Virus record (IMG/VR): IMGVR_UViG_3300003873_000003
Location: 32,001 to 96,000 of that record
DNA length: 64,000 bases
From: a virus
Direction: 5' to 3' (one strand)
Shown: positions 1 through 64,000 of the stretch, in pieces
Layout: each line of letters starts with the position of its first letter
Position numbering within the stretch: position 1 is the first letter of the stretch
Made by a program: the position numbers and the translations under genes
The notes under the pieces: generated by a model
What the model saw: the letters and a program-made list of their open reading frames with translations, nothing else
Database searches by the model: none
What the model was told of the DNA's origin: nothing

Positions 1-339
1 TACAATACGCTTCACACGACCCTGACACAGAGTATCAGCAATTTCTTTTAAGTCACCACTCAAGTCGTATGTCTTACACACATTGTAGGGGACAACATAG
101 ACTGTGCAATCTTTCTTTATGTTATCTTTGACACGGTTCATCATGTTGAAGAACAGCTTACCTACAGAACCACTAAACAACTCTTTACGTCCCATATCCT
201 CAGTTGGGATATGGTCAACGATAAACAGCACCTTGTAGTTTCCTTCACCTAAGTAAAAAGGTCGCACGGAAAAAGGGCTGCGGTTAAGCAGCCCCTTCAC
301 CTGACCTTCCGCTTTATCGGGAAGGTTGAAATACCTCAA
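1..339 (-). CDS. 5' part of a gene with an N-terminal uracil-DNA-glycosylase-like domain, probably a SPO1-type family A DNA polymerase (runs off the window; start uncertain)
   Basis: Open frame read by hand: ...GEGNYKVLFIVDHIPTEDMGRKELFSGSVGKLFFNMM...VYVVPYNVCK..., resembling the family-4 UDG-like pattern. The polymerase domain itself is not visible. Confidence 0.5.
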   Translation of the reverse strand, partial: MRYFNLPDKAEGQVKGLLNRSPFSVRPFYLGEGNYKVLFIVDHIPTEDMGRKELFSGSVGKLFFNMMNRVKDNIKKDCTVYVVPYNVCKTYDLSGDLKEIADTLCQGRVKRIV

Positions 340-340
340 C

Positions 341-907
341 TTATAGTACCTTTTCTAAGCGGCGCATACACAGACGAAGCCCCTTACGTAGGTAATCGCT
401 ATCTTCACCGAACACAAGGATATTTGCATCTGCGATGGTTTGCAGCAAAGGGCTGTGGGTTGCGATGATGAACTGCAAGTTAGGTTTACTCTCAATCAGG
501 CGAGCCAACTCAGCGATAGCAGAATAATCCAACCCAATTTCAGGTTCATCCATAACCACGGTTGTAGGGTCTGTAATGTTGTCCAACGCTCGCATATAAC
601 GCATAAGAGCTTCACCGTGAGATTCAGAATCGTTGGTAATCTTCTTGGATGCCTCACCATCAATGTTAGGCTTAGAGGTGATTGTTCCACTGGCGTGGTA
701 CAGAACAGGAACTTCGCTATCACGGATAAGTTGTGCAACAGGTACAGAATCAGCACCATTGACCACACGCATGATAGCTTCAATGGAACTGCTTTTTCCG
801 CTACCGTTGGGACCAACTAGAATGTTCACGCCTTCCATGAAGGTGACACTCGTGCAGCCACAGCGGCTAATGTAGTTATTGGCGACAAACTTTGCTCGTA
901 AAATCAT
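341..907 (-). CDS. ABC/AAA-type ATPase
   Basis: Walker A GPNGSGKSS, signature SHGE, Walker B VVMDEPE, H-loop ATHS; AAGGAG RBS before the ATG at 907. Confidence 0.85.
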   Translation of the reverse strand: MILRAKFVANNYISRCGCTSVTFMEGVNILVGPNGSGKSSSIEAIMRVVNGADSVPVAQLIRDSEVPVLYHASGTITSKPNIDGEASKKITNDSESHGEALMRYMRALDNITDPTTVVMDEPEIGLDYSAIAELARLIESKPNLQFIIATHSPLLQTIADANILVFGEDSDYLRKGLRLCMRRLEKVL

Positions 908-963
908 AGGTAAAATCTCCTTAAAATATAATGTGTTTCCGTCGGTCATTTACAGTTTTCAGT

Positions 964-1191
964 TCAAAATAAATTCCGTGCATAAGGTGGTAACTTGTCT
1001 TCGGGCTTCAATTCAGCTAGTGCCTGTACCCGAAGCTCCAGTATCCGAATAGAGTTGCTTACGTGCAACGGTACACTACTACCAAGTGCATCCAACCGAG
1101 CCTTGGTGTACAAAAGCGAATCAAGCTCTTTTTTAGTGGTCTCTATCACCGAAGCTAAATCACCCATCTGTAGCACCATCGGTATCCGCAC
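964..1191 (-). CDS. hypothetical protein
   Basis: ORF continuous with the operon, helical character. Confidence 0.5.
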   Translation of the reverse strand: MRIPMVLQMGDLASVIETTKKELDSLLYTKARLDALGSSVPLHVSNSIRILELRVQALAELKPEDKLPPYARNLF

Positions 1192-1636
1192 GGGAGTGAC
1201 CCGATGAGTCCATAGCGGTAAATACGTTTAATTCACCACGCCGCACCCCCAGCGTGGCACTTAGGGAAGTTAATGTTGGTAGCCCCTGATACGTGGTAGC
1301 CCCTGATACAGTATCCACATGCAGACTTTCTTTTTCGTCTTCATTACCATGCGTGTCATGTTTAGGAATAGGTGTGCCGCATGAACGGAGGCGGTACACT
1401 TCATCAATACAGTTCAGCAATGAATCTTGGTATATCCGCAAAGACCTCCGCAACGACTCAAAGCTATGAATCAGAGCAGCGTCAGGGGCAAAGCCTGACT
1501 CGGATAGACTCTCGACATACCCATCTAAGTGAGCTAGGTAGTCCCAAGCCTCCGCCTGTTTCTCATACAGACTAGCCTTCATCTCTCCCCAGAATGCTCC
1601 ATCTATGGTTTCATTTGCGTGTGCATCATCAGTCAT
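1160..1636 (-). CDS. hypothetical protein
   Basis: 4-nt overlap with the upstream gene, AAGGAG RBS. Confidence 0.65.
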   Translation of the reverse strand: MTDDAHANETIDGAFWGEMKASLYEKQAEAWDYLAHLDGYVESLSESGFAPDAALIHSFESLRRSLRIYQDSLLNCIDEVYRLRSCGTPIPKHDTHGNEDEKESLHVDTVSGATTYQGLPTLTSLSATLGVRRGELNVFTAMDSSGHSRADTDGATDG

Positions 1637-2646
1637 AGTAACTCCTTATTGTTGGTAGGTGATGGTACTGAAAGTTGGGTTGTGAGCCCTGCACCTTTAT
1701 AGAAAGAGAAGCAAGGCTTGCTATAGAAACCCCAACTCTTCTTCCACCCATTATCGTAAGACAACGGCTCTATGCGTCTTCCTTCCGCTACAGCAAAGCA
1801 AGATTGTGTTATGTAACCATTAACAGATTTATGACGCTTATGTCGAGTCCCTGACATGAACATCGTAAGCGAGTGCTTATTGCCAATCAAGATAACAACG
1901 GCAGCAAGCTCGTTTGTGTGCCTATCTGTAACACACAAAGCGGAAACCTCGTAGGAGCAACCCTTATCAAGCAGAGCCGACACTAAAGCATCAACATCAG
2001 GGACTGCATACTGCTCGAACCTGTAAGCGTTATCACCAAAACGCTCTTTCTGCATTTCTTTAACTGCCTCAATGTGGTACAAGCTGATAGGGGAAACTTC
2101 ATAGTAATACTTCTTGTTTAACCGCTTCAAACTATTTCGGATACGCCCACGTTGTTTGTGGTTACACGCATACTGCAAGTGGGACTCCCAATCCATTTCC
2201 GAGTAGAAATGGTCAGACGAGTATTTCACAGTAACTGGTCCCGTATCCGTGTGTAGCACCATAGTGTCACCGACATTTGGCAGATTGAAGTTCGTATTCA
2301 AGAACGGTTGGTTATCAATCACCGAGCCGCTAGGAAGACTATCAGCAATAACACTCATCCAGTCCTTACTTGAGAAAGGGTGTGCAGCACTTGGGGTCAT
2401 AGAGGACAACGAAAAGTCGCTGTCAATCTCAACGTAGTTAGAATACTCACCATTGTAGCACCCATACCTGCAAAGAGGCAAGTAAACAACATCACTCACC
2501 ACTGCACATGGAGGTTCCGCAAGATGCTTATGCCAATGCTCCGTCCACTCTAGGGTGGCTTGCACAGACGGCTTCTCGATACAAGATACCCTCCTCTCCC
2601 TATCACGGATAAACTCGCTTCCAGTAATCATATCAGGCTGGGACAT
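1633..2646 (-). CDS. GNAT-fold acyl/aminoacyl transferase (Acetyltransf_6/FemAB-like)
   Basis: KQRGRIRNSLKRL helix, LAAVVILI...TMFMSG strands and C-terminal GWKKSWG resemble this family; RBS before the ATG at 2646. Confidence 0.6.
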   Translation of the reverse strand: MSQPDMITGSEFIRDRERRVSCIEKPSVQATLEWTEHWHKHLAEPPCAVVSDVVYLPLCRYGCYNGEYSNYVEIDSDFSLSSMTPSAAHPFSSKDWMSVIADSLPSGSVIDNQPFLNTNFNLPNVGDTMVLHTDTGPVTVKYSSDHFYSEMDWESHLQYACNHKQRGRIRNSLKRLNKKYYYEVSPISLYHIEAVKEMQKERFGDNAYRFEQYAVPDVDALVSALLDKGCSYEVSALCVTDRHTNELAAVVILIGNKHSLTMFMSGTRHKRHKSVNGYITQSCFAVAEGRRIEPLSYDNGWKKSWGFYSKPCFSFYKGAGLTTQLSVPSPTNNKELL

Positions 2647-3715
2647 GTCTGACCTCTCCTTCATAGTTAATAAGCGTATTAGTATCACCATCGGTTATAA
2701 TCACCCTAGCAGGCTCTAGGGGTATCTTGCCAATGCCACCTTCACCATCCACAACAAACGTAGGCATGGCAACACCGCTGATATACCCCCTAAGTTGGCA
2801 TACGAGTGTTTGTGCATCTTGCAGACTGACTTCAAACTGTGCGTTACCTAACTCACGGTCACAGGTGTACACGTAGTAAGGTCGAATACCGATAGACACA
2901 AGGTGCATAAACAGGGTCTCAAGGGTATGGGCGTTATCGTTGATGCCTTTCAACAGCACAGTCTGACTTCCTAGTGTTACCCCTGCGTCACGCAGATTGT
3001 TTACACCATCAACAAATATCGGTGTAATCTCTTTCGGATGGTTCACATGGATATTCAAAAGCACGTTATAATCACGCAGCAACTTACAGAATGCTGGGGT
3101 TAGTCGGTAAGGATTCTGTACAGGCATCCGTGAGCTGATACGAAGAATCTTGATGTGAGGTAGTGCCCGTATCTCTTTGAAGAGGTGTTCAAGAACGGTG
3201 TCGCTCATCAACAAGGGGTCTCCGCCTGACAGAAGCACATCATTTATTTCTGTATGCTTTTGCAGGTACTCAAGTGAAGCCATGAGTTGACCTTTCGATA
3301 TGTAATCATCCTCCCCAGATACCATACGTTTGCGAGTACAGAATCGGCAGTACGCAGCGCAAGTGTTCTGAACAAGGAAAAGGACACGCTTAGGGTAACG
3401 GTGGATAATGCTCGTACCTGCGATTCGATGACGTTCCTCATTGAGAGGGTCTTCCTGCTCAACATCAGACACATCTAGCTCTTTCTTCGAGTAGAGGTAC
3501 TGCTTACGGATAGGACAGTCGGGGTCATCAGGCGACATTAAACTTAGCAGATAAGGTGTTACACCTACCTTGAGTAACCCATGTGGGGGTACATCATCAG
3601 GCACATTCGATAAGTATATGCGCAATCCATCCATACTTCGCACACTACGCTTTATCTGACTGCGCCAACTAACGTCATCAAAGCACATAGGGTCTGTAGC
3701 CATCGTTTTACTCAT
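2633..3715 (-). CDS. kamA: lysine 2,3-aminomutase (KamA-family radical SAM/PLP enzyme)
   Basis: DPL.EE, HRYPKRVL, CAAYCRFC (CxxxCxxC), SGGDPL, HVNHPKE, QTVLLKGIND, PYYVYTCD, VVDGEGGIGK (PLP lysine). Confidence 0.93.
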   Translation of the reverse strand: MSKTMATDPMCFDDVSWRSQIKRSVRSMDGLRIYLSNVPDDVPPHGLLKVGVTPYLLSLMSPDDPDCPIRKQYLYSKKELDVSDVEQEDPLNEERHRIAGTSIIHRYPKRVLFLVQNTCAAYCRFCTRKRMVSGEDDYISKGQLMASLEYLQKHTEINDVLLSGGDPLLMSDTVLEHLFKEIRALPHIKILRISSRMPVQNPYRLTPAFCKLLRDYNVLLNIHVNHPKEITPIFVDGVNNLRDAGVTLGSQTVLLKGINDNAHTLETLFMHLVSIGIRPYYVYTCDRELGNAQFEVSLQDAQTLVCQLRGYISGVAMPTFVVDGEGGIGKIPLEPARVIITDGDTNTLINYEGEVRHVPA

Positions 3716-4817
3716 GGGATGAACCTTGGATGAACAGCACCAGCTCATGTGGTTCGAGAACACCACCCCAAGCTTTAGAGAAAGAAGGTGAGATAGCTTC
3801 GGTCAAGTCCTCACCCACCATAGGTACGAACTCGGGGCGAGGTAAGCCTAGGTGAGCAGAGCGACCATCTTCGTGTGCATCATTATTCGTATCAGCGGCG
3901 AACCCCATGTGAACCATAGGAAACCCATCGTACAGAGCTTCGTGGTCACGCAAAGCACGTTGCATGGAAGATACGAGTTCCCCTGTAGTCCACGGTCGAA
4001 TCTTGACAGCCTCATCCAACTTAATGTCAGCTACAACACGAGTTTCACCGTCAGACTTAGAGTGGGACTCTTCCACAACGACATTCTTATGATAAAGCTC
4101 GATGCTGTTATTGAATAGGTTACGATGTGTGACAACTGTGTACGAAACATTCAGAGTAGAACTGGAGCGTACAATGCCATCAGCGATTAAATCCTTACCG
4201 ATGTCAGTATCTGTACTCAAAGGTGTCCAGCAGTCAGACTCGTACTTATCGTGGAAGGGTGTGTACACACCGAAAGGAACGATGTTAAACTGGGCATAAT
4301 AGTCATCACCGTGCTTAACAGCATTATTAAGCAGGTTGAGGAAAAAGTCATCCATTTCAGATTCGGTCTGCAAGGCATTCAAGCTGTAATAGTACCCCAA
4401 CACTAAGTTTGTGCCTTCGGGTATAGTACAGTGAGTGGCATCGGCTGTTTCTAACCCTGCACCGTTGTCATTCAGTTCGGTTATCGTATAAGAGCTTACA
4501 TCGACTGTGGGGGAGAAGTATCCAGTGAGTTTGGAATAGTAATCCTTCCCACCAAACAACTCAACAACGTTCGCAGAGGACAGGGACTCAATGAAGGGTT
4601 TGCCAAGCTCATAAGCAGTAGTTCGCTCAAAGTCAGCACTATGGGGGAACGTTATGCCTTCAAACTCACCGTTCAACACAGTACGCAATGTTTCTCGAAG
4701 AAGGAGAGTGTCGTACAAACGAGCATGTGGGTCAGGGGCAGTAACAGCCTCGTACACGGCGGCATGGTGGTAAAGAGATTTTGCATAGTAACATAACTTG
4801 CGGTCTTTTGATTTCAT
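3708..4817 (-). CDS. putative class I SAM-dependent methyltransferase
   Basis: Motif I-like VVELFGG, ADAT, LVLGYYYSLNAL, beta-rich cap insertion and RPWTTGELVSSM, as in small-molecule N-methyltransferases; divergent. Confidence 0.55.
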   Translation of the reverse strand: MKSKDRKLCYYAKSLYHHAAVYEAVTAPDPHARLYDTLLLRETLRTVLNGEFEGITFPHSADFERTTAYELGKPFIESLSSANVVELFGGKDYYSKLTGYFSPTVDVSSYTITELNDNGAGLETADATHCTIPEGTNLVLGYYYSLNALQTESEMDDFFLNLLNNAVKHGDDYYAQFNIVPFGVYTPFHDKYESDCWTPLSTDTDIGKDLIADGIVRSSSTLNVSYTVVTHRNLFNNSIELYHKNVVVEESHSKSDGETRVVADIKLDEAVKIRPWTTGELVSSMQRALRDHEALYDGFPMVHMGFAADTNNDAHEDGRSAHLGLPRPEFVPMVGEDLTEAISPSFSKAWGGVLEPHELVLFIQGSSHE

Positions 4818-4900
4818 TATTTTGTAACTCCCAATATAGGATAAACAGTGGATGTAACGTAGGTCAATCGGCTACACCCACCATTTACAGTTTTGCACTC

Positions 4901-6568
4901 TTATGGCTTAGGGTTATGACCTGTAGCCCTATCCATAATACGCTCTAACATCTCACTATAGAACCCCTCAAATAAAGTACCGTTGTAAACACAGTCAGAA
5001 CAAGCAGGCTCGATGTATTCTTGGATGCGTGGGGAATTAGGTCGCATTTCAAACACTGTACTAAGAACGGCAACACGCCCACCATGCGAAAAGAACCCAT
5101 CTGATACAACATCATAGTACACGTCAATATACCGCATATCAACAGTGCCTTGCTGTAAGAACGCTCCAGTCGGTGTTCCTCTGCGTGTATCAGGGTAGTG
5201 AACTGCCTTGGGTGTGCGGAAACGGTCGGCAGCAAACGAAAGGTCGATAAGCGATAACCCAAAACTTTCAGGGTATAGCAGCGGTACTATCGTGTTGCGG
5301 GGGTCTGACCAAGAGTAAGTGTTCGGTGCGTTGTATGAATAGAAGTAGTCTAGGAACTCAAAAGGGCTTGGGTGTAAGATAAGACTGTCTTCTGTATCAG
5401 CACACTCCGAAGGCGCAGGCTCCATCTCACCAGCTTGCATTGCAATCGTTGCGAAGTTGCTATTCGCAAGTCGAGTCATCCACTCGATACCATAAGTAAT
5501 AGAATCATCGTGACCCATAATAAACGTCAAGTCTATGACCCCAGTGTATTCAGGTGCATTGTCAGCCAACCACGCACCTAACCGACCTGCAATTACCTCG
5601 GGGTACATGAACCGCTTGAGGCGTTCAGATGTAAGAGACACATGGTAAGTAGCAACATCACCAAACTTGGGACCGCAGCCGCCATACTGATTGTCATGGA
5701 ACAAACGATTATCCTCAATCACCAACACGCCATTCCCCACGTGACCTTGAGCAACAAAATAGGAAAGGCTGAACTCAATACCTTCGATAAAGTCTTGGAT
5801 GATGATGGGGTAAGGTAGACCCTTGCCGTTTTCGGGACGCAAAGTCAAAGCACCAATAGACTGACCACGAAGTTCCTTTACGTACACCTTTTTCGAGGTG
5901 TCATCAACGGCGGAGCATACACCGCACCAATCTTCCTCATCTTGAACCGTGACCGTTTTAGGTGTAGCGATACCGAGAGAACGGAACGCCGCATCGCCAA
6001 CACTACGAACTAACTCTAAGTCCCGTGCGGCTTTCGGTGTTCTGGGGAACAGGTTGTACGGCAAGGGTTTACCCTTCGCAACCTTGGAATTGGCTACGCC
6101 TTTATAGATGATGTCATCCAACCATTGATAGAACGGTTTAGTCTGCGCCTGCTGTGCAACTTGTTTGGAACGGGGCTTAGTACGACCACCTTTCGTTGCA
6201 CGGATGTCATCCATAGTTCTTGCGTGCTGGATACCACAGGCAGCAGGGTACACCACAGTCCCACTACCATTCTTCTCGGTAACAAAGTGATGTACGATAC
6301 GCAGCGTAGCTTCCAACGAAAAGGCGTACTCCGACCCACCAATGGAGTGAGGAATCAAGCAGGCAGTTGGATGGTCTGCAAAATAATCAGAGGCAGCGTC
6401 CCTGTTACCGATAACCAGTGTGTTAAACAAAGAAGGTTCAAAGGCTGTACTATCCCTCACCTGCTCCATAGACAAAGAAAAACGAGGTACAAGCAGATTG
6501 AAAGATTTGGTCTTGGGGTCACCGACCGTAATAACACGGTAGTCGTCAATAGAAAATTCGTCACTCAT
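4901..6568 (-). CDS. PurD-like ATP-grasp amide ligase
   Basis: VYVK, IIIQDFIEGIEFS, GPKFGD (PurD GPNTGG), YTGVIDL, IEWMTR (PurD EFNxR), GGRV. Confidence 0.75.
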   Translation of the reverse strand: MSDEFSIDDYRVITVGDPKTKSFNLLVPRFSLSMEQVRDSTAFEPSLFNTLVIGNRDAASDYFADHPTACLIPHSIGGSEYAFSLEATLRIVHHFVTEKNGSGTVVYPAACGIQHARTMDDIRATKGGRTKPRSKQVAQQAQTKPFYQWLDDIIYKGVANSKVAKGKPLPYNLFPRTPKAARDLELVRSVGDAAFRSLGIATPKTVTVQDEEDWCGVCSAVDDTSKKVYVKELRGQSIGALTLRPENGKGLPYPIIIQDFIEGIEFSLSYFVAQGHVGNGVLVIEDNRLFHDNQYGGCGPKFGDVATYHVSLTSERLKRFMYPEVIAGRLGAWLADNAPEYTGVIDLTFIMGHDDSITYGIEWMTRLANSNFATIAMQAGEMEPAPSECADTEDSLILHPSPFEFLDYFYSYNAPNTYSWSDPRNTIVPLLYPESFGLSLIDLSFAADRFRTPKAVHYPDTRRGTPTGAFLQQGTVDMRYIDVYYDVVSDGFFSHGGRVAVLSTVFEMRPNSPRIQEYIEPACSDCVYNGTLFEGFYSEMLERIMDRATGHNPKP

Positions 6569-7278
6569 AGCTCAACTCCTAGTTCTTTGAAAAGTTCATC
6601 CACTTCGATACAAATGGGGCATTCATGGCAAGGTTCAGCATACTCGCAGCTTTGAGTACGCGCAAAGTCAATACCCATTGAAATGCCAAACTGAATAACC
6701 TCACGCTTCGTTAGGGACTCAAGCGGTGCTGTGACCAAGAAAGGCTCTGCGAAGGATGAAAAGATAGTGTCGTTCACCTGTGTATGGATTTGGCGGCAAG
6801 CATCCCGACCACGCATTAGGTTCAAGTCTGTGTTCATACCCAATTCAGATTGGTTGGATTGGAACCCCGTAGCTAAGCGGTTACAGCCGTTATAAGAGGC
6901 AACCGTGGCTGCCATGAGCATGAACAAAGGGTTGCGCCCATTAAGGAATCCCATCTCGGTGTCGGTCAGTACACAACAGTCATCACGATGGACACCTTTC
7001 TTTTGCAACTCGTAGTCTTCTTGGAAAGTAGGAACAGAGGTCAACTTACTGTAGTCCCAATCAATAACGTGCGTCTTAACTGTGCAACCGCAGTAATTTG
7101 ACAGGAAGTTTGCGTGCCAGTTCATATTGCGTTTCATGGTTTCAAAGTTCGCATTGCCTCCATTCACTAGGATTAACATGCCTAGTGAGCCAGCCTCTGC
7201 CAACATGTACGCAGCTACAGTGCTGTCGATACCTCCACTGTAAAGTACGGCTTGTTTCTTCTCAATCGGTTTTGTCAT
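6565..7278 (-). CDS. divergent QueC-like PP-loop ATPase (second paralog)
   Basis: SGGIDST PP-loop, GRNPLF, PLESLTKREVI, TQSC...CHECPIC Zn site; lacks YPDCR; AAGGAG RBS before 7278. Confidence 0.85.
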   Translation of the reverse strand: MTKPIEKKQAVLYSGGIDSTVAAYMLAEAGSLGMLILVNGGNANFETMKRNMNWHANFLSNYCGCTVKTHVIDWDYSKLTSVPTFQEDYELQKKGVHRDDCCVLTDTEMGFLNGRNPLFMLMAATVASYNGCNRLATGFQSNQSELGMNTDLNLMRGRDACRQIHTQVNDTIFSSFAEPFLVTAPLESLTKREVIQFGISMGIDFARTQSCEYAEPCHECPICIEVDELFKELGVEL

Positions 7279-7312
7279 AACATCTCCTTGTTTTGTAGTC
7301 ACAATTTACACT

Positions 7313-7993
7313 TTACCCATCTTCATACAGCGTAGGGTCAACAATGCCTGCCAACGAAAAGGCTAAACGGCGTTCCGTACAAGTACCGCACTTACCACAG
7401 TGGGTCACCCCACCTTTATAGCAACTGTATGTTTCTGCGAACGGTACACCCAAGCTTGCACCGATAGATACAATTTCGTTCTTAGTCAACCCACCGAAGG
7501 GGCTTACAACTTCAACACCACCGTATGTGCCTAATGAAGCAGCCTTACTCATAGCAGTTGTGAACTCGGTACGGCAATCGGGGTAGATGGCGTTGTCTCC
7601 TTTATGCGAGGCTAGGTAAACATGGTTAAGCTTACGGGCTTCTGCGATAGCTACAGCCACAGACAACATCACACCGTTACGGAAAGGAACCACAGTGCTA
7701 CGCATCGTAGCATCCTCGTAGTGACCTTCAGGGACGTCACCTGCACCCGAAATCAAGGAACTCAGCTCACCTAAGCTGCATTGGTTGAAGACGTTATGCA
7801 AAGGTATGACGAGGTGCTCCGTGTTAGTGATAGAGCAGTTACGAGAGGCACATTCGAGTTCTCGCTCATTGTGATTTGAACCGTAGTCGAACGACACCGC
7901 TAGAGCAGGCTTCATTTGGTACAACAGAGTGGTACTATCTAGACCCCCACTGTAGATTAAGATACCAGTATTTTCGAGAATGTTAGGTTTCAT
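7313..7993 (-). CDS. queC: 7-cyano-7-deazaguanine (preQ0) synthase
   Basis: SGGLDST, FDYG, TVVPFRNGVMLS, YPDCR, TYSCYKG..HCGKCGTC.ER, all canonical. Confidence 0.95.
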   Translation of the reverse strand: MKPNILENTGILIYSGGLDSTTLLYQMKPALAVSFDYGSNHNERELECASRNCSITNTEHLVIPLHNVFNQCSLGELSSLISGAGDVPEGHYEDATMRSTVVPFRNGVMLSVAVAIAEARKLNHVYLASHKGDNAIYPDCRTEFTTAMSKAASLGTYGGVEVVSPFGGLTKNEIVSIGASLGVPFAETYSCYKGGVTHCGKCGTCTERRLAFSLAGIVDPTLYEDG

Positions 7994-9138
7994 TTTGAAT
8001 CTCCATTTGAATCATTTACTTTCAGAATACACCGCTTTAAGGAGTACAAACGGTCAGGGTCAAGCAGGTCAAGATAGTCAGGATAAAACTTCACAGGATT
8101 TACATATTGTACTTCGGGCTTATACCCATCAGGCAAGTCACGTAAGGCGGCTTCAATAGCTTGATTGTAATAGTCACAGTAAGAAACAATATGCACAGGT
8201 TTATGTTTGATGATATACTTCCTAACCTGCTGCATAGCACGCCAGTCATTAGGCACGCCACTATCGTACATAGGTGCTACACCCCAGAGGTCTTGAGGTA
8301 CGATACCTAGAACACCAGTAACGATAGCAATAGTCCAAGTATCAATCCAGTCCTCATCAGGGGCTTCACAAGAAGCGAGTGTATCCATGACGGCTTTGTG
8401 CATAGGGGAAGGGTACGGCTTATCCGCAGCACATGGAACGAGTAGCAGATTCGAGGTTGGATTTGAAGGGCTATAATCATCTAAGTCCTCCAAGTAGTCC
8501 AGTACAGTTGGTCGGTGGAACCCTCCGTTGTTAGTCACCACGAAAGACTTATCATGCAACCCTACACACCAATGAGGCTGAAAGCCTTGCACATCAAGCT
8601 TCCACAAGAAATCCGTAAGCTCTGGGCGCATAGAGGCAGACCACTCGACAGCCGAGCGTGTAACCTCCAAATCAGTGAAAGTCAACGCCACGTCCTCCTC
8701 AAATTCTACAGTAGGTAACTGCACTTCAACCCCCATGTAACGCAAAAGCATACACCAAGAAGAGGGAGGATACTTCGCAATGACTTTAGGTGCATCTTTT
8801 AAGTCGCCCGTACATTGGGTCGGTAAGAGAGGAGCGAGCGTAGAAACGTACCCATCCTCATCCATGTTAAAGTCCCGCCATGTAAAGTTTGGGTTGGCAA
8901 GCTGGAACAGCTTTTTGAACAACGTCATGTAGCCTTGATAGGTGTCCTCATACGACTCGCCTTTATTAGGCGCACTCAAGTAAATGGTGTAAGTCTCTTG
9001 TGGGTCTTCGTCAGACAGACCTAGTGTGTGGTTACAAGGGTAACCAAACAGCTCACCGTGGATACAGGGGACTCCACTGACCTTTACGTGTGAGCTAAGG
9101 TCTTCGGGTGTAGGTGACGGTAGTTCTTGTTCATCCAT
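7990..9138 (-). CDS. archaeosine synthase ArcS-like (DUF5591-type) protein with an N-terminal extension
   Basis: LLLVPCAADKPYPSPMH, VTGVLGIVPQDL, PMYD match the ArcS PCxxxKPYxxSxxH...GxVP...YD core; 4-nt overlap with queC. Confidence 0.75.
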   Translation of the reverse strand: MDEQELPSPTPEDLSSHVKVSGVPCIHGELFGYPCNHTLGLSDEDPQETYTIYLSAPNKGESYEDTYQGYMTLFKKLFQLANPNFTWRDFNMDEDGYVSTLAPLLPTQCTGDLKDAPKVIAKYPPSSWCMLLRYMGVEVQLPTVEFEEDVALTFTDLEVTRSAVEWSASMRPELTDFLWKLDVQGFQPHWCVGLHDKSFVVTNNGGFHRPTVLDYLEDLDDYSPSNPTSNLLLVPCAADKPYPSPMHKAVMDTLASCEAPDEDWIDTWTIAIVTGVLGIVPQDLWGVAPMYDSGVPNDWRAMQQVRKYIIKHKPVHIVSYCDYYNQAIEAALRDLPDGYKPEVQYVNPVKFYPDYLDLLDPDRLYSLKRCILKVNDSNGDSK

Positions 9139-9195
9139 TGGTTTCTCTCCTCTTAATCATGCGGGTCTAATAACAATTCACTGCACTTGCGGTAC

Positions 9196-9203
9196 ATTTA
9201 CAG
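9196..9203 (-). promoter_or_regulatory. CTGTAAAT putative phage promoter heading the modification operon
   Basis: The same motif recurs in coding orientation upstream of more than 10 genes. Confidence 0.55.
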
Positions 9204-9226
9204 TTTATACGTTGAAAAAAATTAAC

Positions 9227-9268
9227 AAAAAAAAGCCGCCCTACCCTCACTTGGGTAAGACGGCTTTC
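9227..9268 (-). terminator. rho-independent terminator
   Basis: Hairpin (AAAGCCG...CGGCTTT) followed by a T-run on the - strand, after the 9284..9715 gene. Confidence 0.7.
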
Positions 9269-9283
9269 TAAGAGGTAAGCTAC

Positions 9284-9715
9284 TTAGCGAAGCTTACGGG
9301 ACTTCGGTTGCTTAGAAGCGTGACCTTGCTTCTTAGGTGCATCGGGTGCATCAGGTGCATCGGGTGCATCAGGTGCATCGGGTACATCAGAATTTACCCC
9401 TTCTTGACCGTCAACACCAGTATCCTGTGTTGAACCCTCGGTAGTAGACTCGGATTGGGCTTCCTTCCGAGACTTAACCAACGCAGTCAAAGCGTCCAAC
9501 GCATCTTGAGTAAGATGTGCAACACGAGGTAAGACAAACCGAATAGATGCAGCTAAGTAAGAATCCTGCGATACCTTACCCCACACGCCATCTAACTTGC
9601 CTAATGGGTACTCACCCAAGCTCTTGAGAGCCTTCTGACCTTCAAGGAACATGGTGTTTACTTCATGTTCCGAATTGCCTTCGTTATCAATAATACCTTT
9701 TCCTTCTTCACTCAT
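9284..9715 (-). CDS. hypothetical protein with (PDA)n repeat and basic tail
   Basis: AAGGAGG RBS; 9-nt tandem repeat encoding PDAPDAPDAPDAPDA. Confidence 0.75.
   Translation of the reverse strand: MSEEGKGIIDNEGNSEHEVNTMFLEGQKALKSLGEYPLGKLDGVWGKVSQDSYLAASIRFVLPRVAHLTQDALDALTALVKSRKEAQSESTTEGSTQDTGVDGQEGVNSDVPDAPDAPDAPDAPDAPKKQGHASKQPKSRKLR
9336..9389. repeat. 9-nt tandem repeat (ggtgcatcr), about 6 copies
   Basis: Seen directly in the sequence. Confidence 0.9.
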
Positions 9716-9739
9716 AATAGCCTCCTTTTAGCTACTTCG

Positions 9740-12700
9740 TTATTTGCTACGAACATGGATTGCCCGTAGTTCGTCCAACACGCCCTCTTTGTTGATGATA
9801 CCAACGTCACGAGAGATTGACTCCAGAACCTGTTTAGCTTCCGCAGGTGTCTTCAAGAACAAGAACTTGCGTGATGGCTCTAAACGGAACTTAACGCCGT
9901 TCACATGCAATGAAGGCAAGTGAACCGCACTAGGGGCACGATTAGATACAACAATATACAGCTCACCATCTTGAACCATTGGGTATGGCAACAACGTACC
10001 TTTAGGGATAGGTTTCTTCTTCAAGTTCCAGAAGTTCACAATATCCTTCCAGTTAGACCGTGAGATGTCACTGATACGCTTGTTACGTGGCAGCATCTCC
10101 AAGAAGTCCTCAAGCTTGTCCATGCGAGATTGAGGTATGTTGAACGTGATACCTTTACGCTTGCCATTGGATTTCTTAGACTTCTTAACTGTAGGTGCCA
10201 CAGTGCTATCAGCAGGAATACCTGCTAAGAAAGCATCCAACAATTCATCAAGCTGCTTACGCTTAGTAATGTGAGCAGCCCAATAAGCACCAACATCCTT
10301 GAAGCCATGCTTGGATAGAACGCCTGCATCAGGGTCATCACTAAGAACAGACAACACTAGATGCTCATTGAAGCTTCCTGCATACAACTCGACACCTTCG
10401 TCCTCTTCGTCAATCTCCTCCCCGAATGGTGAGGCAGAAGACTTAGCCTTGCCTTTAGCCTTAACCTTAGCTTTAGGCTTGCGAGTCTTACGTGGCTCGG
10501 CAGGCTCATCAGCAGATTCATCCTCGCCGTCAGCCCAGCTATCAATGTCCTCATCAGTAAACCCATCGGACTCGTCATCGTCTTCTTCGATTTCAAACTC
10601 GTCATCGTCTTCTTCGATTTCAAACTCGCCGTCATCGTCTTCTTCAAGTTCTTCTTCAAAGCCATCGAACATGGATTTGCCTGATACACTCAACATGTCG
10701 TCCCACAAGCTTTCGCCTTCCTCACTAACTTCATCCTCGAAGCGGAAGAATACGCTAGTAATAGGGAACGATACTTTGCGTTTGCCACCAGCAAGCATAA
10801 CTTGTAGGCGGGTCTTACCAACCTTAGTTACCATGCCAGCACCAAGCTCTGTAAGCACAGTCTCACCATACAGTGAGTTCTCATCACCTTCATGGCGTGT
10901 AAGAAACTCGCCTACAGTAACCAACCCTAGGGCTTCGGCGTTCGGCAGGCTTTCAGGTGACATGCCGGGGATAAACGGCTGGTCATCGAGTTCCTTGTAG
11001 TCCTTCGGTGCAGGAAGAGCCACCACAGGAATCATCTCGGGGAACTCTTTGCGTTTAGCTTCAAACTCCCTATCCTCAAACTCCTTGATGCCTTGGTAAC
11101 CATCGAGGTACTTAGCTAAGGATTCTTGAGTCCTAAATTGGTCAAAACTCTGGGTATTCATGGTGATAGTACCAAGAGACTCAAACGCATTGCTGTCATA
11201 GTAAGGGTTGTCAGCTTCCGTAAAGTTCAGGTTACTGATAGTCTTACTAATCAAGCGGGCTGTCTTAGCCATCTCCATACTACCTTCGATAACGAGCCAG
11301 TCAAAGTAGATAACCTTGCCTGCATCGAAGTTATTAACATCAGGGCGGAAGATACGAGACAATGCTTGGTCGTGGTCTCCTGGAGCCCATACAGACTGCA
11401 CACGAATCAACCGAGTACAGAACTGGAAGTTGAAGCCAGTGTTAAGGGTCTTCTCCGTTGCAAACAAAACAACCTTGTTAGGGTCAGTGTAAAAAGAAGA
11501 CAAATCAGTTTTGTGCTTACCATGGTAAAGGATAGCTTTATCGCCATGACGGGATGCTTCCATCAAGTGTTCCACAGCAGATACGTTTGTTGTGAACACA
11601 AGAATCTTACCTTTTGAAGCTTCTGGGTCTGCCAAATGAGCATCAATCAGGTCATCCACCATCTTCACTTTAGGGCTGATTAAGTCTTCGCCTTCCAACA
11701 ACTCACGACCACCATCGGAAGTGCTTGGGTCCACTACAAACTGCTCTAGGTCAGTCAATGAGTTCATCAACTTGGATTCAAGCATCTTCATAGAGGCAGC
11801 ATCTTTCTTGCGGAGTAACGCCTTGTAAGCGGGGTCAGATTTAACCTTCTCCAACGCTTCTTGCAACATCAAGTCATGCGTTGTTTGTTGGTTAGGGCTG
11901 AACTTACCAAAGTGCATCTTCTCAACCAACGTAGGTAACATAAACGCCCAGTCACTACGTTTCGCACTCAAAGAGGCAGCGTATGGTGCTAAGGTATCCT
12001 GAATAGCTTTAGCCGACTGAGGGGTCAACGCACCATTCTCATTCATAAACTTAGCTTTGAAGTTATTGACGTTATAGAAGATAGAGCCGTCAATAAGGTT
12101 CCCAAGACCTACCAAGTCAGCAACAGTGTTAGACACCAAAGTACCTGATGCGAACCGCTTGTACTTAGCCCCCATGATAATACGGTTAGCCGCAATACTA
12201 CGTTGGCTAGTAGGGTTCTTCAAGTTGTGGCTTTCATCCATAACAACTAAATCACACCCCAACTCTGCTATCTTGATAGCATTCAAGTAAAGGTCAACAT
12301 GCTCACCGCCGAACGCAACGGAGGACTTGTTAGACATACTCAAGAAGTTGTACGACACAAGGAAGATAGTGTTACGAGGTGCAGCCTTCGCCATCTCGAA
12401 TAGGTCACGACCTTCACGCTCCCAAAGGTTCACTGTATCAGAGTGGAAAGGGAAGAAGTTGATATTACCATGTGTGAATTTGCGAATCTCGCCTGCCCAT
12501 TGCGACAATAACTGCCCTGGAGCTAACAAGATAGGACGTTTCACACGACCTTCACTCATCATAGTCAAGATGTCCAAAATAGACATACATGTTTTACCAC
12601 CCCCAGGCTGTACAGACATCATAGCCGCAGGTGAGATACCGTCATCGTCAAGCTTGTGCAAAATCTTGGCTTGGTGAGGGAACACTTTAGTCCCAGGAGC

Positions 12701-14572
12701 CACACCAGCGATTTCCAAAGGTACTTTAGCTTCCTCTGCACTAACTACAGCCTTGTTCTTCTTACACAATTCAGCGTAGTCAGATTTCAGCTTGTTGATA
12801 GAATCAATATCGCCATATTTACGAATCCACACAAAGAAAGGATGGTTACGCAAAGCAGTGGTGTACGTGTGGGTCTTAGACAACACAGCAACATCATCGA
12901 AGGGATGACGAAGATACTCGACCACAGTAGCGCAAACAGCACGCTGAACGAAAGCATCGGGCAAGTATGTATCAGGGTCTAGTTCATCTGTAGAGAACAA
13001 GTCCTTAGAAGCCAGTGGAAGACGACCGTTACTATCAACAGAAAGGAAGTCAGCACCAGTTAAGGTATCACGTGGACCACGACCTGCATATTGGCTCAAG
13101 AATAAATCAGCAGCTTTAGCTAAGCGAGCAGCATCCTTCCCACCATACTTCAACTTGCCTACATCTTCCATTGCTTTCGCAAACATGGTTTCCCACAAGT
13201 CATGCAGTTCAGGGGTTGCGCCCATATAACCAAGAATAAGCAAATACGTGTCTAGGTTCTTAGACAACAAGTAACGGATAACGTAGGCATGAGGCGGCTT
13301 AACACACCCACGAAGGTTAGTGGTGACAGGAGTCAAACTCGAATGGTCTATAGTCAAGTAAAGCTCTGATACCCAATCCTCATAAATAGGTAATGCTTTA
13401 ACTGCACCCAAGATAGCCCGATACTTATCCTTATGTTCTGAATCAACATCGGAAACACCATAGATAACTTTACCCGTCTCGGGGTTATACAAGCTATCCA
13501 TCAGGTCGTAGTATGCAGCAACAGCACCTTTACTCACAGGTGGTAAGTACATGCACTGACCCGAACTCAAGATAACGATGCGCTCGTCCTCATCGTAACG
13601 ACCTTTCAGGTGAGGTGAGTTTGGAACACTAGACTCCAAGTTCTCCAATGTAACGTTGCGAGCCATAGGCTTAGGCTTATCACGTTGCTTTCCGCTAGGG
13701 ATAAAGCGGCTTGCCCACTCGTAAGCAGGTGCAATGCGGAAGTTGTCCTCGGTAGTACCCGTACCCCATTCAAGTAATGCCTTTGGTACATTGATTGTCA
13801 TGTGTCCCCTGACAGTACCTTCAATAACATAGGCTTGTCTTCCAGTGCGCAGAAACACGGAAGTAGAGTTCTTCTCAATGCTATACTCGGAGTTACCATC
13901 CTCGTCTTCTTCCAAAGCAACCTTAGAATCAAGTTCCATGGTCAGCTTGATTGTTGGAGACAGTAGCTCCATCATAGACTCGGCAGCAGCACCTCGGAAG
14001 CTGTTAGGCGCACCGACAGTATCACCGATGTCATCATCGCTATCAAGTGTAGGAAGCAATACGGACTCTTCTGATAACGCATCCATCCAAGCGTCAATAG
14101 GCAACTCGATAGAAGCAGTACCGCCTTGCTTGACGGCAGAACGCCATAAGTCAGCCAGTTCTTCGACAGCAGGTGCAGGAGCATCAGCGATGCGAGCCAC
14201 ACGGATGAAACCTAGACTGTAGGTAATATCATACGATGTGCCATCGTCATTCTCCAACATGACAATGCGTTCTTTCTTAGAAGCCTCCATGACACGACTT
14301 AGAATACTACCGTCATTGACGCTAGGAAACAAAGAGTCATTCTTAATCAAGAACTTAGAGTCCCGTTGCAAGTCCTTCATAGGGCGAGGGTCTTGCAGGT
14401 GTTGGTAGGCACACACGGCAGTGCGTTTTGCACTGTAATAAAACGGCTCGAAGTTGGATGCCAAGGTCTCACCTAGGCTATCAACGCCAAGGGCATATCT
14501 GCTATTTCGGGATTTCTTTGCGGACGTTACAGGTGTAACATCACGATGGGAGCTTTGGCTTCCACTAAACAT
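9740..14572 (-). CDS. large SNF2/SWI2-family helicase/ATPase
   Basis: FPHQ, QPGGGKT, QWAGEIRKF, DESHNLKN, SGT, SPKV, GFNFQ, QALSRIFR; acidic then basic tract near the C-terminus; GGAGG RBS before 14572. Confidence 0.9.
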   Translation of the reverse strand: MFSGSQSSHRDVTPVTSAKKSRNSRYALGVDSLGETLASNFEPFYYSAKRTAVCAYQHLQDPRPMKDLQRDSKFLIKNDSLFPSVNDGSILSRVMEASKKERIVMLENDDGTSYDITYSLGFIRVARIADAPAPAVEELADLWRSAVKQGGTASIELPIDAWMDALSEESVLLPTLDSDDDIGDTVGAPNSFRGAAAESMMELLSPTIKLTMELDSKVALEEDEDGNSEYSIEKNSTSVFLRTGRQAYVIEGTVRGHMTINVPKALLEWGTGTTEDNFRIAPAYEWASRFIPSGKQRDKPKPMARNVTLENLESSVPNSPHLKGRYDEDERIVILSSGQCMYLPPVSKGAVAAYYDLMDSLYNPETGKVIYGVSDVDSEHKDKYRAILGAVKALPIYEDWVSELYLTIDHSSLTPVTTNLRGCVKPPHAYVIRYLLSKNLDTYLLILGYMGATPELHDLWETMFAKAMEDVGKLKYGGKDAARLAKAADLFLSQYAGRGPRDTLTGADFLSVDSNGRLPLASKDLFSTDELDPDTYLPDAFVQRAVCATVVEYLRHPFDDVAVLSKTHTYTTALRNHPFFVWIRKYGDIDSINKLKSDYAELCKKNKAVVSAEEAKVPLEIAGVAPGTKVFPHQAKILHKLDDDGISPAAMMSVQPGGGKTCMSILDILTMMSEGRVKRPILLAPGQLLSQWAGEIRKFTHGNINFFPFHSDTVNLWEREGRDLFEMAKAAPRNTIFLVSYNFLSMSNKSSVAFGGEHVDLYLNAIKIAELGCDLVVMDESHNLKNPTSQRSIAANRIIMGAKYKRFASGTLVSNTVADLVGLGNLIDGSIFYNVNNFKAKFMNENGALTPQSAKAIQDTLAPYAASLSAKRSDWAFMLPTLVEKMHFGKFSPNQQTTHDLMLQEALEKVKSDPAYKALLRKKDAASMKMLESKLMNSLTDLEQFVVDPSTSDGGRELLEGEDLISPKVKMVDDLIDAHLADPEASKGKILVFTTNVSAVEHLMEASRHGDKAILYHGKHKTDLSSFYTDPNKVVLFATEKTLNTGFNFQFCTRLIRVQSVWAPGDHDQALSRIFRPDVNNFDAGKVIYFDWLVIEGSMEMAKTARLISKTISNLNFTEADNPYYDSNAFESLGTITMNTQSFDQFRTQESLAKYLDGYQGIKEFEDREFEAKRKEFPEMIPVVALPAPKDYKELDDQPFIPGMSPESLPNAEALGLVTVGEFLTRHEGDENSLYGETVLTELGAGMVTKVGKTRLQVMLAGGKRKVSFPITSVFFRFEDEVSEEGESLWDDMLSVSGKSMFDGFEEELEEDDDGEFEIEEDDDEFEIEEDDDESDGFTDEDIDSWADGEDESADEPAEPRKTRKPKAKVKAKGKAKSSASPFGEEIDEEDEGVELYAGSFNEHLVLSVLSDDPDAGVLSKHGFKDVGAYWAAHITKRKQLDELLDAFLAGIPADSTVAPTVKKSKKSNGKRKGITFNIPQSRMDKLEDFLEMLPRNKRISDISRSNWKDIVNFWNLKKKPIPKGTLLPYPMVQDGELYIVVSNRAPSAVHLPSLHVNGVKFRLEPSRKFLFLKTPAEAKQVLESISRDVGIINKEGVLDELRAIHVRSK

Positions 14573-14945
14573 TATCACTTCCTCCTTCGTATAAAGAGAA
14601 CTCATAAGCACCCTGCGAAACACTGTCCCACAAAGGGCTATTAGGGGTGTACTCGCCTAACTCGGATAGTAGGGTATCTGCAAGCTCTTTGGCGGCATCT
14701 TCGCCAAAGAGTAACGCAGCTCTATCAAAATAGGCACTATCATAGAAGCTGTAATCACCGATAGACGACAACATCTCGTCCCGCATAGCTTCTAACGCAG
14801 GCGCAAGGGCATCGAGCTTACGCTGGGCAACTAAACCAGCTCGCTTACTACGAGCTAAATCCAACGTAAGCCTATCCAGTTCGGCTACGAGTTCTTCTTT
14901 CGTACTATCATGGGTATAAGCCATAACAGGTATGTATGCTTTCAT
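14565..14945 (-). CDS. hypothetical protein
   Basis: AAGGAG RBS, overlaps the helicase start. Confidence 0.7.
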   Translation of the reverse strand: MKAYIPVMAYTHDSTKEELVAELDRLTLDLARSKRAGLVAQRKLDALAPALEAMRDEMLSSIGDYSFYDSAYFDRAALLFGEDAAKELADTLLSELGEYTPNSPLWDSVSQGAYEFSLYEGGSDNV

Positions 14946-14978
14946 ATAATACTCTCCTTTACTGCGCACCAAAATAAA

Positions 14979-15662
14979 TTAAGGCAACAGTCTTTCTTTT
15001 ATCTCATCCTGCATGGCTTTCACTGACGTGTTTACCATACCAGCATGTCTCTCAATCATATTGTTTATGAGGGCTTTAATCTCCTTCCGATGCTTCGGTG
15101 GAACGATAGCCTTCAAGTCATCTTGTAAGTTGCAGGACTCTTCAAGAAGATTCTGCATCTGCTTTGTAGCGTTAGGCATGATGATGTCTTTGGTAATAAC
15201 TTCGGCTTGGGCTTCTAAGTCTGCTACAGCTCGTATTTCAGAAGCCAAATCCCTCGCCGTGCCAGTCAAAGCTATGAATAGGTAACCCATCGTAGTGTTC
15301 GTTGGGTCGTCATCAATCTCGGCTTTGGTCTTAGGTATTAAGTCAAGAACATCGTCAAGGATAACCGAGTACATACTAACACAGGTATCTGACTTCTCCT
15401 GACCCCCAAGGGACTTACGAAGCTTTTTATACTCACGCTCTGCGGCTTCTAGCTTCGCCGCAACACGCTTCTGCCGCTTCTCACGAGCAGACTCTTTTGC
15501 TGCTTCCGCATCAGAACCCCCACGATTACCATCACGACCTCCGCCTACATCACGCAAGCTACGAACCTTGGTCGGGGCTCGGTCTCTCTTTGAACTAACA
15601 GGTGCTGCCATTACTATACACCTCCTCTTGTATTGAACTCTTACGAAAGAATTAGAGTCCAT
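14979..15662 (-). CDS. hypothetical helical protein (likely start near 15611)
   Basis: Long ORF; GAGGAGG RBS before MAAP. Confidence 0.7.
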   Translation of the reverse strand: MDSNSFVRVQYKRRCIVMAAPVSSKRDRAPTKVRSLRDVGGGRDGNRGGSDAEAAKESAREKRQKRVAAKLEAAEREYKKLRKSLGGQEKSDTCVSMYSVILDDVLDLIPKTKAEIDDDPTNTTMGYLFIALTGTARDLASEIRAVADLEAQAEVITKDIIMPNATKQMQNLLEESCNLQDDLKAIVPPKHRKEIKALINNMIERHAGMVNTSVKAMQDEIKERLLP

Positions 15663-15668
15663 AACCTA

Positions 15669-15709
15669 GAAAAGCAACCACACGCAATAGTCGCTTGTGG
15701 TTGCTTTTC
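15669..15709. terminator. hairpin terminator
   Basis: GAAAAGCAACCAC...GTGGTTGCTTTTC inverted repeat. Confidence 0.65.
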
Positions 15710-15712
15710 TGA

Positions 15713-16327
15713 TTAAAGTATGTTCGTTGAACCCAAAAAAGAGTCCACGTTTTTGACCAACGTAGCCATAGTAGCAACCGAAGTAGAGTCAGGGTCTCCT
15801 ATCGGGTTGGTTACCTGCCAATCAGACAAACTACGAAGCTCCTGCTGCTCGGCATCTAGTGCTATGCCTACAGATGCGGCGGAAGGTAGAAACGGTGCGT
15901 CAACATGCAAGTGATAGATGCGGTTACCTGATGCAGTAATGCGACCGTAGTCACTAACCGTCCTAAGCCCAGACAGCGCAACGATAACACTCTTAGAGGC
16001 TGCAACGTCCTCAAGTGATTTCTCCAAAACACACTTGTTGTACAGAAAACGGGAACGAAAGTACACCTCAATCTCGTGGTACAAGGCGGTTGCCGATAGC
16101 TGCTTTCCATTAAAGTCACCAACTACAGTAGAAGAACAAGACTGATGCAGGGACTCCAATTCAGCAATTGGTTTGTTTGAAATAGCTGATGCCAACTCTT
16201 TCATCACACGGTAAATCTCGACATGTGCCACAGGGAAGAAGGGCGACCGCAGCTTAGAGCTAATGAGGTTACCTACAGTCGATTTGCCCGAACAAGCGTT
16301 CCCCGAGATTAAGACTATCGTAGTCAT
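15713..16327 (-). CDS. P-loop nucleotide kinase (dNMP kinase-like)
   Basis: N-terminal ISGNACSGKST; SGLR..DY resembles the SDxRF motif. Confidence 0.65.
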   Translation of the reverse strand: MTTIVLISGNACSGKSTVGNLISSKLRSPFFPVAHVEIYRVMKELASAISNKPIAELESLHQSCSSTVVGDFNGKQLSATALYHEIEVYFRSRFLYNKCVLEKSLEDVAASKSVIVALSGLRTVSDYGRITASGNRIYHLHVDAPFLPSAASVGIALDAEQQELRSLSDWQVTNPIGDPDSTSVATMATLVKNVDSFLGSTNIL

Positions 16328-16638
16328 TGTAGCGTGCCAAACACAGAATCTTTGGGATGGTAAGGCGCAGTCAACTTCACATACTTACCCATCAAATGAT
16401 AGTCTTGGAAAGTAATAAGTCCCGACTTCCAAGCTGCATCTCTATGAGAGGCACGCACTTCCCAAAGACCTAAAGGGCAAGATACAACAGTGTACCCTTG
16501 GGACTCCGTTACAATGGCATGGCGAAGGAAGTCTGCCAGTATAGACAGGCTTATACTACGCCGCTCTTTCAACAGCGCATTGCGAATATCATAATCATCA
16601 TCGGTTTGAGGGGAGTCACAGAACATACGACACCACAT
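16324..16638 (-). CDS. hypothetical protein
   Basis: 4-nt overlap with the kinase gene. Confidence 0.55.
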   Translation of the reverse strand: MWCRMFCDSPQTDDDYDIRNALLKERRSISLSILADFLRHAIVTESQGYTVVSCPLGLWEVRASHRDAAWKSGLITFQDYHLMGKYVKLTAPYHPKDSVFGTLQ

Positions 16639-16756
16639 AGTTGCACAGAAAGTAGTACCCTAAACAAACGGTTGCTGTAACCGCTATAGACCCCAAGTTG
16701 ATAGCAGGCTTTCTTGAAAGTGCAGTAAAACACAACTCATATCCAGTAATCTTCAT
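16616..16756 (-). CDS. small hydrophobic protein (46 aa, not in the ORF track)
   Basis: GGAGG RBS; MKITGYELCFTALSRKPAINLGSIAVTATVCLGYYFLCNYVVSYVL. Confidence 0.5.
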   Translation of the reverse strand: MKITGYELCFTALSRKPAINLGSIAVTATVCLGYYFLCNYVVSYVL

Positions 16757-16819
16757 ATAAGATACCTCCCCAGTTTCGTATAGCACCTATTGACTATACA
16801 GAGTTTTTCTAAAAGTTAT

Positions 16820-17254
16820 TTACACTTTGTTGCAGATATTGCACGCAGCTTTAACAATCGCCACCTTGTAGTCGTTTGACCTAGAGGCTACACCCCCGTC
16901 ATGTTTTCCTGCTAAGTAAAAGCGACTATCAGCAGGGTCAACCTTAACCCAAAGGTTAAAGGCGAGCATGACGTGCATAGAGTCATAGTCAGAGCGAAGT
17001 GGGTTAAACTGCCGAGTACCTTGAATAAGTACAGCAAGGTCGCCTGTAGCTTTTGCATGGTCGGAAGATGAAGCCCGTCTGTGCAAATGAGGTGTAGATA
17101 AAGTACCCACACTGACAGACTCATCAGGATAGGTGATAGATGCCAGCTTCACCAGTAGTTCGAGCGAGTGTACACATACATCATCGCACGCTTTTTTCGT
17201 AGTCATGTTACGTTTCTCCAATAAAAAATGCAGCCGTGTTTGGTTTAGGAACAC
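16820..17254 (-). CDS. hypothetical protein
   Basis: ORF within a co-directional block. Confidence 0.6.
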   Translation of the reverse strand: MFLNQTRLHFLLEKRNMTTKKACDDVCVHSLELLVKLASITYPDESVSVGTLSTPHLHRRASSSDHAKATGDLAVLIQGTRQFNPLRSDYDSMHVMLAFNLWVKVDPADSRFYLAGKHDGGVASRSNDYKVAIVKAACNICNKV

Positions 17255-17280
17255 GGCTGCATCAAATTAACCAACAAAGT

Positions 17281-17625
17281 TTAATGTCGGATGATAGGGC
17301 TGCTAAAATCAGGTCGTACAACCTTACTGAATTGGGCATCATACAGGTCAACAATGTTAGTATCTGTAACAGGCTCAATAAACAGGACTTTATCACGACC
17401 AACTGTAATACTTTCCAACATAGGCATGTAAGGAGCGAACCCCAGTTGGTCACGCACTGGAACCATCTGCAAACTGTTCTTCAAAATAACGGACGATGAC
17501 GTTTCCGTTACAGTAGAAAGAACCTTCTCACCACTTATGAATGCTACGACACGTAGCCCTGCGCTGTCTTCTTCTCTTAACATATTGCTATTCTCCTTTA
17601 GGGGATTTACTACCGATAGTAGCAA
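17281..17625 (-). CDS. Sm-like fold protein resembling those of T4-like phages (likely start near 17583)
   Basis: FISGEKV...LKN...GFAPYMP...VLFI...YDAQFS..VRP pattern. Confidence 0.5.
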   Translation of the reverse strand: MLLSVVNPLKENSNMLREEDSAGLRVVAFISGEKVLSTVTETSSSVILKNSLQMVPVRDQLGFAPYMPMLESITVGRDKVLFIEPVTDTNIVDLYDAQFSKVVRPDFSSPIIRH

Positions 17626-18139
17626 GCTTCTCTTCTAACCATTTGGACAATACAACCTTCCCATCGGCTGTGATAGTCTTCTTGTGGCTATTCTGTTTCC
17701 ACTCTTCTGTAGAGCGGATGTTCTTTTTGTTGTCAAAACACCACTTAGCAAGTAAAAGCGCACCTCTCACTCCCCACACGACACAAGAAAAACTTGCGGT
17801 GTACTGCTCATCACCATCCCACCAAGAGGTAACATAACGGTCGGAGTTCTTAGCATCCTGTGGTCGGAATGCTACACCTCGAAGACCAGTGTGGTTTGCC
17901 TTCGTAGGTAGCCCCTTAGACTTCAAGGAGACGGGTTTCCATCCTTCATCTTTGATACGTTGTAACTCTGCATCTCGGAATGCAATAGCCTCATCTAGGG
18001 TACGAAACGAGCCATGCACCAAAGGTTTCCGATACTGATATTTAAGTCGCACAATATAGGCACAGTCCGATGCTGTGATGTAACGTGTATTTGGAGGGAT
18101 TGGAAGAAGGGGTTTTGGGGTCGCACGCTTTGCTTCCAC
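17588..18139 (-). CDS. AP2-domain DNA-binding protein (two AP2-like units)
   Basis: YIVRL...HGSFRTLDEAIAFRD and HTGLRGV...YVTSW...SFS...WG..GALLLA. Confidence 0.65.
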   Translation of the reverse strand: MEAKRATPKPLLPIPPNTRYITASDCAYIVRLKYQYRKPLVHGSFRTLDEAIAFRDAELQRIKDEGWKPVSLKSKGLPTKANHTGLRGVAFRPQDAKNSDRYVTSWWDGDEQYTASFSCVVWGVRGALLLAKWCFDNKKNIRSTEEWKQNSHKKTITADGKVVLSKWLEEKLATIGSKSPKGE

Positions 18140-18278
18140 TAAAGTGTGCCTCGAAAACGCTCTTGAAAGTCAAGCCCTTCATCTTTTCTTGAACGTGGTT
18201 TTGCTTGTACCGTAATGGTTTCATTCGTCATGGGGACAATCCTTTTGTAATCATCTGATTTAGCGAGTGCGTGCAGCT

Positions 18279-19826
18279 TTATAGAACGTAAGCCTTTTTG
18301 GAAGCCCGAGTTAAAGCAACATACGCACACTGCATAGATTCCTTATTGCTTCTGTTACGGAGTATGTTAGCCTCATCAATAAAAACGTTCTCATAGGTGC
18401 TACCTTGCGCCATGTGAGCTGTCATAGCGTAACTATGCCGCACACTGGACAATGCCTTCAACTGCCAAAAGCATTGCCAAGGTAGCCACGCTGCGGAACC
18501 CTTAGAGTTACGAGCGAGGTTAGCATACTTCTGTATCTCGTTGTACCCTGGGGCACCTACGAGGATACGATGCTTTTCACCATTTACAGATTCAGTATTC
18601 AGAATGTAGGCAGGCGCAGTGTATTCATCGAAAGCAACCACTTTACACGCAGAGCTATAGTTGGGCTTACGACCCGTGTTCGCATCCACCATTATGTTAG
18701 GCGTATATGCTATACGTTCGTAGCTCAATACACGAAACTCATCTGCCGTTGTATAAACAGGCGAAGCGCACCGAATAGACTTATGCTTAAAGGACACAGC
18801 AACTAGACCACTATGGAAATCATTAAACGAATACAAGGGACCACGAGAATAAACCCACTCGCCTTCTGTGAAAGGTATCGCATCACACTCATCACCATAG
18901 ATAGAACGGCGGATTAGCTTATTGAGTTCCAGAACCCTTGCGTTAGTCCAAGCAACGCATCGGATATAGTCAGGATTGTCAACAAAGGCTTTGAACAACG
19001 GGAGCATCATTGCTTCGGTTCCATTGTACACACCTTCTGTACCATCATGGTTAGCAGCTCTGGGGATAAGAGTCTTCTCGTTACGGTTCACCGCCTTGCG
19101 CAGCTTTTGGCTACAAGCAAATAATGGGTTATCCCCAGAGGTACGGATAGGTAGCTTGAGCAGGGCGGATGAAGAAGACTTACGAAAGGTAGGTGACATC
19201 TGCTCTTCGCCAACAGGTCGTAGTTGGGCGGGGTCACCAACAAAGAGGACTTTTAATGTTGGAGGTACAAGCACACACAACATCTCAAAAAGCTCGGTGG
19301 ACACCTGCGAACACTCATCAACGATAAGAAGCTTAGTTGGAAGGTTAGGTTCCCTATCACGTATCAGGTGCATCTCACCATCCTCACCTGCTCGCATAGT
19401 AAGCCCCAACATAGACTGTATTGTAGTACAGTTTGCGTTGTTGCCTTTCTCTTTAAGCATAGAGTGGATAACCTTGGTAGCCTTGTTTGTTGGTGCGGCG
19501 AAAGCGGTCAACGCATCACCAACACTACTAACAATAGTCGTAACCAAATGGGTCTTACCTGTACCTGCAAACCCTTTGATACACATGAACCCATGGCTAC
19601 CGTCCGTAGGAGCAGGGGAGTCCAACCACTCCATGACCGCTTTGTAGGCGGCAGGTTGGTCTCCCTTCAAAGGTGTATCCAACACTTCCTCAACATCAGG
19701 CGTTGGTACAACAGCACCCTCTTTAACAGCAGGAGGGGCATCCGTAGTGTTCGGTGGTGTGGCAGAGGTTGAGTCAGACACATAACCACCAGTGTTTTCT
19801 TTTTTATCGAAGTCTAAATTAGACAT
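18279..19826 (-). CDS. Dda/RecD-like SF1 DNA helicase
   Basis: GFAGTGKT, APTNKA, IVDECS, VGDPAQL, YAMTAHMAQGSTY, YVALTRA. Confidence 0.92.
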   Translation of the reverse strand: MSNLDFDKKENTGGYVSDSTSATPPNTTDAPPAVKEGAVVPTPDVEEVLDTPLKGDQPAAYKAVMEWLDSPAPTDGSHGFMCIKGFAGTGKTHLVTTIVSSVGDALTAFAAPTNKATKVIHSMLKEKGNNANCTTIQSMLGLTMRAGEDGEMHLIRDREPNLPTKLLIVDECSQVSTELFEMLCVLVPPTLKVLFVGDPAQLRPVGEEQMSPTFRKSSSSALLKLPIRTSGDNPLFACSQKLRKAVNRNEKTLIPRAANHDGTEGVYNGTEAMMLPLFKAFVDNPDYIRCVAWTNARVLELNKLIRRSIYGDECDAIPFTEGEWVYSRGPLYSFNDFHSGLVAVSFKHKSIRCASPVYTTADEFRVLSYERIAYTPNIMVDANTGRKPNYSSACKVVAFDEYTAPAYILNTESVNGEKHRILVGAPGYNEIQKYANLARNSKGSAAWLPWQCFWQLKALSSVRHSYAMTAHMAQGSTYENVFIDEANILRNRSNKESMQCAYVALTRASKKAYVL

Positions 19827-19849
19827 AAACTCTCCAGTTTTACGGGGCG

Positions 19850-20425
19850 TTACTTACCTGTACTACCAAATCCACCGTCACCTCGAACCTGACCATCCTT
19901 TGATTCTCCCCAAACTTCCAATGTTACGCCTGCAATAGTTGCTTGGGGTGCAGGTGCTAAGACACATTGAGCAATGCGCATACCTTGGGTGATATTAAAA
20001 GCCTGTGAGCCTTGGTTGAACAGCAAAACAATGATTTCACCACGGTAGTCAGAGTCGATAGTCCCAGGGGCGTTCAACACTGTAATGTTGTGTTTGGCTG
20101 CCAATCCTGAACGTGGTCGCACTTGCAGTTCGTAACCATCAGGAATGTGAGACACCAAAAGCCCAGTAGCTACTTTAAGCATCTCCCCAGGATATAAGGA
20201 TGCAGCGGTTTCACTATCAAACACGCCATCGTTGATAACATCTGCATGTAGGTCGAACCCCGCAGAGCCGCTGGTTTGATACTTAGGTAGGATGTTGTAT
20301 TCATGCTTCAAGCAGAACTCAACACGCAATTCGTTTCCCTGTACATGCTCGGTTATTTTATCCCCCACCTTAGTGGGTGGGATAGGTTGTTTCTTTTGTT
20401 GTTTCTTTTGTTGTGTGTGTTGCAT
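19850..20425 (-). CDS. dut: dUTPase (trimeric)
   Basis: SAGFDL, RPRSGLA, GTIDSDYRGE, RIAQ, RGDGGFGSTG. Confidence 0.97.
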   Translation of the reverse strand: MQHTQQKKQQKKQPIPPTKVGDKITEHVQGNELRVEFCLKHEYNILPKYQTSGSAGFDLHADVINDGVFDSETAASLYPGEMLKVATGLLVSHIPDGYELQVRPRSGLAAKHNITVLNAPGTIDSDYRGEIIVLLFNQGSQAFNITQGMRIAQCVLAPAPQATIAGVTLEVWGESKDGQVRGDGGFGSTGK

Positions 20426-20492
20426 ATAAAACTCCTTTTAATAAGTCGTACTATTTTCATGTAAAACGCCAACACGCAGGGGTGCGTGTAAG

Positions 20493-20816
20493 TTACATAA
20501 GGATTACCCATGCTACGTAAACATCAGATGCGCCAGTAAATAACCCTGCAAGAAAAACTAAAGTCCCCACCAAAGGGAAATCCCTATCCGTAATACGGGG
20601 ATACACTATCTCTAGTTCAGCCTCCATGCAGTTTTCACATCCGTTGCCACATTCTTTTGAAACCGTGCTATCCGAAGGTGTGCAACCAGAGTGTTGCCGT
20701 ACATGTATGTCACAAGAGTCCACAAATATGGCTATTCCTAACAAGCATACAGTTAAACTCATCACAAAAGCGATAGACAGAATAGCGCAAGTTACGCCCC
20801 ACGTAATAGTAAGCAT
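20493..20816 (-). CDS. small membrane protein with a Cys-rich loop
   Basis: Two hydrophobic segments. Confidence 0.55.
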   Translation of the reverse strand: MLTITWGVTCAILSIAFVMSLTVCLLGIAIFVDSCDIHVRQHSGCTPSDSTVSKECGNGCENCMEAELEIVYPRITDRDFPLVGTLVFLAGLFTGASDVYVAWVILM

Positions 20817-20817
20817 A

Positions 20818-21030
20818 TCAATGGCTAGTGAGCAGGATAGGAAGACCTACACCAACACCTGCCATAAACAAGACACCGCCAGCCAAGACAAACACAACAC
20901 CCCCAATGAAACTCATAACAGAACCATGAAGGGTTGAAGCTTCATAAAAGAAAAGGTAGAGGGCGGCATATATGAGTACACCACCCCCACCGAGTAAACC
21001 TATCAAGATTAAAGTAGTTGAAAAGACCAT
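20818..21030 (-). CDS. small two-TM membrane protein
   Basis: GGAGG RBS, hydrophobic. Confidence 0.6.
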   Translation of the reverse strand: MVFSTTLILIGLLGGGGVLIYAALYLFFYEASTLHGSVMSFIGGVVFVLAGGVLFMAGVGVGLPILLTSH

Positions 21031-21094
21031 AAGTACCTCCGAGACTGCGTTTAGCAGTTTATTGTTTTATTGTGTTGCATAATACAGATTTACA

Positions 21095-21547
21095 TTAAAC
21101 GAACGCTCTTTTTATATTCTGACGAAAAATAGTTTCGTTACGACTACTAGAGTACACAGACGTTATCAGGGACGTAGGGTGACACATAGTGAAACTAAAC
21201 CCTGCGAGGGCAAGCCAACTATCCACATCGGAAATATGAACCTCACCCTTCACAGTGGCTGAAACAGTAGTGTACACAACCACAGGTATCGGGCTACAGA
21301 CACACACGCTACCGTCTGCCCCTATACCTATACCCGAACCACACCGCACGTTAGCTCGAACAGTATCAACCAAGCATGACGGAACAGGAAGACCCGATGA
21401 TAGCAAACATTCAGGCTCTTTGCGTACCAAAATATCGCAACCAAGCAGAAGAGGCTTATCTCCTCGACCGAAAACGTCAACCTTAATAACAGGGGATTCG
21501 GATTGTATAAGCTCGGATGAAACTAAGCGTGGGTGTGATGGTGTCAT
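21095..21547 (-). CDS. hypothetical protein
   Basis: AGGAG RBS. Confidence 0.6.
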   Translation of the reverse strand: MTPSHPRLVSSELIQSESPVIKVDVFGRGDKPLLLGCDILVRKEPECLLSSGLPVPSCLVDTVRANVRCGSGIGIGADGSVCVCSPIPVVVYTTVSATVKGEVHISDVDSWLALAGFSFTMCHPTSLITSVYSSSRNETIFRQNIKRAFV

Positions 21548-21569
21548 ATGGGTCTCCTAAGTGAGTCAT

Positions 21570-22235
21570 TTATGGAACATACGCAGGTGGTGTTAGAGAC
21601 ACCCCAGGGAAGTTAGGCAAAGCAGCCTTGTATCCGAGTTCAGTGGAAGTGGCAGAACCATAGATGTAATTACCAAGTTGGGGCTTTGTGTAAGATGTCG
21701 GTACAACTACATCCTCGAACAAGGCTTTATTTACAAACCCTTGAACGAAAGCCGACATAGAGGATATAAGACCCCTAAAGTGCGCCTCTTCGTCTGTGAT
21801 GGCTTGAGTTATAGAAGCCTCAAGAGCAACAAGATTCGCAGGTACAGGAGGCTTAGCAGGTGGGACAACAGGCGCAGCAGGGTACGGTAAGTCATTGTAG
21901 TAACTAACGGTAGTGGCAGACACCGCAGCACGCACAGCACCGAGCCCCATAGCCGCAGCACCGTGGGTACTAGGTGGTGGTGTAATGCCCGAAGTAACAA
22001 CATAGGAATACAAGGCAGGAACAAAGTCACCAATCCAAGGTCGAGGTGCTGCAAAGTGAGCTTGTATAGCAGCATCAACAGAAGACCAGTAAGAGCTATA
22101 ATCGGCGAACCCCGTTGTGGAAGCAACTCCTGTAGAGGTCAGAGTGTAGCAGTTGTTTTCCCTGTCTGTGAGAAGTGTGTAGAGCGCAGGGTCGCTCGGA
22201 ATGGGGGATAAAACGGATTTAGCATGTACTGGCAT
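21570..22235 (-). CDS. putative virion structural protein
   Basis: P/A/T-rich, AGGAGG RBS, directly downstream of the PAAR gene. Confidence 0.5.
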   Translation of the reverse strand: MPVHAKSVLSPIPSDPALYTLLTDRENNCYTLTSTGVASTTGFADYSSYWSSVDAAIQAHFAAPRPWIGDFVPALYSYVVTSGITPPPSTHGAAAMGLGAVRAAVSATTVSYYNDLPYPAAPVVPPAKPPVPANLVALEASITQAITDEEAHFRGLISSMSAFVQGFVNKALFEDVVVPTSYTKPQLGNYIYGSATSTELGYKAALPNFPGVSLTPPAYVP

Positions 22236-22254
22236 GGAGCCTCCTATTGAAAAG

Positions 22255-22548
22255 TCACTTGACCATGATTTTCGGGTTACCTGTCATAGATACGCAAGGT
22301 CCCGGGTTCGTTCCGACATCACCTACACGGTGAGCAGGTTTTCCCGTAAGGTTTGTGATAGCAGAGCCACTAAGTGCAACTACAGGATGACCACAAGTAG
22401 CGACAGCCACGTCACCTACGGCGATGCCTGGGGTAGCACCTTTAACAATAGGGTTACCTGTGACGAACGTACCAGTGTAACCTTGGGGGTTTGTATGGGC
22501 AGGGCAAACACCTACACAGATGTCACCAACACACACTAAGGGAGGCAT
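22255..22548 (-). CDS. PAAR-like tail spike tip protein
   Basis: Three repeats (CVGD, AVGD..TCGH, PAHRVGD) plus TG..V motifs and Cys/His metal ligands. Confidence 0.85.
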   Translation of the reverse strand: MPPLVCVGDICVGVCPAHTNPQGYTGTFVTGNPIVKGATPGIAVGDVAVATCGHPVVALSGSAITNLTGKPAHRVGDVGTNPGPCVSMTGNPKIMVK

Positions 22549-22549
22549 A

Positions 22550-23377
22550 TCACTCTCCCTCAACCACGGCTAACATCTTATGGTAGAATAAGTAGCCATG
22601 CGCCCCAAGACCTCTTGTATCCTCGCTCGCCTCCTCCATAACAGCGTCTATCTCCGCCTTAACAACCTCCAAGTCAACATGGGGATGGTTAGCGTCAGAA
22701 GCCACAATGTTGTGAGTATCACAATACGAGGCATACACCTTACGCAGGTACGACAGATTGAAGTCATCACGGTCTAAGATACGACCCAAGAGAGGCGTAT
22801 CCATGTGTTGCTCTAAGGCATAGCGGACGACTGCAAGAGATGCAATACGTTGTTTAACTGGAAGCACAGCATCGAATCGGGAACCGCACATCTTAGAGAG
22901 TCGTAGCTCTTCCGTGTTCACCTTAGCGTCAACCAACGGAATAGCGAGGTTCTTTAATAGGACGGGGTTAAGTGTGAGCAGAAACAGCTCTAACAGGTTG
23001 CCACACTGTATGACAATGTTTTCAACAGCCTCTGTATGAGCAGGAAGAGTGGAGTTCATCTCCGAACGTACTTGAGATGCGATGCTTTGTAGGACGTTAC
23101 GAGGAACCCTGTCCCCTAAGCCAGTGTAGTCTAAGTGTGAAATATCATCACTACCGAACAGGTCAATGTAGTCATCAACGTCTTCGGACGCTACAACATA
23201 ATCCATAACGTCAAGTAAGTCGAGGTAAACAATCAATAGATTCCTAAACTTATCAGGGGTAAGCATTGAGGTAAGACCTTTATGCAGGTCGAACAGGTCA
23301 TCGGGGATACGTTCTCCCATAATGGTATTCTCCTTTGTACGAATGTTATACGCCGTTATACGAAAGGTGGAGGGCAA
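22550..23377 (-). CDS. hypothetical helical protein (likely start near 23320)
   Basis: Long ORF; AAGGAG RBS before MGER. Confidence 0.7.
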   Translation of the reverse strand: MPSTFRITAYNIRTKENTIMGERIPDDLFDLHKGLTSMLTPDKFRNLLIVYLDLLDVMDYVVASEDVDDYIDLFGSDDISHLDYTGLGDRVPRNVLQSIASQVRSEMNSTLPAHTEAVENIVIQCGNLLELFLLTLNPVLLKNLAIPLVDAKVNTEELRLSKMCGSRFDAVLPVKQRIASLAVVRYALEQHMDTPLLGRILDRDDFNLSYLRKVYASYCDTHNIVASDANHPHVDLEVVKAEIDAVMEEASEDTRGLGAHGYLFYHKMLAVVEGE

Positions 23378-24125
23378 ACGCTACTCTTTGTTGGGAGTGG
23401 TAGGAATCGTCAGACATAGCGTCACGAGCCTCTTTCTTTATAAGGGCTAGTGCTGATTTACACTTATCATAAACACGCACGTTCAGTCCATCAACCTCGT
23501 GGTCGGGGAGCAAGTGGATGAGGCGCATGACAGTGTACTGTTTGTCTATGTACGAAGAAACATCAGTATCGAACTTCCAGTGAGGTATCTTGGTAGAACG
23601 TAATGCCTTGAGAGCCAACTGGCACACTGAGGACGAATAGGACACACGCTGCAAATGAGACTCATGCAAGCTTGCATCCTCGGTATGACCCCTATGAAGT
23701 TTCAAGAAATGGGATTCATCCGCTAACAACGCAGCTCGCTTCTTCAAAGAAGGGATAACCATCCTATGCAGCAATGTACGGATACGCAGAACACCGAACG
23801 TTCGCACCAAGTCATCCACTTGCTTCTCAAGCGACACGAGCGTCATCCACAAGGAGCCCATACGAACGACATCTTTGGCGGAATTTATATCAGCGGTATC
23901 AGCAAATGACCGCATGGTAGTATCGAAGTCTATGAGTTGAGCCCAAAGCTCATCTAAAGCAGACCGTGCAGCTACCCAGTGGTCGTGGGGGATAAGTGTA
24001 ACATCGCTGTATGCCGAGCCACAACCTTCCAAGGTGAGAAAGTCCATTAACGGTCGGAGCTTACTCAAACACGCTTGGAATCGAGTATCGTAGTCTTTAT
24101 CATCTATATTGGTGCATTCGCTCAT
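23346..24125 (-). CDS. hypothetical helical protein
   Basis: AAGGAG RBS. Confidence 0.7.
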   Translation of the reverse strand: MSECTNIDDKDYDTRFQACLSKLRPLMDFLTLEGCGSAYSDVTLIPHDHWVAARSALDELWAQLIDFDTTMRSFADTADINSAKDVVRMGSLWMTLVSLEKQVDDLVRTFGVLRIRTLLHRMVIPSLKKRAALLADESHFLKLHRGHTEDASLHESHLQRVSYSSSVCQLALKALRSTKIPHWKFDTDVSSYIDKQYTVMRLIHLLPDHEVDGLNVRVYDKCKSALALIKKEARDAMSDDSYHSQQRVAFALHLSYNGV

Positions 24126-24154
24126 CGGGAGCTCCTTTGTTTAAGTAATCGTAT

Positions 24155-24799
24155 CTAGTCAGAAGTGCATCTGTATATGTAGTCCAAGTAGTTCGCCAGA
24201 TGATAGGCAAAGTCAGCTCGCACCTCGACATCACGGTACAGGTCAACATCACTAACAACATCAACCACATGAGCAATCGCTTCATCCGCTAGGGACGCAA
24301 CACGATAGTCAGACCGTGAGATTTCACCTGAACCTGCCAAATAGATAAGGAAGGTAACACTATTTATGGAGCCCAAATCAAAGTATTCTGTAGGAGGTAT
24401 CCACATCACCACACGCAACGCCAAGTCCAAGGCATTAACCTTTCGGCGAGCAGCACGGATACTACGCACACGCATTTCAGGGGTTTCTCCGATGAAACAA
24501 TGGGCGTGGTAAGAGTATTCGGTGTACGCCGACCTACGCAAAGCCCTAAGAGTCTCTAGGTAAAGACGCTTCATAAAACGGTTTTCAGCTATGGTTACCT
24601 CGGTTAAGAGATTACCGAGCGCATCAGACTCTAGGGGTTCATCAATCACAGATTGAACTATGTCAGCCACACCCGACAAAGGGTTGTATTGACGAAGGGT
24701 ATCACGGATGACTTCTGCCCGACGTGTATTTAACTTTGCTATTGATACAGTCGTGGACGAAGGTAAGTCACAGTTAGAATGCTCTGTTACAGTAGGCAT
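24155..24799 (-). CDS. hypothetical protein
   Basis: GGAG RBS; upstream GCTAATTG motif. Confidence 0.7.
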   Translation of the reverse strand: MPTVTEHSNCDLPSSTTVSIAKLNTRRAEVIRDTLRQYNPLSGVADIVQSVIDEPLESDALGNLLTEVTIAENRFMKRLYLETLRALRRSAYTEYSYHAHCFIGETPEMRVRSIRAARRKVNALDLALRVVMWIPPTEYFDLGSINSVTFLIYLAGSGEISRSDYRVASLADEAIAHVVDVVSDVDLYRDVEVRADFAYHLANYLDYIYRCTSD

Positions 24800-24945
24800 T
24801 ATTTAAGCTCCAAGGGATAAGGTTATCCAATATACGAAATAAGAGGGCAAGTGTGCAGGTGTAGGGGAAACCACCGACCACCTCACTAGGAACTACTGGC
24901 ACAACTAAAAAACTACATGCCTAGCAATTAGCAAAGGTAGCCGTC

Positions 24946-27030
24946 TCACACTTTGTTTAAGTGTGCCTCCCCTCCACTACGAGTAACACGGTACACGTCA
25001 CCTAAGCCCATATCAAAAGGCGATACGACCACTACATTCACCAACTTAGACAAGCTAGGTAAGAACTCGGAGATGAACAGCGACTTGCTGCTATCATCCA
25101 TACCGCTCTCAATCTCATCGAAGATGACGGTATCGACTCTGCTTGTCTGGGGCATGATGCTTATAAGGGAGATGTAAAGCAAGCAAATAAACTGCCTGCG
25201 CTCTGCGCCACTAAGCATACGGACATCTGACACTAGACCCGAAGGTCGTGTAACAACAATCTGCAAAGAGGAAGGGTTGACGATAATCTCAAACTTAAAG
25301 GATTCTGCGAATAGCAGGCTTCTGTAGGTATTAAGCTTCTTAGTACAGACAGCAGCCAAAGCCCGAAGCGTATGTATCTTGATACCTGTGTTTGAGTAAG
25401 CATCTGCTAAGGCAGAGTAACACACTAAGTCATCAAGCTCCTCTTCAAGTTCATCAAGCTCTAACTTCAATTCCGCCTGCTCTTCCAAGTCTTTCTCATA
25501 GAGAGCCCGACTGACCTCATACCCGTGCAGCTCGTTTGACAACGATTTTATACGTTTGCCTAGCTTACCAAGCCTCACCGTATCAGGGTTAGTCTCAGGC
25601 AGGGCAACCCCATAAGCGTCTCGGTAGTCCTCGATGTTAAAATCGAGTGGTGTTGGCTTGGTTGGTTTCGGTACGGGCTTGACTATAGCTCTACGCAACC
25701 AAGAGCGGTGTTCGTCTATCTCATCCTCGATGTCGTTTAATCGTGATAACATAGGCTTAATATCAACCTTCCCTAGAGTCTTCTCCAGCCTAGCCCTCTC
25801 CTGCACGGATTTCAAGGAATCGTTGAACTCGGTGCGCTTCAACAGCTCGGCTTTATACTTGGCGACCCTAGACTTGGACTTATCGTACAAGGCTTGGATG
25901 GAATCAGCATCTAGCTCCGAAGAGCAGGTAGGGCATACGCAAACACCGACAATACCCTCCAGAGAAGCTACAAGCTCAAGTGCTTGGGATAGCCTACCTT
26001 CAATCTCTGATACAGGTTTCGGTGACGCATCTGCACTTACCTTAACAGTTACCGTAGGGAGGCGAGCTATCTCTGCCTTCACAGACTTGTTACTGGCACT
26101 AATACGGCGTGCAGCACGAACCTCAACCTTCAAGTCAGCAAGCTCCGAGGTCAAGGCATCCAAAAGGTCTTGGCGTTCTTCTCGTGACATGGGGTCAGGC
26201 TTGTATGCCTTAAACTTCCTGTATGCCGCTGCATCTGCCTTATATGACTTTACAGCGGTGGCGTATGCAGAATAAGCGTCTAAAGCGGCTGTGTAGTCTG
26301 CCTTACTCAATGGTACTAGGGCTTTAGCCGAGGACGTTAACCTATCGTAGTTCTGTTGCTGAAAGGTTGTTTCAGCGCACAGCTTCTGCAAACGTTCGTA
26401 CTGCTTCCGATACTTACGGAGCTTCTCCACATCCGCTGACCTATCAGGGACTACCTCCACTTCCTTAATGCGGTCGTTAAGAGTCTCGAACCTGACTTTC
26501 TTTTTCTTCAACTCACGCACTTTAGCCAACATGGGTTTCTGCAAGTCAGCGTACTGCTCTAGGGGAAAAATCTCCTCGAACGCTACCAGTCGGTTAGCAT
26601 CAGTTCCGTTTAGAAACGGCGAGAAAAGCAAACTATTGATATAGAAGGTTGAGTAGAACATAGCAGGGGTTAATGGAAATATCTCTCTCACCATCTCCTT
26701 AGCATGTGACTTAGTGCGAACAGCTAAGTCCTTACCATCACGGTAAATCTTATAGCCCCCATCATAGATTATCTTATAACGGTGTTCATTCGTGAACTCG
26801 ACAGTAATAGTCCCTGTCTTCAACTTCGCTCTCGACACAGCAAGAGGGTGGTCTTGAAGCACGGTACAGAGTGCATAGAACATAGCAGACTTGCCTGCCC
26901 CATTACTGCTGTGTGGTTTCCTGTCTTTATTGAGACCTATCACGGAAGTTAAAGGGGCGTTACCGAACTGAAAGGTGGTATCGACATGGTGCGCACAACC
27001 CTCTAGTCGAATACTGTGCATCTCAATCAT
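24946..27030 (-). CDS. SbcC/Rad50/gp46-like recombination ATPase
   Basis: GLNKD..SNGAGKS, coiled coil with CPTC Zn hook, LSGAE, IFDEIE. Confidence 0.92.
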   Translation of the reverse strand: MIEMHSIRLEGCAHHVDTTFQFGNAPLTSVIGLNKDRKPHSSNGAGKSAMFYALCTVLQDHPLAVSRAKLKTGTITVEFTNEHRYKIIYDGGYKIYRDGKDLAVRTKSHAKEMVREIFPLTPAMFYSTFYINSLLFSPFLNGTDANRLVAFEEIFPLEQYADLQKPMLAKVRELKKKKVRFETLNDRIKEVEVVPDRSADVEKLRKYRKQYERLQKLCAETTFQQQNYDRLTSSAKALVPLSKADYTAALDAYSAYATAVKSYKADAAAYRKFKAYKPDPMSREERQDLLDALTSELADLKVEVRAARRISASNKSVKAEIARLPTVTVKVSADASPKPVSEIEGRLSQALELVASLEGIVGVCVCPTCSSELDADSIQALYDKSKSRVAKYKAELLKRTEFNDSLKSVQERARLEKTLGKVDIKPMLSRLNDIEDEIDEHRSWLRRAIVKPVPKPTKPTPLDFNIEDYRDAYGVALPETNPDTVRLGKLGKRIKSLSNELHGYEVSRALYEKDLEEQAELKLELDELEEELDDLVCYSALADAYSNTGIKIHTLRALAAVCTKKLNTYRSLLFAESFKFEIIVNPSSLQIVVTRPSGLVSDVRMLSGAERRQFICLLYISLISIMPQTSRVDTVIFDEIESGMDDSSKSLFISEFLPSLSKLVNVVVVSPFDMGLGDVYRVTRSGGEAHLNKV

Positions 27031-28273
27031 GGGTACTGACTCCTTTGAACGAAGAACCAAAGTTAAATGAGGTATCTAGACGAAGCGCAAAGACGCACTC
27101 GGGGCATACATGGATGTGGTTATTCTGCTTACCGTCAAGAATACCACTAGCATGGTAAGCTGTAGTATAGTCACCCTCGGGGAACTCGAACCCACAGATG
27201 TCACAAGATAGGCGTACAGAGGCATCAGCTTGAGAGTCATCCAAAGGCGTAGCGACAAGAGTACGCCTAGGAGAGTCGGGGGCAATAAAAGAAATCTTAC
27301 CTTCACTATCAGCAGTAATATCAAGAACATCAACATCAAACACCCTACAGGCAGTCTCACATACCGCACAATAAAGGATAGACTCAACTAAGTGGGAAAT
27401 ATAGCTGTCATCTGTTTCGTTCGACCCCCGTTCGCCACTCAAGGTTTCCATCAGTTCGGAGGAATACTCGGAGTACGGAAAGTCATCACGAGAGAATACA
27501 GTGCTATGATGAACTGATACACCGTCCACACCAATAGAGTAGCGTAGGGCACCTAAAAGCGGTGGAGGCGTACCAGCCTTCGGATGTAGAGACCCAACCA
27601 CAAGGATATAATAAAACTGCTCGTGTTCAAAAGGTAAGTGCAACCCTCTTGAATAGTGGGTAATTAGGGCGTTGTCCGCAGGGCTAAGGCAGGTGGCAGG
27701 GTCTGTAGTGTACACAGGTTTCAGTATCGAAGTACCGTTGTGGTAGATATTCATCATAGTGGGGTCTCCTTGTTTTTGAGCATATTGTAGAGTGTAGCGT
27801 AGAGCATAGCTATCAGGTTTGCGGTGGGTGGTTATAACAGTACATCCATTAGCACGAGCGGCGGCATCAAGTTCGTTAGACAGACACTTGCGCACGATGT
27901 ATGAAACGTAAGATGCCGAGACAGAAGAAAACGAACTATCGGAGCCTACACTAAAGTACGTATCAGGTTCGACACATAAGGACTCTTGAAGATTCACGGC
28001 ATAAGAATCATAAGGAAACGGACTGCAATCAAATACACGTTCAGATAAGACATCCAAACATACATCAGATACACAGTACCGTACGATGCCCAAGACACGC
28101 ATATAACCTGCTGAACCTTGAGCTAGTACACTGATATATTTAGTACGCCCACGAACACCAAACCTTATGAAGGTGTCTAGCTCGGATAAGTCGTAAGAAC
28201 CTCTAAGCTCCACTATGTTTTCATCAGTGCAGACAATGAGTAAACTACCAATCGCTTTCAAAATATCCATCAC
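27023..28273 (-). CDS. hypothetical protein with an internal duplicated domain and C-terminal Zn finger
   Basis: Two similar units (see findings); CDICG...CPEC. Confidence 0.7.
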   Translation of the reverse strand: MMDILKAIGSLLIVCTDENIVELRGSYDLSELDTFIRFGVRGRTKYISVLAQGSAGYMRVLGIVRYCVSDVCLDVLSERVFDCSPFPYDSYAVNLQESLCVEPDTYFSVGSDSSFSSVSASYVSYIVRKCLSNELDAAARANGCTVITTHRKPDSYALRYTLQYAQKQGDPTMMNIYHNGTSILKPVYTTDPATCLSPADNALITHYSRGLHLPFEHEQFYYILVVGSLHPKAGTPPPLLGALRYSIGVDGVSVHHSTVFSRDDFPYSEYSSELMETLSGERGSNETDDSYISHLVESILYCAVCETACRVFDVDVLDITADSEGKISFIAPDSPRRTLVATPLDDSQADASVRLSCDICGFEFPEGDYTTAYHASGILDGKQNNHIHVCPECVFALRLDTSFNFGSSFKGVSTHD

Positions 28274-28283
28274 GCCTCCAAAG

Positions 28284-28319
28284 AAAAAACGCCACCCCGT
28301 GTGTGCGGTAGTGGCGTTT
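28284..28319 (-). terminator. rho-independent terminator
   Basis: AAACGCCAC...GTGGCGTTT with a T-run on the - strand. Confidence 0.6.
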
Positions 28320-28359
28320 CGGTTATGCAGTATTTACAGTTTTGAGATTAAGCAGCTAC

Positions 28360-28518
28360 CTAAAAACTAGGATGCCATTCAGGTAGAACACCATCATGTA
28401 AGTACCCCTTAACAGCTTCAATAGAGGCGCACACAAGCACACCACCAGTAACGTTAAGCCCTGCGAGGGACGCTTTTAGCGATGCCTTAGCGTCAAGATT
28501 CATCATGTCATCATACAT
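28360..28518 (-). CDS. small protein (52 aa, not in the ORF track)
   Basis: AAGGAG RBS; MYDDMMNLDAKASLKASLAGLNV...PEWHPSF. Confidence 0.55.
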   Translation of the reverse strand: MYDDMMNLDAKASLKASLAGLNVTGGVLVCASIEAVKGYLHDGVLPEWHPSF

Positions 28519-28530
28519 AGAATAAACTCC

Positions 28531-28725
28531 TTATGGTTTTGGTTCTTCATAACCATGTAAGACCTGCGAAAGAAACGAGCGGATGCAACGCACAGATAAA
28601 GCAACCGCAACCGTCAGGTAAAATACCACCACAACACCACAGAAGATGGCAATTATACCCCCAGCACCTACGAGACCGACACATAGCTGAAAAAAGCGTT
28701 CGAGGAAATCAGATATTGCCGTCAT
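28531..28725 (-). CDS. small membrane protein
   Basis: AAGGAGG RBS before MTAISDF; long hydrophobic segment. Confidence 0.6.
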   Translation of the reverse strand: MTAISDFLERFFQLCVGLVGAGGIIAIFCGVVVVFYLTVAVALSVRCIRSFLSQVLHGYEEPKP

Positions 28726-28960
28726 AGGTAGCCTCCTTAGGGGATTCTTCGCACAAGTAATCACGGAGTTTAGGGTAGCCGAACGCCTTGAGTACCCCAC
28801 CAGCTAGTACCAAAGCAATCACTACCACAAGTATAGGTAGGAGTAGGACAACTATAACAACACCTACCGTAATGAAGTAGGCTAGGAGATTAAGACCATC
28901 TACAACGATGGTACGTAAAAACGTCCAACTGTTAGCAAGAAATTTTGTTACTTGTTCCAT
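28709..28960 (-). CDS. small membrane protein
   Basis: GGAGG RBS; hydrophobic segment. Confidence 0.65.
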   Translation of the reverse strand: MEQVTKFLANSWTFLRTIVVDGLNLLAYFITVGVVIVVLLLPILVVVIALVLAGGVLKAFGYPKLRDYLCEESPKEATYDGNI

Positions 28961-29012
28961 CAGTATAGCCTCCGAGCTAGTTTAAGTTTTAAGTTCACAT
29001 AGCATGTGTACA

Positions 29013-29387
29013 TCACCACCTACCCCAGTATCTAAACAAGTCCTTGATTCTAACACCTACCCGAACCGAGAAAGAAGTGAACCGTGACTCAATATAGTCT
29101 AAAGCAGCAACAAGCAACTTAGTGGACTCTCTACCTACAGCTTCCACCAAGTACGCAAGAAGCCACACGAAAGAAAGAGCTAGAGTGATGAGTAGCATAG
29201 GGACCAACAACGTAAGCCACAGCAAACAGTATCCCACAACAACACACAAAGGGAGAAGGAACACTGCAACCTTCGAGCATATTGACTGCGCATGATGCAG
29301 CAAGTCCCACTTTACGAGAAGGTGCGCCACATAGCTTTGCGCACTTAACCACATAATGTTTAGGTTACGGATAACAGAGTTAATCAT
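29013..29387 (-). CDS. membrane protein
   Basis: 4-nt overlap with dnaX; hydrophobic. Confidence 0.6.
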   Translation of the reverse strand: MINSVIRNLNIMWLSAQSYVAHLLVKWDLLHHAQSICSKVAVFLLPLCVVVGYCLLWLTLLVPMLLITLALSFVWLLAYLVEAVGRESTKLLVAALDYIESRFTSFSVRVGVRIKDLFRYWGRW

Positions 29388-30457
29388 AGCGCCAGCAACC
29401 GAGCAATCAATAGTTGCTTATCATCAATGGTGAAGGTCGTGAACTCTTTTTTCAAGTCAACCAACCCATTCATAATCGCAGTCATGTCTTCCAAATCAGG
29501 AGCTTCTTTTAGCTTGCGGAACTTGGCTAAGAACGTGCGTCTATCATACGAAACATAGTCCAGCTTCACCTTAGACATGTAGTACAAGGCACAAGTATGA
29601 AACTCAAGCATCTTACCTAGAGCCCCAATACTGCAATAGCGAACAATGCTTGTTGGGTTGTTCGTATAAACACCCATCAGAACTTCAATGGCAGCAACCC
29701 CACTTGTCACGTCAAACTGCTCACCGAATGTTTTAAGGACATCAACGTTCTCGCCTGACGCAATGATGTTAGCCACACCTTCGAGAAGCTGCAAAGAGTC
29801 CCTAGGTTGACCGCCTGTAGCATCAAGGATTTGACTCAAGATTTTATCCCGTTCTTCTTGGCTCTTGAATCGGATACGCTCTGCCTTAGCAGTAGCCTTC
29901 AAGAAAGGCATCATATCCTTAGGGGTCAACCTACGTAGGTTCAGCTTAACACATCGACCGATGATGGTGTTCATCATCTTATCAGGGTCAGTTGTAGCCA
30001 AGAGGAACACTGTATGTTCAGGGGGTTCTTCCAGTAACTTCAACAAACACGATGCACCTGCTTTTGTCATTTGGTGACATTCATCGAGCAAAAAGACCCG
30101 CATGTTGTAATGAGGCATAAATTGAGATTGTTGCTTCAATGCACGGATGTCGTCAATACCACGGCTATCACCCATGTTCATCTCGATGAAATCGGGGTGC
30201 ATGGTGGATTTGCAAGAGGAACACTCGCCGCAGGGGTCGGCTCCTTTTAGGTTTTGGCAGTTCACAATCGAAGCTAAGATTCGAGATATGGTTGTCTTTC
30301 CACTTCCAGTGTCTCCAGATATTAAGATAGCGTTAGGTACGTTACGGCGCTTAACCATACCTTTTATCATATCACACACAGGCTTTTGACCAACAACCTC
30401 GCCGAGCGTTCGAGGGCGCAGTTTCACCGCCAAACTTTCTGATACCATTGAACTCAT
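29384..30457 (-). CDS. dnaX: DNA polymerase III gamma/tau-like clamp loader subunit
   Basis: RPRTLGEVVGQ, GDTGSGKTT, NC...PCGECSSC, LDECH, LLKLLEEPP, GRC. Confidence 0.93.
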   Translation of the reverse strand: MSSMVSESLAVKLRPRTLGEVVGQKPVCDMIKGMVKRRNVPNAILISGDTGSGKTTISRILASIVNCQNLKGADPCGECSSCKSTMHPDFIEMNMGDSRGIDDIRALKQQSQFMPHYNMRVFLLDECHQMTKAGASCLLKLLEEPPEHTVFLLATTDPDKMMNTIIGRCVKLNLRRLTPKDMMPFLKATAKAERIRFKSQEERDKILSQILDATGGQPRDSLQLLEGVANIIASGENVDVLKTFGEQFDVTSGVAAIEVLMGVYTNNPTSIVRYCSIGALGKMLEFHTCALYYMSKVKLDYVSYDRRTFLAKFRKLKEAPDLEDMTAIMNGLVDLKKEFTTFTIDDKQLLIARLLAL

Positions 30458-30518
30458 AATGAAACTCCTATTAAACTATAATAAAACTCTTTCACGTCAT
30501 TTACAGAAACCTACAACG

Positions 30519-30556
30519 AAAAAGGCAACGTAACTGATATAGTGTTACGTTGCCTT
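30519..30556 (-). terminator. rho-independent terminator
   Basis: AAGGCAACGTAAC...GTTACGTTGCCTT with a T-run on the - strand. Confidence 0.75.
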
Positions 30557-30565
30557 AACATAAAG

Positions 30566-31222
30566 CTAGTCCCCTACAGTATCGTCACTAGGTACGAGAC
30601 TTTCAGTTTCATCGGTTGATTCATCGGGATTGCGGACATAGCCGTCACCCTCGGTAGTTGAGCTGTCAACATCCATAGACAAAGGAGCCGCAGAATAACA
30701 GGTGGACGGCACATACCAACCTTCGAGCAGCAAGTCTTCGAGCGATGGGTTCCAACCTCCGCAGAAAAGTCGGTCAGGTTCAACGGTCAAGGCTTCACCT
30801 ACATCGTCATAGGTGTTCTTATCGAACAAGTACACACCCAACATCATAGAGGAGGGGTCATAGTCTTTCAAGGCGAAAGGTTTTAGTGGGTCAGGTGCTA
30901 CAGAATCCACCAAAGCAACCACCATAACAGTCTCCTTCTGCGCAGGCGTAAGAACAACAGGGATAGAGGCAGGTAATGCCCCATCGAAGTTCTTATGTGC
31001 AACTAGCTTACCACGATGCAGAACATCAAGCAAGCAAGTGCGCTCTACAGGTTCAGAGACAGTAGCAGCTACTGCGGAGTGTAAGCTATCAATAGCCTCA
31101 CCTACGGTATCACCCGATGCTATATCTTGTGTTACATCAGCCCCCGTTGCAGTGACTTTAGTGGTTGTAGTACCATTTGAGGTTTTACCTCGCTTGTTCT
31201 TGTTCTTTCTCATTTTCATCAT
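30566..31222 (-). CDS. hypothetical protein
   Basis: AAGGAG RBS. Confidence 0.7.
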   Translation of the reverse strand: MMKMRKNKNKRGKTSNGTTTTKVTATGADVTQDIASGDTVGEAIDSLHSAVAATVSEPVERTCLLDVLHRGKLVAHKNFDGALPASIPVVLTPAQKETVMVVALVDSVAPDPLKPFALKDYDPSSMMLGVYLFDKNTYDDVGEALTVEPDRLFCGGWNPSLEDLLLEGWYVPSTCYSAAPLSMDVDSSTTEGDGYVRNPDESTDETESLVPSDDTVGD

Positions 31223-31299
31223 TCTCCTTTTAGTTTAACTTAGTAGGGGTTCAACTAGACATGCGTAACTGCACTCTAGGACTTACACTGTTTAAGTGA

Positions 31300-31677
31300 C
31301 TAACTTGTAGTATCACCTTCGCCGTTAGCAGTCTCCCGCATAGCTTGTTTATATTGGCGCAAGCGAAGAATATCCTTATTCAGTTTGTACTCTTGCCGAC
31401 ATGCTTTACGGACTCGTTTCTGATAGGAAGCCTCCAGACCATCATTTAGGTTAGCGACTAAACCCTTGACGGTATCAGACTGACCAGCAACACTAAGTGA
31501 CTCATCAAGAAGAAGTTTAGCCTCGTGTATCGCCAACGAACACCTAAGAAGCTTTTTGCTGCGGCGAGCTACTTTACGTTCCAAACGGATTAGGGTTCGC
31601 AAGCCCGAGTTGGATTCAGTTAAGTACGCTGATTTTCCTCCCCCTGTATCCGACTGCTTGTCTTTCTCGTTACTCAT
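31300..31677 (-). CDS. hypothetical basic helical protein
   Basis: AAGGAGG RBS. Confidence 0.7.
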   Translation of the reverse strand: MSNEKDKQSDTGGGKSAYLTESNSGLRTLIRLERKVARRSKKLLRCSLAIHEAKLLLDESLSVAGQSDTVKGLVANLNDGLEASYQKRVRKACRQEYKLNKDILRLRQYKQAMRETANGEGDTTS

Positions 31678-31728
31678 TGTTTGTACCTCCTTTCGTACTT
31701 CGTGCGGTGGCTTTACACTTTCTAGCCA

Positions 31729-32751
31729 TCACTTCTTAGGTATAGATTTCATCTTGAAGCATTTACCCCCGTTAGCGAATGGGCAGGGGTACACAGACTT
31801 ACCGCTCGCATCCTTCTTCATGTAACCATTAAAGAACTCTGATTTGTATTCGGCTAGGCTCTTGCACGGTTTAGCTTTCAAAAGAAACTTCTCCGCAGAA
31901 GCATGTTTCGGGTCTTTAAGTAGGGCTGTGCCTGCACGCCTTTGTTTGTATTCCATATCCATCTTGCGTACCTCATCTGCCCTCACAGATTCATCCGTTG
32001 CGAAGTAGAAAGGTCGTACCCCCTCTAGCCGAGTCTTACCTGACATAGATGTCACAGACTTAGCTGCTGTATCACGACCCAAGTAGATTAAGAAAAACCC
32101 TGATATAGTGATACCATGAAGCTTGGTTATCAAACCTGCGTACCTACGAGCTTGATAAGGGTGGTAAGACACAGGTAGCCCCCTGCCAGTGTCGACTTTA
32201 TCCTTGGATGTAGTCTTGTATTCAAGAACATAGTATTTTCCGTTTGCGGCTTGGAACACACCATCGACATGCCCCGTGAAGGTGTTGACACCACACAGCT
32301 TACGTTTCACTGACATAAGCACATTGTCTTTCTTTGCGGCATCCTCCATCTTCTTGAAGTCTCTTGGGGGCCATGCTACTTCAAGCTCTTCATAGAAAAA
32401 ATTGCGGTCGGTTTGACCGCAGCACTCACACACAGTTGGCTCCAACTGGTTATAGTGTAGCTTACCGCAAACCTTACCCTTATGGTAGGATAAACAACGC
32501 CATGTACCGAATAGCTTTCCTTTGTTTGTCTTATAGATAAGCCGTTGCACAGTCTCATGCACTGCTGTCCCGATTGTCGTATAGTGGAATCCACCGTAGT
32601 CAAAGGAAGAGCTTGGCTGGTCCCGCCTATCCACGTAGTCCAATAAACCACAGTACGGTAGTGAGGATGCCCGAAACTCGGTACGTGCTGCCTCGTTCTC
32701 TTCATAGACTAACATATTGGATAGCATTTCTTTTATTGCTTTTTGTGGCAT
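31729..32751 (-). CDS. Cas4-like PD-(D/E)XK exonuclease
   Basis: RASSLPYC, GTAVHE, GHVDG, LEYKT, QARRY, C-terminal C...CPF...C. Confidence 0.85.
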   Translation of the reverse strand: MPQKAIKEMLSNMLVYEENEAARTEFRASSLPYCGLLDYVDRRDQPSSSFDYGGFHYTTIGTAVHETVQRLIYKTNKGKLFGTWRCLSYHKGKVCGKLHYNQLEPTVCECCGQTDRNFFYEELEVAWPPRDFKKMEDAAKKDNVLMSVKRKLCGVNTFTGHVDGVFQAANGKYYVLEYKTTSKDKVDTGRGLPVSYHPYQARRYAGLITKLHGITISGFFLIYLGRDTAAKSVTSMSGKTRLEGVRPFYFATDESVRADEVRKMDMEYKQRRAGTALLKDPKHASAEKFLLKAKPCKSLAEYKSEFFNGYMKKDASGKSVYPCPFANGGKCFKMKSIPKK

Positions 32752-32854
32752 ACAGGCTCCTGTTGTTACTTTCACTTTAAGTTAGTCATATTTACATTTC
32801 TTATCCAGTTAATTAGTGTAAATGTGTAAACCTCTAAGCACAACAGGAGGAATC

Positions 32855-33490
32855 ATGGGATTCAAATTTCAAATAGACAAGCACGGCACGTACACAGAGT
32901 ATCTAAGGGTGGAAGGAAACTTTAGGCGAATAGTTAAAGCCCTACCTACTAAGCGACCTATGGACGAGCCGTTCAACGGCGTGCGCTTTATAAACGAGCA
33001 AGGTGAGGTGGTGAGGGACGTAGCTTTCCCACAGAAAGCCTACATAATCGAAGGTACTCGCTTCTTCAAGAACCCTACGATGCACTCAACCATCTGGGCA
33101 TACGACCAAGAAGAGGGCGTGGTTTATGCGTCAAGCAAAGGTAGCCCTATTGCTAAGCTCAAGATGAAAGTTAAAGCGATGACCAACCTAGGGAGGGTGA
33201 TGCTAGTAGAACCCCATAATGGTAAGAAGGTCTACGCATTGTTTGAACACCTTGGGAAGATACTCAAGGAAGAAACACACCTTAAAACAGTATCAGGTAC
33301 GTACCCCTCTAGGCTATGCCGCAGGGGTTTAAGCACCGACTGCACAGGCGCAGAAGAACGAATAGAAGGTGTTTGGGATGACTGGGGTGTACGGATGTAC
33401 TTCGGTGCGGATGTAATTCTGTCTGTCGAGGTGTTTAGCAAGGACTCGGTTGTGATAAAATCTACGAAAATAGGAGCAGATAATGCCTAA
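32855..33490 (+). CDS. hypothetical protein
   Basis: AGGAGG RBS before MGFKF; upstream GTGTAAAT. Confidence 0.7.
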   Translation: MGFKFQIDKHGTYTEYLRVEGNFRRIVKALPTKRPMDEPFNGVRFINEQGEVVRDVAFPQKAYIIEGTRFFKNPTMHSTIWAYDQEEGVVYASSKGSPIAKLKMKVKAMTNLGRVMLVEPHNGKKVYALFEHLGKILKEETHLKTVSGTYPSRLCRRGLSTDCTGAEERIEGVWDDWGVRMYFGADVILSVEVFSKDSVVIKSTKIGADNA

Positions 33491-33719
33491 AGAAAAAGAG
33501 AAGCAAGCACGGGAGTATAAACTAATATCCTCGGCTATACGCCGCAAGATACCAAGCAAACCCTCGTACAACGATATAAAAGCGAACACAGAAGCAGCGA
33601 TTCTATACCGAGCTTACACAGAAATAAGCAAGCTTGCGGACAGCATCATAGCAGACGCAGTAAACCTACCCGAACACAAGAAGGTGGATAAGCTACTAAC
33701 ATCAATCCGCCGACTATAG
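33483..33719 (+). CDS. hypothetical protein
   Basis: AGGAG RBS. Confidence 0.65.
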   Translation: MPKEKEKQAREYKLISSAIRRKIPSKPSYNDIKANTEAAILYRAYTEISKLADSIIADAVNLPEHKKVDKLLTSIRRL

Positions 33720-33728
33720 GAGACAATA

Positions 33729-34088
33729 ATGGAAGACATAATCAAGCGAATAAGGAAGAACAAGGCTAGGTCAGTAACCGTACCGCAGTTACTCCGCAAG
33801 GTAAGAGAACAGCCACCCGAACCCCAAGATGCGCTAGAGTGCAAGGTAGGTTCAAAGAAAGCATTTAACAAAGTCAAAAATGAAGGGAAAGCCACATCAA
33901 AAGAAATCAATGTCCTACTTGACCTAGTAAACAGGATGCACATGGCAGTTAGGCACTCAACCCACCTAAAGAACGGCGTGTACAGCAAAGAAGGGTTCGA
34001 TGTTTACACCCCACTCTCGGAAGCCATCAACAGCCTCAAAGAAATGATAGAAGATGCAGCAGAATATAACGATAAATACAACAAATAA
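33729..34088 (+). CDS. hypothetical protein
   Basis: AGGAG RBS. Confidence 0.7.
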   Translation: MEDIIKRIRKNKARSVTVPQLLRKVREQPPEPQDALECKVGSKKAFNKVKNEGKATSKEINVLLDLVNRMHMAVRHSTHLKNGVYSKEGFDVYTPLSEAINSLKEMIEDAAEYNDKYNK

Positions 34089-34122
34089 TTGCAATTTATT
34101 TGCATTTTTCTTCAAATAATGC

Positions 34123-34150
34123 TTGACAAACCGTAAATCCCCGTTATCAT
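34123..34150 (+). promoter_or_regulatory. sigma70-type promoter
   Basis: TTGACA-N16-TATCAT with AT-rich upstream sequence, immediately followed by CTGTAAAT (34153-34160). Confidence 0.65.
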
Positions 34151-34384
34151 TACTGTAAATAGTGTATAGAATCGTGGTGTGGGGAGCAATGAGCTAACTC
34201 CTCCTAAGAATGCTCTGATGTACCCTCAAGATGCAACCCCACATCACGATTCACAACATACGTTCTTTACCCTCAAGGAAGGCTCTAACTGCCACTCTAG
34301 AGCATACTTTATTTCGAGTTTTCGTTTAGTTAATTGGGTATAAGAGCAAATAATACAAAGAACAACAGATACAAGGAGCCTCAC

Positions 34385-36391
34385 ATGCCACTAAACTTGG
34401 CGTTACTAGCTACAGCGCATCCTGACGATGTGTTGAAGACTATCGAAGTCGTAGCAAAGCGAGATAAGCGAGACTATAGCAAAGCGGTTCTATCTACAGA
34501 AGGCGTGAAACCAAAGTCTAGAACTCTCACCCCAGAAGATTACAAAGGTAATAAGTTTGCAAAGCGCATTGTGCGTTTTTTCTCCGTTCTAAAGCCTACG
34601 AAAGCAGAGACTTTAGAGGCGTATATGAACGCTGAACTCTCAAGATACAAAGATACCCACTCTGTAGCCCACATCAAGCACTACCTGTACTATCGTAACA
34701 AGCTCATCCGCCTCCACAACAAGGAAGCGAAGGCTCGCAAGCGAGACCTTGCCCTGCCCAAAAGGGACTGGAAGCACGCTGACCCCAATAATCTCCCTAA
34801 AATCTACTTCGAGGACTACCGTCCTACCAAAGAAGATGATTATCCTATGTACCAACTCTCCCATCTTAAAGACCCTGTAAGGAAGCTACTTTCTAAGTAC
34901 GCTTCCTTTCGCACGTTCACGCCTAGGGTTCAAGAAGAGATGGTATATTTACTCTCCCATGCCATTGTATCAGGCAAGAAAGCACCTATCCCACAGAACT
35001 TCCTTATCCACCGCACCCCAACACTTATCAGACAGCAAGTTGATAAAACAACTGGTGAAGTACACACAGGTTACGCTTGGTTGCAAGAGTATAACCTACT
35101 GCGCACTACGGACTACACTATGGGCTATATGACAGCTCATGGCAAGTATCACACAGGCATCTGCCGCCGTTGGACAGTAAACCCCAAGCTTTACACGATT
35201 GACCTGCAATCCCAAGAAGAAATGCTAGAAAGCATGAGCCATACCAAACAGAACTTCAAGAACGCCACCTTCTATTTCTCCAAAGATGGCTCCCGCCACC
35301 GCATCACGCCTCAATGCAAGCAAGCTATGGAATGTGACCCTATTGTTCTTAACATCACAGCAGCCAAGAAACGACTTGCCGAGCTTAAAGCCGACAAAGC
35401 CACACAAGGGAAGTACCTCAACGACCTACGCTGCCTAAACCTCATACTTTCCCAAGCAACCACCTTCAAACACGATAATACCCTCTTCGCTACGTACACC
35501 CCCAAATACCGTGTTGTATCCACAGGGCGTATCCAAGAGTTCGGTGGTGGATTACAAACAATCTCCCGCCTCTCCAAACAAGCCCTCCTACATAAGACAG
35601 GCATCCGCAACGTGGACATCAAAGGCTCTCAAGTTATGATACTTGAGCAAACTCTACGTAACCATGGCTTCACAGAATCAGCAGACCGCATCAAAGCGTA
35701 CTGTAACACCAACAGAGCCAAACTAGCGGCTAAATGCACCCTCCCCGAATCTGTCTTTAAGCGTGTTGTACTATCAACCATCTTTGGTGCAACCATGTCA
35801 CTCAAGAACGGTCGTACATTCCAAGACCTAGTAGCATCCGTACACCCAACCCCAGAGGCTAGGGAGCGTTGCCTGCGCCTATGTAAGCGTCATTTAAGCT
35901 TTCTCACCCAAGCCATTGAAGATTATGACTCAATCTTTGCTCACAAGACCACACACGTCAATGCAATGGGTACAATCTACAAAGGAAACTACTCATCTAA
36001 GGTGAGAGCCCACTATCTTCAAGGACAAGAAGCAGACTTGGTAAGAAGACAAACCAAATGTGCCAACGAACATGACGGCTACATGACACATACCAAAGAG
36101 TCCCTTGAGCTTCTACAAGCATGTCATAAACAAATCTCAAGTGTAACAAACCTAAGTGTCAGTAAAGAGTGGTCAAAGAGTACCATGGAACAGGCTAAGA
36201 ATAGTAAGTTAGCTATATGGTTAAGAACACTAAGAAACACTAAGTTAGAGCAATGTAACCTAAGCAAGAAGCTACAGGGAGCCATGAGGAAGGCAAGAAT
36301 CACCATTACGTATGCACTAATATATACCTCCGACATATATACAAGACAAGGCAGTGTCTGTAGTACCTACACACAGCCGTTAGATGCTTAG
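34385..36391 (+). CDS. divergent family A polymerase-like protein (TV-Pol-like)
   Basis: STGRI, RNVDIKGSQ (motif A Asp), FKRVVLSTIFG (motif B), YLQGQE, EHDG (motif C); AAGGAG RBS before 34385. Confidence 0.65.
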   Translation: MPLNLALLATAHPDDVLKTIEVVAKRDKRDYSKAVLSTEGVKPKSRTLTPEDYKGNKFAKRIVRFFSVLKPTKAETLEAYMNAELSRYKDTHSVAHIKHYLYYRNKLIRLHNKEAKARKRDLALPKRDWKHADPNNLPKIYFEDYRPTKEDDYPMYQLSHLKDPVRKLLSKYASFRTFTPRVQEEMVYLLSHAIVSGKKAPIPQNFLIHRTPTLIRQQVDKTTGEVHTGYAWLQEYNLLRTTDYTMGYMTAHGKYHTGICRRWTVNPKLYTIDLQSQEEMLESMSHTKQNFKNATFYFSKDGSRHRITPQCKQAMECDPIVLNITAAKKRLAELKADKATQGKYLNDLRCLNLILSQATTFKHDNTLFATYTPKYRVVSTGRIQEFGGGLQTISRLSKQALLHKTGIRNVDIKGSQVMILEQTLRNHGFTESADRIKAYCNTNRAKLAAKCTLPESVFKRVVLSTIFGATMSLKNGRTFQDLVASVHPTPEARERCLRLCKRHLSFLTQAIEDYDSIFAHKTTHVNAMGTIYKGNYSSKVRAHYLQGQEADLVRRQTKCANEHDGYMTHTKESLELLQACHKQISSVTNLSVSKEWSKSTMEQAKNSKLAIWLRTLRNTKLEQCNLSKKLQGAMRKARITITYALIYTSDIYTRQGSVCSTYTQPLDA

Positions 36392-36582
36392 ATAGCCTAT
36401 TCAGCATCACCCACCCACATTATCTTAATGTAGCTTATTGTGCAGCCAGCATGACCATATAACCCCTAATCACATTGATTACGAACCACTCTATGTACCA
36501 CCCTTGCATCCAGAGTACCCCTTAAACTACACTATACCAACCAATAATACCTACACTAATTGAAGTGCAGGAGGAGAATACT

Positions 36583-36792
36583 ATGCCTACTACAACTATC
36601 AACCCATTGCGTTTTATGGTACAAGCCTCGGAAGTACGTAATAGAAAGAACTGCCCCATCTGCCACAGGTCTATGGAGCATGTAACAGCACATAATGACG
36701 TAAAAGCCTTTGTTTGCTTGACAGACCGTGTTTGTTTACCTGACACTGGTGAAGACTACGCCCAAAACACCCAAAACTTGATGTTACATTAA
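36583..36792 (+). CDS. small Zn-ribbon protein
   Basis: CPIC...CLTDRVC; GGAGGAG RBS. Confidence 0.65.
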   Translation: MPTTTINPLRFMVQASEVRNRKNCPICHRSMEHVTAHNDVKAFVCLTDRVCLPDTGEDYAQNTQNLMLH

Positions 36793-36805
36793 AAGGGGAA
36801 CCATC

Positions 36806-38527
36806 ATGTATAAAGGTTACAAACTAACATCAGCCTTCGGGAAGACGAGTATCACCTCGTCTATGTCGGGGATGAACATAAACACTTCAAATGGTTCGTC
36901 TGATACTAGCGTACTTGATGGTTTCATTTCAACTAAGGAATCCATACTACGTAAGGTGTACAGGGACATATACTACCACGATAGTATCGGTGGCGCAGCC
37001 GTTGACCTTATTGCTGACTTGACATTCTCACCGTTTGAGCTAGGTGGTGTCCCTGATTCTGTTAAGGATGTTTACCAAGATAAGCTGGCTAACTTCGACT
37101 TTGCCACTTTCCTGCCTGAATTGTCACTAGACTACCATGTGTACGGTGCTTTCTGTGGGAGCTTGAACTTCAACGCCGAGACCAAAGCCTTCAATAGCTG
37201 CATACCACATCAACTTGAGAACTTGCATTTCACCGAGGTTCCACTCTTCGGGAGTGACCCCCTCATTGACTTGAAAGCACCCAAGAGCTTGCGTAACGCC
37301 TTCAACAGCAACGATAGTCGTATGAGGGCTATCATGTCAACAGCACCCTCTAAGTTGAACAGTGATGGACTTATCCATTTAGACCCTGCAACCACGTTGT
37401 TTATGGCTCGCCGTTCTATGGCTTCTGACTCACAGATTGTATCTTACTACCGCCGTATATTACCTTACTATCTCTTGGAGACTTCTATCTTGAAGGGAAG
37501 TATCACCCAAGCACGCCAACGTCAAAGAGCTATTTTGATGCTATCTGTAGGTGATGAAGATTGGGAACCAACCCAAGCCGACCTTGCGGATATTACTGAT
37601 ATGTTTATGTCTGCTAATGCTGACCCTTTGGGTGCTGTGGTTGCATTGCGTAAAGGTGTTGAGGCACAAGAGGTAATGCAGGGTGGGGAGTTTTGGAAGA
37701 TTGACGACATCTATGAAAGTATGTCATCCATGAAGATGCGAGCTTTAGGCATGAACGAAGCTATGCTTACAGGCGAGGGTTCTTGGAACAACGCTGAACA
37801 AGCTGTGGAGTCTTTCTTGATGTACCTAGAGGCACATCGGGCAACTGTTTGTCGTAAAGTGTTTTATGATAAAATCTTTCCCTTAATCAGCATCACAAGT
37901 GGGTTGAAGAAGGAATCCACAGAGGCAGACTATAAGCCCCCTAAAGACTTTGATATTCATCGTGTGGAAGCCTCACTTGTAGCCCCTGGGAATACCGAAC
38001 TGAAAGCCGCCCTTGAGAATGTTGATTACGCTAAGTACCACATCCCTACCGTGATATGGAAGAAAGCCTTGTCGCCCACATCGGATGGTGACTACATGCA
38101 GAGGTTATCTGACTTAGCTGATGCAGAAGTCCCTGTAACCATGCGTATGTACGCTCAAGCAGCAGGGGTTGACTTCGACACATTATTGAACTCACTTGAT
38201 GAGGATGTGAACGATAGACTAGCTGTTGCCGAGTACCAAGATAGGGTGGATTCAGGTGACCCAGCCCATGATGATGAGTTCGGTGATAGCATGAAGCTTA
38301 CGGGCAGCTTGAAACGAGTAGGCTTTGCTAAAAGAGAGTTCCCTAAGCTTGATAAAGATAAAGCACAAAAGGAAAACAAAGTCCTTTCTAAGGCATTGTC
38401 CAATGTTTCAAAGAAAAAGACGCACCAAGCTAATGAAGCTCACACAAACGAAAATGGTAAGACTTATTCATACCCAAACAAGGGGCGTGTCCACAGTGAT
38501 ATAAAGAAAGGAGATAAGGATGGCTAA
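36806..38527 (+). CDS. portal protein (putative)
   Basis: Size; YRDIYYHDSIGGAAVD, DYHVYG, SVGDEDWEPT, RALGMNEAMLTGEGSWNNA resemble jumbo-phage portals. Confidence 0.65.
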   Translation: MYKGYKLTSAFGKTSITSSMSGMNINTSNGSSDTSVLDGFISTKESILRKVYRDIYYHDSIGGAAVDLIADLTFSPFELGGVPDSVKDVYQDKLANFDFATFLPELSLDYHVYGAFCGSLNFNAETKAFNSCIPHQLENLHFTEVPLFGSDPLIDLKAPKSLRNAFNSNDSRMRAIMSTAPSKLNSDGLIHLDPATTLFMARRSMASDSQIVSYYRRILPYYLLETSILKGSITQARQRQRAILMLSVGDEDWEPTQADLADITDMFMSANADPLGAVVALRKGVEAQEVMQGGEFWKIDDIYESMSSMKMRALGMNEAMLTGEGSWNNAEQAVESFLMYLEAHRATVCRKVFYDKIFPLISITSGLKKESTEADYKPPKDFDIHRVEASLVAPGNTELKAALENVDYAKYHIPTVIWKKALSPTSDGDYMQRLSDLADAEVPVTMRMYAQAAGVDFDTLLNSLDEDVNDRLAVAEYQDRVDSGDPAHDDEFGDSMKLTGSLKRVGFAKREFPKLDKDKAQKENKVLSKALSNVSKKKTHQANEAHTNENGKTYSYPNKGRVHSDIKKGDKDG

Positions 38528-39071
38528 GAAACTAATATACCACGGGGATAACTATGGTGGTAAGTTAAAGCTCACAGATAAGTATATGAAGTTGAGTAAC
38601 AACCAAGAAGGTATGGGTATATACTTTGGGAACCTATCCATAGCTAGAGGGTACGGTGACGACATTACAGAAGCCGAGATTGATACCTCACGTTTCGCCG
38701 ATAGTCGTAACCCCACCTACCGTGTGTTATCTTCGAGAGCTGTTTTGAAGATGTTGAAGTACCTTGCAAAAGAAGACTTGGAGTCGATGTGGTATCTAGC
38801 TACTGACTACGGCTTTGATGTCGATATGGAAGATACGATTGACGTACTCCCCAACTTAGCGCACGCTATGAAGGACGAGGAGATTCGCAACTTCCAAATC
38901 ACTTTGGCTCAATCGTTCGGCACAGTGCCACTGTCAAAAGCATGGAAATCTGCAACTCGCCTAATGGGTCTGTACCACACAGAGAACAATCCGCACGACC
39001 ACTCCGAGTTGACTATCTACTCTGTTATTGACTTAGAGGGGCTTAAATACCATAGGTACAACCCTGAATAG
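38520..39071 (+). CDS. ADP-ribosyltransferase-fold-like protein (putative)
   Basis: IYHG...GMGIYF...ARGYG pattern. Confidence 0.45.
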   Translation: MAKKLIYHGDNYGGKLKLTDKYMKLSNNQEGMGIYFGNLSIARGYGDDITEAEIDTSRFADSRNPTYRVLSSRAVLKMLKYLAKEDLESMWYLATDYGFDVDMEDTIDVLPNLAHAMKDEEIRNFQITLAQSFGTVPLSKAWKSATRLMGLYHTENNPHDHSELTIYSVIDLEGLKYHRYNPE

Positions 39072-39126
39072 GTTATGTGTAAACTGATACCATTGAGTAG
39101 TTGTTACACTATAGGGGGCGTATAGT

Positions 39127-39390
39127 ATGAAGTTTAAGAAAGTTAATGGTGTTTATGTGGGGGTTCGGTTCGATGGTCAAGTTATCAACATCGAACGTAC
39201 AGACTACGATAAAAACACACGATGGGTTTCTAGGTATGCGGGAGACCATGATGGCGATAATACTGAATTTTTCAGTACGCTAAGGGAAGCCCAAGCTGCC
39301 GAGAACTCCATAGAGGTACAGATGCTTAGGGTTCAGCACGCACCTGTCGGTGTTAAACACGTCAAACGCACAAAACCCTCACGCTACTAG
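39127..39390 (+). CDS. hypothetical protein
   Basis: ORF followed by a terminator. Confidence 0.6.
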   Translation: MKFKKVNGVYVGVRFDGQVINIERTDYDKNTRWVSRYAGDHDGDNTEFFSTLREAQAAENSIEVQMLRVQHAPVGVKHVKRTKPSRY

Positions 39391-39415
39391 GTGAAACAAT
39401 ATAAGATACACGTTT

Positions 39416-39441
39416 AAGCCCCTTTAACCGAGGGGCTTTTT
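39416..39441 (+). terminator. rho-independent terminator
   Basis: AAGCCCCT-TTAACCG-AGGGGCTTTTT. Confidence 0.8.
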
Positions 39442-39513
39442 GCGTTCTTATGCGTGGTAAATGCGTTTAGTGTAAATGTGCTGTGACATCAGATACTAAA
39501 GGAGAATCGTGCT

Positions 39514-39954
39514 ATGGGTATACTCAAATTCAAATCTTATGATATAAAGCTACTACGGGAGCGTTTGTCTAGGGAGAGTGTGCTATCTCTGGTGCCTGTA
39601 GTTAGCTTGCTATCCTGCCTAGAGGGTGGGGAAGTGTGGCGGCTGCCTTATGTCGATGAACTTGTGGGTATGCACCTAGGTACATACGAGTCTGTCTACG
39701 GCAAGAAGTTCTGGGCTTCCCCTCATGGAGATTCTAGCGAGCTGGTGGTGTACGATACTAGCGAAGGTGTATTTACTCCCCCTCCGCATAGTACCTGTGC
39801 TAAGCAAGATGTTTTTCTTATTCAAGGCAAAGAGCAGCTACCTACAGTTGCGATTGAGAAAGCCCTCTTGGTTATGGGGGGATGTAATACAGCTATGACG
39901 CTCACTATACACAAGACTATCTTAGGCAGGTATAAAGCCTCTTTCGGAGGGTAA
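39514..39954 (+). CDS. DUF1566/Lcl-like domain protein
   Basis: WRLPYVDEL...FWAS; AAGGAG RBS. Confidence 0.5.
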   Translation: MGILKFKSYDIKLLRERLSRESVLSLVPVVSLLSCLEGGEVWRLPYVDELVGMHLGTYESVYGKKFWASPHGDSSELVVYDTSEGVFTPPPHSTCAKQDVFLIQGKEQLPTVAIEKALLVMGGCNTAMTLTIHKTILGRYKASFGG

Positions 39955-40026
39955 TTACCCTGTCTTGCTGTTTAGGGTGTTTCTGCGTTTAGTGTAAATG
40001 ACACGCAACACTATCTAAAGAGGGGA

Positions 40027-40476
40027 TTGTATATGCACTATCCACAAACTATAAAAGTAAAACTACTAGACTGCCCAATGTCTCGACCCGAAGCCTTGCA
40101 AGCCATGTCCAGCAACTTAGGTTGGCGCATACCGAACCTAGCCGAACTAGAGGGTGTTATATTGAAGTGTGTTACACTGAAGGGGTTTAAGTCTGAACGA
40201 GGCTACTGGATTCTAGGAGGTACGAGTCCCTATGACTCGTGGGTGTACACACCTGAATCTGACGTGTACTATTTTCCTTGGGAGGGTATTTCGTTCCCAC
40301 AAGGCAACCCACCCGAAAAGAACCGAGTATTTTTAATTGAAGGCTCCACTCCTATCCATAGGAACCTTATGATACTAATCTTGCTAGAGCTATCCAAACA
40401 TGATGGAGGGGTAGAGTTTTCTTTAACTACTCGCAGGTTCGGCTCACCTGTGATTTCACTACAAGAGCGAGGTTAG
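40027..40476 (+). CDS. DUF1566/Lcl-like domain protein, paralog of 39514..39954
   Basis: GWRIPNLAEL...YWIL...VFLIEG. Confidence 0.5.
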   Translation: MYMHYPQTIKVKLLDCPMSRPEALQAMSSNLGWRIPNLAELEGVILKCVTLKGFKSERGYWILGGTSPYDSWVYTPESDVYYFPWEGISFPQGNPPEKNRVFLIEGSTPIHRNLMILILLELSKHDGGVEFSLTTRRFGSPVISLQERG

Positions 40477-40580
40477 ACTTAGGTGAAATTTGGCACCTTT
40501 ACAGTTAGATACTGTTCGTGTATATGCGCATGTGCGTGTTTATTCAGAGAGCAAGAAAGCATTGATAAGAATTTGGCACC

Positions 40581-40609
40581 TTTACAGTTTAATCTCGACC
40601 TGCTATACT
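40581..40609 (+). promoter_or_regulatory. sigma70-type early promoter
   Basis: TTTACA-N17-TATACT with extended TGn. Confidence 0.75.
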
Positions 40610-40657
40610 TCATCCATCGCAAGTGAATGACGCAAGCGAAATCAGAGATACAAAAGG

Positions 40658-41026
40658 ATGTACCACATGGCTAAAACTACAGATGCAGCGCAAGCGAGCA
40701 AATTTGAACTTACCGAAACTGAATTTTCATCAATGACGGCTGAACAAAAAGTTGAACACGACAAAAGCGATGCTTTTCGTGAGTCGTTTGTTCATGCTGT
40801 ATTAAGTGAAGAAGAGGATTTTAATCCTCAACTTCATGCGATTGTTGACGAACTCGACCGCCTTTATGCACTTGAAGCTGCGCACAAAGGTGAACCATGG
40901 TTTGATAAAGCTTATGCACAAGCGCAAGCCATGTTCACTGCCTATTCAAACTACGCATCCGAGCTGAAAAAGATACACCAACTCGCAATGGCACATACTA
41001 AGTTTTGGTGTGATGGCTTGGAGTGA
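40658..41026 (+). CDS. hypothetical early protein
   Basis: Has its own promoter and terminator. Confidence 0.75.
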   Translation: MYHMAKTTDAAQASKFELTETEFSSMTAEQKVEHDKSDAFRESFVHAVLSEEEDFNPQLHAIVDELDRLYALEAAHKGEPWFDKAYAQAQAMFTAYSNYASELKKIHQLAMAHTKFWCDGLE

Positions 41027-41055
41027 TGAAGCGTAACACCTAAAACAATCAACCG

Positions 41056-41087
41056 AGCCACCGTGTAAAAACGGTGGCTTTTTTTTG
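41056..41087 (+). terminator. rho-independent terminator
   Basis: AGCCACCGT...ACGGTGGCT followed by a T-run. Confidence 0.85.
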
Positions 41088-41130
41088 TACCTAAAAAGTC
41101 CCCGGCGACTAACCACCGCAGCTAGGGGAC

Positions 41131-41159
41131 TTTACAGTTTGATTTTTACTTGTTAAAAT
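41131..41159 (+). promoter_or_regulatory. sigma70-type early promoter
   Basis: TTTACA-N17-TAAAAT with extended TGn. Confidence 0.75.
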
Positions 41160-41205
41160 ACATTCATCGCAAGTTTTATTTCATGCGAAATTTTGTGTAA
41201 ATAGG

Positions 41206-41571
41206 ATGCACCACATGACAGAACAAAAGAAGGCAGCGCAAGCGAGCAACGTCAAGCGAGAACACGAAAAGAAAAACGAGATATTTAAGATAGGCTTTTT
41301 CTTCTTCGCCAACAGTGATGAAAACCCCGCAAACATTATGCTTCTTCAAGAGTATCAGCGGCTTGAAAAGTACAGAGCCACGGATTCAAACGAGCAGTGG
41401 TTTAAGGATGCAGAGCTTGAATTGCACAAGCTGACCGCCGCACGTTCGGCATACTTGGACGCACTCGCAAACCTGTATCCAAAACGAGGCGCAGATGGCA
41501 AACTTACCAAGGGTGCCCCCATCGAACCTAAATATGAAGTTGTGTATTCATCGAGCGATAGAACGCACTAA
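41206..41571 (+). CDS. hypothetical early protein, paralog of 40658..41026
   Basis: Shared HM...AAQAS, NP, L.RL, E.WF..A motifs. Confidence 0.75.
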   Translation: MHHMTEQKKAAQASNVKREHEKKNEIFKIGFFFFANSDENPANIMLLQEYQRLEKYRATDSNEQWFKDAELELHKLTAARSAYLDALANLYPKRGADGKLTKGAPIEPKYEVVYSSSDRTH

Positions 41572-41648
41572 GAACAAACAACAAGCCTATAATGATAGAA
41601 GCACCCTACGTGGATGACATGTAGGGTGCTTCACGTTTCCATGTACAG

Positions 41649-41684
41649 AAAAGCGACTCTAGGTTTAACCTAGAGTCGCTTTTT
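41649..41684. terminator. bidirectional terminator
   Basis: AAAAGCGACTCTAGG-TTTAA-CCTAGAGTCGCTTTT perfect inverted repeat; second hairpin at 41598-41631. Confidence 0.8.
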
Positions 41685-41719
41685 AAGCTTAACACTATAA
41701 ACCAAAAGGATGGTATATT

Positions 41720-42589
41720 ATGACACATAAAATAGAGATGGGGGAACTGGAAGGAGAGGGTATTGGGTACACTGCATCAGATAGTACAGTCCAATCTTAC
41801 TTAGAAGCCTATGCCGACCGTGTTTCCAATATAGTTCGTGCAGCTCGGCTAGACCCCCAAGCCTCGCTCGAACCTAGCGAGATTTTATCCTGTAACACAT
41901 TGCTTGTGAGTAACCTTTGCAACGCCGTAGGCGCAGCCTGCCAAGAAGCTACTTTAGTCAGCCTAGATAGCCGACCCTACTTTGTGGGGTGTGTAGCTGC
42001 ATTCGAAGAGTTGGCTGCAACGTCCCTGACTTCTCTTGATATTGTAACTCACAGGCTAGGCGAGCTGGGTGGAGAAGCACACCTTGAGCAGCGACCTGAA
42101 CATTCGCTATCCAGTTCCTTGGGGTTCCCTTTGGAGATTCAAAGTGGCTATAGTACCGTGCAGCACATCATCCGCCACGCTTCCGAAGTATCTGCTGCGA
42201 TAGCTCGACCGACACTTGCAGAGTTGGGGGCATCTGTCTACAAGGACGTTACTGTACGTTCTGTGCGTAACATGTTAGGGTTGCTTTCGGGGTGCGGTGG
42301 TGATACCAAACATGTTGTGGTGGCGATGTACAACACCTACCTTTGTATTAACCTCATGGGTCACATGCGTAACGTTACATCAGGTGAGCTAGGTTCGGGT
42401 GCGGTCTCCGAGTCATGTACTACAAGTGGGATGACTGGCTTTCTGCGTACCTATGACATGTACTGCACTGCGGCAAGAATGAACATTACGTTGTTTGAGA
42501 GTTTGGCAGCTGCACTGATTGACTCTGATATTGAAGGGGGTTTAGCTACGCTTAGTCTTTACTTCAACATAAGGGAAAACCTACTATAA
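41720..42589 (+). CDS. hypothetical helical protein, weak ferritin/Dps-like motif
   Basis: LDIVTHRLGELGG resembles the D..ER...LGG motif. Confidence 0.5.
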   Translation: MTHKIEMGELEGEGIGYTASDSTVQSYLEAYADRVSNIVRAARLDPQASLEPSEILSCNTLLVSNLCNAVGAACQEATLVSLDSRPYFVGCVAAFEELAATSLTSLDIVTHRLGELGGEAHLEQRPEHSLSSSLGFPLEIQSGYSTVQHIIRHASEVSAAIARPTLAELGASVYKDVTVRSVRNMLGLLSGCGGDTKHVVVAMYNTYLCINLMGHMRNVTSGELGSGAVSESCTTSGMTGFLRTYDMYCTAARMNITLFESLAAALIDSDIEGGLATLSLYFNIRENLL

Positions 42590-42769
42590 AGTGTAAATGG
42601 TTGATACCGAGTAACCACACAGGACTAACCCCTGTGTGGTTATCGTACTTTGTGGTAATGAAGATTGCACAGACTTTAGAGTCGTAGGGTCGCTACTTTT
42701 CCACAACTTAATTTGTGGAACGTACCCAAACAAAAACGGGGGTTATAAAATGAGAAATATGGAGGTTAT

Positions 42770-43561
42770 ATGAAAGCGTTATTCGGCATGTGTAGTGCCT
42801 CGATGGGTCAGGTTCGGAAAGCTATCCCTTCCGCCTGCAAAGCCCAAGTCTGTACTTATGAGAGCAACACTGTAAACAAGCATGTTGATGTGTGGCTCGT
42901 TCCCTCGCTTCGGATGTTGAAGAAGAAGATGCCTTTTCGAGGTGTTGTCATTGTATTCGATAGCCCCTTATACTTGAGTAGTATCACTTCGCTTGAGTTC
43001 TTGGATGTCACTCGCAACACTGCACACACTTTCAACTTCAAGCACTTTACACCCTCGTTGTTAGACCCTGTTCGTAAAGCACTTCGGCTAAAGGATAGGA
43101 AGAAGTTTGACTTGAGTGAGGTTGACTATTTTCACTCGATTATTGAAAATGTTACATCGGGTACTGTCCTTGATAAGTACAATCAACTTTTCTACTCGCT
43201 CCCTGGGACTAAAGAGAAGATTGTCCTAAAGGCTGCCTTGTTGAAGTTCATGTTTGAGGACGCTCCCCTTAGCATAGTCAAGAAGGTTCTTGAAGATAGC
43301 TTTAGTGATGAAGAGCTTTGCTGTGAATACCTAGATGATTTGGTAGCCTTCTTAGATTCCCCCGAAGGTCGGAATGTCAAGGATGCTTGTAAGGATGTGC
43401 GTGATAGCCGAATCGAGCTGTTGAAAAAGAAGAAGCCCTTATCTGTTCCTTACGCTCGCATCATTAAGAAGTATGGCGTTGACAGGTTCGAGTTGAAGTA
43501 CCTAGCTAAAACGTATTACAAGAATTGTGGTGATGATGACCCTGCAATGATGGAGGGCTAA
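42770..43561 (+). CDS. hypothetical protein
   Basis: GGAGG RBS; directly upstream of the TGT-like gene. Confidence 0.75.
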   Translation: MKALFGMCSASMGQVRKAIPSACKAQVCTYESNTVNKHVDVWLVPSLRMLKKKMPFRGVVIVFDSPLYLSSITSLEFLDVTRNTAHTFNFKHFTPSLLDPVRKALRLKDRKKFDLSEVDYFHSIIENVTSGTVLDKYNQLFYSLPGTKEKIVLKAALLKFMFEDAPLSIVKKVLEDSFSDEELCCEYLDDLVAFLDSPEGRNVKDACKDVRDSRIELLKKKKPLSVPYARIIKKYGVDRFELKYLAKTYYKNCGDDDPAMMEG

Positions 43562-43565
43562 AGCG

Positions 43566-45215
43566 ATGTCATATCATTTCGTACATGCAGGCATCTTCCC
43601 TTATAAGAAGAGTGGGATTGCTGTCTACACAAAGTTTGGCAAGCATCATGTCAACAATCTTCGGGTGAAGCATAACCACGAGTACACTTGGATTACAGCC
43701 CCCGACCGTGAGCTTATCATTGTAAGCGATGCTCATAAGTCAGATTGCTTCCGCCCTCAAGGGTGTAACTTCGATACCATGCAAATCTTTGGTCCCACTA
43801 TACCGAGTTTTGATGGGTATGACGTTGATTACATGATGACTAATTACACGACACATATCGGTAAAGAGCATCTATCCCCTATGCACCGTAAGCAAGGGTT
43901 TCGTGACCACACCCACCCTCTAGCCCCAGACAGGGCAACTTGGATGGCTGATTCGGGTGGGTTTCAGTTCAGTACAGGGGTGCTATCTTTCGTTGACCCT
44001 ATCAACATGGTTAAGTGGTATAACGACAATGCCGATATTGGTATGGTATTGGATATGCCTGTTTCTAGGGAACATGGGCTTGCAACCTTCAAGCGTGCTG
44101 CACATACCCAAGCTCGGAATACTGCGGCTATGGTAGCGCATAAAGCCGAGCATTTGGATTTGATGAATATCATTCATGGAAGCACTGTGGAGGATAGGGC
44201 TTACTACCGCCGTGTCGTTGAGCGTGACGATATAACGAAGCTTGCGGTGGCTGGGGACTACAATGGCACTGTGCTTGACGTTATCAACAACCTGCTATCA
44301 CTTGTTAATGATACAGGGTCTCACTATGACCACTATCATTTACTTGGCATCTTCAACCCTCGCATTACCGCCTTGCTTGCTAAGGTTGCTTCCGAGGGGA
44401 TTGTTGATACCCTAACCTCTGATAGTAGCACTGCGATTCAAGCCGCTACCGTGCGTGAGTTCTATGTGATAAGCAAGAACGAGGGGCTGCATCGTACGCC
44501 TGTTGGTCACAAGTATATCCATCCGAACATATCCAACCGATTGCCTTGTTCATGTCCCGTCTGCTCCACACTGAAATATACAGACGTTTTCACAACTGTA
44601 AATTCAGGTAGCTGTATTGCCTTGCTTGCTGTGCATAATATGTTCGCAATGTCCACCTATATGAGTATGCTGGACACCTATGCCAACACCCTTTCCACCG
44701 AGGAATACCGTTCCTATTTATCTTCCACGATTGCTAAGAGGGGTAGCGGTGGGCAGGAGATGCTTCATTGCATTGACTTTATTGAGTCTTACAAAGAAGA
44801 AGGGCTAGAAGCTGCACAGCGTAAGTTCCAATTTTACTTGGATGGTAATTTAGGTTCTGCTAAACCTTTGCCTTCTATGTTAGGTGGTGCAGTGGAGGAA
44901 GAGGAACCCAAGGAAGAATTAAGCCTAGATTCCGATGATGACACCCCTGCAGCAGGCAAAGAAGAATACCATGCGCACTTACAGAAAGTTTTAGGTAACT
45001 TTGACAGATGGGCGGAAGGCGAAGACCTATCTCATGTTGATGGGTTAGATATGCGTAGGTCCGAGAAGTCCAAAGAGTACAAAGAACGTAAAGCAGCTCG
45101 TGATAGAGGCGAACATCAGGAGCCTGTGAAGAAGAAGCAGTTATTGGGTATGAGTACCAAAGCTAAACAGCGAGCCAAAGGGACGAGGAGGTTGCGAGCC
45201 CGACCTAAGGAGTAA
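43566..45215 (+). CDS. dpdA: TGT-fold transglycosylase, DpdA-like (7-deazaguanine insertion into DNA)
   Basis: MADSGGFQ, LDMP, IIHG, HLLG, SDSST, LPCSCPVC...HN Zn site; queC and ArcS-like genes in the same window. Confidence 0.75.
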   Translation: MSYHFVHAGIFPYKKSGIAVYTKFGKHHVNNLRVKHNHEYTWITAPDRELIIVSDAHKSDCFRPQGCNFDTMQIFGPTIPSFDGYDVDYMMTNYTTHIGKEHLSPMHRKQGFRDHTHPLAPDRATWMADSGGFQFSTGVLSFVDPINMVKWYNDNADIGMVLDMPVSREHGLATFKRAAHTQARNTAAMVAHKAEHLDLMNIIHGSTVEDRAYYRRVVERDDITKLAVAGDYNGTVLDVINNLLSLVNDTGSHYDHYHLLGIFNPRITALLAKVASEGIVDTLTSDSSTAIQAATVREFYVISKNEGLHRTPVGHKYIHPNISNRLPCSCPVCSTLKYTDVFTTVNSGSCIALLAVHNMFAMSTYMSMLDTYANTLSTEEYRSYLSSTIAKRGSGGQEMLHCIDFIESYKEEGLEAAQRKFQFYLDGNLGSAKPLPSMLGGAVEEEEPKEELSLDSDDDTPAAGKEEYHAHLQKVLGNFDRWAEGEDLSHVDGLDMRRSEKSKEYKERKAARDRGEHQEPVKKKQLLGMSTKAKQRAKGTRRLRARPKE

Positions 45216-45218
45216 GCT

Positions 45219-45737
45219 ATGCCAAGTGTGAAAAGAAAGCCAAGTGTGAAAAGAAAGCCAAGTGTGAAGGGGCAGCCTAAGAGTATCCCCAAAGCTACTA
45301 CTCATGTGAGAGTTCTCAATAAGAGGGCTAAGGGGTTGACTGCGTATCAGATACTCCAAAACGCTAACCGTAAATACCGCCGTGATACCAAGGATGTGAG
45401 TATCGGAGGTAGTCGGACTATTAAACTGAAAGGCGAGGAAGCCGTGCAGTTTAAGACACTCACTACCGCACGCACTGTTGGGGGTGCTACCCGTGACCGC
45501 CCTCATACAGTAACTATCATCCCTACGGATGTTAAGGGTGGCGTTATTCTCGACTGCGACTGTGAAGACTTCGTATTCGGAGGTTGCGAATACTCTTTGG
45601 CTTGGCATGGAGCTGCCTATATACGGCGTGGCAATGGTAAGGCTCCTGTAGTCAACTTCCCTAACTGGAAGCGTGACTACATAGCCTGTAAGCATTGCTT
45701 GCGTGCGCTCATTGAGTACAAGAAGAAGTATCTATAA
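45219..45737 (+). CDS. SWIM-type Zn finger basic protein
   Basis: CDCEDF...ACKH; N-terminal 18-nt repeat encoding PSVKRK. Confidence 0.7.
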   Translation: MPSVKRKPSVKRKPSVKGQPKSIPKATTHVRVLNKRAKGLTAYQILQNANRKYRRDTKDVSIGGSRTIKLKGEEAVQFKTLTTARTVGGATRDRPHTVTIIPTDVKGGVILDCDCEDFVFGGCEYSLAWHGAAYIRRGNGKAPVVNFPNWKRDYIACKHCLRALIEYKKKYL

Positions 45738-45749
45738 TAAAAGAGGTGG

Positions 45750-46634
45750 GTGACTATGCACAAATGGGTGGCTGATTCGGAGCCTGAATTTTTAAGTGGT
45801 GGTAACATTGATGCAATCTTCGCTGTAAGTGTCTCTGTTGGCGTTGAGGGTCTTACTCGGCTCGGTCTGTTGATTCCTATGCTCGATGCGGTGATTTCGG
45901 GTGTCATAGAGAACCCTAGGCGTTGTGTGTCCCCGTTAGATAGGGCTGTGCTTCTGCGTAGATTACTTACTGTTGTAAATAAACCGCATACGTTTACATC
46001 GAGTGAGATAGTAGATTACCTGCTCTTGGAGCGCAGTATCTATTACAGAGCGATGGAGTACGCAAGCAAGAACGCAAAGCGGCTGACTTGCAGCAAAAGT
46101 GATTTATTCGTTGGTAAACGTCTAATTGAGAGTTCATACAAAACGAGTAGTGCGTTTCGGGAGCGGCTTATCCATAGCTACTCTAAACTCGCTGCAAAGC
46201 AAGCTCACTATGACTGTACTACATCGGGTCTCGACTTATCTGTTGAGGATGTTTTCATCAGTTACTTGCTTGCGGTGGGTAAGGCTATTGATAAATACAA
46301 TAGCACGAAAGGGGCTCTTGCTAGTTTTGTAGCTAACTGGATTACTGCGCACCGTAACGATGTAAGCCATGAGTATGGTATATCCTATGTTGTTCCTAAG
46401 GGGTATAAAGGGAAGGAGAGCAGTGGCAATAATCTAGCTACAGAGTACGACTGTACTAGCTACGACTTGAGCATCGACCCTTCTTTTCCTGACTCAAGTG
46501 CTGTAGCAGAGGTTGTTATGCGAGTTGACCCCTCAGGTGTACTCGCATTACTATACTCGGTTGATTTGTCCCCTTTAGGTTTTGAACCGAAAGGTGTAAA
46601 TGTTGTTCATGAAAAGAAAAATTTTGTTGAATAG
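45750..46634 (+). CDS. phage RNA polymerase sigma factor
   Basis: Region 2-like: LIHSYSKLAAKQA...VEDVF...AVGKAIDKYNSTKGALASFVANWI. Confidence 0.75.
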   Translation: MTMHKWVADSEPEFLSGGNIDAIFAVSVSVGVEGLTRLGLLIPMLDAVISGVIENPRRCVSPLDRAVLLRRLLTVVNKPHTFTSSEIVDYLLLERSIYYRAMEYASKNAKRLTCSKSDLFVGKRLIESSYKTSSAFRERLIHSYSKLAAKQAHYDCTTSGLDLSVEDVFISYLLAVGKAIDKYNSTKGALASFVANWITAHRNDVSHEYGISYVVPKGYKGKESSGNNLATEYDCTSYDLSIDPSFPDSSAVAEVVMRVDPSGVLALLYSVDLSPLGFEPKGVNVVHEKKNFVE

Positions 46635-46645
46635 GAGAAAGTGAT

Positions 46646-47878
46646 ATGGCTAAAGGTTGGGGTACTACAAAACCTCGTGTGAACGAGGATAGCAAACGGT
46701 TAGACCAGTTGGTAGATTTGATAGCTCTGCCTGATGATGAGTACGTGCAAGTACGGTTTGTGGGGGACATCTTTACGTTTTCCCAACATTGGATGGATAT
46801 TATCACAAAGCAAGGCAAAAAGACTTCAATCCCTAAGCTGTGCTTGAATTGGGACCCAGAAGAAGAAGAGTTTGCAGATAACGGTTGCCCTTACTGCGAA
46901 GCTCAAGGGAAAGGCGGGGCTATCAACTACCTTGCTAACGCTATCGTGCGTGACTTGCAGGATGCAGAACCTCGCAAGCCTGTAGCACCTAACGCAAAAG
47001 AGCGTAAGACAGGCATTAAAACTGTTGGTAGTAAGTCTTGGACACCTGTAAGGGTGGTACGTATCCCCGCAGGTGCAGCGAAGAAAGTTGTTGACTTGGC
47101 TGCGTTGAACCGTGTTAAGGGGGAGCCTGTTCCTATGAGCGACCCTAAGTACGGGTGTGACGTATCTATCAAGTACGACAGCAAGGCTTCGGGCGCAGAT
47201 AAGTATGCTGTTCAGAAAGGTGAGCGTACTGCTATCACCAAAGAAGAAACGGCGTACTTGGTGTATGACTTGGACGTGCAAGTGTTACCTTCCGTTGAGG
47301 ATAGCATCACAGAGTGTGAAAAGCTTATTAAAATGTCCCCTGACTTTGATGGCGATGACGATGGTGGTCGTAGTTCTGCTGGTCGTAAGAAGAAAGTGGG
47401 GTCTAAGACTAAACGTCAGAAGAAACGTGAGTTTGAAGAGGATGAACTCGATGGCGAAGACTTTGATGACGACCTTGACGGGGACGACATTGATGACGAT
47501 GCTGATTTCGATGATGACTTGGATGATGACGACCTCGATGAGGAAGACGAAGACCTTGATGATGACGACCTTGATGATGACTCCGATGATGACGATTTGG
47601 ATGACGACTCCGATGATGCTTTATATGATTTGGATGACGACTCCGATGATGCTTTATATGATTTGGACGATGATGACTCCGATGAGGATGACGATTTGGA
47701 TGACCTCGATGACTTTGACGAAGAAGAGGAAGAGGAAGACCCTAAGCCTGTTAAGAAAACTCGGCGTAGTGCGTCTAAGAAAGCACCTGCCAAGAAGAAG
47801 ACACGTTCTTCCGCCAAACCCGAAGAACGTAAACGCCGCCGCCGTGAACCCCGTAGTGGTCGTAAGTTGAGAGGATAA
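46646..47878 (+). CDS. single-stranded DNA-binding protein (gp32-like) with long acidic tract and basic tail
   Basis: VRF, HW, C...CPYC, YLANAIVRD, DPKYGCDV.IK, Y.V; lies directly upstream of recA. Confidence 0.75.
   Translation: MAKGWGTTKPRVNEDSKRLDQLVDLIALPDDEYVQVRFVGDIFTFSQHWMDIITKQGKKTSIPKLCLNWDPEEEEFADNGCPYCEAQGKGGAINYLANAIVRDLQDAEPRKPVAPNAKERKTGIKTVGSKSWTPVRVVRIPAGAAKKVVDLAALNRVKGEPVPMSDPKYGCDVSIKYDSKASGADKYAVQKGERTAITKEETAYLVYDLDVQVLPSVEDSITECEKLIKMSPDFDGDDDGGRSSAGRKKKVGSKTKRQKKREFEEDELDGEDFDDDLDGDDIDDDADFDDDLDDDDLDEEDEDLDDDDLDDDSDDDDLDDDSDDALYDLDDDSDDALYDLDDDDSDEDDDLDDLDDFDEEEEEEDPKPVKKTRRSASKKAPAKKKTRSSAKPEERKRRRREPRSGRKLRG
47594..47667. repeat. 33-nt tandem duplication encoding DLDDDSDDALY
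   Basis: Seen directly, within the GAY-rich low-complexity tract at ~47430-47740. Confidence 0.85.
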
Positions 47879-47908
47879 AATAAACCTTGTATGAGGTGTA
47901 AGAGCTTA

Positions 47909-47951
47909 AAAGGCTGTGTGGTGCTACTATTGTCCATGCAGCCTTTTTTTT
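47909..47951 (+). terminator. rho-independent terminator
   Basis: AAGGCTGTGTGG...CCATGCAGCCTT followed by a T-run. Confidence 0.75.
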
Positions 47952-47983
47952 GTTTACGTTAAGAATAGTTAGGAGTCTTTATC

Positions 47984-49411
47984 ATGGCAACAGAAAACAA
48001 AAGTGTTTCCCTAAGAGGTAGCACTCGTAAGAAAGCAACACCCCGCAAGAAATCTACTGGTGGTGATACGTCACCGAAGTTCGATTCTATGGCAGGCGAT
48101 GTTTTAGATGGGATTGAACGGCAGTTCGGTATCACGAGTTCACGAGCCACTTACGGGACTGCAATCTCCACAGGGATTTTGAATCTCGATTTAGCTATGG
48201 GCGGTGGTGTTATTGGTGGCGGTTGGTATACCTTCGCAGGGGTGGAGTCCGCAGGTAAATCCACGTCTGTGACTCATATTACGGCAGGTTTAGTGAGGGC
48301 AGGCATCCCGACAATCATCCATTGGGATGCAGAGGGTAGTGGCGGTGATGAATACGCAGCTTCCATTTACGGTGTTGACGATATGGGTGAGGTTTATGGC
48401 GAGCGTGATGCGGATGGCGTTTGGGAGAAAGACCCTAAAGTCCGTTACTATAGAAGTTCCAACCTTGAGCTTTTCTTTGATTTCTGTAGTAAGATGTTAC
48501 AGAACCTACCCGATAAAACCTACATGGCTTCCTCTAAGAAATGGTACTATGTCTACCCTCCTACAAGGGATAATAAGTCCAAGTATAAGGGGTCTTACGA
48601 TGCCAAGCTGTACAAAGAAACCAATCGACTGTTCATTGAAGCCGAAGATGGGAAGCCACAAGCGGTTATTATCCTAGATAGCTACCCCGCACTTCTACCT
48701 AGCGGCGTTGAAGAAGGTGATGATGCTGATAACAGTTTGGCTTTCTTGGCACGAGCATACTCCAAACATGTCCCCCGAGTCGCAGGTCGCCTAGCTCAAA
48801 AGCAAGTCACAGTCATTGGCGTGAACCAACTGCGTGAGAAGCCTATGGTTCGGTTCGGTAGCCCCTTCTATGAGGGTTGTGGTAACGCATTGAAGTTTGC
48901 TAGTGGTTGCCGCTTATGGTTACACACACGAGCCGTACCCCATGGAAAAGGACAGTTTGAAGAGGAGACCTCTGTTGAAGAAGAAGGGGGAGTAGATACT
49001 TACCGTTACACCTTAATCAAAGCCACAAAGAATAAATACGCTACTCCAAACATGGAAGGGTGGATGCGTATATGGGTTACTGATTCGCTTGGTGATGGTC
49101 GTGGCATCGACCCCGTGTATGATTGCTTCCAGTACCTGCAACGTACCAATCAGATTACAGGCGGCACAATGAATAAAATTCGTTTGGCTTTCGGGTCTTA
49201 CTCTGATGAGCCTTCTCGTGTCATACGCTGGCTTGACTTCAAGCGTCTTGTGTTATTCGATAAAGCTAATAACGTTAAGTCCCTCAAAGCCCTATGCGAG
49301 AGTTTGAAGATAAAGCCTATCAGAATCTATACGCTTTGCCAAAAGCAGATGGCATCAGGTGAAGGGTGGAGCTTGTTCTTCGAGGCGAACCTTGAGGGTG
49401 ATAAGAAATGA
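47984..49411 (+). CDS. recA: RecA/UvsX recombinase
   Basis: ISTGILNLDLAMGGG, GVESAGKST, DAE, ILDS, NQLREK, GNALKF, KNK. Confidence 0.92.
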   Translation: MATENKSVSLRGSTRKKATPRKKSTGGDTSPKFDSMAGDVLDGIERQFGITSSRATYGTAISTGILNLDLAMGGGVIGGGWYTFAGVESAGKSTSVTHITAGLVRAGIPTIIHWDAEGSGGDEYAASIYGVDDMGEVYGERDADGVWEKDPKVRYYRSSNLELFFDFCSKMLQNLPDKTYMASSKKWYYVYPPTRDNKSKYKGSYDAKLYKETNRLFIEAEDGKPQAVIILDSYPALLPSGVEEGDDADNSLAFLARAYSKHVPRVAGRLAQKQVTVIGVNQLREKPMVRFGSPFYEGCGNALKFASGCRLWLHTRAVPHGKGQFEEETSVEEEGGVDTYRYTLIKATKNKYATPNMEGWMRIWVTDSLGDGRGIDPVYDCFQYLQRTNQITGGTMNKIRLAFGSYSDEPSRVIRWLDFKRLVLFDKANNVKSLKALCESLKIKPIRIYTLCQKQMASGEGWSLFFEANLEGDKK

Positions 49412-50454
49412 CGGCGAAGCTTAGATTTGTTTTCTGTAGTGACTTCCATTTAGGGGCACTAAAGCAACACTTCGGCAAGCAGGCAACTTCCTACATACTC
49501 GATTGCTGTAAAAAGGCTTTCGAGTATGCTGTGGAAGAGGGTATGGATGTTGTTGTCATTGGGGGTGACATCGCAGACAAGCTTCCTCTTGCACAGGAAG
49601 ACTTGCTTGCTCTGATACGTCTTTTCCATTCTTTCCCTACGCTGCACTTTCATATTGATATGGGGAACCATGACTTCGATAGTGAGGATAACAATTCACT
49701 TACACTGCTAGAGTGGTTGGGTGAGGTGCAGCTAGTCCCCAACTGCACTGTGTACACAAGCCTCACCCTGACAGACATTGAGGGTATTCCTTTCTGTTTC
49801 GTTCCTCACCCGTTCACAGCGGCTATTGAGACAGATACACCCAAGATAAACGTAGGACACTTTGAAGTTCGGGGTGCAACTCGTGACAACGGCTCTGTGA
49901 ATAATAAGGGTGTTGAACTAGCTGACCTTTCTGATGATTACTGGTTGGTGGGTCACCTTCATACACATCAATACCACTACAAGAAGCGTATTGCGTATTG
50001 TGGGAGTCTATTTCAGAAGACCTTTGGGGAGAAACTTCCCAAGGGGTTTTTGGCATGTGAGGCGCACTTCAATGGGACTAAGCTTCGTATGCGTTCAATG
50101 TTTATTGAGTCAAAGCCTGCCATGTTTCTTCGCACTAAGTACGCTAAGTCGGAGGATGGGCTGCGTGTACGGAACGCTGCGAACGTCAGATACAGACTTT
50201 TCGTTGACGCTTCGGTAGAGGTTCCCGAATCCTACCTAGCGGATAATCCGTCTGTTACCTCGTTGGTGGTTGGTGAGAAGGAAGACTTGAAAGCAATCAA
50301 GGATTTCTCTGTTACTGTAGATACTGAAATACTAGGGGACGATTTAGCTACTATTGGTCTTGAAGATTACCTTGAAGCGCAAGGTCTCGATGAAACCCAT
50401 GTGGCTAGGTCTCTCGCTATTGTGGAGGATTATTTATGCCCACAGACATCGTAG
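49408..50454 (+). CDS. SbcD/Mre11/gp47-like metallophosphoesterase nuclease
   Basis: SDFHLG, GGDIAD, GNHD, GH, GHLH, YCGS. Confidence 0.92.
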   Translation: MTAKLRFVFCSDFHLGALKQHFGKQATSYILDCCKKAFEYAVEEGMDVVVIGGDIADKLPLAQEDLLALIRLFHSFPTLHFHIDMGNHDFDSEDNNSLTLLEWLGEVQLVPNCTVYTSLTLTDIEGIPFCFVPHPFTAAIETDTPKINVGHFEVRGATRDNGSVNNKGVELADLSDDYWLVGHLHTHQYHYKKRIAYCGSLFQKTFGEKLPKGFLACEAHFNGTKLRMRSMFIESKPAMFLRTKYAKSEDGLRVRNAANVRYRLFVDASVEVPESYLADNPSVTSLVVGEKEDLKAIKDFSVTVDTEILGDDLATIGLEDYLEAQGLDETHVARSLAIVEDYLCPQTS

Positions 50455-51329
50455 TTGGTGAGTTGCAGAATTATGTGCGAACAACCCACACTACCTATCG
50501 GCGTGGTTCGGGCTACTGGTTTGTAGCCTGTCCATTCCACAAGGAAAAAACACCGAGTTGCAAGGTGAATACAAAAGCCTCGACCAAGTACCATGTTGGT
50601 GACTTCAAGTGCTTCGGTTGTGGCATCCGTGGTGACTGGGGAGCATTTAGTGCAGAGGCTAACCTAAAGGGTATTTCCTTTGTTGAGAACTTTAGTGAGT
50701 ACGGTGCTGTTGGGAAGGTTAGCACTCGTGAGGTGACGGAGGAATACGACCCCGTTATGGCGTTTGACTGGAAGAAGAAGGATGGTGACTGGAGGGGGAT
50801 TCCTAATGATACCGTACGTGCTGTAGGTGGTAAAAAGGTATTCTCTGACTTCTTCAATGATACAGCCTTGTTTCTTCCTTGTAGTGTCAACGGTTCCGTT
50901 TTAGGAGGCATAACTTGCCGACTATCGAAGGGGGAGGGGCTATCTTACCTCAACACCAAGGGTATTTGGTCAAAGCGGTCACTTTACCCTTACGACCACA
51001 CTGCAAACATGGTTGAAGCTCTATCGTTAGACTATGCTGTGCTTGTTGAGGGACCTAGAGACGCATTAAGGCTTATCTCGTATGGTATACCTGCGGTGGC
51101 AGTGCTTGGGGTTGAGTCGTGGAGTTCCTTTAAGGCTGACTTGTTGTACGCTATGGGTATCTCTACCTTGGTAGTATTTTCTGATGGGGATAAAGCAGGC
51201 AACACGCTGTATAAGAAGGTTACAGCTTCTGTACTACTCCCTACCATAAAGGTGAAGGTTCAGTATGGCGAAGACCCTGGTAACTGTAAGGAGAGTAAGA
51301 TAAAGGCTATCAAGCGCAAGTTCGGTTGA
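50436..51329 (+). CDS. DNA primase (CHC2 Zn finger + TOPRIM)
   Basis: CPFHKEKTPS...FKCFGCG; LVEGPRD; DGDKAG; DPG. Confidence 0.9.
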   Translation: MPTDIVVGELQNYVRTTHTTYRRGSGYWFVACPFHKEKTPSCKVNTKASTKYHVGDFKCFGCGIRGDWGAFSAEANLKGISFVENFSEYGAVGKVSTREVTEEYDPVMAFDWKKKDGDWRGIPNDTVRAVGGKKVFSDFFNDTALFLPCSVNGSVLGGITCRLSKGEGLSYLNTKGIWSKRSLYPYDHTANMVEALSLDYAVLVEGPRDALRLISYGIPAVAVLGVESWSSFKADLLYAMGISTLVVFSDGDKAGNTLYKKVTASVLLPTIKVKVQYGEDPGNCKESKIKAIKRKFG

Positions 51330-51354
51330 TGTTACCCTATATTTTAGACAAATA

Positions 51355-51391
51355 AAAAGGCACGGTGTATTTGATTACACCGTGCCTTTTT
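51355..51391. terminator. bidirectional terminator between convergent genes
   Basis: AAAAGGCACGGTGTA...TACACCGTGCCTTTT. Confidence 0.85.
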
Positions 51392-51411
51392 ACGTTGTGG
51401 ACTTGGGTTTC

Positions 51412-51981
51412 TTACTTATCCTTTTTCTGGGCTAACGCCTGCATGTGTTCTGTTAGTTTGGAGCTTGAAGCTTTCTTAGCGACATATTCACAATCTTCTT
51501 TGGTCAACTGTGATTCGATGGTGCGAAGTTCATTAAAGCGTTCAACATCCGAGATGCCTTCACGTCCCATGATTTCGATTACCTGTGGTGCTATAGCCGC
51601 TAGAGGGTCTTCTTCTGATTTCGTCTGTTCAGACAGTGTACCAGTTGCAGCCATAGAACGCATACGTTCACGGACATTGGCATCTTCCGCCTTCCCTTCT
51701 TCCGATTCGAGAGTTTTAATAGCGGCTTCGGGCTTGATTAAAACAAGAGTACCGTTGAACACTGCTTGACGGAAGCTGTGCGATTTCAGTAACGCTCCTT
51801 TATCCACCTGTTCACTCAACTCGATTGGAATCCAAGTTTTTGGAATACGAATCGGGACCTGTGTGTTCTCACCCGATAAGACTGTCATACATACTGTACC
51901 GATTGGGTTAGTCCCGTTCACCACGAATACTCGGCGGCTGTTAGAAACTTCCATTTCGCTGAACTTCATTACACCTTCCAT
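51412..51981 (-). CDS. hypothetical protein
   Basis: GGAG RBS; upstream GTTAATTG motif. Confidence 0.75.
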   Translation of the reverse strand: MEGVMKFSEMEVSNSRRVFVVNGTNPIGTVCMTVLSGENTQVPIRIPKTWIPIELSEQVDKGALLKSHSFRQAVFNGTLVLIKPEAAIKTLESEEGKAEDANVRERMRSMAATGTLSEQTKSEEDPLAAIAPQVIEIMGREGISDVERFNELRTIESQLTKEDCEYVAKKASSSKLTEHMQALAQKKDK

Positions 51982-52084
51982 CTTTATTCTCCATTTAACC
52001 TTTTATATGTTACTTCTGCATACGTTGCTCATAGCAATTAACTAAAACGAACTACAAAAAAAAATCTCTACTCGTTAGACTTTT

Positions 52085-52687
52085 TCATTTTACTTCACCC
52101 CCCATCATGCTCTTTATGTTCTCGTATAGCATACTGCTTATACCTAGAACCTCGTAGGGAGTCCTTTCCGAGCCTACTTTGCGCAGCACGCTTTCATCTA
52201 GGAACAGCCTAGCCGCTAGTACCGCAGGGTCGTTCTCCGTATGTGAGCCACACAGCTTCATATTCCCTCTTGTTATGATTAGCTGTAGTTGCTTCCTTAT
52301 GTTCTCGCACTTGGTATCTGATTCGCATACAGTATGCTTTCTTCCGCAAGTTTCACACAGACCCCTGATGTCTATATATGAGTCGAGTTTCATAATATCA
52401 ATGACGGCAGTCAACTTATGGATGTTGGCGTTCGTATCGAGGGTGTGTGGCTCTACACCCCTAGCCTCTGCTATCTGTGCGATAGAGAAGTCTTCTGTTT
52501 CCGCCATGCTATCAAGTATACACGCAGGTGACGCTTTACCGCTGAACGCTACGTTAGCTGGGCACTCGGTTGTTTGGCATACGCCTATATACCTAACTTG
52601 TGAGTACAAACATGATTTCGTTACAGTCGTTGGTTCCGTGTTTTCCTCTTCTTTGAGCTGCTTGCTTTCTCCACGTCTCTTAGACAT
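52085..52687 (-). CDS. hypothetical Cys-rich protein
   Basis: GGAGG RBS; CxxC motifs. Confidence 0.7.
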   Translation of the reverse strand: MSKRRGESKQLKEEENTEPTTVTKSCLYSQVRYIGVCQTTECPANVAFSGKASPACILDSMAETEDFSIAQIAEARGVEPHTLDTNANIHKLTAVIDIMKLDSYIDIRGLCETCGRKHTVCESDTKCENIRKQLQLIITRGNMKLCGSHTENDPAVLAARLFLDESVLRKVGSERTPYEVLGISSMLYENIKSMMGGEVK

Positions 52688-53169
52688 CTATTAAAGTCCT
52701 CCCTCGTCTCTAGTATCTTAATGTTCAATTCTCTTTGTAAGCCATATATGCCGATTAGCGTAGCATCTAGCTCATGCGGGGTTACAGCGCACCTAGGGTA
52801 CGCCAGTTTCAATGAGCCATCGAACGTTCTCATTTGCTTGTTTGTGCTGTTCTTCCACACAGCCGCACTGAACAGCTTGGGGTTCATTGTGTACATAGAG
52901 CCAAGCATCAGGTTCACTTTCTCTAGGGCTGCCACCTTGCCTCCTCTGCTAACGTATCTCTCAACGAATATATGCTTCGCTTCGTAGGTGATACTCGACA
53001 TCTCACTAACGAACCCCGATAGCTTCATGTTCAAGTTCTTGTCGATTTTGTCCACAGGGTTAGACAATAAACCGCACTTCATAACTGTTAGCTCTCGTAG
53101 TGGTTGAACGTACCGCATGATTGAATACGCAAAGTTTACTGTCCCCGGGTCTAAACCTACAAAAATCAT
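52621..53169 (-). CDS. RuvC-like Holliday junction resolvase
   Basis: FVGLDPGTVNFAY, FVERY, WK, HELDA. Confidence 0.8.
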   Translation of the reverse strand: MIFVGLDPGTVNFAYSIMRYVQPLRELTVMKCGLLSNPVDKIDKNLNMKLSGFVSEMSSITYEAKHIFVERYVSRGGKVAALEKVNLMLGSMYTMNPKLFSAAVWKNSTNKQMRTFDGSLKLAYPRCAVTPHELDATLIGIYGLQRELNIKILETREDFNRCLRDVEKASSSKKRKTRNQRL

Positions 53170-53229
53170 ATCGTCCTCCTTTGTGCTGTGGCTGATACCT
53201 TAATTAACTTTAAGGAGGTAGCCTTCGTC

Positions 53230-54279
53230 ATGCTTATACCCAATAACAGTAAGAGTCCAGCGAAGCAACGTCTTGGTACTTTTGTTGATGCCGCTAACCA
53301 ACAATATCTCAACGCTATTGACGTTGAAGCCGTCCCAATAGCCATCTATAATAAGACACGCAGTAAGGGTTCAGAGTGTTCTTGTTACAAAGACCACTCA
53401 CTAGGCAAGCTGAAAGAGCAGCCTCCACAAACAGATGCGAATAAGACCCGAAGTTCACGTACTGTAACCTTGCGTAAGTTCTCGCACAACGGTCAGCCTG
53501 TAGCCGTTGACCAACCACTCCCTAGCAATGTTGACCCTTTGGCAGCACTCGATATACCTCCAGCCCCAGTTCCTGATGAACTTGCAGCAGGTCTTGTTGC
53601 TTTTAACAATGATGGTATCTACGGGGGTTCTACCACAAAGTGCTGCATTTGCTTTGGTACTGGTCATGTCGGCGGATACACGTATAAGAGCGGGCTTCGT
53701 CTTGTCATGGATGTTCAATCGGCTACCTTAACGGGTAATGGTTTGGATGATACTGTGCGACCGTTCTGCACTTATGACAATACGACAGCCACTTGGTCAT
53801 TTAGACGTCCCCAGTACTACTCCTCCGTTGACATACGTGTGTACAACAACGATAAGTTGTTGCCTGTTAAGCCTGTGTTCACAGAGAACGGTGTTGTGGT
53901 TGACTTGTTGAACCCCTTACATCCGCCTTCTGTAGCCTCTACTGTGTGTACAGTAACCTCGCAAACACCTTTTACACATTGTGTTCTACGGTTTGATTTC
54001 GCCCCAAGAGATATGGCGAGTATGGGTGCAGTTAATTACAACAAGGATGTACTCAATGAGAACGTGGGTGGTGAGGTGGAGATAGTGCTTCCCCCTTCAA
54101 TCTACGTTTACCCCGAAGATGTTATTGTTGATAACTTGAATCGTGGTTGGGAAGTGCAAGGTACAGATGAGCTACTTACTGCGCTGAACGTTTGTATAAA
54201 CAGGGTAGCCACATGTCGAATTTTGCAACCGTGGGCTACTCAAGTCGTCTTAAAGGATATGCCACTAAGTTGGCAGTAG
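53230..54279 (+). CDS. putative virion structural (neck/head-closure) protein
   Basis: CSC...CCICFGTGHVGGY; beta-rich; AAGGAGG RBS; in the head module. Confidence 0.5.
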   Translation: MLIPNNSKSPAKQRLGTFVDAANQQYLNAIDVEAVPIAIYNKTRSKGSECSCYKDHSLGKLKEQPPQTDANKTRSSRTVTLRKFSHNGQPVAVDQPLPSNVDPLAALDIPPAPVPDELAAGLVAFNNDGIYGGSTTKCCICFGTGHVGGYTYKSGLRLVMDVQSATLTGNGLDDTVRPFCTYDNTTATWSFRRPQYYSSVDIRVYNNDKLLPVKPVFTENGVVVDLLNPLHPPSVASTVCTVTSQTPFTHCVLRFDFAPRDMASMGAVNYNKDVLNENVGGEVEIVLPPSIYVYPEDVIVDNLNRGWEVQGTDELLTALNVCINRVATCRILQPWATQVVLKDMPLSWQ

Positions 54280-54288
54280 GAGATTAAA

Positions 54289-54903
54289 ATGGCGTTTCTT
54301 TATCGAGACCTTTCCCTCTTTGAGTTTGATGAAGATGGGATGAAAGAGCTTATGACAAGAGCCTCCGAGCTGCTTGAAGCTGTTGGCACGGGGCTTGTGC
54401 TTGCAGGAGTTACTAGCGGGGACTACCAAGAGACTTGTACAGCGACACTTACTGACGGTTCTGCTGAACCTCACCACTTGGTATTCGAGCGTGACCTTAG
54501 CGGCTTGAAGTTTGATACTGTAGGCAAGCTCCGAGCTGTCCGTGAGGAGTTTTTGAACTACTACAACGATGTGAATAACACAAAGAACTTGGATATGGTG
54601 TTGGCTTATATAAAAGAGCTGGAGGCAGCTATTGTGCGTCTGACTAAGTACATTCGCAACCTGCACCAAGGCGCACCTATCCATGATTCGTTTGCCCTCA
54701 GCTTAGTCCCTGAGGGTGGTTTCGTCCACCGCAAGATTGTCTGCAAGATTACTTTTGTTGATGTTCTTGTGTTCGAGTACACCTACTATCTTGATGACAT
54801 TGTTATCGTTATGCGTATGTGGGGTGACTTAATCTCAATCAACGGCATCGTGTGTACGAAACTCGGAGCTATAGCGACTATGAGGTCTATATGCAAAGCG
54901 TAA
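54289..54903 (+). CDS. hypothetical protein
   Basis: AGGAG RBS. Confidence 0.7.
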   Translation: MAFLYRDLSLFEFDEDGMKELMTRASELLEAVGTGLVLAGVTSGDYQETCTATLTDGSAEPHHLVFERDLSGLKFDTVGKLRAVREEFLNYYNDVNNTKNLDMVLAYIKELEAAIVRLTKYIRNLHQGAPIHDSFALSLVPEGGFVHRKIVCKITFVDVLVFEYTYYLDDIVIVMRMWGDLISINGIVCTKLGAIATMRSICKA

Positions 54904-55988
54904 TACGTGGTACAAACACCCTTTTCTTCACACAGTTTTATGACAGTAACGGGGCTCCACTAACCCCTGTAGCTGCACCTACGTTTACTATGTTTGATGC
55001 TACTGGCGCACCTGTAGCACAAGGCGTTGGGCAGCAAGATACCACTAACCCTGCTAGGTTTACAGCGGCGTTGACTGTACCTATCCAAGCACCACTCACG
55101 GTCGTTGGCTCTCCTTACAACATGATATGGTCTTTGCAGTCAACTACGGCTGCTGGGGTCGTTACGAACTACACCAACAAGGAAAGTTTCTACGTTGTTG
55201 ACCCTGTAGCTCCTGTTGCTAACCCTGTGGTTGTTGGCAACGCTGCTGCTACTGTATCTGTTACGCTACCTGCCTTACCTAAAGGTAGTCCTGTGTACTC
55301 AGTCTATGCTGGGGATGTACTGGTTACAACTGGTACTGTGACGCTATCGGCAGGTGTATCAACACCCACTGGTGTGCAGTACACGGCTACCATAGCCGCA
55401 GGCGTGCTTGCTCCATCCGCACAGCCGTATACTGTGCTATGGAGTATCCCCGGGGACGTTAATACCTATACCAATATGGTTAGCGTTCTATCTGTGTCGC
55501 AGTTTGCGCTGCTTAATCAGTTGCGAGATTTCATTGATAAAGCTCGCTTACAGGATGGGCTTACAACACTGGATTACACGGATGACAACTTACACAACTA
55601 CTTGAACCAAGGTCTCCAACTTCTTAATAGTTGGAATCCTCAAGTTACTGCATGGACTTACGGTACGTTACCAACAACAATGACAATGCCTTTGCTGTTT
55701 GCTGCCGCTTACTGTGGCTTGTCTGCGCAATACCTAGCAGAAGGCGTATCAGCGTTTGACTTTAGCGGTCAGCAAGTAACGCTTACTGTTAGCCGCATGG
55801 ACTCTATTGATGGTGCTTTGAGCCGAATCTCTGAATGGTTGGATACTAATTTAGAGAAGCAAAAGCGTCTTGTTGTTCGTGGCGGTCCCGTACACTTAGG
55901 TATTCAGTTGAACCAGCACACGAACGCTATATCTCGGTCTGTACCTGTTTTCCGTGGGGGTGTAACCCCTATAAGCCGCCGTTGGTAA
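54891..55988 (+). CDS. putative head-tail adaptor with N-terminal Ig-like beta domains
   Basis: T/V/P-rich beta region, then LRDFIDK...DYTDDNLHNYLNQGLQLLN helical adaptor-like region. Confidence 0.5.
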   Translation: MQSVIRGTNTLFFTQFYDSNGAPLTPVAAPTFTMFDATGAPVAQGVGQQDTTNPARFTAALTVPIQAPLTVVGSPYNMIWSLQSTTAAGVVTNYTNKESFYVVDPVAPVANPVVVGNAAATVSVTLPALPKGSPVYSVYAGDVLVTTGTVTLSAGVSTPTGVQYTATIAAGVLAPSAQPYTVLWSIPGDVNTYTNMVSVLSVSQFALLNQLRDFIDKARLQDGLTTLDYTDDNLHNYLNQGLQLLNSWNPQVTAWTYGTLPTTMTMPLLFAAAYCGLSAQYLAEGVSAFDFSGQQVTLTVSRMDSIDGALSRISEWLDTNLEKQKRLVVRGGPVHLGIQLNQHTNAISRSVPVFRGGVTPISRRW

Positions 55989-55991
55989 GTC

Positions 55992-56288
55992 ATGCGTAAT
56001 CGAACTCGTAAGCCTGCAAAAGCTATCCGAGCCAAACGCACTTCAACGAACGTGAAGGCGGGAGCATTCGCTAACGAGAAAAAGCGTTCTAGGTATGGTG
56101 AAGATTGGTCTTCTAAGTGTAAAGCCAAGAAAGGCAAGTGTTCTGCTTGTGGTGCTGTAGGCAGGACGGAGAATCACCACATAGTACCTTTGTCTAGGGG
56201 TGGCTCTAACGCACCTATAAATCTGAAAGAACTGTGCCACAACTGCCATAGTAAGCAGCCTGGGCATCGCCACATAAAGAGGTGGTAA
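55992..56288 (+). CDS. HNH endonuclease
   Basis: CSACG...HHIVPLSRGGSN...NLKELCHNCH. Confidence 0.9.
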   Translation: MRNRTRKPAKAIRAKRTSTNVKAGAFANEKKRSRYGEDWSSKCKAKKGKCSACGAVGRTENHHIVPLSRGGSNAPINLKELCHNCHSKQPGHRHIKRW

Positions 56289-56306
56289 AATAAAGGAGAT
56301 GAAAAT

Positions 56307-57002
56307 ATGAAAGATAATGTTTACGAGGGTATTGCCTCCAAGTCTATCTTAAAGGTGGTCTCTAGCAAGATGTTGTCACCTACTTTAGCTCAAGTCACGT
56401 TTAACGTGTTCAGTGCTACTGATAAACAATCCATTCGTGCAGCCGTGGCGACTCACTTGAAGAACTTAGCCAAAGCAGTCGATGGTACTATGCGTGTTTA
56501 TGACGATAAGGGTACTACTTGCGCCCGTGTTATCGTAGAATCCTCTGCTAAACGTATGTCGTTGCGTGATGCAGAAGGCATGACCGTTGTTAGTGCTAAC
56601 GTTATGCGTGATAGTATGGATAACATCTGGAGTGTAGAAGGTAAGGGCGATTCAGCTACCATTGTACAACAAGGCACAGAGGATTTAGAATCAATCTTGC
56701 GCCAGCGTCAACGTACTACCGCCGCCGTTATCGAACCTACCCCAGCCATAGGTGACTTCGCCAAAGTGTTTGACATTGAAAGCCGCTGCTTGCGTTATGG
56801 TTTCTTAACGTCTGATGGCGTTTTGGACATTAAGACCCACAAAGAAGTAGCGTGTACTGCTGACCAAGTTATTGCATATCAGACTGATATTGCCAAACTG
56901 CCTGTATCCTCCAAAGAACGCTTGAAAGAATACATCCGTGTTTTGTACGGTAAAAACACTAAGTTCTTTGAGCGTGTTATTGAGCAAATCGACTCACTGT
57001 AA
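56307..57002 (+). CDS. putative virion/head protein
   Basis: AAGGAG RBS; head-module context. Confidence 0.5.
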   Translation: MKDNVYEGIASKSILKVVSSKMLSPTLAQVTFNVFSATDKQSIRAAVATHLKNLAKAVDGTMRVYDDKGTTCARVIVESSAKRMSLRDAEGMTVVSANVMRDSMDNIWSVEGKGDSATIVQQGTEDLESILRQRQRTTAAVIEPTPAIGDFAKVFDIESRCLRYGFLTSDGVLDIKTHKEVACTADQVIAYQTDIAKLPVSSKERLKEYIRVLYGKNTKFFERVIEQIDSL

Positions 57003-57083
57003 TGCAGGGGTGTTGTGCTGCACACCCTGTTAGCACAACACCTTGCGTTGTTTAGCAGTGAGTAAGAAACCAAAGGAGGGTTG

Positions 57084-57483
57084 TATGGACACTGCACACC
57101 CCAGAAATACTATCGGTGGCGTGCCTGTTGTTGAGACTACAGAGAGCGACTGTAACCAGTGTGCAGCACAGTGTTGTAAGTATGTCAGTTTCGAGGTTGA
57201 TATGCTCGATAGGGACTACATACGCTACCTGTACTACCAAGGTGCAACCGTTATAGCTACGACTGATAAAGATGCTTCCGTTATACTGCCTACGAAATGC
57301 GCTATGTTGGATGAGGCTACGAACCGTTGTATCGACTACGAGAACCGACCTAGTATTTGCAGGTCGCACACTTCACGCTCATGCGTGGATAATCCCCGTG
57401 AGACTGTTGACTATCGTTTAACAAGTTATGCGGAATATCTGAAATTTGTCGATTTATGCGAAGAACTTGCCCTTTTTTCTTAA
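57084..57483 (+). CDS. YkgJ/CxxCxxCC-family Cys-cluster protein (start at the MDTAH ATG near 57084; reading frame should be rechecked)
   Basis: CNQCAAQCC...CAML...CIDYENRPSICR. Confidence 0.8.
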
Positions 57484-57611
57484 AAAACTTGCATCATAGT
57501 GTTGACTTAACGAAAAAAGAGCGTAGCTTTTGTGTTAATTGATAGACGTGGCAAAAGCCACAAAATCAAGAAAAAACATGTCCCAGTGACATATAAAAGA
57601 GGAACTACCCA

Positions 57612-58442
57612 ATGACTAAAACAGAATTGTACGAAAAGGGCTTTATGTATCAAGAGGGCGACCGTGTGTTGGTAAACTGCAAAACTGCCGCTGCGCCTCG
57701 CTACTTCCTAGGTGTTGTCAGCAATCAGTATGGCAAGAAAGTTATGGTTAACTTTGATGACGGTGACCGCCGTGGTTTCTTGTTCGACCCTAAAGGTAAA
57801 GCGGGCATTATCGGTATCGCAAAAGGTACTAAAGCTAACCCTGATGAAGTTCCTGCTGAAAACGTAGCTAAGAGCCTTCGCAAGCTATCCGCTACTTTCT
57901 GGGCTCGCCGTGAAAAAGCCTGTGCCGCTGCCGAAGCTGCTGCAAAGGAAGAAGCACCTGCCAAGAAGAAAGCACCTGCCAAGAAAACTGCGGCTAAGAA
58001 AGCACCTGCCAAGAAAGCTCCAGCTAAATCTGCTACCAAGAAAACTGCTGCTAAGAAAGCACCTGCCAAGAAAGCTCCAGCTAAATCTGCTGCTAAGAAA
58101 GCACCTGCAAAAAAGGCTGCCGCTAAGAAAACTACTGCAAAGAAAGCCCCAGCTAAGAAAGAAACTGCTGCTGCTTCCTCTGATGTGTTCGGTCGTTTGA
58201 ATAAGTTGTTATCTTCTAAGGCTGTGTTGGAACCTTCTGTTACAGATGAGCAAGCTGAATCTTTTGCTTCACTGCGGGCGCGTGTGGAAAAGTACCAAAG
58301 CGGAAAAGTTACATCAGCCGCAACGAACCGCATGGTGCGTGCATTAGGTACATTCATTAAGTCATTCGAGGTGGACTCAACAAAGACAAAACGTATGTTA
58401 GCCGTTGTTTCCAGTACAAAAGAAGCTTTGGAAGCAAGCTGA
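57612..58442 (+). CDS. Tudor/SH3-like domain + histone H1-like Lys/Ala-rich protein
   Basis: YQEGDRVLVN...YFLGVV...VNFDDGD; many AKKAP/AAKK repeats at ~57950-58160. Confidence 0.8.
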   Translation: MTKTELYEKGFMYQEGDRVLVNCKTAAAPRYFLGVVSNQYGKKVMVNFDDGDRRGFLFDPKGKAGIIGIAKGTKANPDEVPAENVAKSLRKLSATFWARREKACAAAEAAAKEEAPAKKKAPAKKTAAKKAPAKKAPAKSATKKTAAKKAPAKKAPAKSAAKKAPAKKAAAKKTTAKKAPAKKETAAASSDVFGRLNKLLSSKAVLEPSVTDEQAESFASLRARVEKYQSGKVTSAATNRMVRALGTFIKSFEVDSTKTKRMLAVVSSTKEALEAS

Positions 58443-58523
58443 TACGAATAACGCCAGTATGATAATGGCGGATGTTGGAATAGGGACTCCTAACCGAGTC
58501 CCTATTACTATGGAGGGTACTGT

Positions 58524-59735
58524 ATGAGAACATTGTATGCTGCTGCACCCGCCCCTAAGATTGCTTATCAGGTGGGCGACCGTGTTGTAGTGAATAAAGG
58601 TACTGGTGATAAACCTGCATTTTATACTGGCGTTCTGACACGAAAGCTGGGAACTAAATTTGATGTAGAGATGGATATGGATGGCGAAGTGCTGCGTCTG
58701 CCAAACAACGGCTCTAAAGTCGGCTTGGTTGGCATATCCTACTCTGATACTGGGTTCAATAGGCAGCTCACTAAACGAGATGCAAATGTTGTTCGTGACC
58801 CTAAGTACGGTAAGCGTGCTTCTGAACGAACACATAAAATTTCCGTGAAACAGAAACCCCCTGTAAAAAGTAAAGGTGCTAAGTCTAGAGGTAAAGCACT
58901 TAGAAAACCACAAGTGCCTACTATGGGAACAAAAGAAGGTCTTGCCTTTGTACAAGGTCTTGCTCGTAGCATCGTCTATGACGGTGTTGCTAAGGACGAT
59001 GTTTTACGCAGCAATGAGGATGTGTTTTCCGCTAACCCCGAGTTCTACAGGACTTTGGACAGTTGGGTAAACGTGTTAAGCCGTGAGAAAGAAGCACAAG
59101 CGAACAACCATTTTGGTCGTGGTGGTGACCATAAAACTCGTAAAGAGCGTGGTGAAGTGCCTGATACCAACAAATCACCTTCTTCTCGTAAGAAGCGTGC
59201 GGATAGTTCGGAGAAGCTATCTGCTAAGGATTTTGCCAAGGCTACACGAGCTTTGGGTAAGAAGGGACTTGCTGTGGCAGAGGTGAAAACTTCATCGACT
59301 GTGCGTGATATTATGGAAGCTATTGAGCTGGAGTATCCTAAGACATTCAAAGCCAACCCTAAACTAAGGGATAGTGTGCGTCTGCACATAAAGAAAGGCT
59401 TGGACTCTGTTAAGGATAGCCGTAGTGATAAAGATAGCTTCATTGATAGACTATCAACTGATATAGCGTTCAACGGTAAATCTTTGGATTCTATGCTAGA
59501 GTTGTATGCACCGAGGTTCGATGCTGACCCTGATTTGATACATCAGCTTGAAGTGGCTATTCGTGATAAGCAATCTTCTGGGGAACTATCTGAGGGTTTG
59601 ACACCTGACGACATCTTCTCGGAAGACACTAGCGAGTTTGATGCACCTCCAGAAGATGTATTCGACTACTTGGATGAGTTCAGCTCTCCTACTTCTTTCG
59701 ACTTGGGGGATAACTTCGATGACTTCTACAGGTAG
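58524..59735 (+). CDS. Tudor/SH3-like domain protein, probable internal head protein
   Basis: YQVGDRVVVN...FYTGVL...VEMD...GLVGI; basic middle, acidic C-terminus. Confidence 0.65.
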   Translation: MRTLYAAAPAPKIAYQVGDRVVVNKGTGDKPAFYTGVLTRKLGTKFDVEMDMDGEVLRLPNNGSKVGLVGISYSDTGFNRQLTKRDANVVRDPKYGKRASERTHKISVKQKPPVKSKGAKSRGKALRKPQVPTMGTKEGLAFVQGLARSIVYDGVAKDDVLRSNEDVFSANPEFYRTLDSWVNVLSREKEAQANNHFGRGGDHKTRKERGEVPDTNKSPSSRKKRADSSEKLSAKDFAKATRALGKKGLAVAEVKTSSTVRDIMEAIELEYPKTFKANPKLRDSVRLHIKKGLDSVKDSRSDKDSFIDRLSTDIAFNGKSLDSMLELYAPRFDADPDLIHQLEVAIRDKQSSGELSEGLTPDDIFSEDTSEFDAPPEDVFDYLDEFSSPTSFDLGDNFDDFYR

Positions 59736-59736
59736 A

Positions 59737-60432
59737 ATGCGTGTTTACAGTAATGCTGTTGGTGGGACTCCAATAGAGTCTTTCTCTCGTAACAAGGTGA
59801 CAGCTTCCGCCTCGCAAGCATTGCAGACAAAGGCGTGGTTGCCGTTCGCCTCTGAACCGTACCACATAAGCCCCAATATCGAGGATTATGTGGTAACACC
59901 TGTTACGATTTTCCCTGCCGAACTTCCTAACCGCAACGGTGTTGGTTTCTCTTACGAGGAACTGACTAAGTTCAATCCTAACTTGGGGCAAATTGCCTAC
60001 AAGACATGGATTGGGAAACCCTTGTTCTCGGAGCATGATAACGAGGACATCGTTCGAGCTAAGGGTGTAATCTTGGATAGTGTGATGACATGTGTTGGCA
60101 AGAACAAGACATGGGTCGTTACATTGTTGTCTGCGTGGGATAGGACAAAAGACCCCGTGCTTGTAAACGACATCCTAACCCGACCTGACAGTGCTTACAG
60201 TATGGGTTCTTATACCTCTGACTTGTCTTGCAGTTACTGTGGGGCTACAGTTAAAGGTGATGGAGGCTGTAGCCACATTGACGCTAAGAAACCGCAAATG
60301 AAGATAATTGACGGTAAGCTTGTGTACCTGATGGCTGTAGGCGTTGAAGGGTTTGAGTTATCTAAGGTAGCTACCCCTGCATTCGTTGACGCTGTTACAC
60401 CGCAAAACCTTGCTATCAAGCTGTGGGACTAG
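59737..60432 (+). CDS. prohead protease
   Basis: PNRNGVGF, GKPLFSEH, GVILD, YSMG, ELSKVATPAF. Confidence 0.8.
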   Translation: MRVYSNAVGGTPIESFSRNKVTASASQALQTKAWLPFASEPYHISPNIEDYVVTPVTIFPAELPNRNGVGFSYEELTKFNPNLGQIAYKTWIGKPLFSEHDNEDIVRAKGVILDSVMTCVGKNKTWVVTLLSAWDRTKDPVLVNDILTRPDSAYSMGSYTSDLSCSYCGATVKGDGGCSHIDAKKPQMKIIDGKLVYLMAVGVEGFELSKVATPAFVDAVTPQNLAIKLWD

Positions 60433-60567
60433 GCTGATACAGAAACGATTTATATACGATACTTCCAATAGCTTCGGCTTCAAATCCTGTAACAAGGCTT
60501 TGTCGCACTCTAATTCGATACAACCCGTAAAGATGAATAAACGGGACGTTATATAAGGAGATTTAAT

Positions 60568-62103
60568 ATGTTGAATATTATTGCACGCTTGGAAGCTATT
60601 GAAGCTACCCTAGCAGGTAACATGCCTAAGTTCAAACTCAGAGACCGTGTTGTCGTAAATATGGGGGAATCCTTCGAGAAACCTCGCTACATGTTGGCTA
60701 CTATCACTGCCTTAGCCCCTTCTCAGGAGGCTTTTAAGGTTACATTGGATAGCGGCGAAAAAGACATCGTTGTAAAATATGCTCATGAGAACCGCAGGGA
60801 TGCGTTGTCTGATATGCCTATGTTCATCGGTATGGCTGCTGCTGAATATGCTGGCAGCAAGCAAAAGAAAGCTGTTCATCGTAAGGCACCTATTCGTAAA
60901 CACTTGATTCACAACTACGTTAATGGCGTGCCTTTGGACTCCAAATCTGGTAAGGGTGTACCTGCTTGGGGTAGCATCCCTGTTAAACGTGCTGGTGATT
61001 CTGCTGAAGACACATCAACTCGTTCTCGTTCTTCCTCCCCAGCTAAGACTCGTCCTAGTGGATTGGCTTTGCGTTCTCGTGTTTTGGTTGACTACCATGC
61101 ACATTCAGAAGACGAAGGGGCTCACCCTGAATTGATGTTGGGTACTATTGTCGGGTTCCGCAACGGCATGGCTACTGTGAGCTTCGATTATGACCCTACT
61201 GAAAAACGCAAGTATAAAGAAGAAATCAGTGTTGATTCAGGTATCTTGGCTGTCTTGCCTGACGATACTGAAATTGACGACCGTATCCTTACTCGTTCCC
61301 AAGCTCGTGCTTATTCTAAGGGCGTTGAATTACCTGCTGCACCTGCTCGTGATGACTCATTTGAACCCGACCCTGAAATCAAACGTGGTGAGATTGTCGT
61401 AGGTAACTACACCGCCAACATGAAGGTTGAAGGCAAGCCTTACGGTGACCGTTACTACTTAGGTAAGGTTATTAAAGTAAGCTTGGGTCGTGCTTATGTT
61501 CAATACAATGATGGAAGCCGTGGTAACTACCCAGCTAAGTTCTCTCAAAAGGGTATTGTCGGTATTGTAACTAAAGGTGCGGATGCTGAAACACGCAAGA
61601 CAAGTATCGCCCCTAACAAACTTGACACTTACTTGGATGATGAGTTCTTGTTTGACTTAGGTAAATACCACATGCTATCTAAGGGTGATGTTTCCTCTCA
61701 TTACACAGGTGAGCATAACGGTAAGAGTCCTTGGGCTCCTGGAGGCGCACGCCGACCTGCAACACGTAAGCCTGCTGCTGAAAAACCTGCAACACGCCGC
61801 CGTAAAGCAGCACCTAAGCCTAAGCCTAAGACAATCGCCGACATTGAAACTAAAGCTAAGTATAAGGCTAAAGACCGCATCGTAGCAGAGTTCCCAGATG
61901 AAGACGGCAACGTTATGTACTACTTGGGTGTTGTAACACGGGCTTCTGGGGATACAGTAAATGCTGTCTTCGATGACACCGACAAGTATACTTTCCCTAA
62001 CGAAACTGTTAGCCCTGGGGAGTTTGGTATCTTGGGATTATCTACTCATGAAGAACACCACGATGAGCCTATCTCTAAAGATGACATCGGTGATTTCATC
62101 TAA
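60568..62103 (+). CDS. protein with four Tudor/SH3-like repeats
   Basis: DRVVVN..YMLATI, SRVLVD..MLGTI, EIVVGN..YYLGKV, DRIVAE..YYLGVV; three of the four end in a GI[LV] motif. Confidence 0.75.
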   Translation: MLNIIARLEAIEATLAGNMPKFKLRDRVVVNMGESFEKPRYMLATITALAPSQEAFKVTLDSGEKDIVVKYAHENRRDALSDMPMFIGMAAAEYAGSKQKKAVHRKAPIRKHLIHNYVNGVPLDSKSGKGVPAWGSIPVKRAGDSAEDTSTRSRSSSPAKTRPSGLALRSRVLVDYHAHSEDEGAHPELMLGTIVGFRNGMATVSFDYDPTEKRKYKEEISVDSGILAVLPDDTEIDDRILTRSQARAYSKGVELPAAPARDDSFEPDPEIKRGEIVVGNYTANMKVEGKPYGDRYYLGKVIKVSLGRAYVQYNDGSRGNYPAKFSQKGIVGIVTKGADAETRKTSIAPNKLDTYLDDEFLFDLGKYHMLSKGDVSSHYTGEHNGKSPWAPGGARRPATRKPAAEKPATRRRKAAPKPKPKTIADIETKAKYKAKDRIVAEFPDEDGNVMYYLGVVTRASGDTVNAVFDDTDKYTFPNETVSPGEFGILGLSTHEEHHDEPISKDDIGDFI

Positions 62104-62188
62104 CCAAAGATTTACGGGTAACCCCGTTAACTAGACTTATGATGCGCATGAGTTGGTATGACTCATGCGCACGAAAGGAGACCCTATC

Positions 62189-63379
62189 ATGCTTAAAAAG
62201 ATTACAGCGAGTGTATTGGGTGATACACCTGTGATTGCTTCAAGCTTGGCGCCACTGCATGAGTGCATCTGTAGTTCGTGTGGTACTAAGGTCATTGCCT
62301 CCGTTGGTGAGTCGAATCCTCACTGCGTTGTCTGTGCGGCTGCTACTGTTCCACTATCAGAGTGCGACCCTAGTTTTGACCGAGCCTCCCTAGTTCACTT
62401 GGCTAAGTGTTCTTGTGGTGCCGACTTGAGCATCAGTAAAGAGTTTGATTCTAATCTTACTGCTAAATTGAAGTCTAAGCTGCATTGCATTGAATGCGGA
62501 GCGGCTATGGACTTCGAGGATGAAGGTGATTACGAAGAGGACAATGCCGTGCAGGAAGAAGAACCCATTGACTTGGACGACCCTGCCCTTGACTTAGACC
62601 CTCACAGCGAGCCTACGGTTAAGAAGCACGAACCACAGTTACAGTACCCAGATGGTGCTGAAACCGAAGATGAAGCCATCAACAACATCAAAGAGACCAT
62701 CGAAGATACAACCCCAATGGATTCTTCCATTACAGCGGCGTTCGATGGTAAGCAATACGCTATCTTCAAAGGCTCTAAGGTAATCGCTACCATTGCCAAA
62801 GATGATGTGAGCGAAAGTGTTGCTAAGGTATTCGGGACTCGTTCTTTCTTACCTGCCTTGCAAGCTGCTATCCAAGCAAACCGCACAGAAGGCTATGGCT
62901 TGAAAAAAGTATCTGTTGTTCTTGATGATTCCCACATCAACAAGAAAATCGAAGCTGCTGTTGCCAAAGAGAAAGAAGACATGCGAGCTAATTTTGAACA
63001 AGCGATGTCTATTGCTGCCGCAGGGCAAGTTAAAGGCATGTTCAAAGCCCCTTTGTTTGACGCTATGGAAAAAGAGCTTACTGCGTTAGGCGTGGCTAAT
63101 GCCGCAAGTATCGTAAGTCGCCTTGTAGCAACTGCGGGTCCTAGCCAAATGGATATTCTCGTCAATGAGGCTACTCACTTGTTAGACTCAAGTAAAGATG
63201 AACGTAATACACTAGCTAAGAAGCTCCTACGCACTACTACAGAAGCTTCTGTTTCCAATGATGTGGCTACTCCAGCACCTGCACAACGCATTGACCGTGT
63301 TGTAAGCAAGAGCAATGCGCCACACACCGAAGCACCAATAAAGAAGTTTGGAACTTTGTTCCCAACAACCCCAGTATAA
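62189..63379 (+). CDS. scaffold/prohead core-like protein with Zn ribbons
   Basis: CSSCG, CVVC, CSCG, CIECG, acidic linker, coiled coil; position between the protease and a capsid-associated gene. Confidence 0.55.
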   Translation: MLKKITASVLGDTPVIASSLAPLHECICSSCGTKVIASVGESNPHCVVCAAATVPLSECDPSFDRASLVHLAKCSCGADLSISKEFDSNLTAKLKSKLHCIECGAAMDFEDEGDYEEDNAVQEEEPIDLDDPALDLDPHSEPTVKKHEPQLQYPDGAETEDEAINNIKETIEDTTPMDSSITAAFDGKQYAIFKGSKVIATIAKDDVSESVAKVFGTRSFLPALQAAIQANRTEGYGLKKVSVVLDDSHINKKIEAAVAKEKEDMRANFEQAMSIAAAGQVKGMFKAPLFDAMEKELTALGVANAASIVSRLVATAGPSQMDILVNEATHLLDSSKDERNTLAKKLLRTTTEASVSNDVATPAPAQRIDRVVSKSNAPHTEAPIKKFGTLFPTTPV

Positions 63380-63394
63380 AGGAGGCATTCTTAA

Positions 63395-64000
63395 ATGCTT
63401 TATCATCTTAAAACACAAATCGTAAATTCTTCCGAAGTTGCTGTTGACCCAGCTGCTTCCATTACCACAGAAGGTATGGCTTTGGTTAGCAACCTCATCA
63501 ACGGTATTCAGCATGTATCACCTTCTACAGGTGTTGCGGGCGAACAATTCGCAGGGTTCAGCTATGGTGAAACAGTTATCCCTAATACTGCACCTGCTGT
63601 ATTCTCTGCTATCGCCGCTGCTACACAAGTATTGCCCCATGCACCTGTAGGCGGTACTCAAGTACGTATTACAGCTAACGGTACTCCATTGACCGCTGCT
63701 GCTGCCCCAGCTGGTGGTGGTGCTGCTACTGCTGCGGCAGGTACTTTCGTACTTGCAGGTCAAACATTGACCTTGAATGCTGCCGAAGTGGGTCAAACTC
63801 TTGTTGTTACTTATCGTTACGCTTTGACCGCACAACAAGCTCAAATGTTGTATGGCGATGGCGTTGTTGGTCAATCTGCCGCTGCTTTGTTGCACTCTAC
63901 TGGTGTCATCAAACAAGGTACAGTTTATACTGACCAATACGATGTAACTGCTGACTATACTGCTGGCGCACAACTACGCTTGGCTCCTAATGGCATGATT
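63395..64000 (+). CDS. virion structural protein, probable capsid decoration/cement protein (3' truncated; not in the ORF track)
   Basis: AAGGAGG RBS; open to the window end: MLYHLKTQIVNSSEVAVDP...EGMALV...STGVAGEQFAGF...TYRY...VYTDQYD; A/G/T-rich. Confidence 0.65.
   Translation, partial: MLYHLKTQIVNSSEVAVDPAASITTEGMALVSNLINGIQHVSPSTGVAGEQFAGFSYGETVIPNTAPAVFSAIAAATQVLPHAPVGGTQVRITANGTPLTAAAAPAGGGAATAAAGTFVLAGQTLTLNAAEVGQTLVVTYRYALTAQQAQMLYGDGVVGQSAAALLHSTGVIKQGTVYTDQYDVTADYTAGAQLRLAPNGMI

Follow-up and report, generated by a model that had tools for sequence, protein, structure and literature searches.

Archaeosine and queuosine are 7-deazaguanines that are placed in RNA. Beta-lysine is handled by enzyme pairs: AblA and AblB synthesise N-epsilon-acetyl-beta-lysine, and EpmB and EpmA effect the beta-lysylation of EF-P. 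Phage 7-deazaguanine systems, as set out by Cui et al. (2023, PMC10516641), comprise DpdA with FolE, QueD, QueE and QueC, plus ArcS2, Gat-QueC, QueF and DpdL/M/N; according to that account DNA is the substrate of the phage TGT paralogs tested to date, and phage ArcS2 acts there together with DpdA2. The main text of the same paper contains 'lysine' and 'ATP-grasp' not at all and 'radical SAM' once. ArcS itself – natively a tRNA enzyme – is described as transferring L-lysine to preQ0 nucleosides, onto the preQ0 nitrile (PMC11298593).

The closest biochemical precedent for the cluster analysed here is RoyL, a QueC homolog from Streptomyces that is presented in a preprint (bioRxiv 10.64898/2026.04.15.718813) as the 'deazapurine amide bond synthetase' of roseomycin A. 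RoyL is said there to couple AMP-CDG to L-lysine, L-ornithine or L-diaminobutyrate, and to have an amine pocket of Tyr41, His45 and Glu48. Clusters of the RoyL type also hold ATP-grasp and SAM methyltransferase genes, and their products are free metabolites. Clusters bearing dpdA were screened out by the authors, and the preprint nowhere mentions phages.

The phage cluster shares with the known phage systems a TGT-fold transglycosylase, FolE, a canonical QueC and a DUF5591-only ArcS-like protein, all among replication genes. It differs from them in adding KamA, a PurD-like ligase, a second, remodelled QueC and two orphan tailoring-type proteins. We think it fairly probable that the cluster extends the phage 7-deazaguanine pathway by tailoring steps; no paper describing it was found in the published literature.

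Layout of the cluster

The stretch of DNA analysed (the window, 64 kb) is part of a 118-kb jumbo-phage fragment, the record of which is 45% complete. In the ORF list eight co-directional, tightly packed genes occupy the minus strand from 1160 to 9138, in the order ArcS-like, QueC, QueC', PurD-like, 369-aa, KamA, 352-aa and 158-aa. The features are:

9230..9269, minus: terminator-like hairpin, 17-pair stem and T run; ends the upstream 143-aa gene
9196..9203, minus: promoter-like motif CTGTAAAT with A-rich 5' flank, ~58 nt ahead of the ArcS-like ATG
7990..9138, minus: ArcS-like protein with DUF5591 core, 382 aa (P0005); PF17884 34.2 bits, above 26
7313..7993, minus: canonical QueC (preQ0 synthase), 226 aa; TIGR00364 162.1 bits, above 150.3; PF06508 176.2 bits
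7304..7311, minus: promoter-like motif GTGTAAAT, between QueC and the divergent QueC
6565..7302, minus: divergent QueC paralog, QueC'; PF06508 64.1 bits; TIGR00364 42.3 bits, below 150.3
4901..6568, minus: PurD-like ATP-grasp ligase, 555 aa (P0001); profile match to PDB PurD chains
4883..4890, minus: promoter-like motif CTGTAAAT, in the 83-nt gap ahead of the 369-aa gene
3708..4817, minus: 369-aa protein (P0002), probable class I SAM-methyltransferase fold; ESM Atlas look-alikes
2633..3766, minus: KamA-family radical SAM/PLP aminomutase; TIGR00238 279.9 bits, above 199.2; 2a5h E=9.5e-83
1633..2691, minus: 352-aa protein (P0003), probable Acetyltransf_6/FemAB-like double-GNAT; ESM Atlas look-alikes
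1160..1636, minus: 158-aa acidic protein (P0004), function unassigned; from the ORF list
43566..45215, plus: TGT-fold, DpdA-like transglycosylase, 549 aa, with a lysine-rich tail; PF01702 29.6 bits, above 26.3

The first-pass annotation had read seven of these genes, from 7990-9138 down to 1633-2691, all on the minus strand, and every one lies where it was placed. Most of the identities and the gene order also hold; the methyltransferase and GNAT calls stay at the level of leads, drawn from ESM Atlas look-alikes. The eighth ORF (1160-1636), missing from that reading, overlaps the 352-aa gene by 4 nt and is thus probably co-translated with it; its product matched no family in Pfam or NCBIfam. 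QueC likewise overlaps the ArcS-like gene by 4 nt. The true start of QueC' is likely the ATG at 7278, behind an AAGGAG site, and that of the 352-aa protein is probably M16, at 2646.

The surroundings are those of a replication module, with genes for a portal, a clamp loader, a Dda-like helicase and an SbcC-like protein nearby, and the cluster lies between the helicase and PolA, the latter directly downstream. The hairpin at 9230..9269 marks its 5' edge. The recurrence of [C/G]TGTAAAT reported earlier at 9196, 7304 and 4883 is borne out, with a further copy at 948. Across the window STGTAAAT occurs 17 times, always on the strand of the local genes (17/17), against 5.38 +/- 2.10 in 100 shuffles, none of which reached 17. 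The three listed copies would divide the cluster into three units, the first holding the ArcS-like gene and QueC, the second QueC' and the ligase, and the third everything from the methyltransferase-like gene to the 158-aa gene.

Enzymes of the cluster

QueC' retains the PP-loop (SGGIDS) and the C-terminal Cys cluster, and alignments place an insertion where the YPDCR region would be. Likened to RoyL through the published description of that enzyme, it has the QueC fold with PP-loop and zinc Cys cluster kept and the substrate region altered. The genomic setting is also alike, in that a divergent QueC stands beside ATP-grasp and methyltransferase-type genes and lysine is the likely amine partner. 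The phage version differs in its link to a DNA/RNA transglycosylase and to KamA, and the latter suggests beta-lysine.

A five-sequence profile of the PurD-like family (A2), searched against the PDB, returned PurD for all nine best matches (2yw2 at the top, E=2.1e-14; 5vev and 1gso are further PurD structures). This homology at profile level is confined to the ATP-grasp A-domain: the core of P0001 spans approximately residues 180-440, profile positions 187-441 align to residues 45-320 of 2yw2, and the N- and C-terminal parts are unmatched. P0001 itself had no Pfam match, and a homolog in L006 passes PF01071 (GARS_A; 31.5 bits against 27). Full identity as PurD (GAR synthetase) was rejected, given the core-only alignment, the Met that replaces the Asn of E-x-N-x-R across the family and the loss of the GDPE stretch; the gene also lies outside any purine operon. 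The Met substitution means that the chemistry may differ from that of PurD. With QueC' and this ligase, two ATP-dependent amide-forming scaffolds are present.

The KamA-family protein retains CxxxCxxC (C136/C140/C143) and K347, the PLP lysine, which align to Clostridium lysine 2,3-aminomutase (2a5h). Its R145, D303, D340 and K347 correspond to R134, D293, D330 and K337 of that enzyme. D293 and D330 we take to be the lysine-specific acidic pair of the 2005 structure paper; their counterparts D303 and D340 are invariant in 3/3 phage homologs, and the pocket residues of the phage enzyme are of the lysine type. Among the equivalog models none was reached: the best was lysine 2,3-aminomutase AblA (332.4 bits, below 525.4), followed by arginine 2,3-aminomutase (300.3, below 600), glutamate 2,3-aminomutase (290.9, below 650) and EpmB (228.7, below 369.3). 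The cluster resembles the AblA/AblB and EpmB/EpmA pairs in combining a KamA-family beta-lysine maker with an enzyme that would use beta-lysine. It differs from both in that kamA is embedded among QueC-type genes and scores below the AblA and EpmB cut-offs, and from AblA/AblB in that the protein downstream of KamA in the window looks FemAB-like, not like a small GNAT.

That downstream protein (352 aa) and the 369-aa protein had no Pfam or NCBIfam match even at E<=10, and neither has a detectable counterpart in related clusters. The 369-aa protein is an orphan, its only homolog search hit being itself. A class I methyltransferase fold is nonetheless probable from its ESM Atlas look-alikes (feature score 0.90, TM 0.50-0.54 by query); read by eye, its glycine motif (VVELFGGKD) is degenerate, with two of the usual glycines replaced. 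The 352-aa protein, with one homolog (77%), resembles Acetyltransf_6/FemAB-like PF13480 clusters (feature score 0.95, 176 shared, TM 0.63-0.70) and is probably a FemAB-like double-GNAT. Look-alikes are in keeping with a GNAT-type fold, as first annotated, and the FemAB likeness makes aminoacyl transfer possible besides acyl transfer.

Conserved core and competing explanations

KamA, the PurD-like ligase, a pair of QueC-like genes and a TGT-like gene of the window's clade make up a core that is shared by the Vibrio phages GR11A and GR7B, Peetri of Pseudomonas putida and the IMG/VR phage G001. The Vibrio phages carry, in one run, the ArcS-like gene, QueC, QueC', two hypotheticals, a 686/697-aa protein, KamA and a small GNAT; PurD-like character of the 686/697-aa protein was demonstrated for GR11A alone. 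In Peetri a pair of QueC-like genes, a 694-aa protein that is PurD-like and KamA are encoded in a single run. In G001 FolE, KamA, the PurD-like gene, the TGT-like gene and a pair of QueC-like genes all fit within 11 kb. The best PF06508 scores in Peetri and G001 are 66.7 and 82 bits, neither phage having a high-scoring canonical QueC. In related phages, then, KamA and the PurD-like ligase are found alongside QueC-type genes and the TGT/DpdA-like clade, so that the co-occurrence check named in the first-pass annotation does not refute it. By profile A2 the PurD-like gene was found in 3/5 records searched; it is missing from PhiXhv-15 and NCTB, two related jumbo phages whose TGT-like gene is of this clade and in which KamA likewise had no match. 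KamA occurs in 19 records of the phage database, 11 of which (nine P. putida and two Vibrio phages) also carry the TGT-like clade of the window. Against a tie of KamA to the pathway, KamA is also found alone in huge phages, and none of 80 metagenomic KamA loci held another gene of the cluster.

The ArcS-like gene lies outside this core. Peetri and G001 had no match to DUF5591, and for that reason transfer of (beta-)lysine onto preQ0 by ArcS, the attachment step suggested in the first-pass annotation, is not the best supported; QueC', with RoyL as precedent, and the conserved PurD-like ligase fit the core better. The protein scores far below the NCBIfam ArcS equivalogs (NF040592, 45.3 bits against 440; another, 25.6 against 600). 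The ArcS C1 motif is given as PC-x3-KPY-x2-S-x2-H (PMC10516641); its PC-x3-KPY part is present in P0005 as VPCAADKPYPSPMH and is invariant in 3/3 homologs. The region reads PC-AAD-KPY and then P-S-P-M-H, a stretch that falls one residue short of the published motif and has Ala in place of Ser in the two Vibrio homologs. As in the archaeal ArcS-RaSEA pair there is a DUF5591 catalytic core with a radical SAM enzyme encoded alongside, but that partner is of the KamA family, not RaSEA, and the phage protein is without PUA or TGT-like N-terminal domain. Neither the ArcS-like nor the TGT-like clade had a characterised phage among its matches.

Could the cluster comprise two unrelated modules that merely lie side by side? 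The ArcS-like, QueC, QueC' and DpdA-like proteins would then make known bases (dPreQ0, dG+, dADG): dG+ via ArcS2, as in phage nt-1, and dADG via a paralog of the type of QueC*, the QueC homolog proposed as ADG synthase (PMC10516641). KamA, the PurD-like protein and GNAT would separately yield a free beta-lysine amide, acetyl-beta-lysine (as AblA/AblB do) or a protein modification. A promoter-like motif does stand between the KamA unit and the QueC units, KamA has its highest score with the AblA model, and KamA followed by a small GNAT (PF00583) in the Vibrio phages is the AblA/AblB arrangement. Such independence is hard to reconcile with a PurD-like gene that overlaps QueC' by 4 nt in the window, with the joint travel of PurD-like, KamA and second QueC genes in four phage lineages, with the loss of ligase and KamA together from two relatives, or with the single run that joins PurD-like, KamA and QueC genes to the TGT-like gene in G001. 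Moreover, by profile the PurD-like gene was found in 0/80 metagenomic KamA loci. We consider two modules unlikely.

The DpdA/TGT-like gene first annotated at 43566 is real, extending to 45215 with a PF01702 score above cut-off, and the window's protein has a homolog in 3/3 relatives searched. D129, the catalytic Asp (in DSGGFQ), and the zinc-site residues C328/C330/C333/H357 (CxCxxC...H) are invariant in 6/6 sequences. The only PDB match of its profile (A9) is the archaeal tRNA-guanine transglycosylase ArcTGT (1iq8, E=6.9e-10), and this, along with the native role of ArcS on tRNA (PMC11298593), is what would be expected if the pathway were real and its product entered host or phage tRNA instead of DNA. 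We regard an RNA target as very unlikely. The protein is far below tRNA TGT cut-offs (27.5 against 47.6; 32.8 against 350), Pfam detects the TGT domain only and no PUA domain, and the gene has sigma-like, RecA-like and primase genes as neighbours, just as the cluster lies between helicase and PolA. A search of the 64-kb window turned up no tRNA gene, and those phage TGT paralogs that have been tested work on DNA (PMC10516641).

A roseomycin-like free metabolite (a peptidyl-7-deazapurine) employed in the course of infection, with no connection to the distant TGT-like gene, would suit the free products of Streptomyces RoyL-type clusters with their divergent QueC, ATP-grasp and SAM methyltransferase (bioRxiv 10.64898/2026.04.15.718813) and the 34 kb between that gene and the cluster in the window, but is highly improbable given that the same TGT-like clade is present in 3/3 cluster-bearing relatives searched and adjoins the cluster in G001, and that the cluster sits within DNA-replication modules in all cultured relatives.

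A candidate amino-acid-bearing base

On balance we favour a 7-deazaguanine that carries an amino acid, probably beta-lysine, and is placed in the DNA of the phage; product, DNA target and an anti-restriction role are what we infer from the genes. FolE (C1:26208-26864, ~5 kb beyond the window start) and canonical QueC would supply the preQ0 branch. The 118-kb record, 45% complete, gave 0 matches to QueD (PF01242) and no second radical SAM enzyme (a possible QueE) besides KamA; among the relatives FolE is present in 4/4 and QueD-like matches in 4/4.

KamA would convert L-lysine to beta-lysine. QueC', acting as RoyL does, would adenylate 7-carboxy-7-deazaguanine and, in place of ammonia, attach (beta-)lysine to it through an amino group; the outcome would be a lysyl-amide 7-deazaguanine. 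The PurD-like ligase could form a second amide bond via an acyl phosphate, either lengthening the side chain or linking the carboxylate of beta-lysine to an amine of the base. In the window phage and in those of Vibrio, the ArcS-like enzyme may act on preQ0 in an amidine step that runs in parallel or as an alternative, and the methyltransferase-fold and FemAB-like proteins may add lineage-specific trimmings (methyl; acyl or aminoacyl). The DpdA-like enzyme would swap guanine in phage DNA for the decorated base or its precursor, and the bulky, probably cationic base could shield that DNA from host nucleases.

A known 7-deazaguanine pathway combined with a beta-lysine-type enzyme and two amide-forming ligases thus points to what is probably an undescribed amino-acid-bearing DNA base, a hypothesis that the cultured relatives make testable.

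Setting of the cluster and the STGTAAAT motif

The parent IMG/VR virus record, of which the window covers bases 32001-96000, spans 118,360 bp (completeness 45% by CheckV), and the source of the window is, on sequence grounds, a large tailed phage; PHROG matches in the window include portal protein, a clamp loader, a Dda-like helicase and an SbcC-like protein. No tRNA genes were found in the 64-kb window, and a megablast of positions 1000-9800 against the phage database matched no close relative. The cluster comprises eight minus-strand ORFs in tandem (9138 to 1160), with 4-nt overlaps at three junctions (7990-7993, 6565-6568 and 1633-1636); family scores and conservation among phages rule out chance ORFs. 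To its 3′ side lie an SMC/ABC-type ATPase, a family-A DNA polymerase and then FolE (26208-26864 of the whole record), and these neighbours place the cluster within the replication module.

Features of the window
1-339, continuing past the window start, minus strand: 975-aa family-A DNA polymerase
341-949, minus strand: 202-aa SMC/ABC-type ATPase (AAA_21, SMC_N)
9269-9230, minus strand: strong terminator-like hairpin upstream of the cluster
43566-45215, plus strand: TGT-like (DpdA-like) gene, 549 aa
45750-46634: weak sigma-70 match
948, 4883, 7304, 9196, 16818, 18582, 23456, 28332, 30499, minus strand: STGTAAAT copies
32816, 34153, 39470, 39992, 41195, 42591, 44596, 46594, plus strand: STGTAAAT copies

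The ATPase gene stops 1 nt short of the polymerase start; a motif copy at 948-955, together with a ribosome-binding site (RBS), suggests that its own true start may lie near 907.

The recurrence of a [C/G]TGTAAAT motif, claimed in the first-pass annotation, was borne out: the window holds 17 copies against 5.38 +/- 2.10 in shuffled sequence, with none of 100 shuffles reaching 17. Every copy (17/17) is oriented like the genes around it, the 5′ flank is A-rich in most, and the position is mostly 25-60 nt upstream of an RBS and ATG. STGTAAAT thus behaves like a phage promoter element, probably one read by a phage-encoded sigma-like factor, for which the weak sigma-70 match is a candidate. It is a genome-wide signal and not peculiar to the 7-deazaguanine cluster, which the copies at 9196, 7304 and 4883 split into three units.

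Enzymes encoded by the cluster

The KamA protein (377 aa) passes the KamA-family model (279.9 versus 199.2 bits); its best-scoring model is the lysine 2,3-aminomutase AblA, and it falls under every equivalog cut-off. Aligned with the structure 2a5h (E=9.5e-83) it retains the Cys triad and the residues matching R134, D293, D330 and K337, whose counterparts are constant in three phage homologs. According to the 2005 paper on that structure, these four residues reportedly serve in carboxylate binding, in epsilon-ammonium binding and as the PLP lysine. RaSEA-type chemistry is rejected, KamA being the sole radical SAM match in the 118-kb record.

Two QueC-type proteins are encoded. The canonical QueC (226 aa) stands above the QueC equivalog cut-off (162.1 versus 150.3 bits). 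Its divergent paralog, QueC′, is a true QueC-fold protein (PF06508, 64.1 bits) that comes nowhere near that cut-off; the alignment shows a retained PP-loop and C-terminal Cys cluster, together with a longer, different segment where canonical QueC has the YPDCR region. QueC′ is 245 aa as listed, its start probably being the ATG at 7278, downstream of an AAGGAG site. A search of genome contigs with QueC′ gave four loci, none with a PurD-like gene; both full-length matches appear closer to canonical QueC.

The ArcS-like protein (382 aa) matches PF17884 (DUF5591) at 34.2 bits (cut-off 26) and the NCBIfam ArcS model at 45.3 against a cut-off of 440. The stretch VPCA[AP]DKPYP[SA]PMH is constant across all three known members of its clade, and shares with the ArcS C1 motif, as given in PMC10516641, the PC-x3-KPY part; the spacing to the Ser/His differs.

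The 555-aa ligase had been called a PurD-like ATP-grasp enzyme from its sequence. This assignment stands for the core (approximately residues 180-440) and fails for PurD as such, since the flanks are unmatched. The protein has no family match of its own, drew no match in the homologous-protein search, and in a full HMMER scan found five proteins among 1.84 billion representatives, two of them fragments of itself. A profile built from five usable sequences of its family nonetheless gave PurD for all nine best matches in the PDB (best E=2.1e-14), and the homolog in a related IMG/VR phage (G001) passes PF01071 (GARS_A). The family departs from PurD in carrying Met in place of Asn in the E-x-N-x-R stretch. 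PurD-type ATP-grasp enzymes use acyl-phosphate chemistry to link an amino-acid carboxylate and an amine.

Two further proteins are orphans: in a homolog search the 369-aa protein found only itself and the 352-aa protein one real homolog. In the ESM Atlas the former falls among class I SAM methyltransferases (features 0.90, TM ~0.5), the latter among Acetyltransf_6/FemAB-like double-GNAT proteins (features 0.95, TM 0.63-0.70), and we treat the predicted methyltransferase and FemAB-like GNAT as leads. Comparisons by hhalign of the orphans with hypothetical proteins of related clusters were not significant (probabilities 1.8, 0.1 and 0.2). AlphaFold models of the ligase (pLDDT 35.5) and the 352-aa protein (pLDDT 36.9) were too poor for use. 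The cluster also encodes a 158-aa protein without family assignment.

The TGT-like protein, encoded elsewhere in the window, passes PF01702. A six-sequence profile of its clade matches the archaeal tRNA-guanine transglycosylase 1iq8 (E=6.9e-10), and its sequences agree throughout in the aspartate of DSGGFQ and in the CxCxxC...H zinc site. Members of the clade (alignment A9) end in a lysine-rich C-terminal tail, here at 45000-45215 on the plus strand, that may bind nucleic acid.

Relatives and the conserved core

A tblastn search with the 555-aa ligase led to Vibrio phage vB_VcorM_GR11A and Pseudomonas phage vB_PpuM-Peetri. In GR11A and its sibling GR7B the genes form a single stretch flanked by DNA ligase and topoisomerase II; of the 686/697-aa proteins, the one compared, that of GR11A, is PurD-like. 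In Peetri, two QueC-like genes, both divergent, occur amid several hypotheticals with genes for a PurD-like protein of 694 aa and a KamA of 411 aa; KamA and TGT-like genes are present in its eight sibling P. putida phages. In G001 (209 kb, 93% complete) the cluster genes lie within 11 kb.

Gene order in related phages
GR11A/GR7B: ArcS-like (37% identity), QueC, QueC′ (37%), two hypotheticals, 686/697-aa protein, KamA (44%), 155-aa GNAT (PF00583)
G001: FolE, DUF7487 protein, TGT-like, QueC-like, hypothetical, second QueC-like, hypothetical, PurD-like, two hypotheticals, KamA

In G001 (locus L006) three paralogous hypotheticals of 300-336 aa (3664-4620, 5473-6483 and 7905-8816) are interspersed among the QueC-like and PurD-like genes, and Peetri has one homolog (L005, 3773-4792); no family was found for them. 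The gene directly after KamA in G001 (L006, 11120-12535) contains an intein splicing domain (PF14890).

Homologs of the TGT-like protein were found in all three relatives searched, and FolE and QueD-like matches in the records of all four. QueF (PF14489) was found in none of the five records searched, and a phage-encoded preQ1-based route is rejected on that ground. DUF5591 was detected in this phage and, among four relatives searched, in the two Vibrio phages only. Two further jumbo-phage relatives, Xanthomonas phage PhiXhv-15 and phage NCTB, have a TGT-like gene of this clade and one QueC-type gene each; neither has a PurD-like gene by profile or a KamA match. This pattern of presence and absence defines a conserved core of KamA, the PurD-like ligase, a pair of QueC-type genes, FolE and the TGT-like gene. 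Three other components are, as judged from these genomes, lineage-specific: the methyltransferase-like gene, the ArcS-like gene and a GNAT that is either small or FemAB-like. Thus of the neighbourhood first proposed for survey – KamA, ArcS, QueC and DpdA – the KamA, QueC-type and TGT-like genes do recur together, while the ArcS-like clade was confined, in the phage database, to GR7B and GR11A.

PhiXhv-15 (L121, 106764-108892 of the record) encodes a Gat-QueC-type QueC fusion of 507 aa that bears the annotation glutamine-fructose-6-phosphate aminotransferase. Genes for a PIG-L-like deacetylase and a glycosyltransferase come next, and the set may decorate this family of bases in another way, with a sugar.

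KamA also occurs apart from the cluster. As a lone query it found no locus in viral contigs; its alignment (A1) found three, one with the cluster, and the ligase alone or the PurD-like alignments (A2, A7) found nothing. Among 80 metagenomic KamA loci, none had other cluster genes (tblastn and the A2 profile). The huge uncultured phages LR756500 and LR756501 (L012 and L013; 462 kb and 735 kb) carry KamA-family genes of 36-37% identity that have neither QueC-like nor PurD-like nor ArcS-like genes beside them, so KamA has at least one further use in phages. On an Aminicenantes MAG contig (L118) ~5 kb separates a canonical QueC from a KamA homolog on the other strand, probably by coincidence.

A proposed amino-acid-bearing base

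The cluster encodes three attachment chemistries: QueC-type, which would adenylate the CDG carboxylate; ATP-grasp, which would proceed by an acyl-phosphate; and ArcS-type, which would add an amine to the preQ0 nitrile. Precedent comes from RoyL, a divergent Streptomyces QueC that, according to the 2026 preprint bioRxiv 10.64898/2026.04.15.718813, links L-lysine, L-ornithine or L-diaminobutyrate to adenylated CDG (roseomycin A), and whose type of cluster also contains ATP-grasp and SAM methyltransferase genes. ArcS of T. kodakarensis transfers L-lysine even onto the preQ0 nucleoside (PMC11298593). Since the QueC-type and ATP-grasp genes are conserved with KamA and the ArcS-type gene is not, the route through KamA, QueC′, ligase and DpdA-like enzyme is favoured. 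KamA would make beta-lysine, QueC′ would convert CDG into its (beta-)lysyl amide, a second amide would come from the PurD-like ligase, and the DpdA-like enzyme would place the base or its precursor into DNA.

Beyond the gene identities we infer every step of this mechanism. That the DNA carries an amino-acid-decorated 7-deazaguanine is, in our judgement, probable; any single detailed attachment scheme commands lower confidence. Tentatively, at a little under even confidence, we propose that guanine in the DNA of these jumbo phages is replaced by a peptidyl 7-deazaguanine, in which a RoyL-like paralog of QueC would join KamA-made beta-lysine to the 7-carboxyl through an amide bond and the PurD-like ligase would extend it; in this phage the decoration would further include a methyl group and an aminoacyl or acyl group.

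The genes might instead constitute two independent modules, known dG+ or dADG chemistry beside a separate beta-lysine module of the AblA/AblB kind. We think this unlikely: the second QueC, the ligase and KamA travel together, ligase and KamA are lost jointly, QueC′ overlaps the ligase gene by 4 nt, and the cluster adjoins the TGT-like gene in G001. The same four observations make it highly improbable that the product is a free peptidyl-deazapurine metabolite. RNA as the target is equally hard to credit, given the replication-module setting and TGT as the only domain detected in the TGT-like protein.

Eight 7-deazaguanine derivatives are known from phage DNA, none with an amino acid in the available text of PMC10516641, whose Supplementary Data S1 lists phage clusters and may already include some carriers. 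Our literature search, supplements aside, found no paper in which phage 7-deazaguanine genes are connected with KamA or with a PurD-like ligase; the main text of the Peetri preprint mentions neither QueC, deazaguanine nor queuosine and does not discuss the cluster genes, and the jumbo-phage survey PMC7824862 treats deazaguanine systems in general terms only. The present analysis adds the link of the pathway to a KamA with lysine-type residues, the naming of carriers in culture, a natural contrast between related phages with and without the genes, and RoyL as a precedent.

Since Vibrio coralliilyticus and Pseudomonas putida KT2440 phages that carry the core are in culture, the prediction is directly testable in existing isolates. 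If true, DNA of any kind would for the first time be seen to contain a 7-deazapurine bearing an amino acid, and the peptidyl-deazapurine antibiotics of Streptomyces would have a counterpart in phages. With lysine or beta-lysine attached, such a base would constitute a new chemical class of DNA hypermodification, would bring radical-SAM aminomutase chemistry into DNA-base synthesis, and would connect phage DNA armour with RoyL-type peptidyl-deazapurine chemistry of Streptomyces; such bases also bear on escape from restriction and CRISPR, and are of interest as chemical handles on DNA.

Follow-up and report, generated by a model that had tools for sequence, protein, structure and literature searches.

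A KamA-family aminomutase encoded with a PurD-like ligase and a second QueC paralogue: a candidate add-on to 7-deazaguanine DNA modification in jumbo phages

We analyzed a window of 64,000 nucleotides (positions 32,001 to 96,000 of the IMG/VR virus record IMGVR_UViG_3300003873_000003) and found a gene for a KamA-family radical SAM/PLP aminomutase, which, judged from its sequence, is very probably a lysine 2,3-aminomutase converting free L-lysine to beta-lysine. In five related DpdA-bearing jumbo-phage genomes, the genes conserved with it encode a PurD-like ATP-grasp ligase and another, diverged QueC, neither of which the initial annotation had named; the ArcS-like gene that shares its operon is not conserved in this way. 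We weighed several destinations for beta-lysine, and we somewhat favor a reading in which KamA, the ligase and the diverged QueC constitute an add-on to DpdA-type DNA modification in a subset of jumbo phages. The phage origin given in the initial annotation holds: the virus record to which the window belongs measures 118 kb and encodes, among other phage proteins, a portal, a clamp loader and UvsX. Megablast of window positions 1-12000 against GenBank phages returned no match.

The aminomutase and its relatives

The KamA reading frame is open from 2633 to 3766 on the minus strand, and starting it at the ATG at 3715, which has an AAGG 8 nt upstream, yields 360 residues; this start overlaps the stop of the preceding gene by 8 nt. 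Pfam identified Radical_SAM (48.1 bits) and LAM_C (40.9 bits), and the protein scored 280.1 bits against the NCBIfam model of the KamA family (TIGR00238), above the cut-off of 199.2. The sole PDB match by phmmer was the lysine 2,3-aminomutase of Clostridium subterminale (2A5H, E 8.8e-83). Motif positions were counted along this alignment, which spans residues 15-355 of the window protein and 18-362 of the 2A5H chain. The Fe-S/SAM triad CAAYCRFC is kept (C119/C123/C126, matching C125/C129/C132 of 2A5H), R128 matches R134, the aspartates of YTCD and VVDG (D286 and D323) match D293 and D330, and the PLP lysine in GGIGK (K330) matches K337. The radical-SAM triad, the PLP lysine and the two acidic lysine-binding positions that had been read from the sequence at the outset all align in this way to 2A5H residues. 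In 2A5H, Arg134 binds the lysine carboxylate, and Asp293 and Asp330 the epsilon-ammonium. Across a 48-row family alignment the active-site residues are invariant, except for the replacement of D330 by Glu in EpmB. The kept residues argue against a glutamate mutase and do not discriminate among KamA, AblA and EpmB. In glutamate 2,3-aminomutase (Eam) the two aspartates are replaced by Lys/Asn; the window protein retains both and scores 291 bits against a cut-off of 650 with the corresponding model (TIGR04368), so that the earlier preference for lysine over glutamate, with this lysine-type active site, holds.

No equivalog cut-off was reached. The best-scoring equivalog model was that of AblA (lysine 2,3-aminomutase KamA/AblA, TIGR03820), with 332.6 bits where the cut-off is 525.4. 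Other phage KamAs from QueC clusters (GR11A, Lauda, L008 and L020) scored 316-334 bits with TIGR03820, and three bacterial kin of these phage proteins fell in the same band (326-332 bits). Window KamA has Asn in place of Cys268, a ligand of the inter-subunit Zn site in 2A5H, and stops near 2A5H residue 366, before the C-terminal Zn cysteines; Cys occupies the Cys268 position in 0/48 alignment rows, including those for bacterial enzymes of lysine-fermentation and abl operons. In PHROGs, KamA had no family, and neither did the ligase, the ArcS-like protein or the two uncharacterised operon proteins.

We placed the protein in a tree of the 48 rows (quick IQ-TREE, LG+G4, SH-aLRT support only, EpmB as outgroup). 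Window KamA fell in a clade of 14 rows with 100% SH-aLRT support, composed of five phage KamAs from QueC clusters, four abl-type and four kamDE-type bacterial rows, and Bradyrhizobium. Its identity to proteobacterial lysine 2,3-aminomutase relatives is 44-48%. An EpmB-like role, offered initially as an alternative, found no backing: the EpmB equivalog model scored 229 bits against a cut-off of 369.3, the Salmonella EpmB outgroup row has a branch length of 1.9 changes per column and is 33% identical to window KamA, and an EpmA-like class II synthetase core (PF00152) gave no match in any of five KamA-bearing genomes. We also clustered the neighbors of KamA at 80 bacterial loci and scanned one representative per neighbor cluster. 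A D-lysine 5,6-aminomutase alpha-like protein was a neighbor at 45 of the 80 loci, an Lrp/AsnC regulator at 41, a zinc-dehydrogenase-like protein at 36, a B12-binding beta subunit at 25, BKACE at 19, and a GNAT of 276-297 aa at 6 (Shewanella, Psychromonas, Moritella). Because the enzymes most closely related to window KamA belong to bacterial kamDE/ablAB-type operons, it most likely makes free beta-lysine; among the roles suggested for it beforehand, supply of beta-lysine is the best reading, given the fully supported clade that it forms with lysine-fermentation and ablAB-type enzymes.

The operon and a distant DpdA-like gene

KamA is part of a tight minus-strand operon that runs from 9138 down to 1633 and contains gene overlaps of 4, 4 and 8 nt (Table 1). 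A terminator-like hairpin likely marks its 5' boundary.

Table 1. Features of the window discussed in the text
Feature	Position	Strand	Description
FemAB-like/Acetyltransf_6 double-GNAT-fold protein, 352 aa	1633..2691	-	ESM Atlas; probable start 2646
KamA-family radical SAM/PLP aminomutase, 360 aa	2633..3715	-	predicted L-lysine 2,3-aminomutase, forming beta-lysine
Orphan, 369 aa	3708..4817	-	directly upstream of KamA; class I methyltransferase-like, ESM Atlas only
PurD-like (GAR synthetase-like) ATP-grasp ligase, 555 aa	4901..6568	-	profile against PDB, AF2/Foldseek
Diverged QueC paralogue, 245 aa	6565..7302	-	PP-loop SGGIDS and C-terminal Cys cluster retained
QueC, 7-cyano-7-deazaguanine (preQ0) synthase, 226 aa	7313..7993	-	TIGR00364, Pfam
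ArcS2-like DUF5591 protein, 382 aa	7990..9138	-	Pfam; PCAADKPYPSPMH motif
Terminator-like hairpin	9230..9269	-	17 pairs then T run; just upstream of ArcS-like gene
DpdA-like TGT-superfamily transglycosylase, 549 aa	43566..45215	+	DSGGFQ and PCNCPVC...H motifs

Two QueC-family proteins are encoded side by side. The first reached 162.1 bits with TIGR00364 (cut-off 150.3) and 176.2 bits with Pfam QueC; the diverged paralogue scored 42.3 and 64.1 bits, respectively. For the ligase, a profile of six sequences matched PurD (2yw2) at E 2e-21, and the AF2 model (pTM 0.67), confident at residues ~180-415, had GAR synthetases throughout its twelve best Foldseek matches. The N-terminal ~150 aa are unlike PurD and poorly modelled. 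GARS_A was detected by Pfam in 15 of 40 family members, and the window ligase itself had no Pfam match at E 0.001. The subfamily is rare and diverged, with 13 representatives at E <= 1e-30 among 1.84 billion. From profile and model we predict that the protein works like PurD, and we do not file it as PurD.

The two proteins flanking KamA are less readily classified. The orphan had no Pfam, NCBIfam or PHROG match, recovered only itself in a search of 5.8 billion proteins and gave an unusable single-sequence AF2 model (pLDDT 31.5); its methyltransferase-like reading comes from ESM Atlas features (score 0.90, TM 0.50-0.54), and we treat it as a lead. The 352-aa protein likewise had no Pfam match, and its ESM Atlas features (score 0.95) placed it with Acetyltransf_6/FemAB-like clusters at TM 0.63-0.70. 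The initial annotation had considered an adjacent GNAT as the AblB of an AblA/AblB osmolyte system. That suggestion lost its footing, as comparison of the FemAB-like protein with a Shewanella AblB-type GNAT, a type about 270-300 aa long, gave E 3.5 and hence no similarity. In GR11A a 155-aa GNAT directly follows KamA, and it too has no resemblance to the AblB-type GNAT.

The ArcS-like protein scored 34.2 bits with Pfam DUF5591 (PF17884, cut-off 26), or 36.3 bits by six-frame search, and an ArcS-like gene does share the operon with KamA and QueC, as had been noted. The ArcS equivalog NF040592 matched in its core domain alone (45.3 bits, cut-off 440). A profile of 33 sequences matched AF0587 (2Q07) in the PDB at E 4.9e-6 with the motif covered, and the P, C, K, P, Y and H of the motif are invariant across the 33 relatives. 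Between KPY and S, PCAADKPYPSPMH is one residue shorter than the ArcS2 motif, PC-X3-KPY-X2-S-X2-H (PMC10516641).

The DpdA-like gene was detected through its homologue, a TGT-like ORF of GR11A; Pfam TGT had no match over the 118-kb record. A profile of three sequences matched archaeosine TGT (1IQ8) at E 6e-6. Relatives of this gene in Motura (Achromobacter phage) and BCSR5 (Burkholderia phage) have annotated QueE and GTP cyclohydrolase genes as neighbors, and the one in Motura has QueC as well. The gene lies 40 kb from the KamA operon in the window, and 40-90 kb from it across the window, GR11A and Lauda. FolE and QueC are present; no QueD or QueE was found in the 118-kb record, a 45% complete fragment, and no QueF exceeded threshold in the four records searched. 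KamA was the sole radical SAM match both in the 118-kb record and in the complete genome of Lauda (vB_PpuM-Lauda), and we therefore see no RaSEA-like partner in either.

Co-occurrence among phages and the destination of beta-lysine

We compared five KamA-bearing records from DpdA-bearing jumbo phages (G000, GR11A, Lauda, G001 and G002) with four phages chosen for a DpdA-like gene (Xanthomonas phage PhiXhv-15, NCTB, BCSR5 and Motura). KamA, the PurD-like ligase and a pair of QueC-family genes over the Pfam cut-off were each found in 5/5 of the former and 0/4 of the latter, a pattern that reflects in part the shared ancestry of the five carriers, which are related jumbo phages. A DpdA-like gene was present in all five carriers; profiles A1, A2 and A4 were built from some of these genomes and match there by construction, and the informative parts of the comparison are the absences in PhiXhv-15, NCTB, BCSR5 and Motura together with the independent DpdA-like matches in G001 and G002. 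At the viral locus L020, the DpdA-like gene, two QueC-like genes, the ligase and KamA form one co-directional 10-kb array. Cultured carriers of the module number 11: nine phages of Pseudomonas putida (KT2440 according to their records) and two of Vibrio coralliilyticus.

QueC activates the C7 carboxylate of 7-carboxy-7-deazaguanine by adenylation and then adds an amine; in the PurD reaction, an amino-acid carboxylate is phosphorylated and then coupled to an amine on a nucleotide precursor. Because both types are ATP-dependent amide-bond formers, we propose an amide or amidine link for beta-lysine. KamA would convert free L-lysine to beta-lysine, the QueC paralogue and the PurD-like ligase would join it to the C7 side chain of a 7-deazaguanine, and the DpdA-like enzyme would place the 7-deazaguanine in phage DNA. 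The methyltransferase-like and FemAB-like neighbors may tailor the beta-lysine-bearing base further. The sequence analysis establishes enzyme family, active-site residues, operon structure, co-occurrence and kinship; we infer the substrate, the acceptor and the order of these steps, including whether the base is free or already part of DNA when ligation takes place. A DNA base as the destination of beta-lysine has the slightly better case. Just short of that, and tentatively, we picture a subset of jumbo phages, including the cultured P. putida and V. coralliilyticus phages, that replaces guanine with a 7-deazaguanine bearing beta-lysine at C7, perhaps N-methylated or further aminoacylated.

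The main competing account gives beta-lysine a use outside DNA, as a free solute or cationic counter-ion (acetyl- or methyl-beta-lysine), a small molecule, or a protein modification installed by the ligase, with closeness to deazaguanine genes reflecting operon packing of auxiliary metabolic genes. Viral KamAs at large lend it substance. A scan of viral contigs with a single KamA protein returned no relative and an alignment query was required; among the 60 viral KamA loci considered, most lack nearby deazaguanine genes, and a QueC-family tblastn match was present at four (L006, L007, L008 and L020). KamA also occurs in a huge phage (LR756500) and on about 50 further viral contigs, in each case without QueC or ligase in the surroundings; phage KamA therefore has other uses too. 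Neighborhoods at 25 representative loci were heterogeneous, and a Pfam scan of 150 neighbors there disclosed no conserved partner for these roughly 50 KamAs. ATP-grasp enzymes, moreover, modify proteins and metabolites too, and GR11A, with its GNAT directly after KamA, has a KamA that groups with abl-type bacterial enzymes (SH-aLRT 88). Against a non-DNA use stand the joint presence of ligase, second QueC and KamA in the carriers and their absence from the other DpdA-like phages, the L020 array that unites them with a DpdA-like gene, the lack of AblB likeness in the window FemAB-like protein and the GR11A GNAT alike, and the missing EpmA-like core. We consider this account the less likely one, with perhaps a quarter of the weight, and a DNA base our preferred destination.

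Coupling to ArcS is improbable by comparison. Here the ArcS-like enzyme would add lysine or beta-lysine to preQ0, with KamA rearranging the base-bound lysine or standing in for RaSEA. The two genes share an operon in both the window and GR11A/GR7B, KamA is the lone radical SAM protein of the 118-kb record, and ArcS of T. kodakarensis moves lysine onto preQ0, at the nucleoside level included (PMC11298593). The functional pairing put forward in the initial annotation nevertheless fails to recur: the ArcS-like gene is found in only 2/5 genomes with the KamA module and is missing from the other three, and KamA or the ligase occurs at 0/21 other viral ArcS2-like loci (within about 10 kb), where QueC occurs at 21/21. 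KamA also retains the residues that grip free lysine at its carboxylate and epsilon-ammonium, and it groups with enzymes that act on free lysine; rearrangement of base-bound lysine has no specific support. ArcS2 and DpdA2 of Vibrio phage nt-1 alone produced dG+ in E. coli (PMC10516641). By analogy, the ArcS2-like enzyme probably acts on preQ0 in the usual way and is an optional part of the system. We give equally little credence to a different aminomutase activity, on arginine or ornithine or yielding the (R)-isomer as EpmB does, so that the product would not be (3S)-beta-lysine. The failure to reach any equivalog cut-off, active-site residues that do not separate the subfamilies, and 300.6 bits over the full length of the arginine 2,3-aminomutase model fit such an activity; that score is, however, far under the model's cut-off of 600, AblA is the top-scoring equivalog, and the clade of the window protein contains enzymes of lysine-fermentation and abl operons.

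Relation to known systems

The window enzyme resembles KamA/AblA (2A5H, TIGR03820) in its fold, CxxxCxxC motif, PLP lysine and equivalents of Arg134, Asp293 and Asp330, and differs in being phage-encoded, in scoring under the equivalog cut-off and in lacking the Zn cysteines of 2A5H. Its neighbors are QueC-family, PurD-like, DUF5591 and FemAB-like proteins, in contrast to the KamD/E, Kdd, Kce and AblB of KamA/AblA operons. The ligase shares the ATP-grasp core of PurD (GAR synthetase), whereas it lies in a phage deazaguanine operon and its N-terminal region differs. If the proposed roles are true, this would be the first KamA enzyme with a role in DNA modification, and the KamA, PurD-like ATP-grasp and QueC paralogue families would each gain new reactions. 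To our knowledge, the C7 groups of phage 7-deazaguanines are all small (cyano, amido, amidino, aminomethyl, methyl- or formyl-aminomethyl, carboxy, or none).

Phage 7-deazaguanine systems combine DpdA1-4 with FolE/QueD/QueE/QueC, and tailoring by QueF, ArcS2, Gat-QueC and DpdL/M/N (Cui, Hutinet et al. 2023, PMC10516641). Of these parts, the record studied here has QueC, FolE, an ArcS2-like DUF5591 protein and a DpdA-like gene of the TGT superfamily. In PMC10516641, the Figure 1 legend proposes a second QueC homologue as ADG synthase, 0/8 listed derivatives bear an amino acid, and the word lysine is absent from the text; aminomutase, KamA, ATP-grasp, GR11A and GR7B are all absent from one supplementary file. 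Our search of the literature on phage 7-deazaguanine with aminomutase or beta-lysine, and on the carrier phages, found no description of the module. The KamA and PurD-like ligase module would, if true, be a new tailoring branch of these systems.

Archaeal ArcS-RaSEA (PMC11298593) is comparable in its DUF5591 core with a PC-x3-KPY...S-x2-H type motif, and in that a lysine-related radical SAM enzyme lies in the same operon here. Unlike archaeal ArcS, the window protein is without PUA or TGT-like domains and has the shorter motif; the radical SAM enzyme here is a PLP aminomutase, and the pairing is not conserved. The eleven cultured carriers make the prediction testable, with the four DpdA-like relatives that lack the module as natural controls. 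If true, the product would be a purine conjugated to an amino acid, a first for any DNA, and would represent additional anti-restriction and anti-CRISPR chemistry. Phage thymidine hypermodifications append an amino acid to a modified DNA base, sometimes with radical SAM and PLP enzymes. The likeness is one of concept alone, as base and enzyme families differ here, and a cationic, amino-acid-bearing 7-deazaguanine would bring purine hypermodification to thymidine-level complexity.

Family and substrate of the predicted aminomutase

The virus record (118,360 bp, 45% complete by CheckV, with the window at bases 32001-96000) matches PHROGs for portal, clamp loader, UvsX, SbcCD, primase and Dda-like helicase, among others, and gene order around its TGT-like gene is that of Xanthomonas phage PhiXhv-15 (229 kb); the record is therefore part of a jumbo phage genome. 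Megablast matched no GenBank phage, and ARAGORN predicted no tRNA or tmRNA genes over the 64 kb (window 1-64000). The block shared with PhiXhv-15 (L157 11630-17807) runs DpdA-like gene, small ORF, sigma factor, SSB-like, UvsX-like. A gene annotated as CRISPR/Cas system associated occurs in both phages, in PhiXhv-15 close to its DpdA-like gene.

Family models and the sequence alignment to 2A5H bore out the initial annotation of a KamA-family aminomutase. KamA matched Radical_SAM and LAM_C in Pfam and exceeded the cut-off of the NCBIfam KamA family, TIGR00238 (280.1 against 199.2 bits), scoring below cut-off for the AblA (332.6; 525.4), arginine mutase (300.6; 600), glutamate mutase (291; 650) and EpmB (229; 369.3) equivalogs. 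The sole match in a PDB sequence search was 2A5H, the Clostridium subterminale lysine 2,3-aminomutase (E 8.8e-83), and the active-site motifs named in that annotation aligned with its Fe-S triad, Asp293, Asp330 and Lys337; its Arg134 is matched as well. Unlike 2A5H, the window protein has Asn in place of the Zn ligand Cys268 and lacks the C-terminal Zn cysteines. Across a 48-row family alignment the catalytic and lysine-binding residues were invariant, except that EpmB has Glu for Asp330, and Cys occupied the Cys268 position in none of the 48 rows. As judged from sequence, the motifs confirm a lysine-type aminomutase, without by themselves telling KamA, AblA and EpmB apart.

Tblastn found KamA in 20 phage-collection records, among them nine phages of P. 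putida and two of V. coralliilyticus (~44% identity); another three are huge uncultured phages, and several records are bacterial or fragmentary. The nearest named relatives in a search of 5.8 billion proteins (45-50% identity) were from Bradyrhizobium, Shewanella, Psychromonas, Ferrimonas and Undibacterium. A species-genome scan returned 80 bacterial loci, whose neighbour proteins were clustered and the cluster representatives run against Pfam. One context, Burkholderiales-type, is a lysine-fermentation set (Lrp/AsnC, KamA, zinc-dehydrogenase-like, D-lysine 5,6-aminomutase alpha, B12-binding beta, thioesterase, BKACE); the other, in Shewanella, Psychromonas and Moritella, is of ablAB type (MarR, KamA, a symporter in some, a 276-297-aa GNAT). 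Our 48-row tree (quick search, LG+G4, SH-aLRT support only, Salmonella EpmB as outgroup) comprised the KamAs of the window and the cultured phages GR11A and Lauda, 26 of 58 viral loci, 13 of 80 bacterial loci, five database proteins and the outgroup; two bacterial loci with the ORF called in an antisense frame were left out. It placed window KamA in a 14-row clade (100% SH-aLRT) in which five phage proteins from QueC clusters are interleaved with bacterial enzymes, four of abl type, four of kamDE type and that of Bradyrhizobium; 20 other viral KamAs grouped apart. This company of lysine-fermentation and ablAB-type enzymes points to free L-lysine as the most likely substrate.

About 50 further viral contigs (L009-L065) carry KamA homologues at 36-44% identity in heterogeneous neighbourhoods with no recurring Pfam partner. 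A Ddl-type ATP-grasp ligase lies immediately upstream of KamA in viral contig L032 (3181-4200) and Clostridiaceae MAG L148 (6897-7928), whose KamAs cluster with each other in the tree; this second KamA-ligase pairing differs from the PurD-like one.

A KamA, PurD-like ligase and QueC paralogue module

The operon genes lie head to tail, with overlaps of 4, 4 and 8 nt, behind a strong terminator-like hairpin. FolE is encoded by the same strand, ~6 kb past the start of the window. The SNF2-type helicase immediately upstream has a long acidic Asp/Glu-rich stretch around residues 1320-1400.

Features of the window
Feature	Position	Strand	Matches
ArcS2-like	7990..9138	-	DUF5591
QueC	7313..7993	-	TIGR00364 162 bits, above cut-off
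Diverged QueC paralogue	6565..7302	-	Pfam 64 bits; TIGR00364 42 bits
PurD-like ATP-grasp ligase, 555 aa	4901..6568	-	Profile and structure matches to PurD
369-aa orphan	3708..4817	-	No family matches
KamA, 360 aa	2633..3715	-	TIGR00238, Pfam, 2A5H
352-aa protein	1633..2691	-	No Pfam match; ESM Atlas only
Terminator-like hairpin	9269..9230
SNF2-type helicase, 1627 aa	9740-14623		PHROG 21391/62
348-aa protein	31729-32775		PHROG 'CRISPR/Cas system associated' (E 7e-18)
DpdA-like, putative	43566..45215	+
Block shared with PhiXhv-15	43566-49411

The 555-aa protein is a PurD-like ligase. A six-sequence profile matched ten GAR synthetases in the PDB (top E 2e-21), the Pfam GARS_A cut-off was passed by the L020 homologue and 15 of 40 wider relatives, and the best twelve Foldseek matches of its AF2 model (pTM 0.67; confident over ~180-415, poor over 1-150) were all PurD. 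It belongs to a rare subfamily, with 13 representatives among 1.84 billion at E <= 1e-30, and homologues adjoin KamA in GR11A, Lauda, L008, L020 and L045.

Pfam TGT matched nothing in the phage's own record and weak TGT-like ORFs in GR11A and Lauda; the GR11A ORF matched the window's DpdA-like gene at E 2.8e-75. A three-sequence profile reached archaeosine TGT 1IQ8 (E 6e-6) by way of the stretches that carry DSGGFQ and the Zn motif. Relatives lie amid annotated QueC, asparagine synthetase, QueE and GTP cyclohydrolase genes in Achromobacter phage Motura and adjoin annotated QueE and GTP cyclohydrolase genes in Burkholderia phage BCSR5. We read the product as the system's putative DNA transglycosylase.

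Profile matches per genome
Record	DpdA-like	QueC family above cut-off	PurD-like ligase	KamA	DUF5591
Own record (G000)	1	2	1	1	1
GR11A	1	2	1	1	1
Lauda	1	2	1	1	0
G001 (holds L020)	1	2	1	1	0
G002 (holds L045)	1	2	1	1	0
PhiXhv-15	1	1	0	0
NCTB	1	1	0	0
BCSR5	1	0	0	0
Motura	1	1	0	0
LR756500		0	0	1

Profiles A1, A2 and A4 match by construction in the genomes that supplied their sequences; the independent evidence is the absences, plus the DpdA-like matches in viral records G001 and G002. The DpdA-like gene, two QueC-likes, ligase and KamA form a single co-directional array in L020 and share one strand within 17 kb in G002. KamA, the ligase and the QueC paralogue are a conserved module of DpdA-bearing jumbo phages, a more robust reading than the ArcS-centred pairing of the initial annotation. 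Directly downstream of KamA in L020, an ORF (11120-12535) carries an intein splicing domain by Pfam (E 3e-14).

The ArcS-centred pairing is supported in part, in that the ArcS-like gene shares an operon with KamA and QueC. DUF5591 was found in two of the five KamA records searched for it, and 21 other viral ArcS2-like loci all had QueC, with neither KamA nor ligase in the flanks examined (0/21). The ArcS-like gene accompanies a high-scoring QueC (176 bits in the phage's own record, 200 in GR11A) and is absent where both QueCs have diverged (83 bits or less), a distribution that fits an enzyme requiring the preQ0 nitrile. Neither the 118-kb record nor complete Lauda gave a radical SAM match other than KamA; a RaSEA-like enzyme is therefore not available in them.

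Predicted modification

QueC adenylates the CDG carboxylate and then adds ammonia; PurD phosphorylates the carboxylate of glycine and couples it to the phosphoribosylamine amine. Beta-lysine, the product of lysine 2,3-aminomutase, offers one carboxylate and two amines. KamA, the PurD-like ligase and the QueC paralogue would be the set needed to hang beta-lysine on the C7 carboxylate or amine of a 7-deazaguanine, and the module predicts a beta-lysine-bearing 7-deazaguanine in DNA. We infer the bond that each ligase might make; the acceptor could be CDG, G+, preQ1 or a further residue, and attachment might precede or follow entry of the base into DNA. QueF was not found in the four relatives' records searched, so any preQ1 route would depend on the host enzyme.

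Methyltransferase-type genes adjoining KamA, as weak leads, hint at an N-methylation step. Lauda has a Methyltransf_31 match (E 0.033). In the complete 232-kb phage of L045, a 142-aa SET-domain protein (9508-9936; Pfam E 2.3e-16) overlaps the KamA start and is a possible (beta-)lysine N-methyltransferase. The 369-aa orphan, which in the 5.8-billion-protein search found only itself and gave an unusable single-sequence AF2 model (pLDDT 31.5), is a weak methyltransferase-like lead from ESM Atlas features (0.90). The 352-aa protein appears FemAB-like/Acetyltransf_6 by ESM Atlas features (0.95, TM 0.63-0.70).

Comparison with known 7-deazaguanine systems

Eight 7-deazaguanine derivatives of DNA are listed by Cui, Hutinet et al. 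2023 (PMC10516641), who use the name ArcS2 for the DUF5591 core and show that ArcS2 of Vibrio phage nt-1 with DpdA2 yields dG+ in E. coli; the word 'lysine' does not occur in the main text. Lysine transfer to preQ0 by ArcS works on substrates as small as the nucleoside (Fujita et al. 2024, PMC11298593). In the literature searched we found no paper tying an aminomutase or beta-lysine to phage 7-deazaguanine, and an earlier mention elsewhere is possible. Where the module is absent, QueC lies within a 521-aa open frame in PhiXhv-15 (W03 107423-108058) and adjoins an asparagine-synthetase-like gene in Motura (L160 9809-11695), which suggests archaeosine synthesis of the Gat-QueC type in both. Lacking KamA and the ligase, PhiXhv-15 is a useful natural control.
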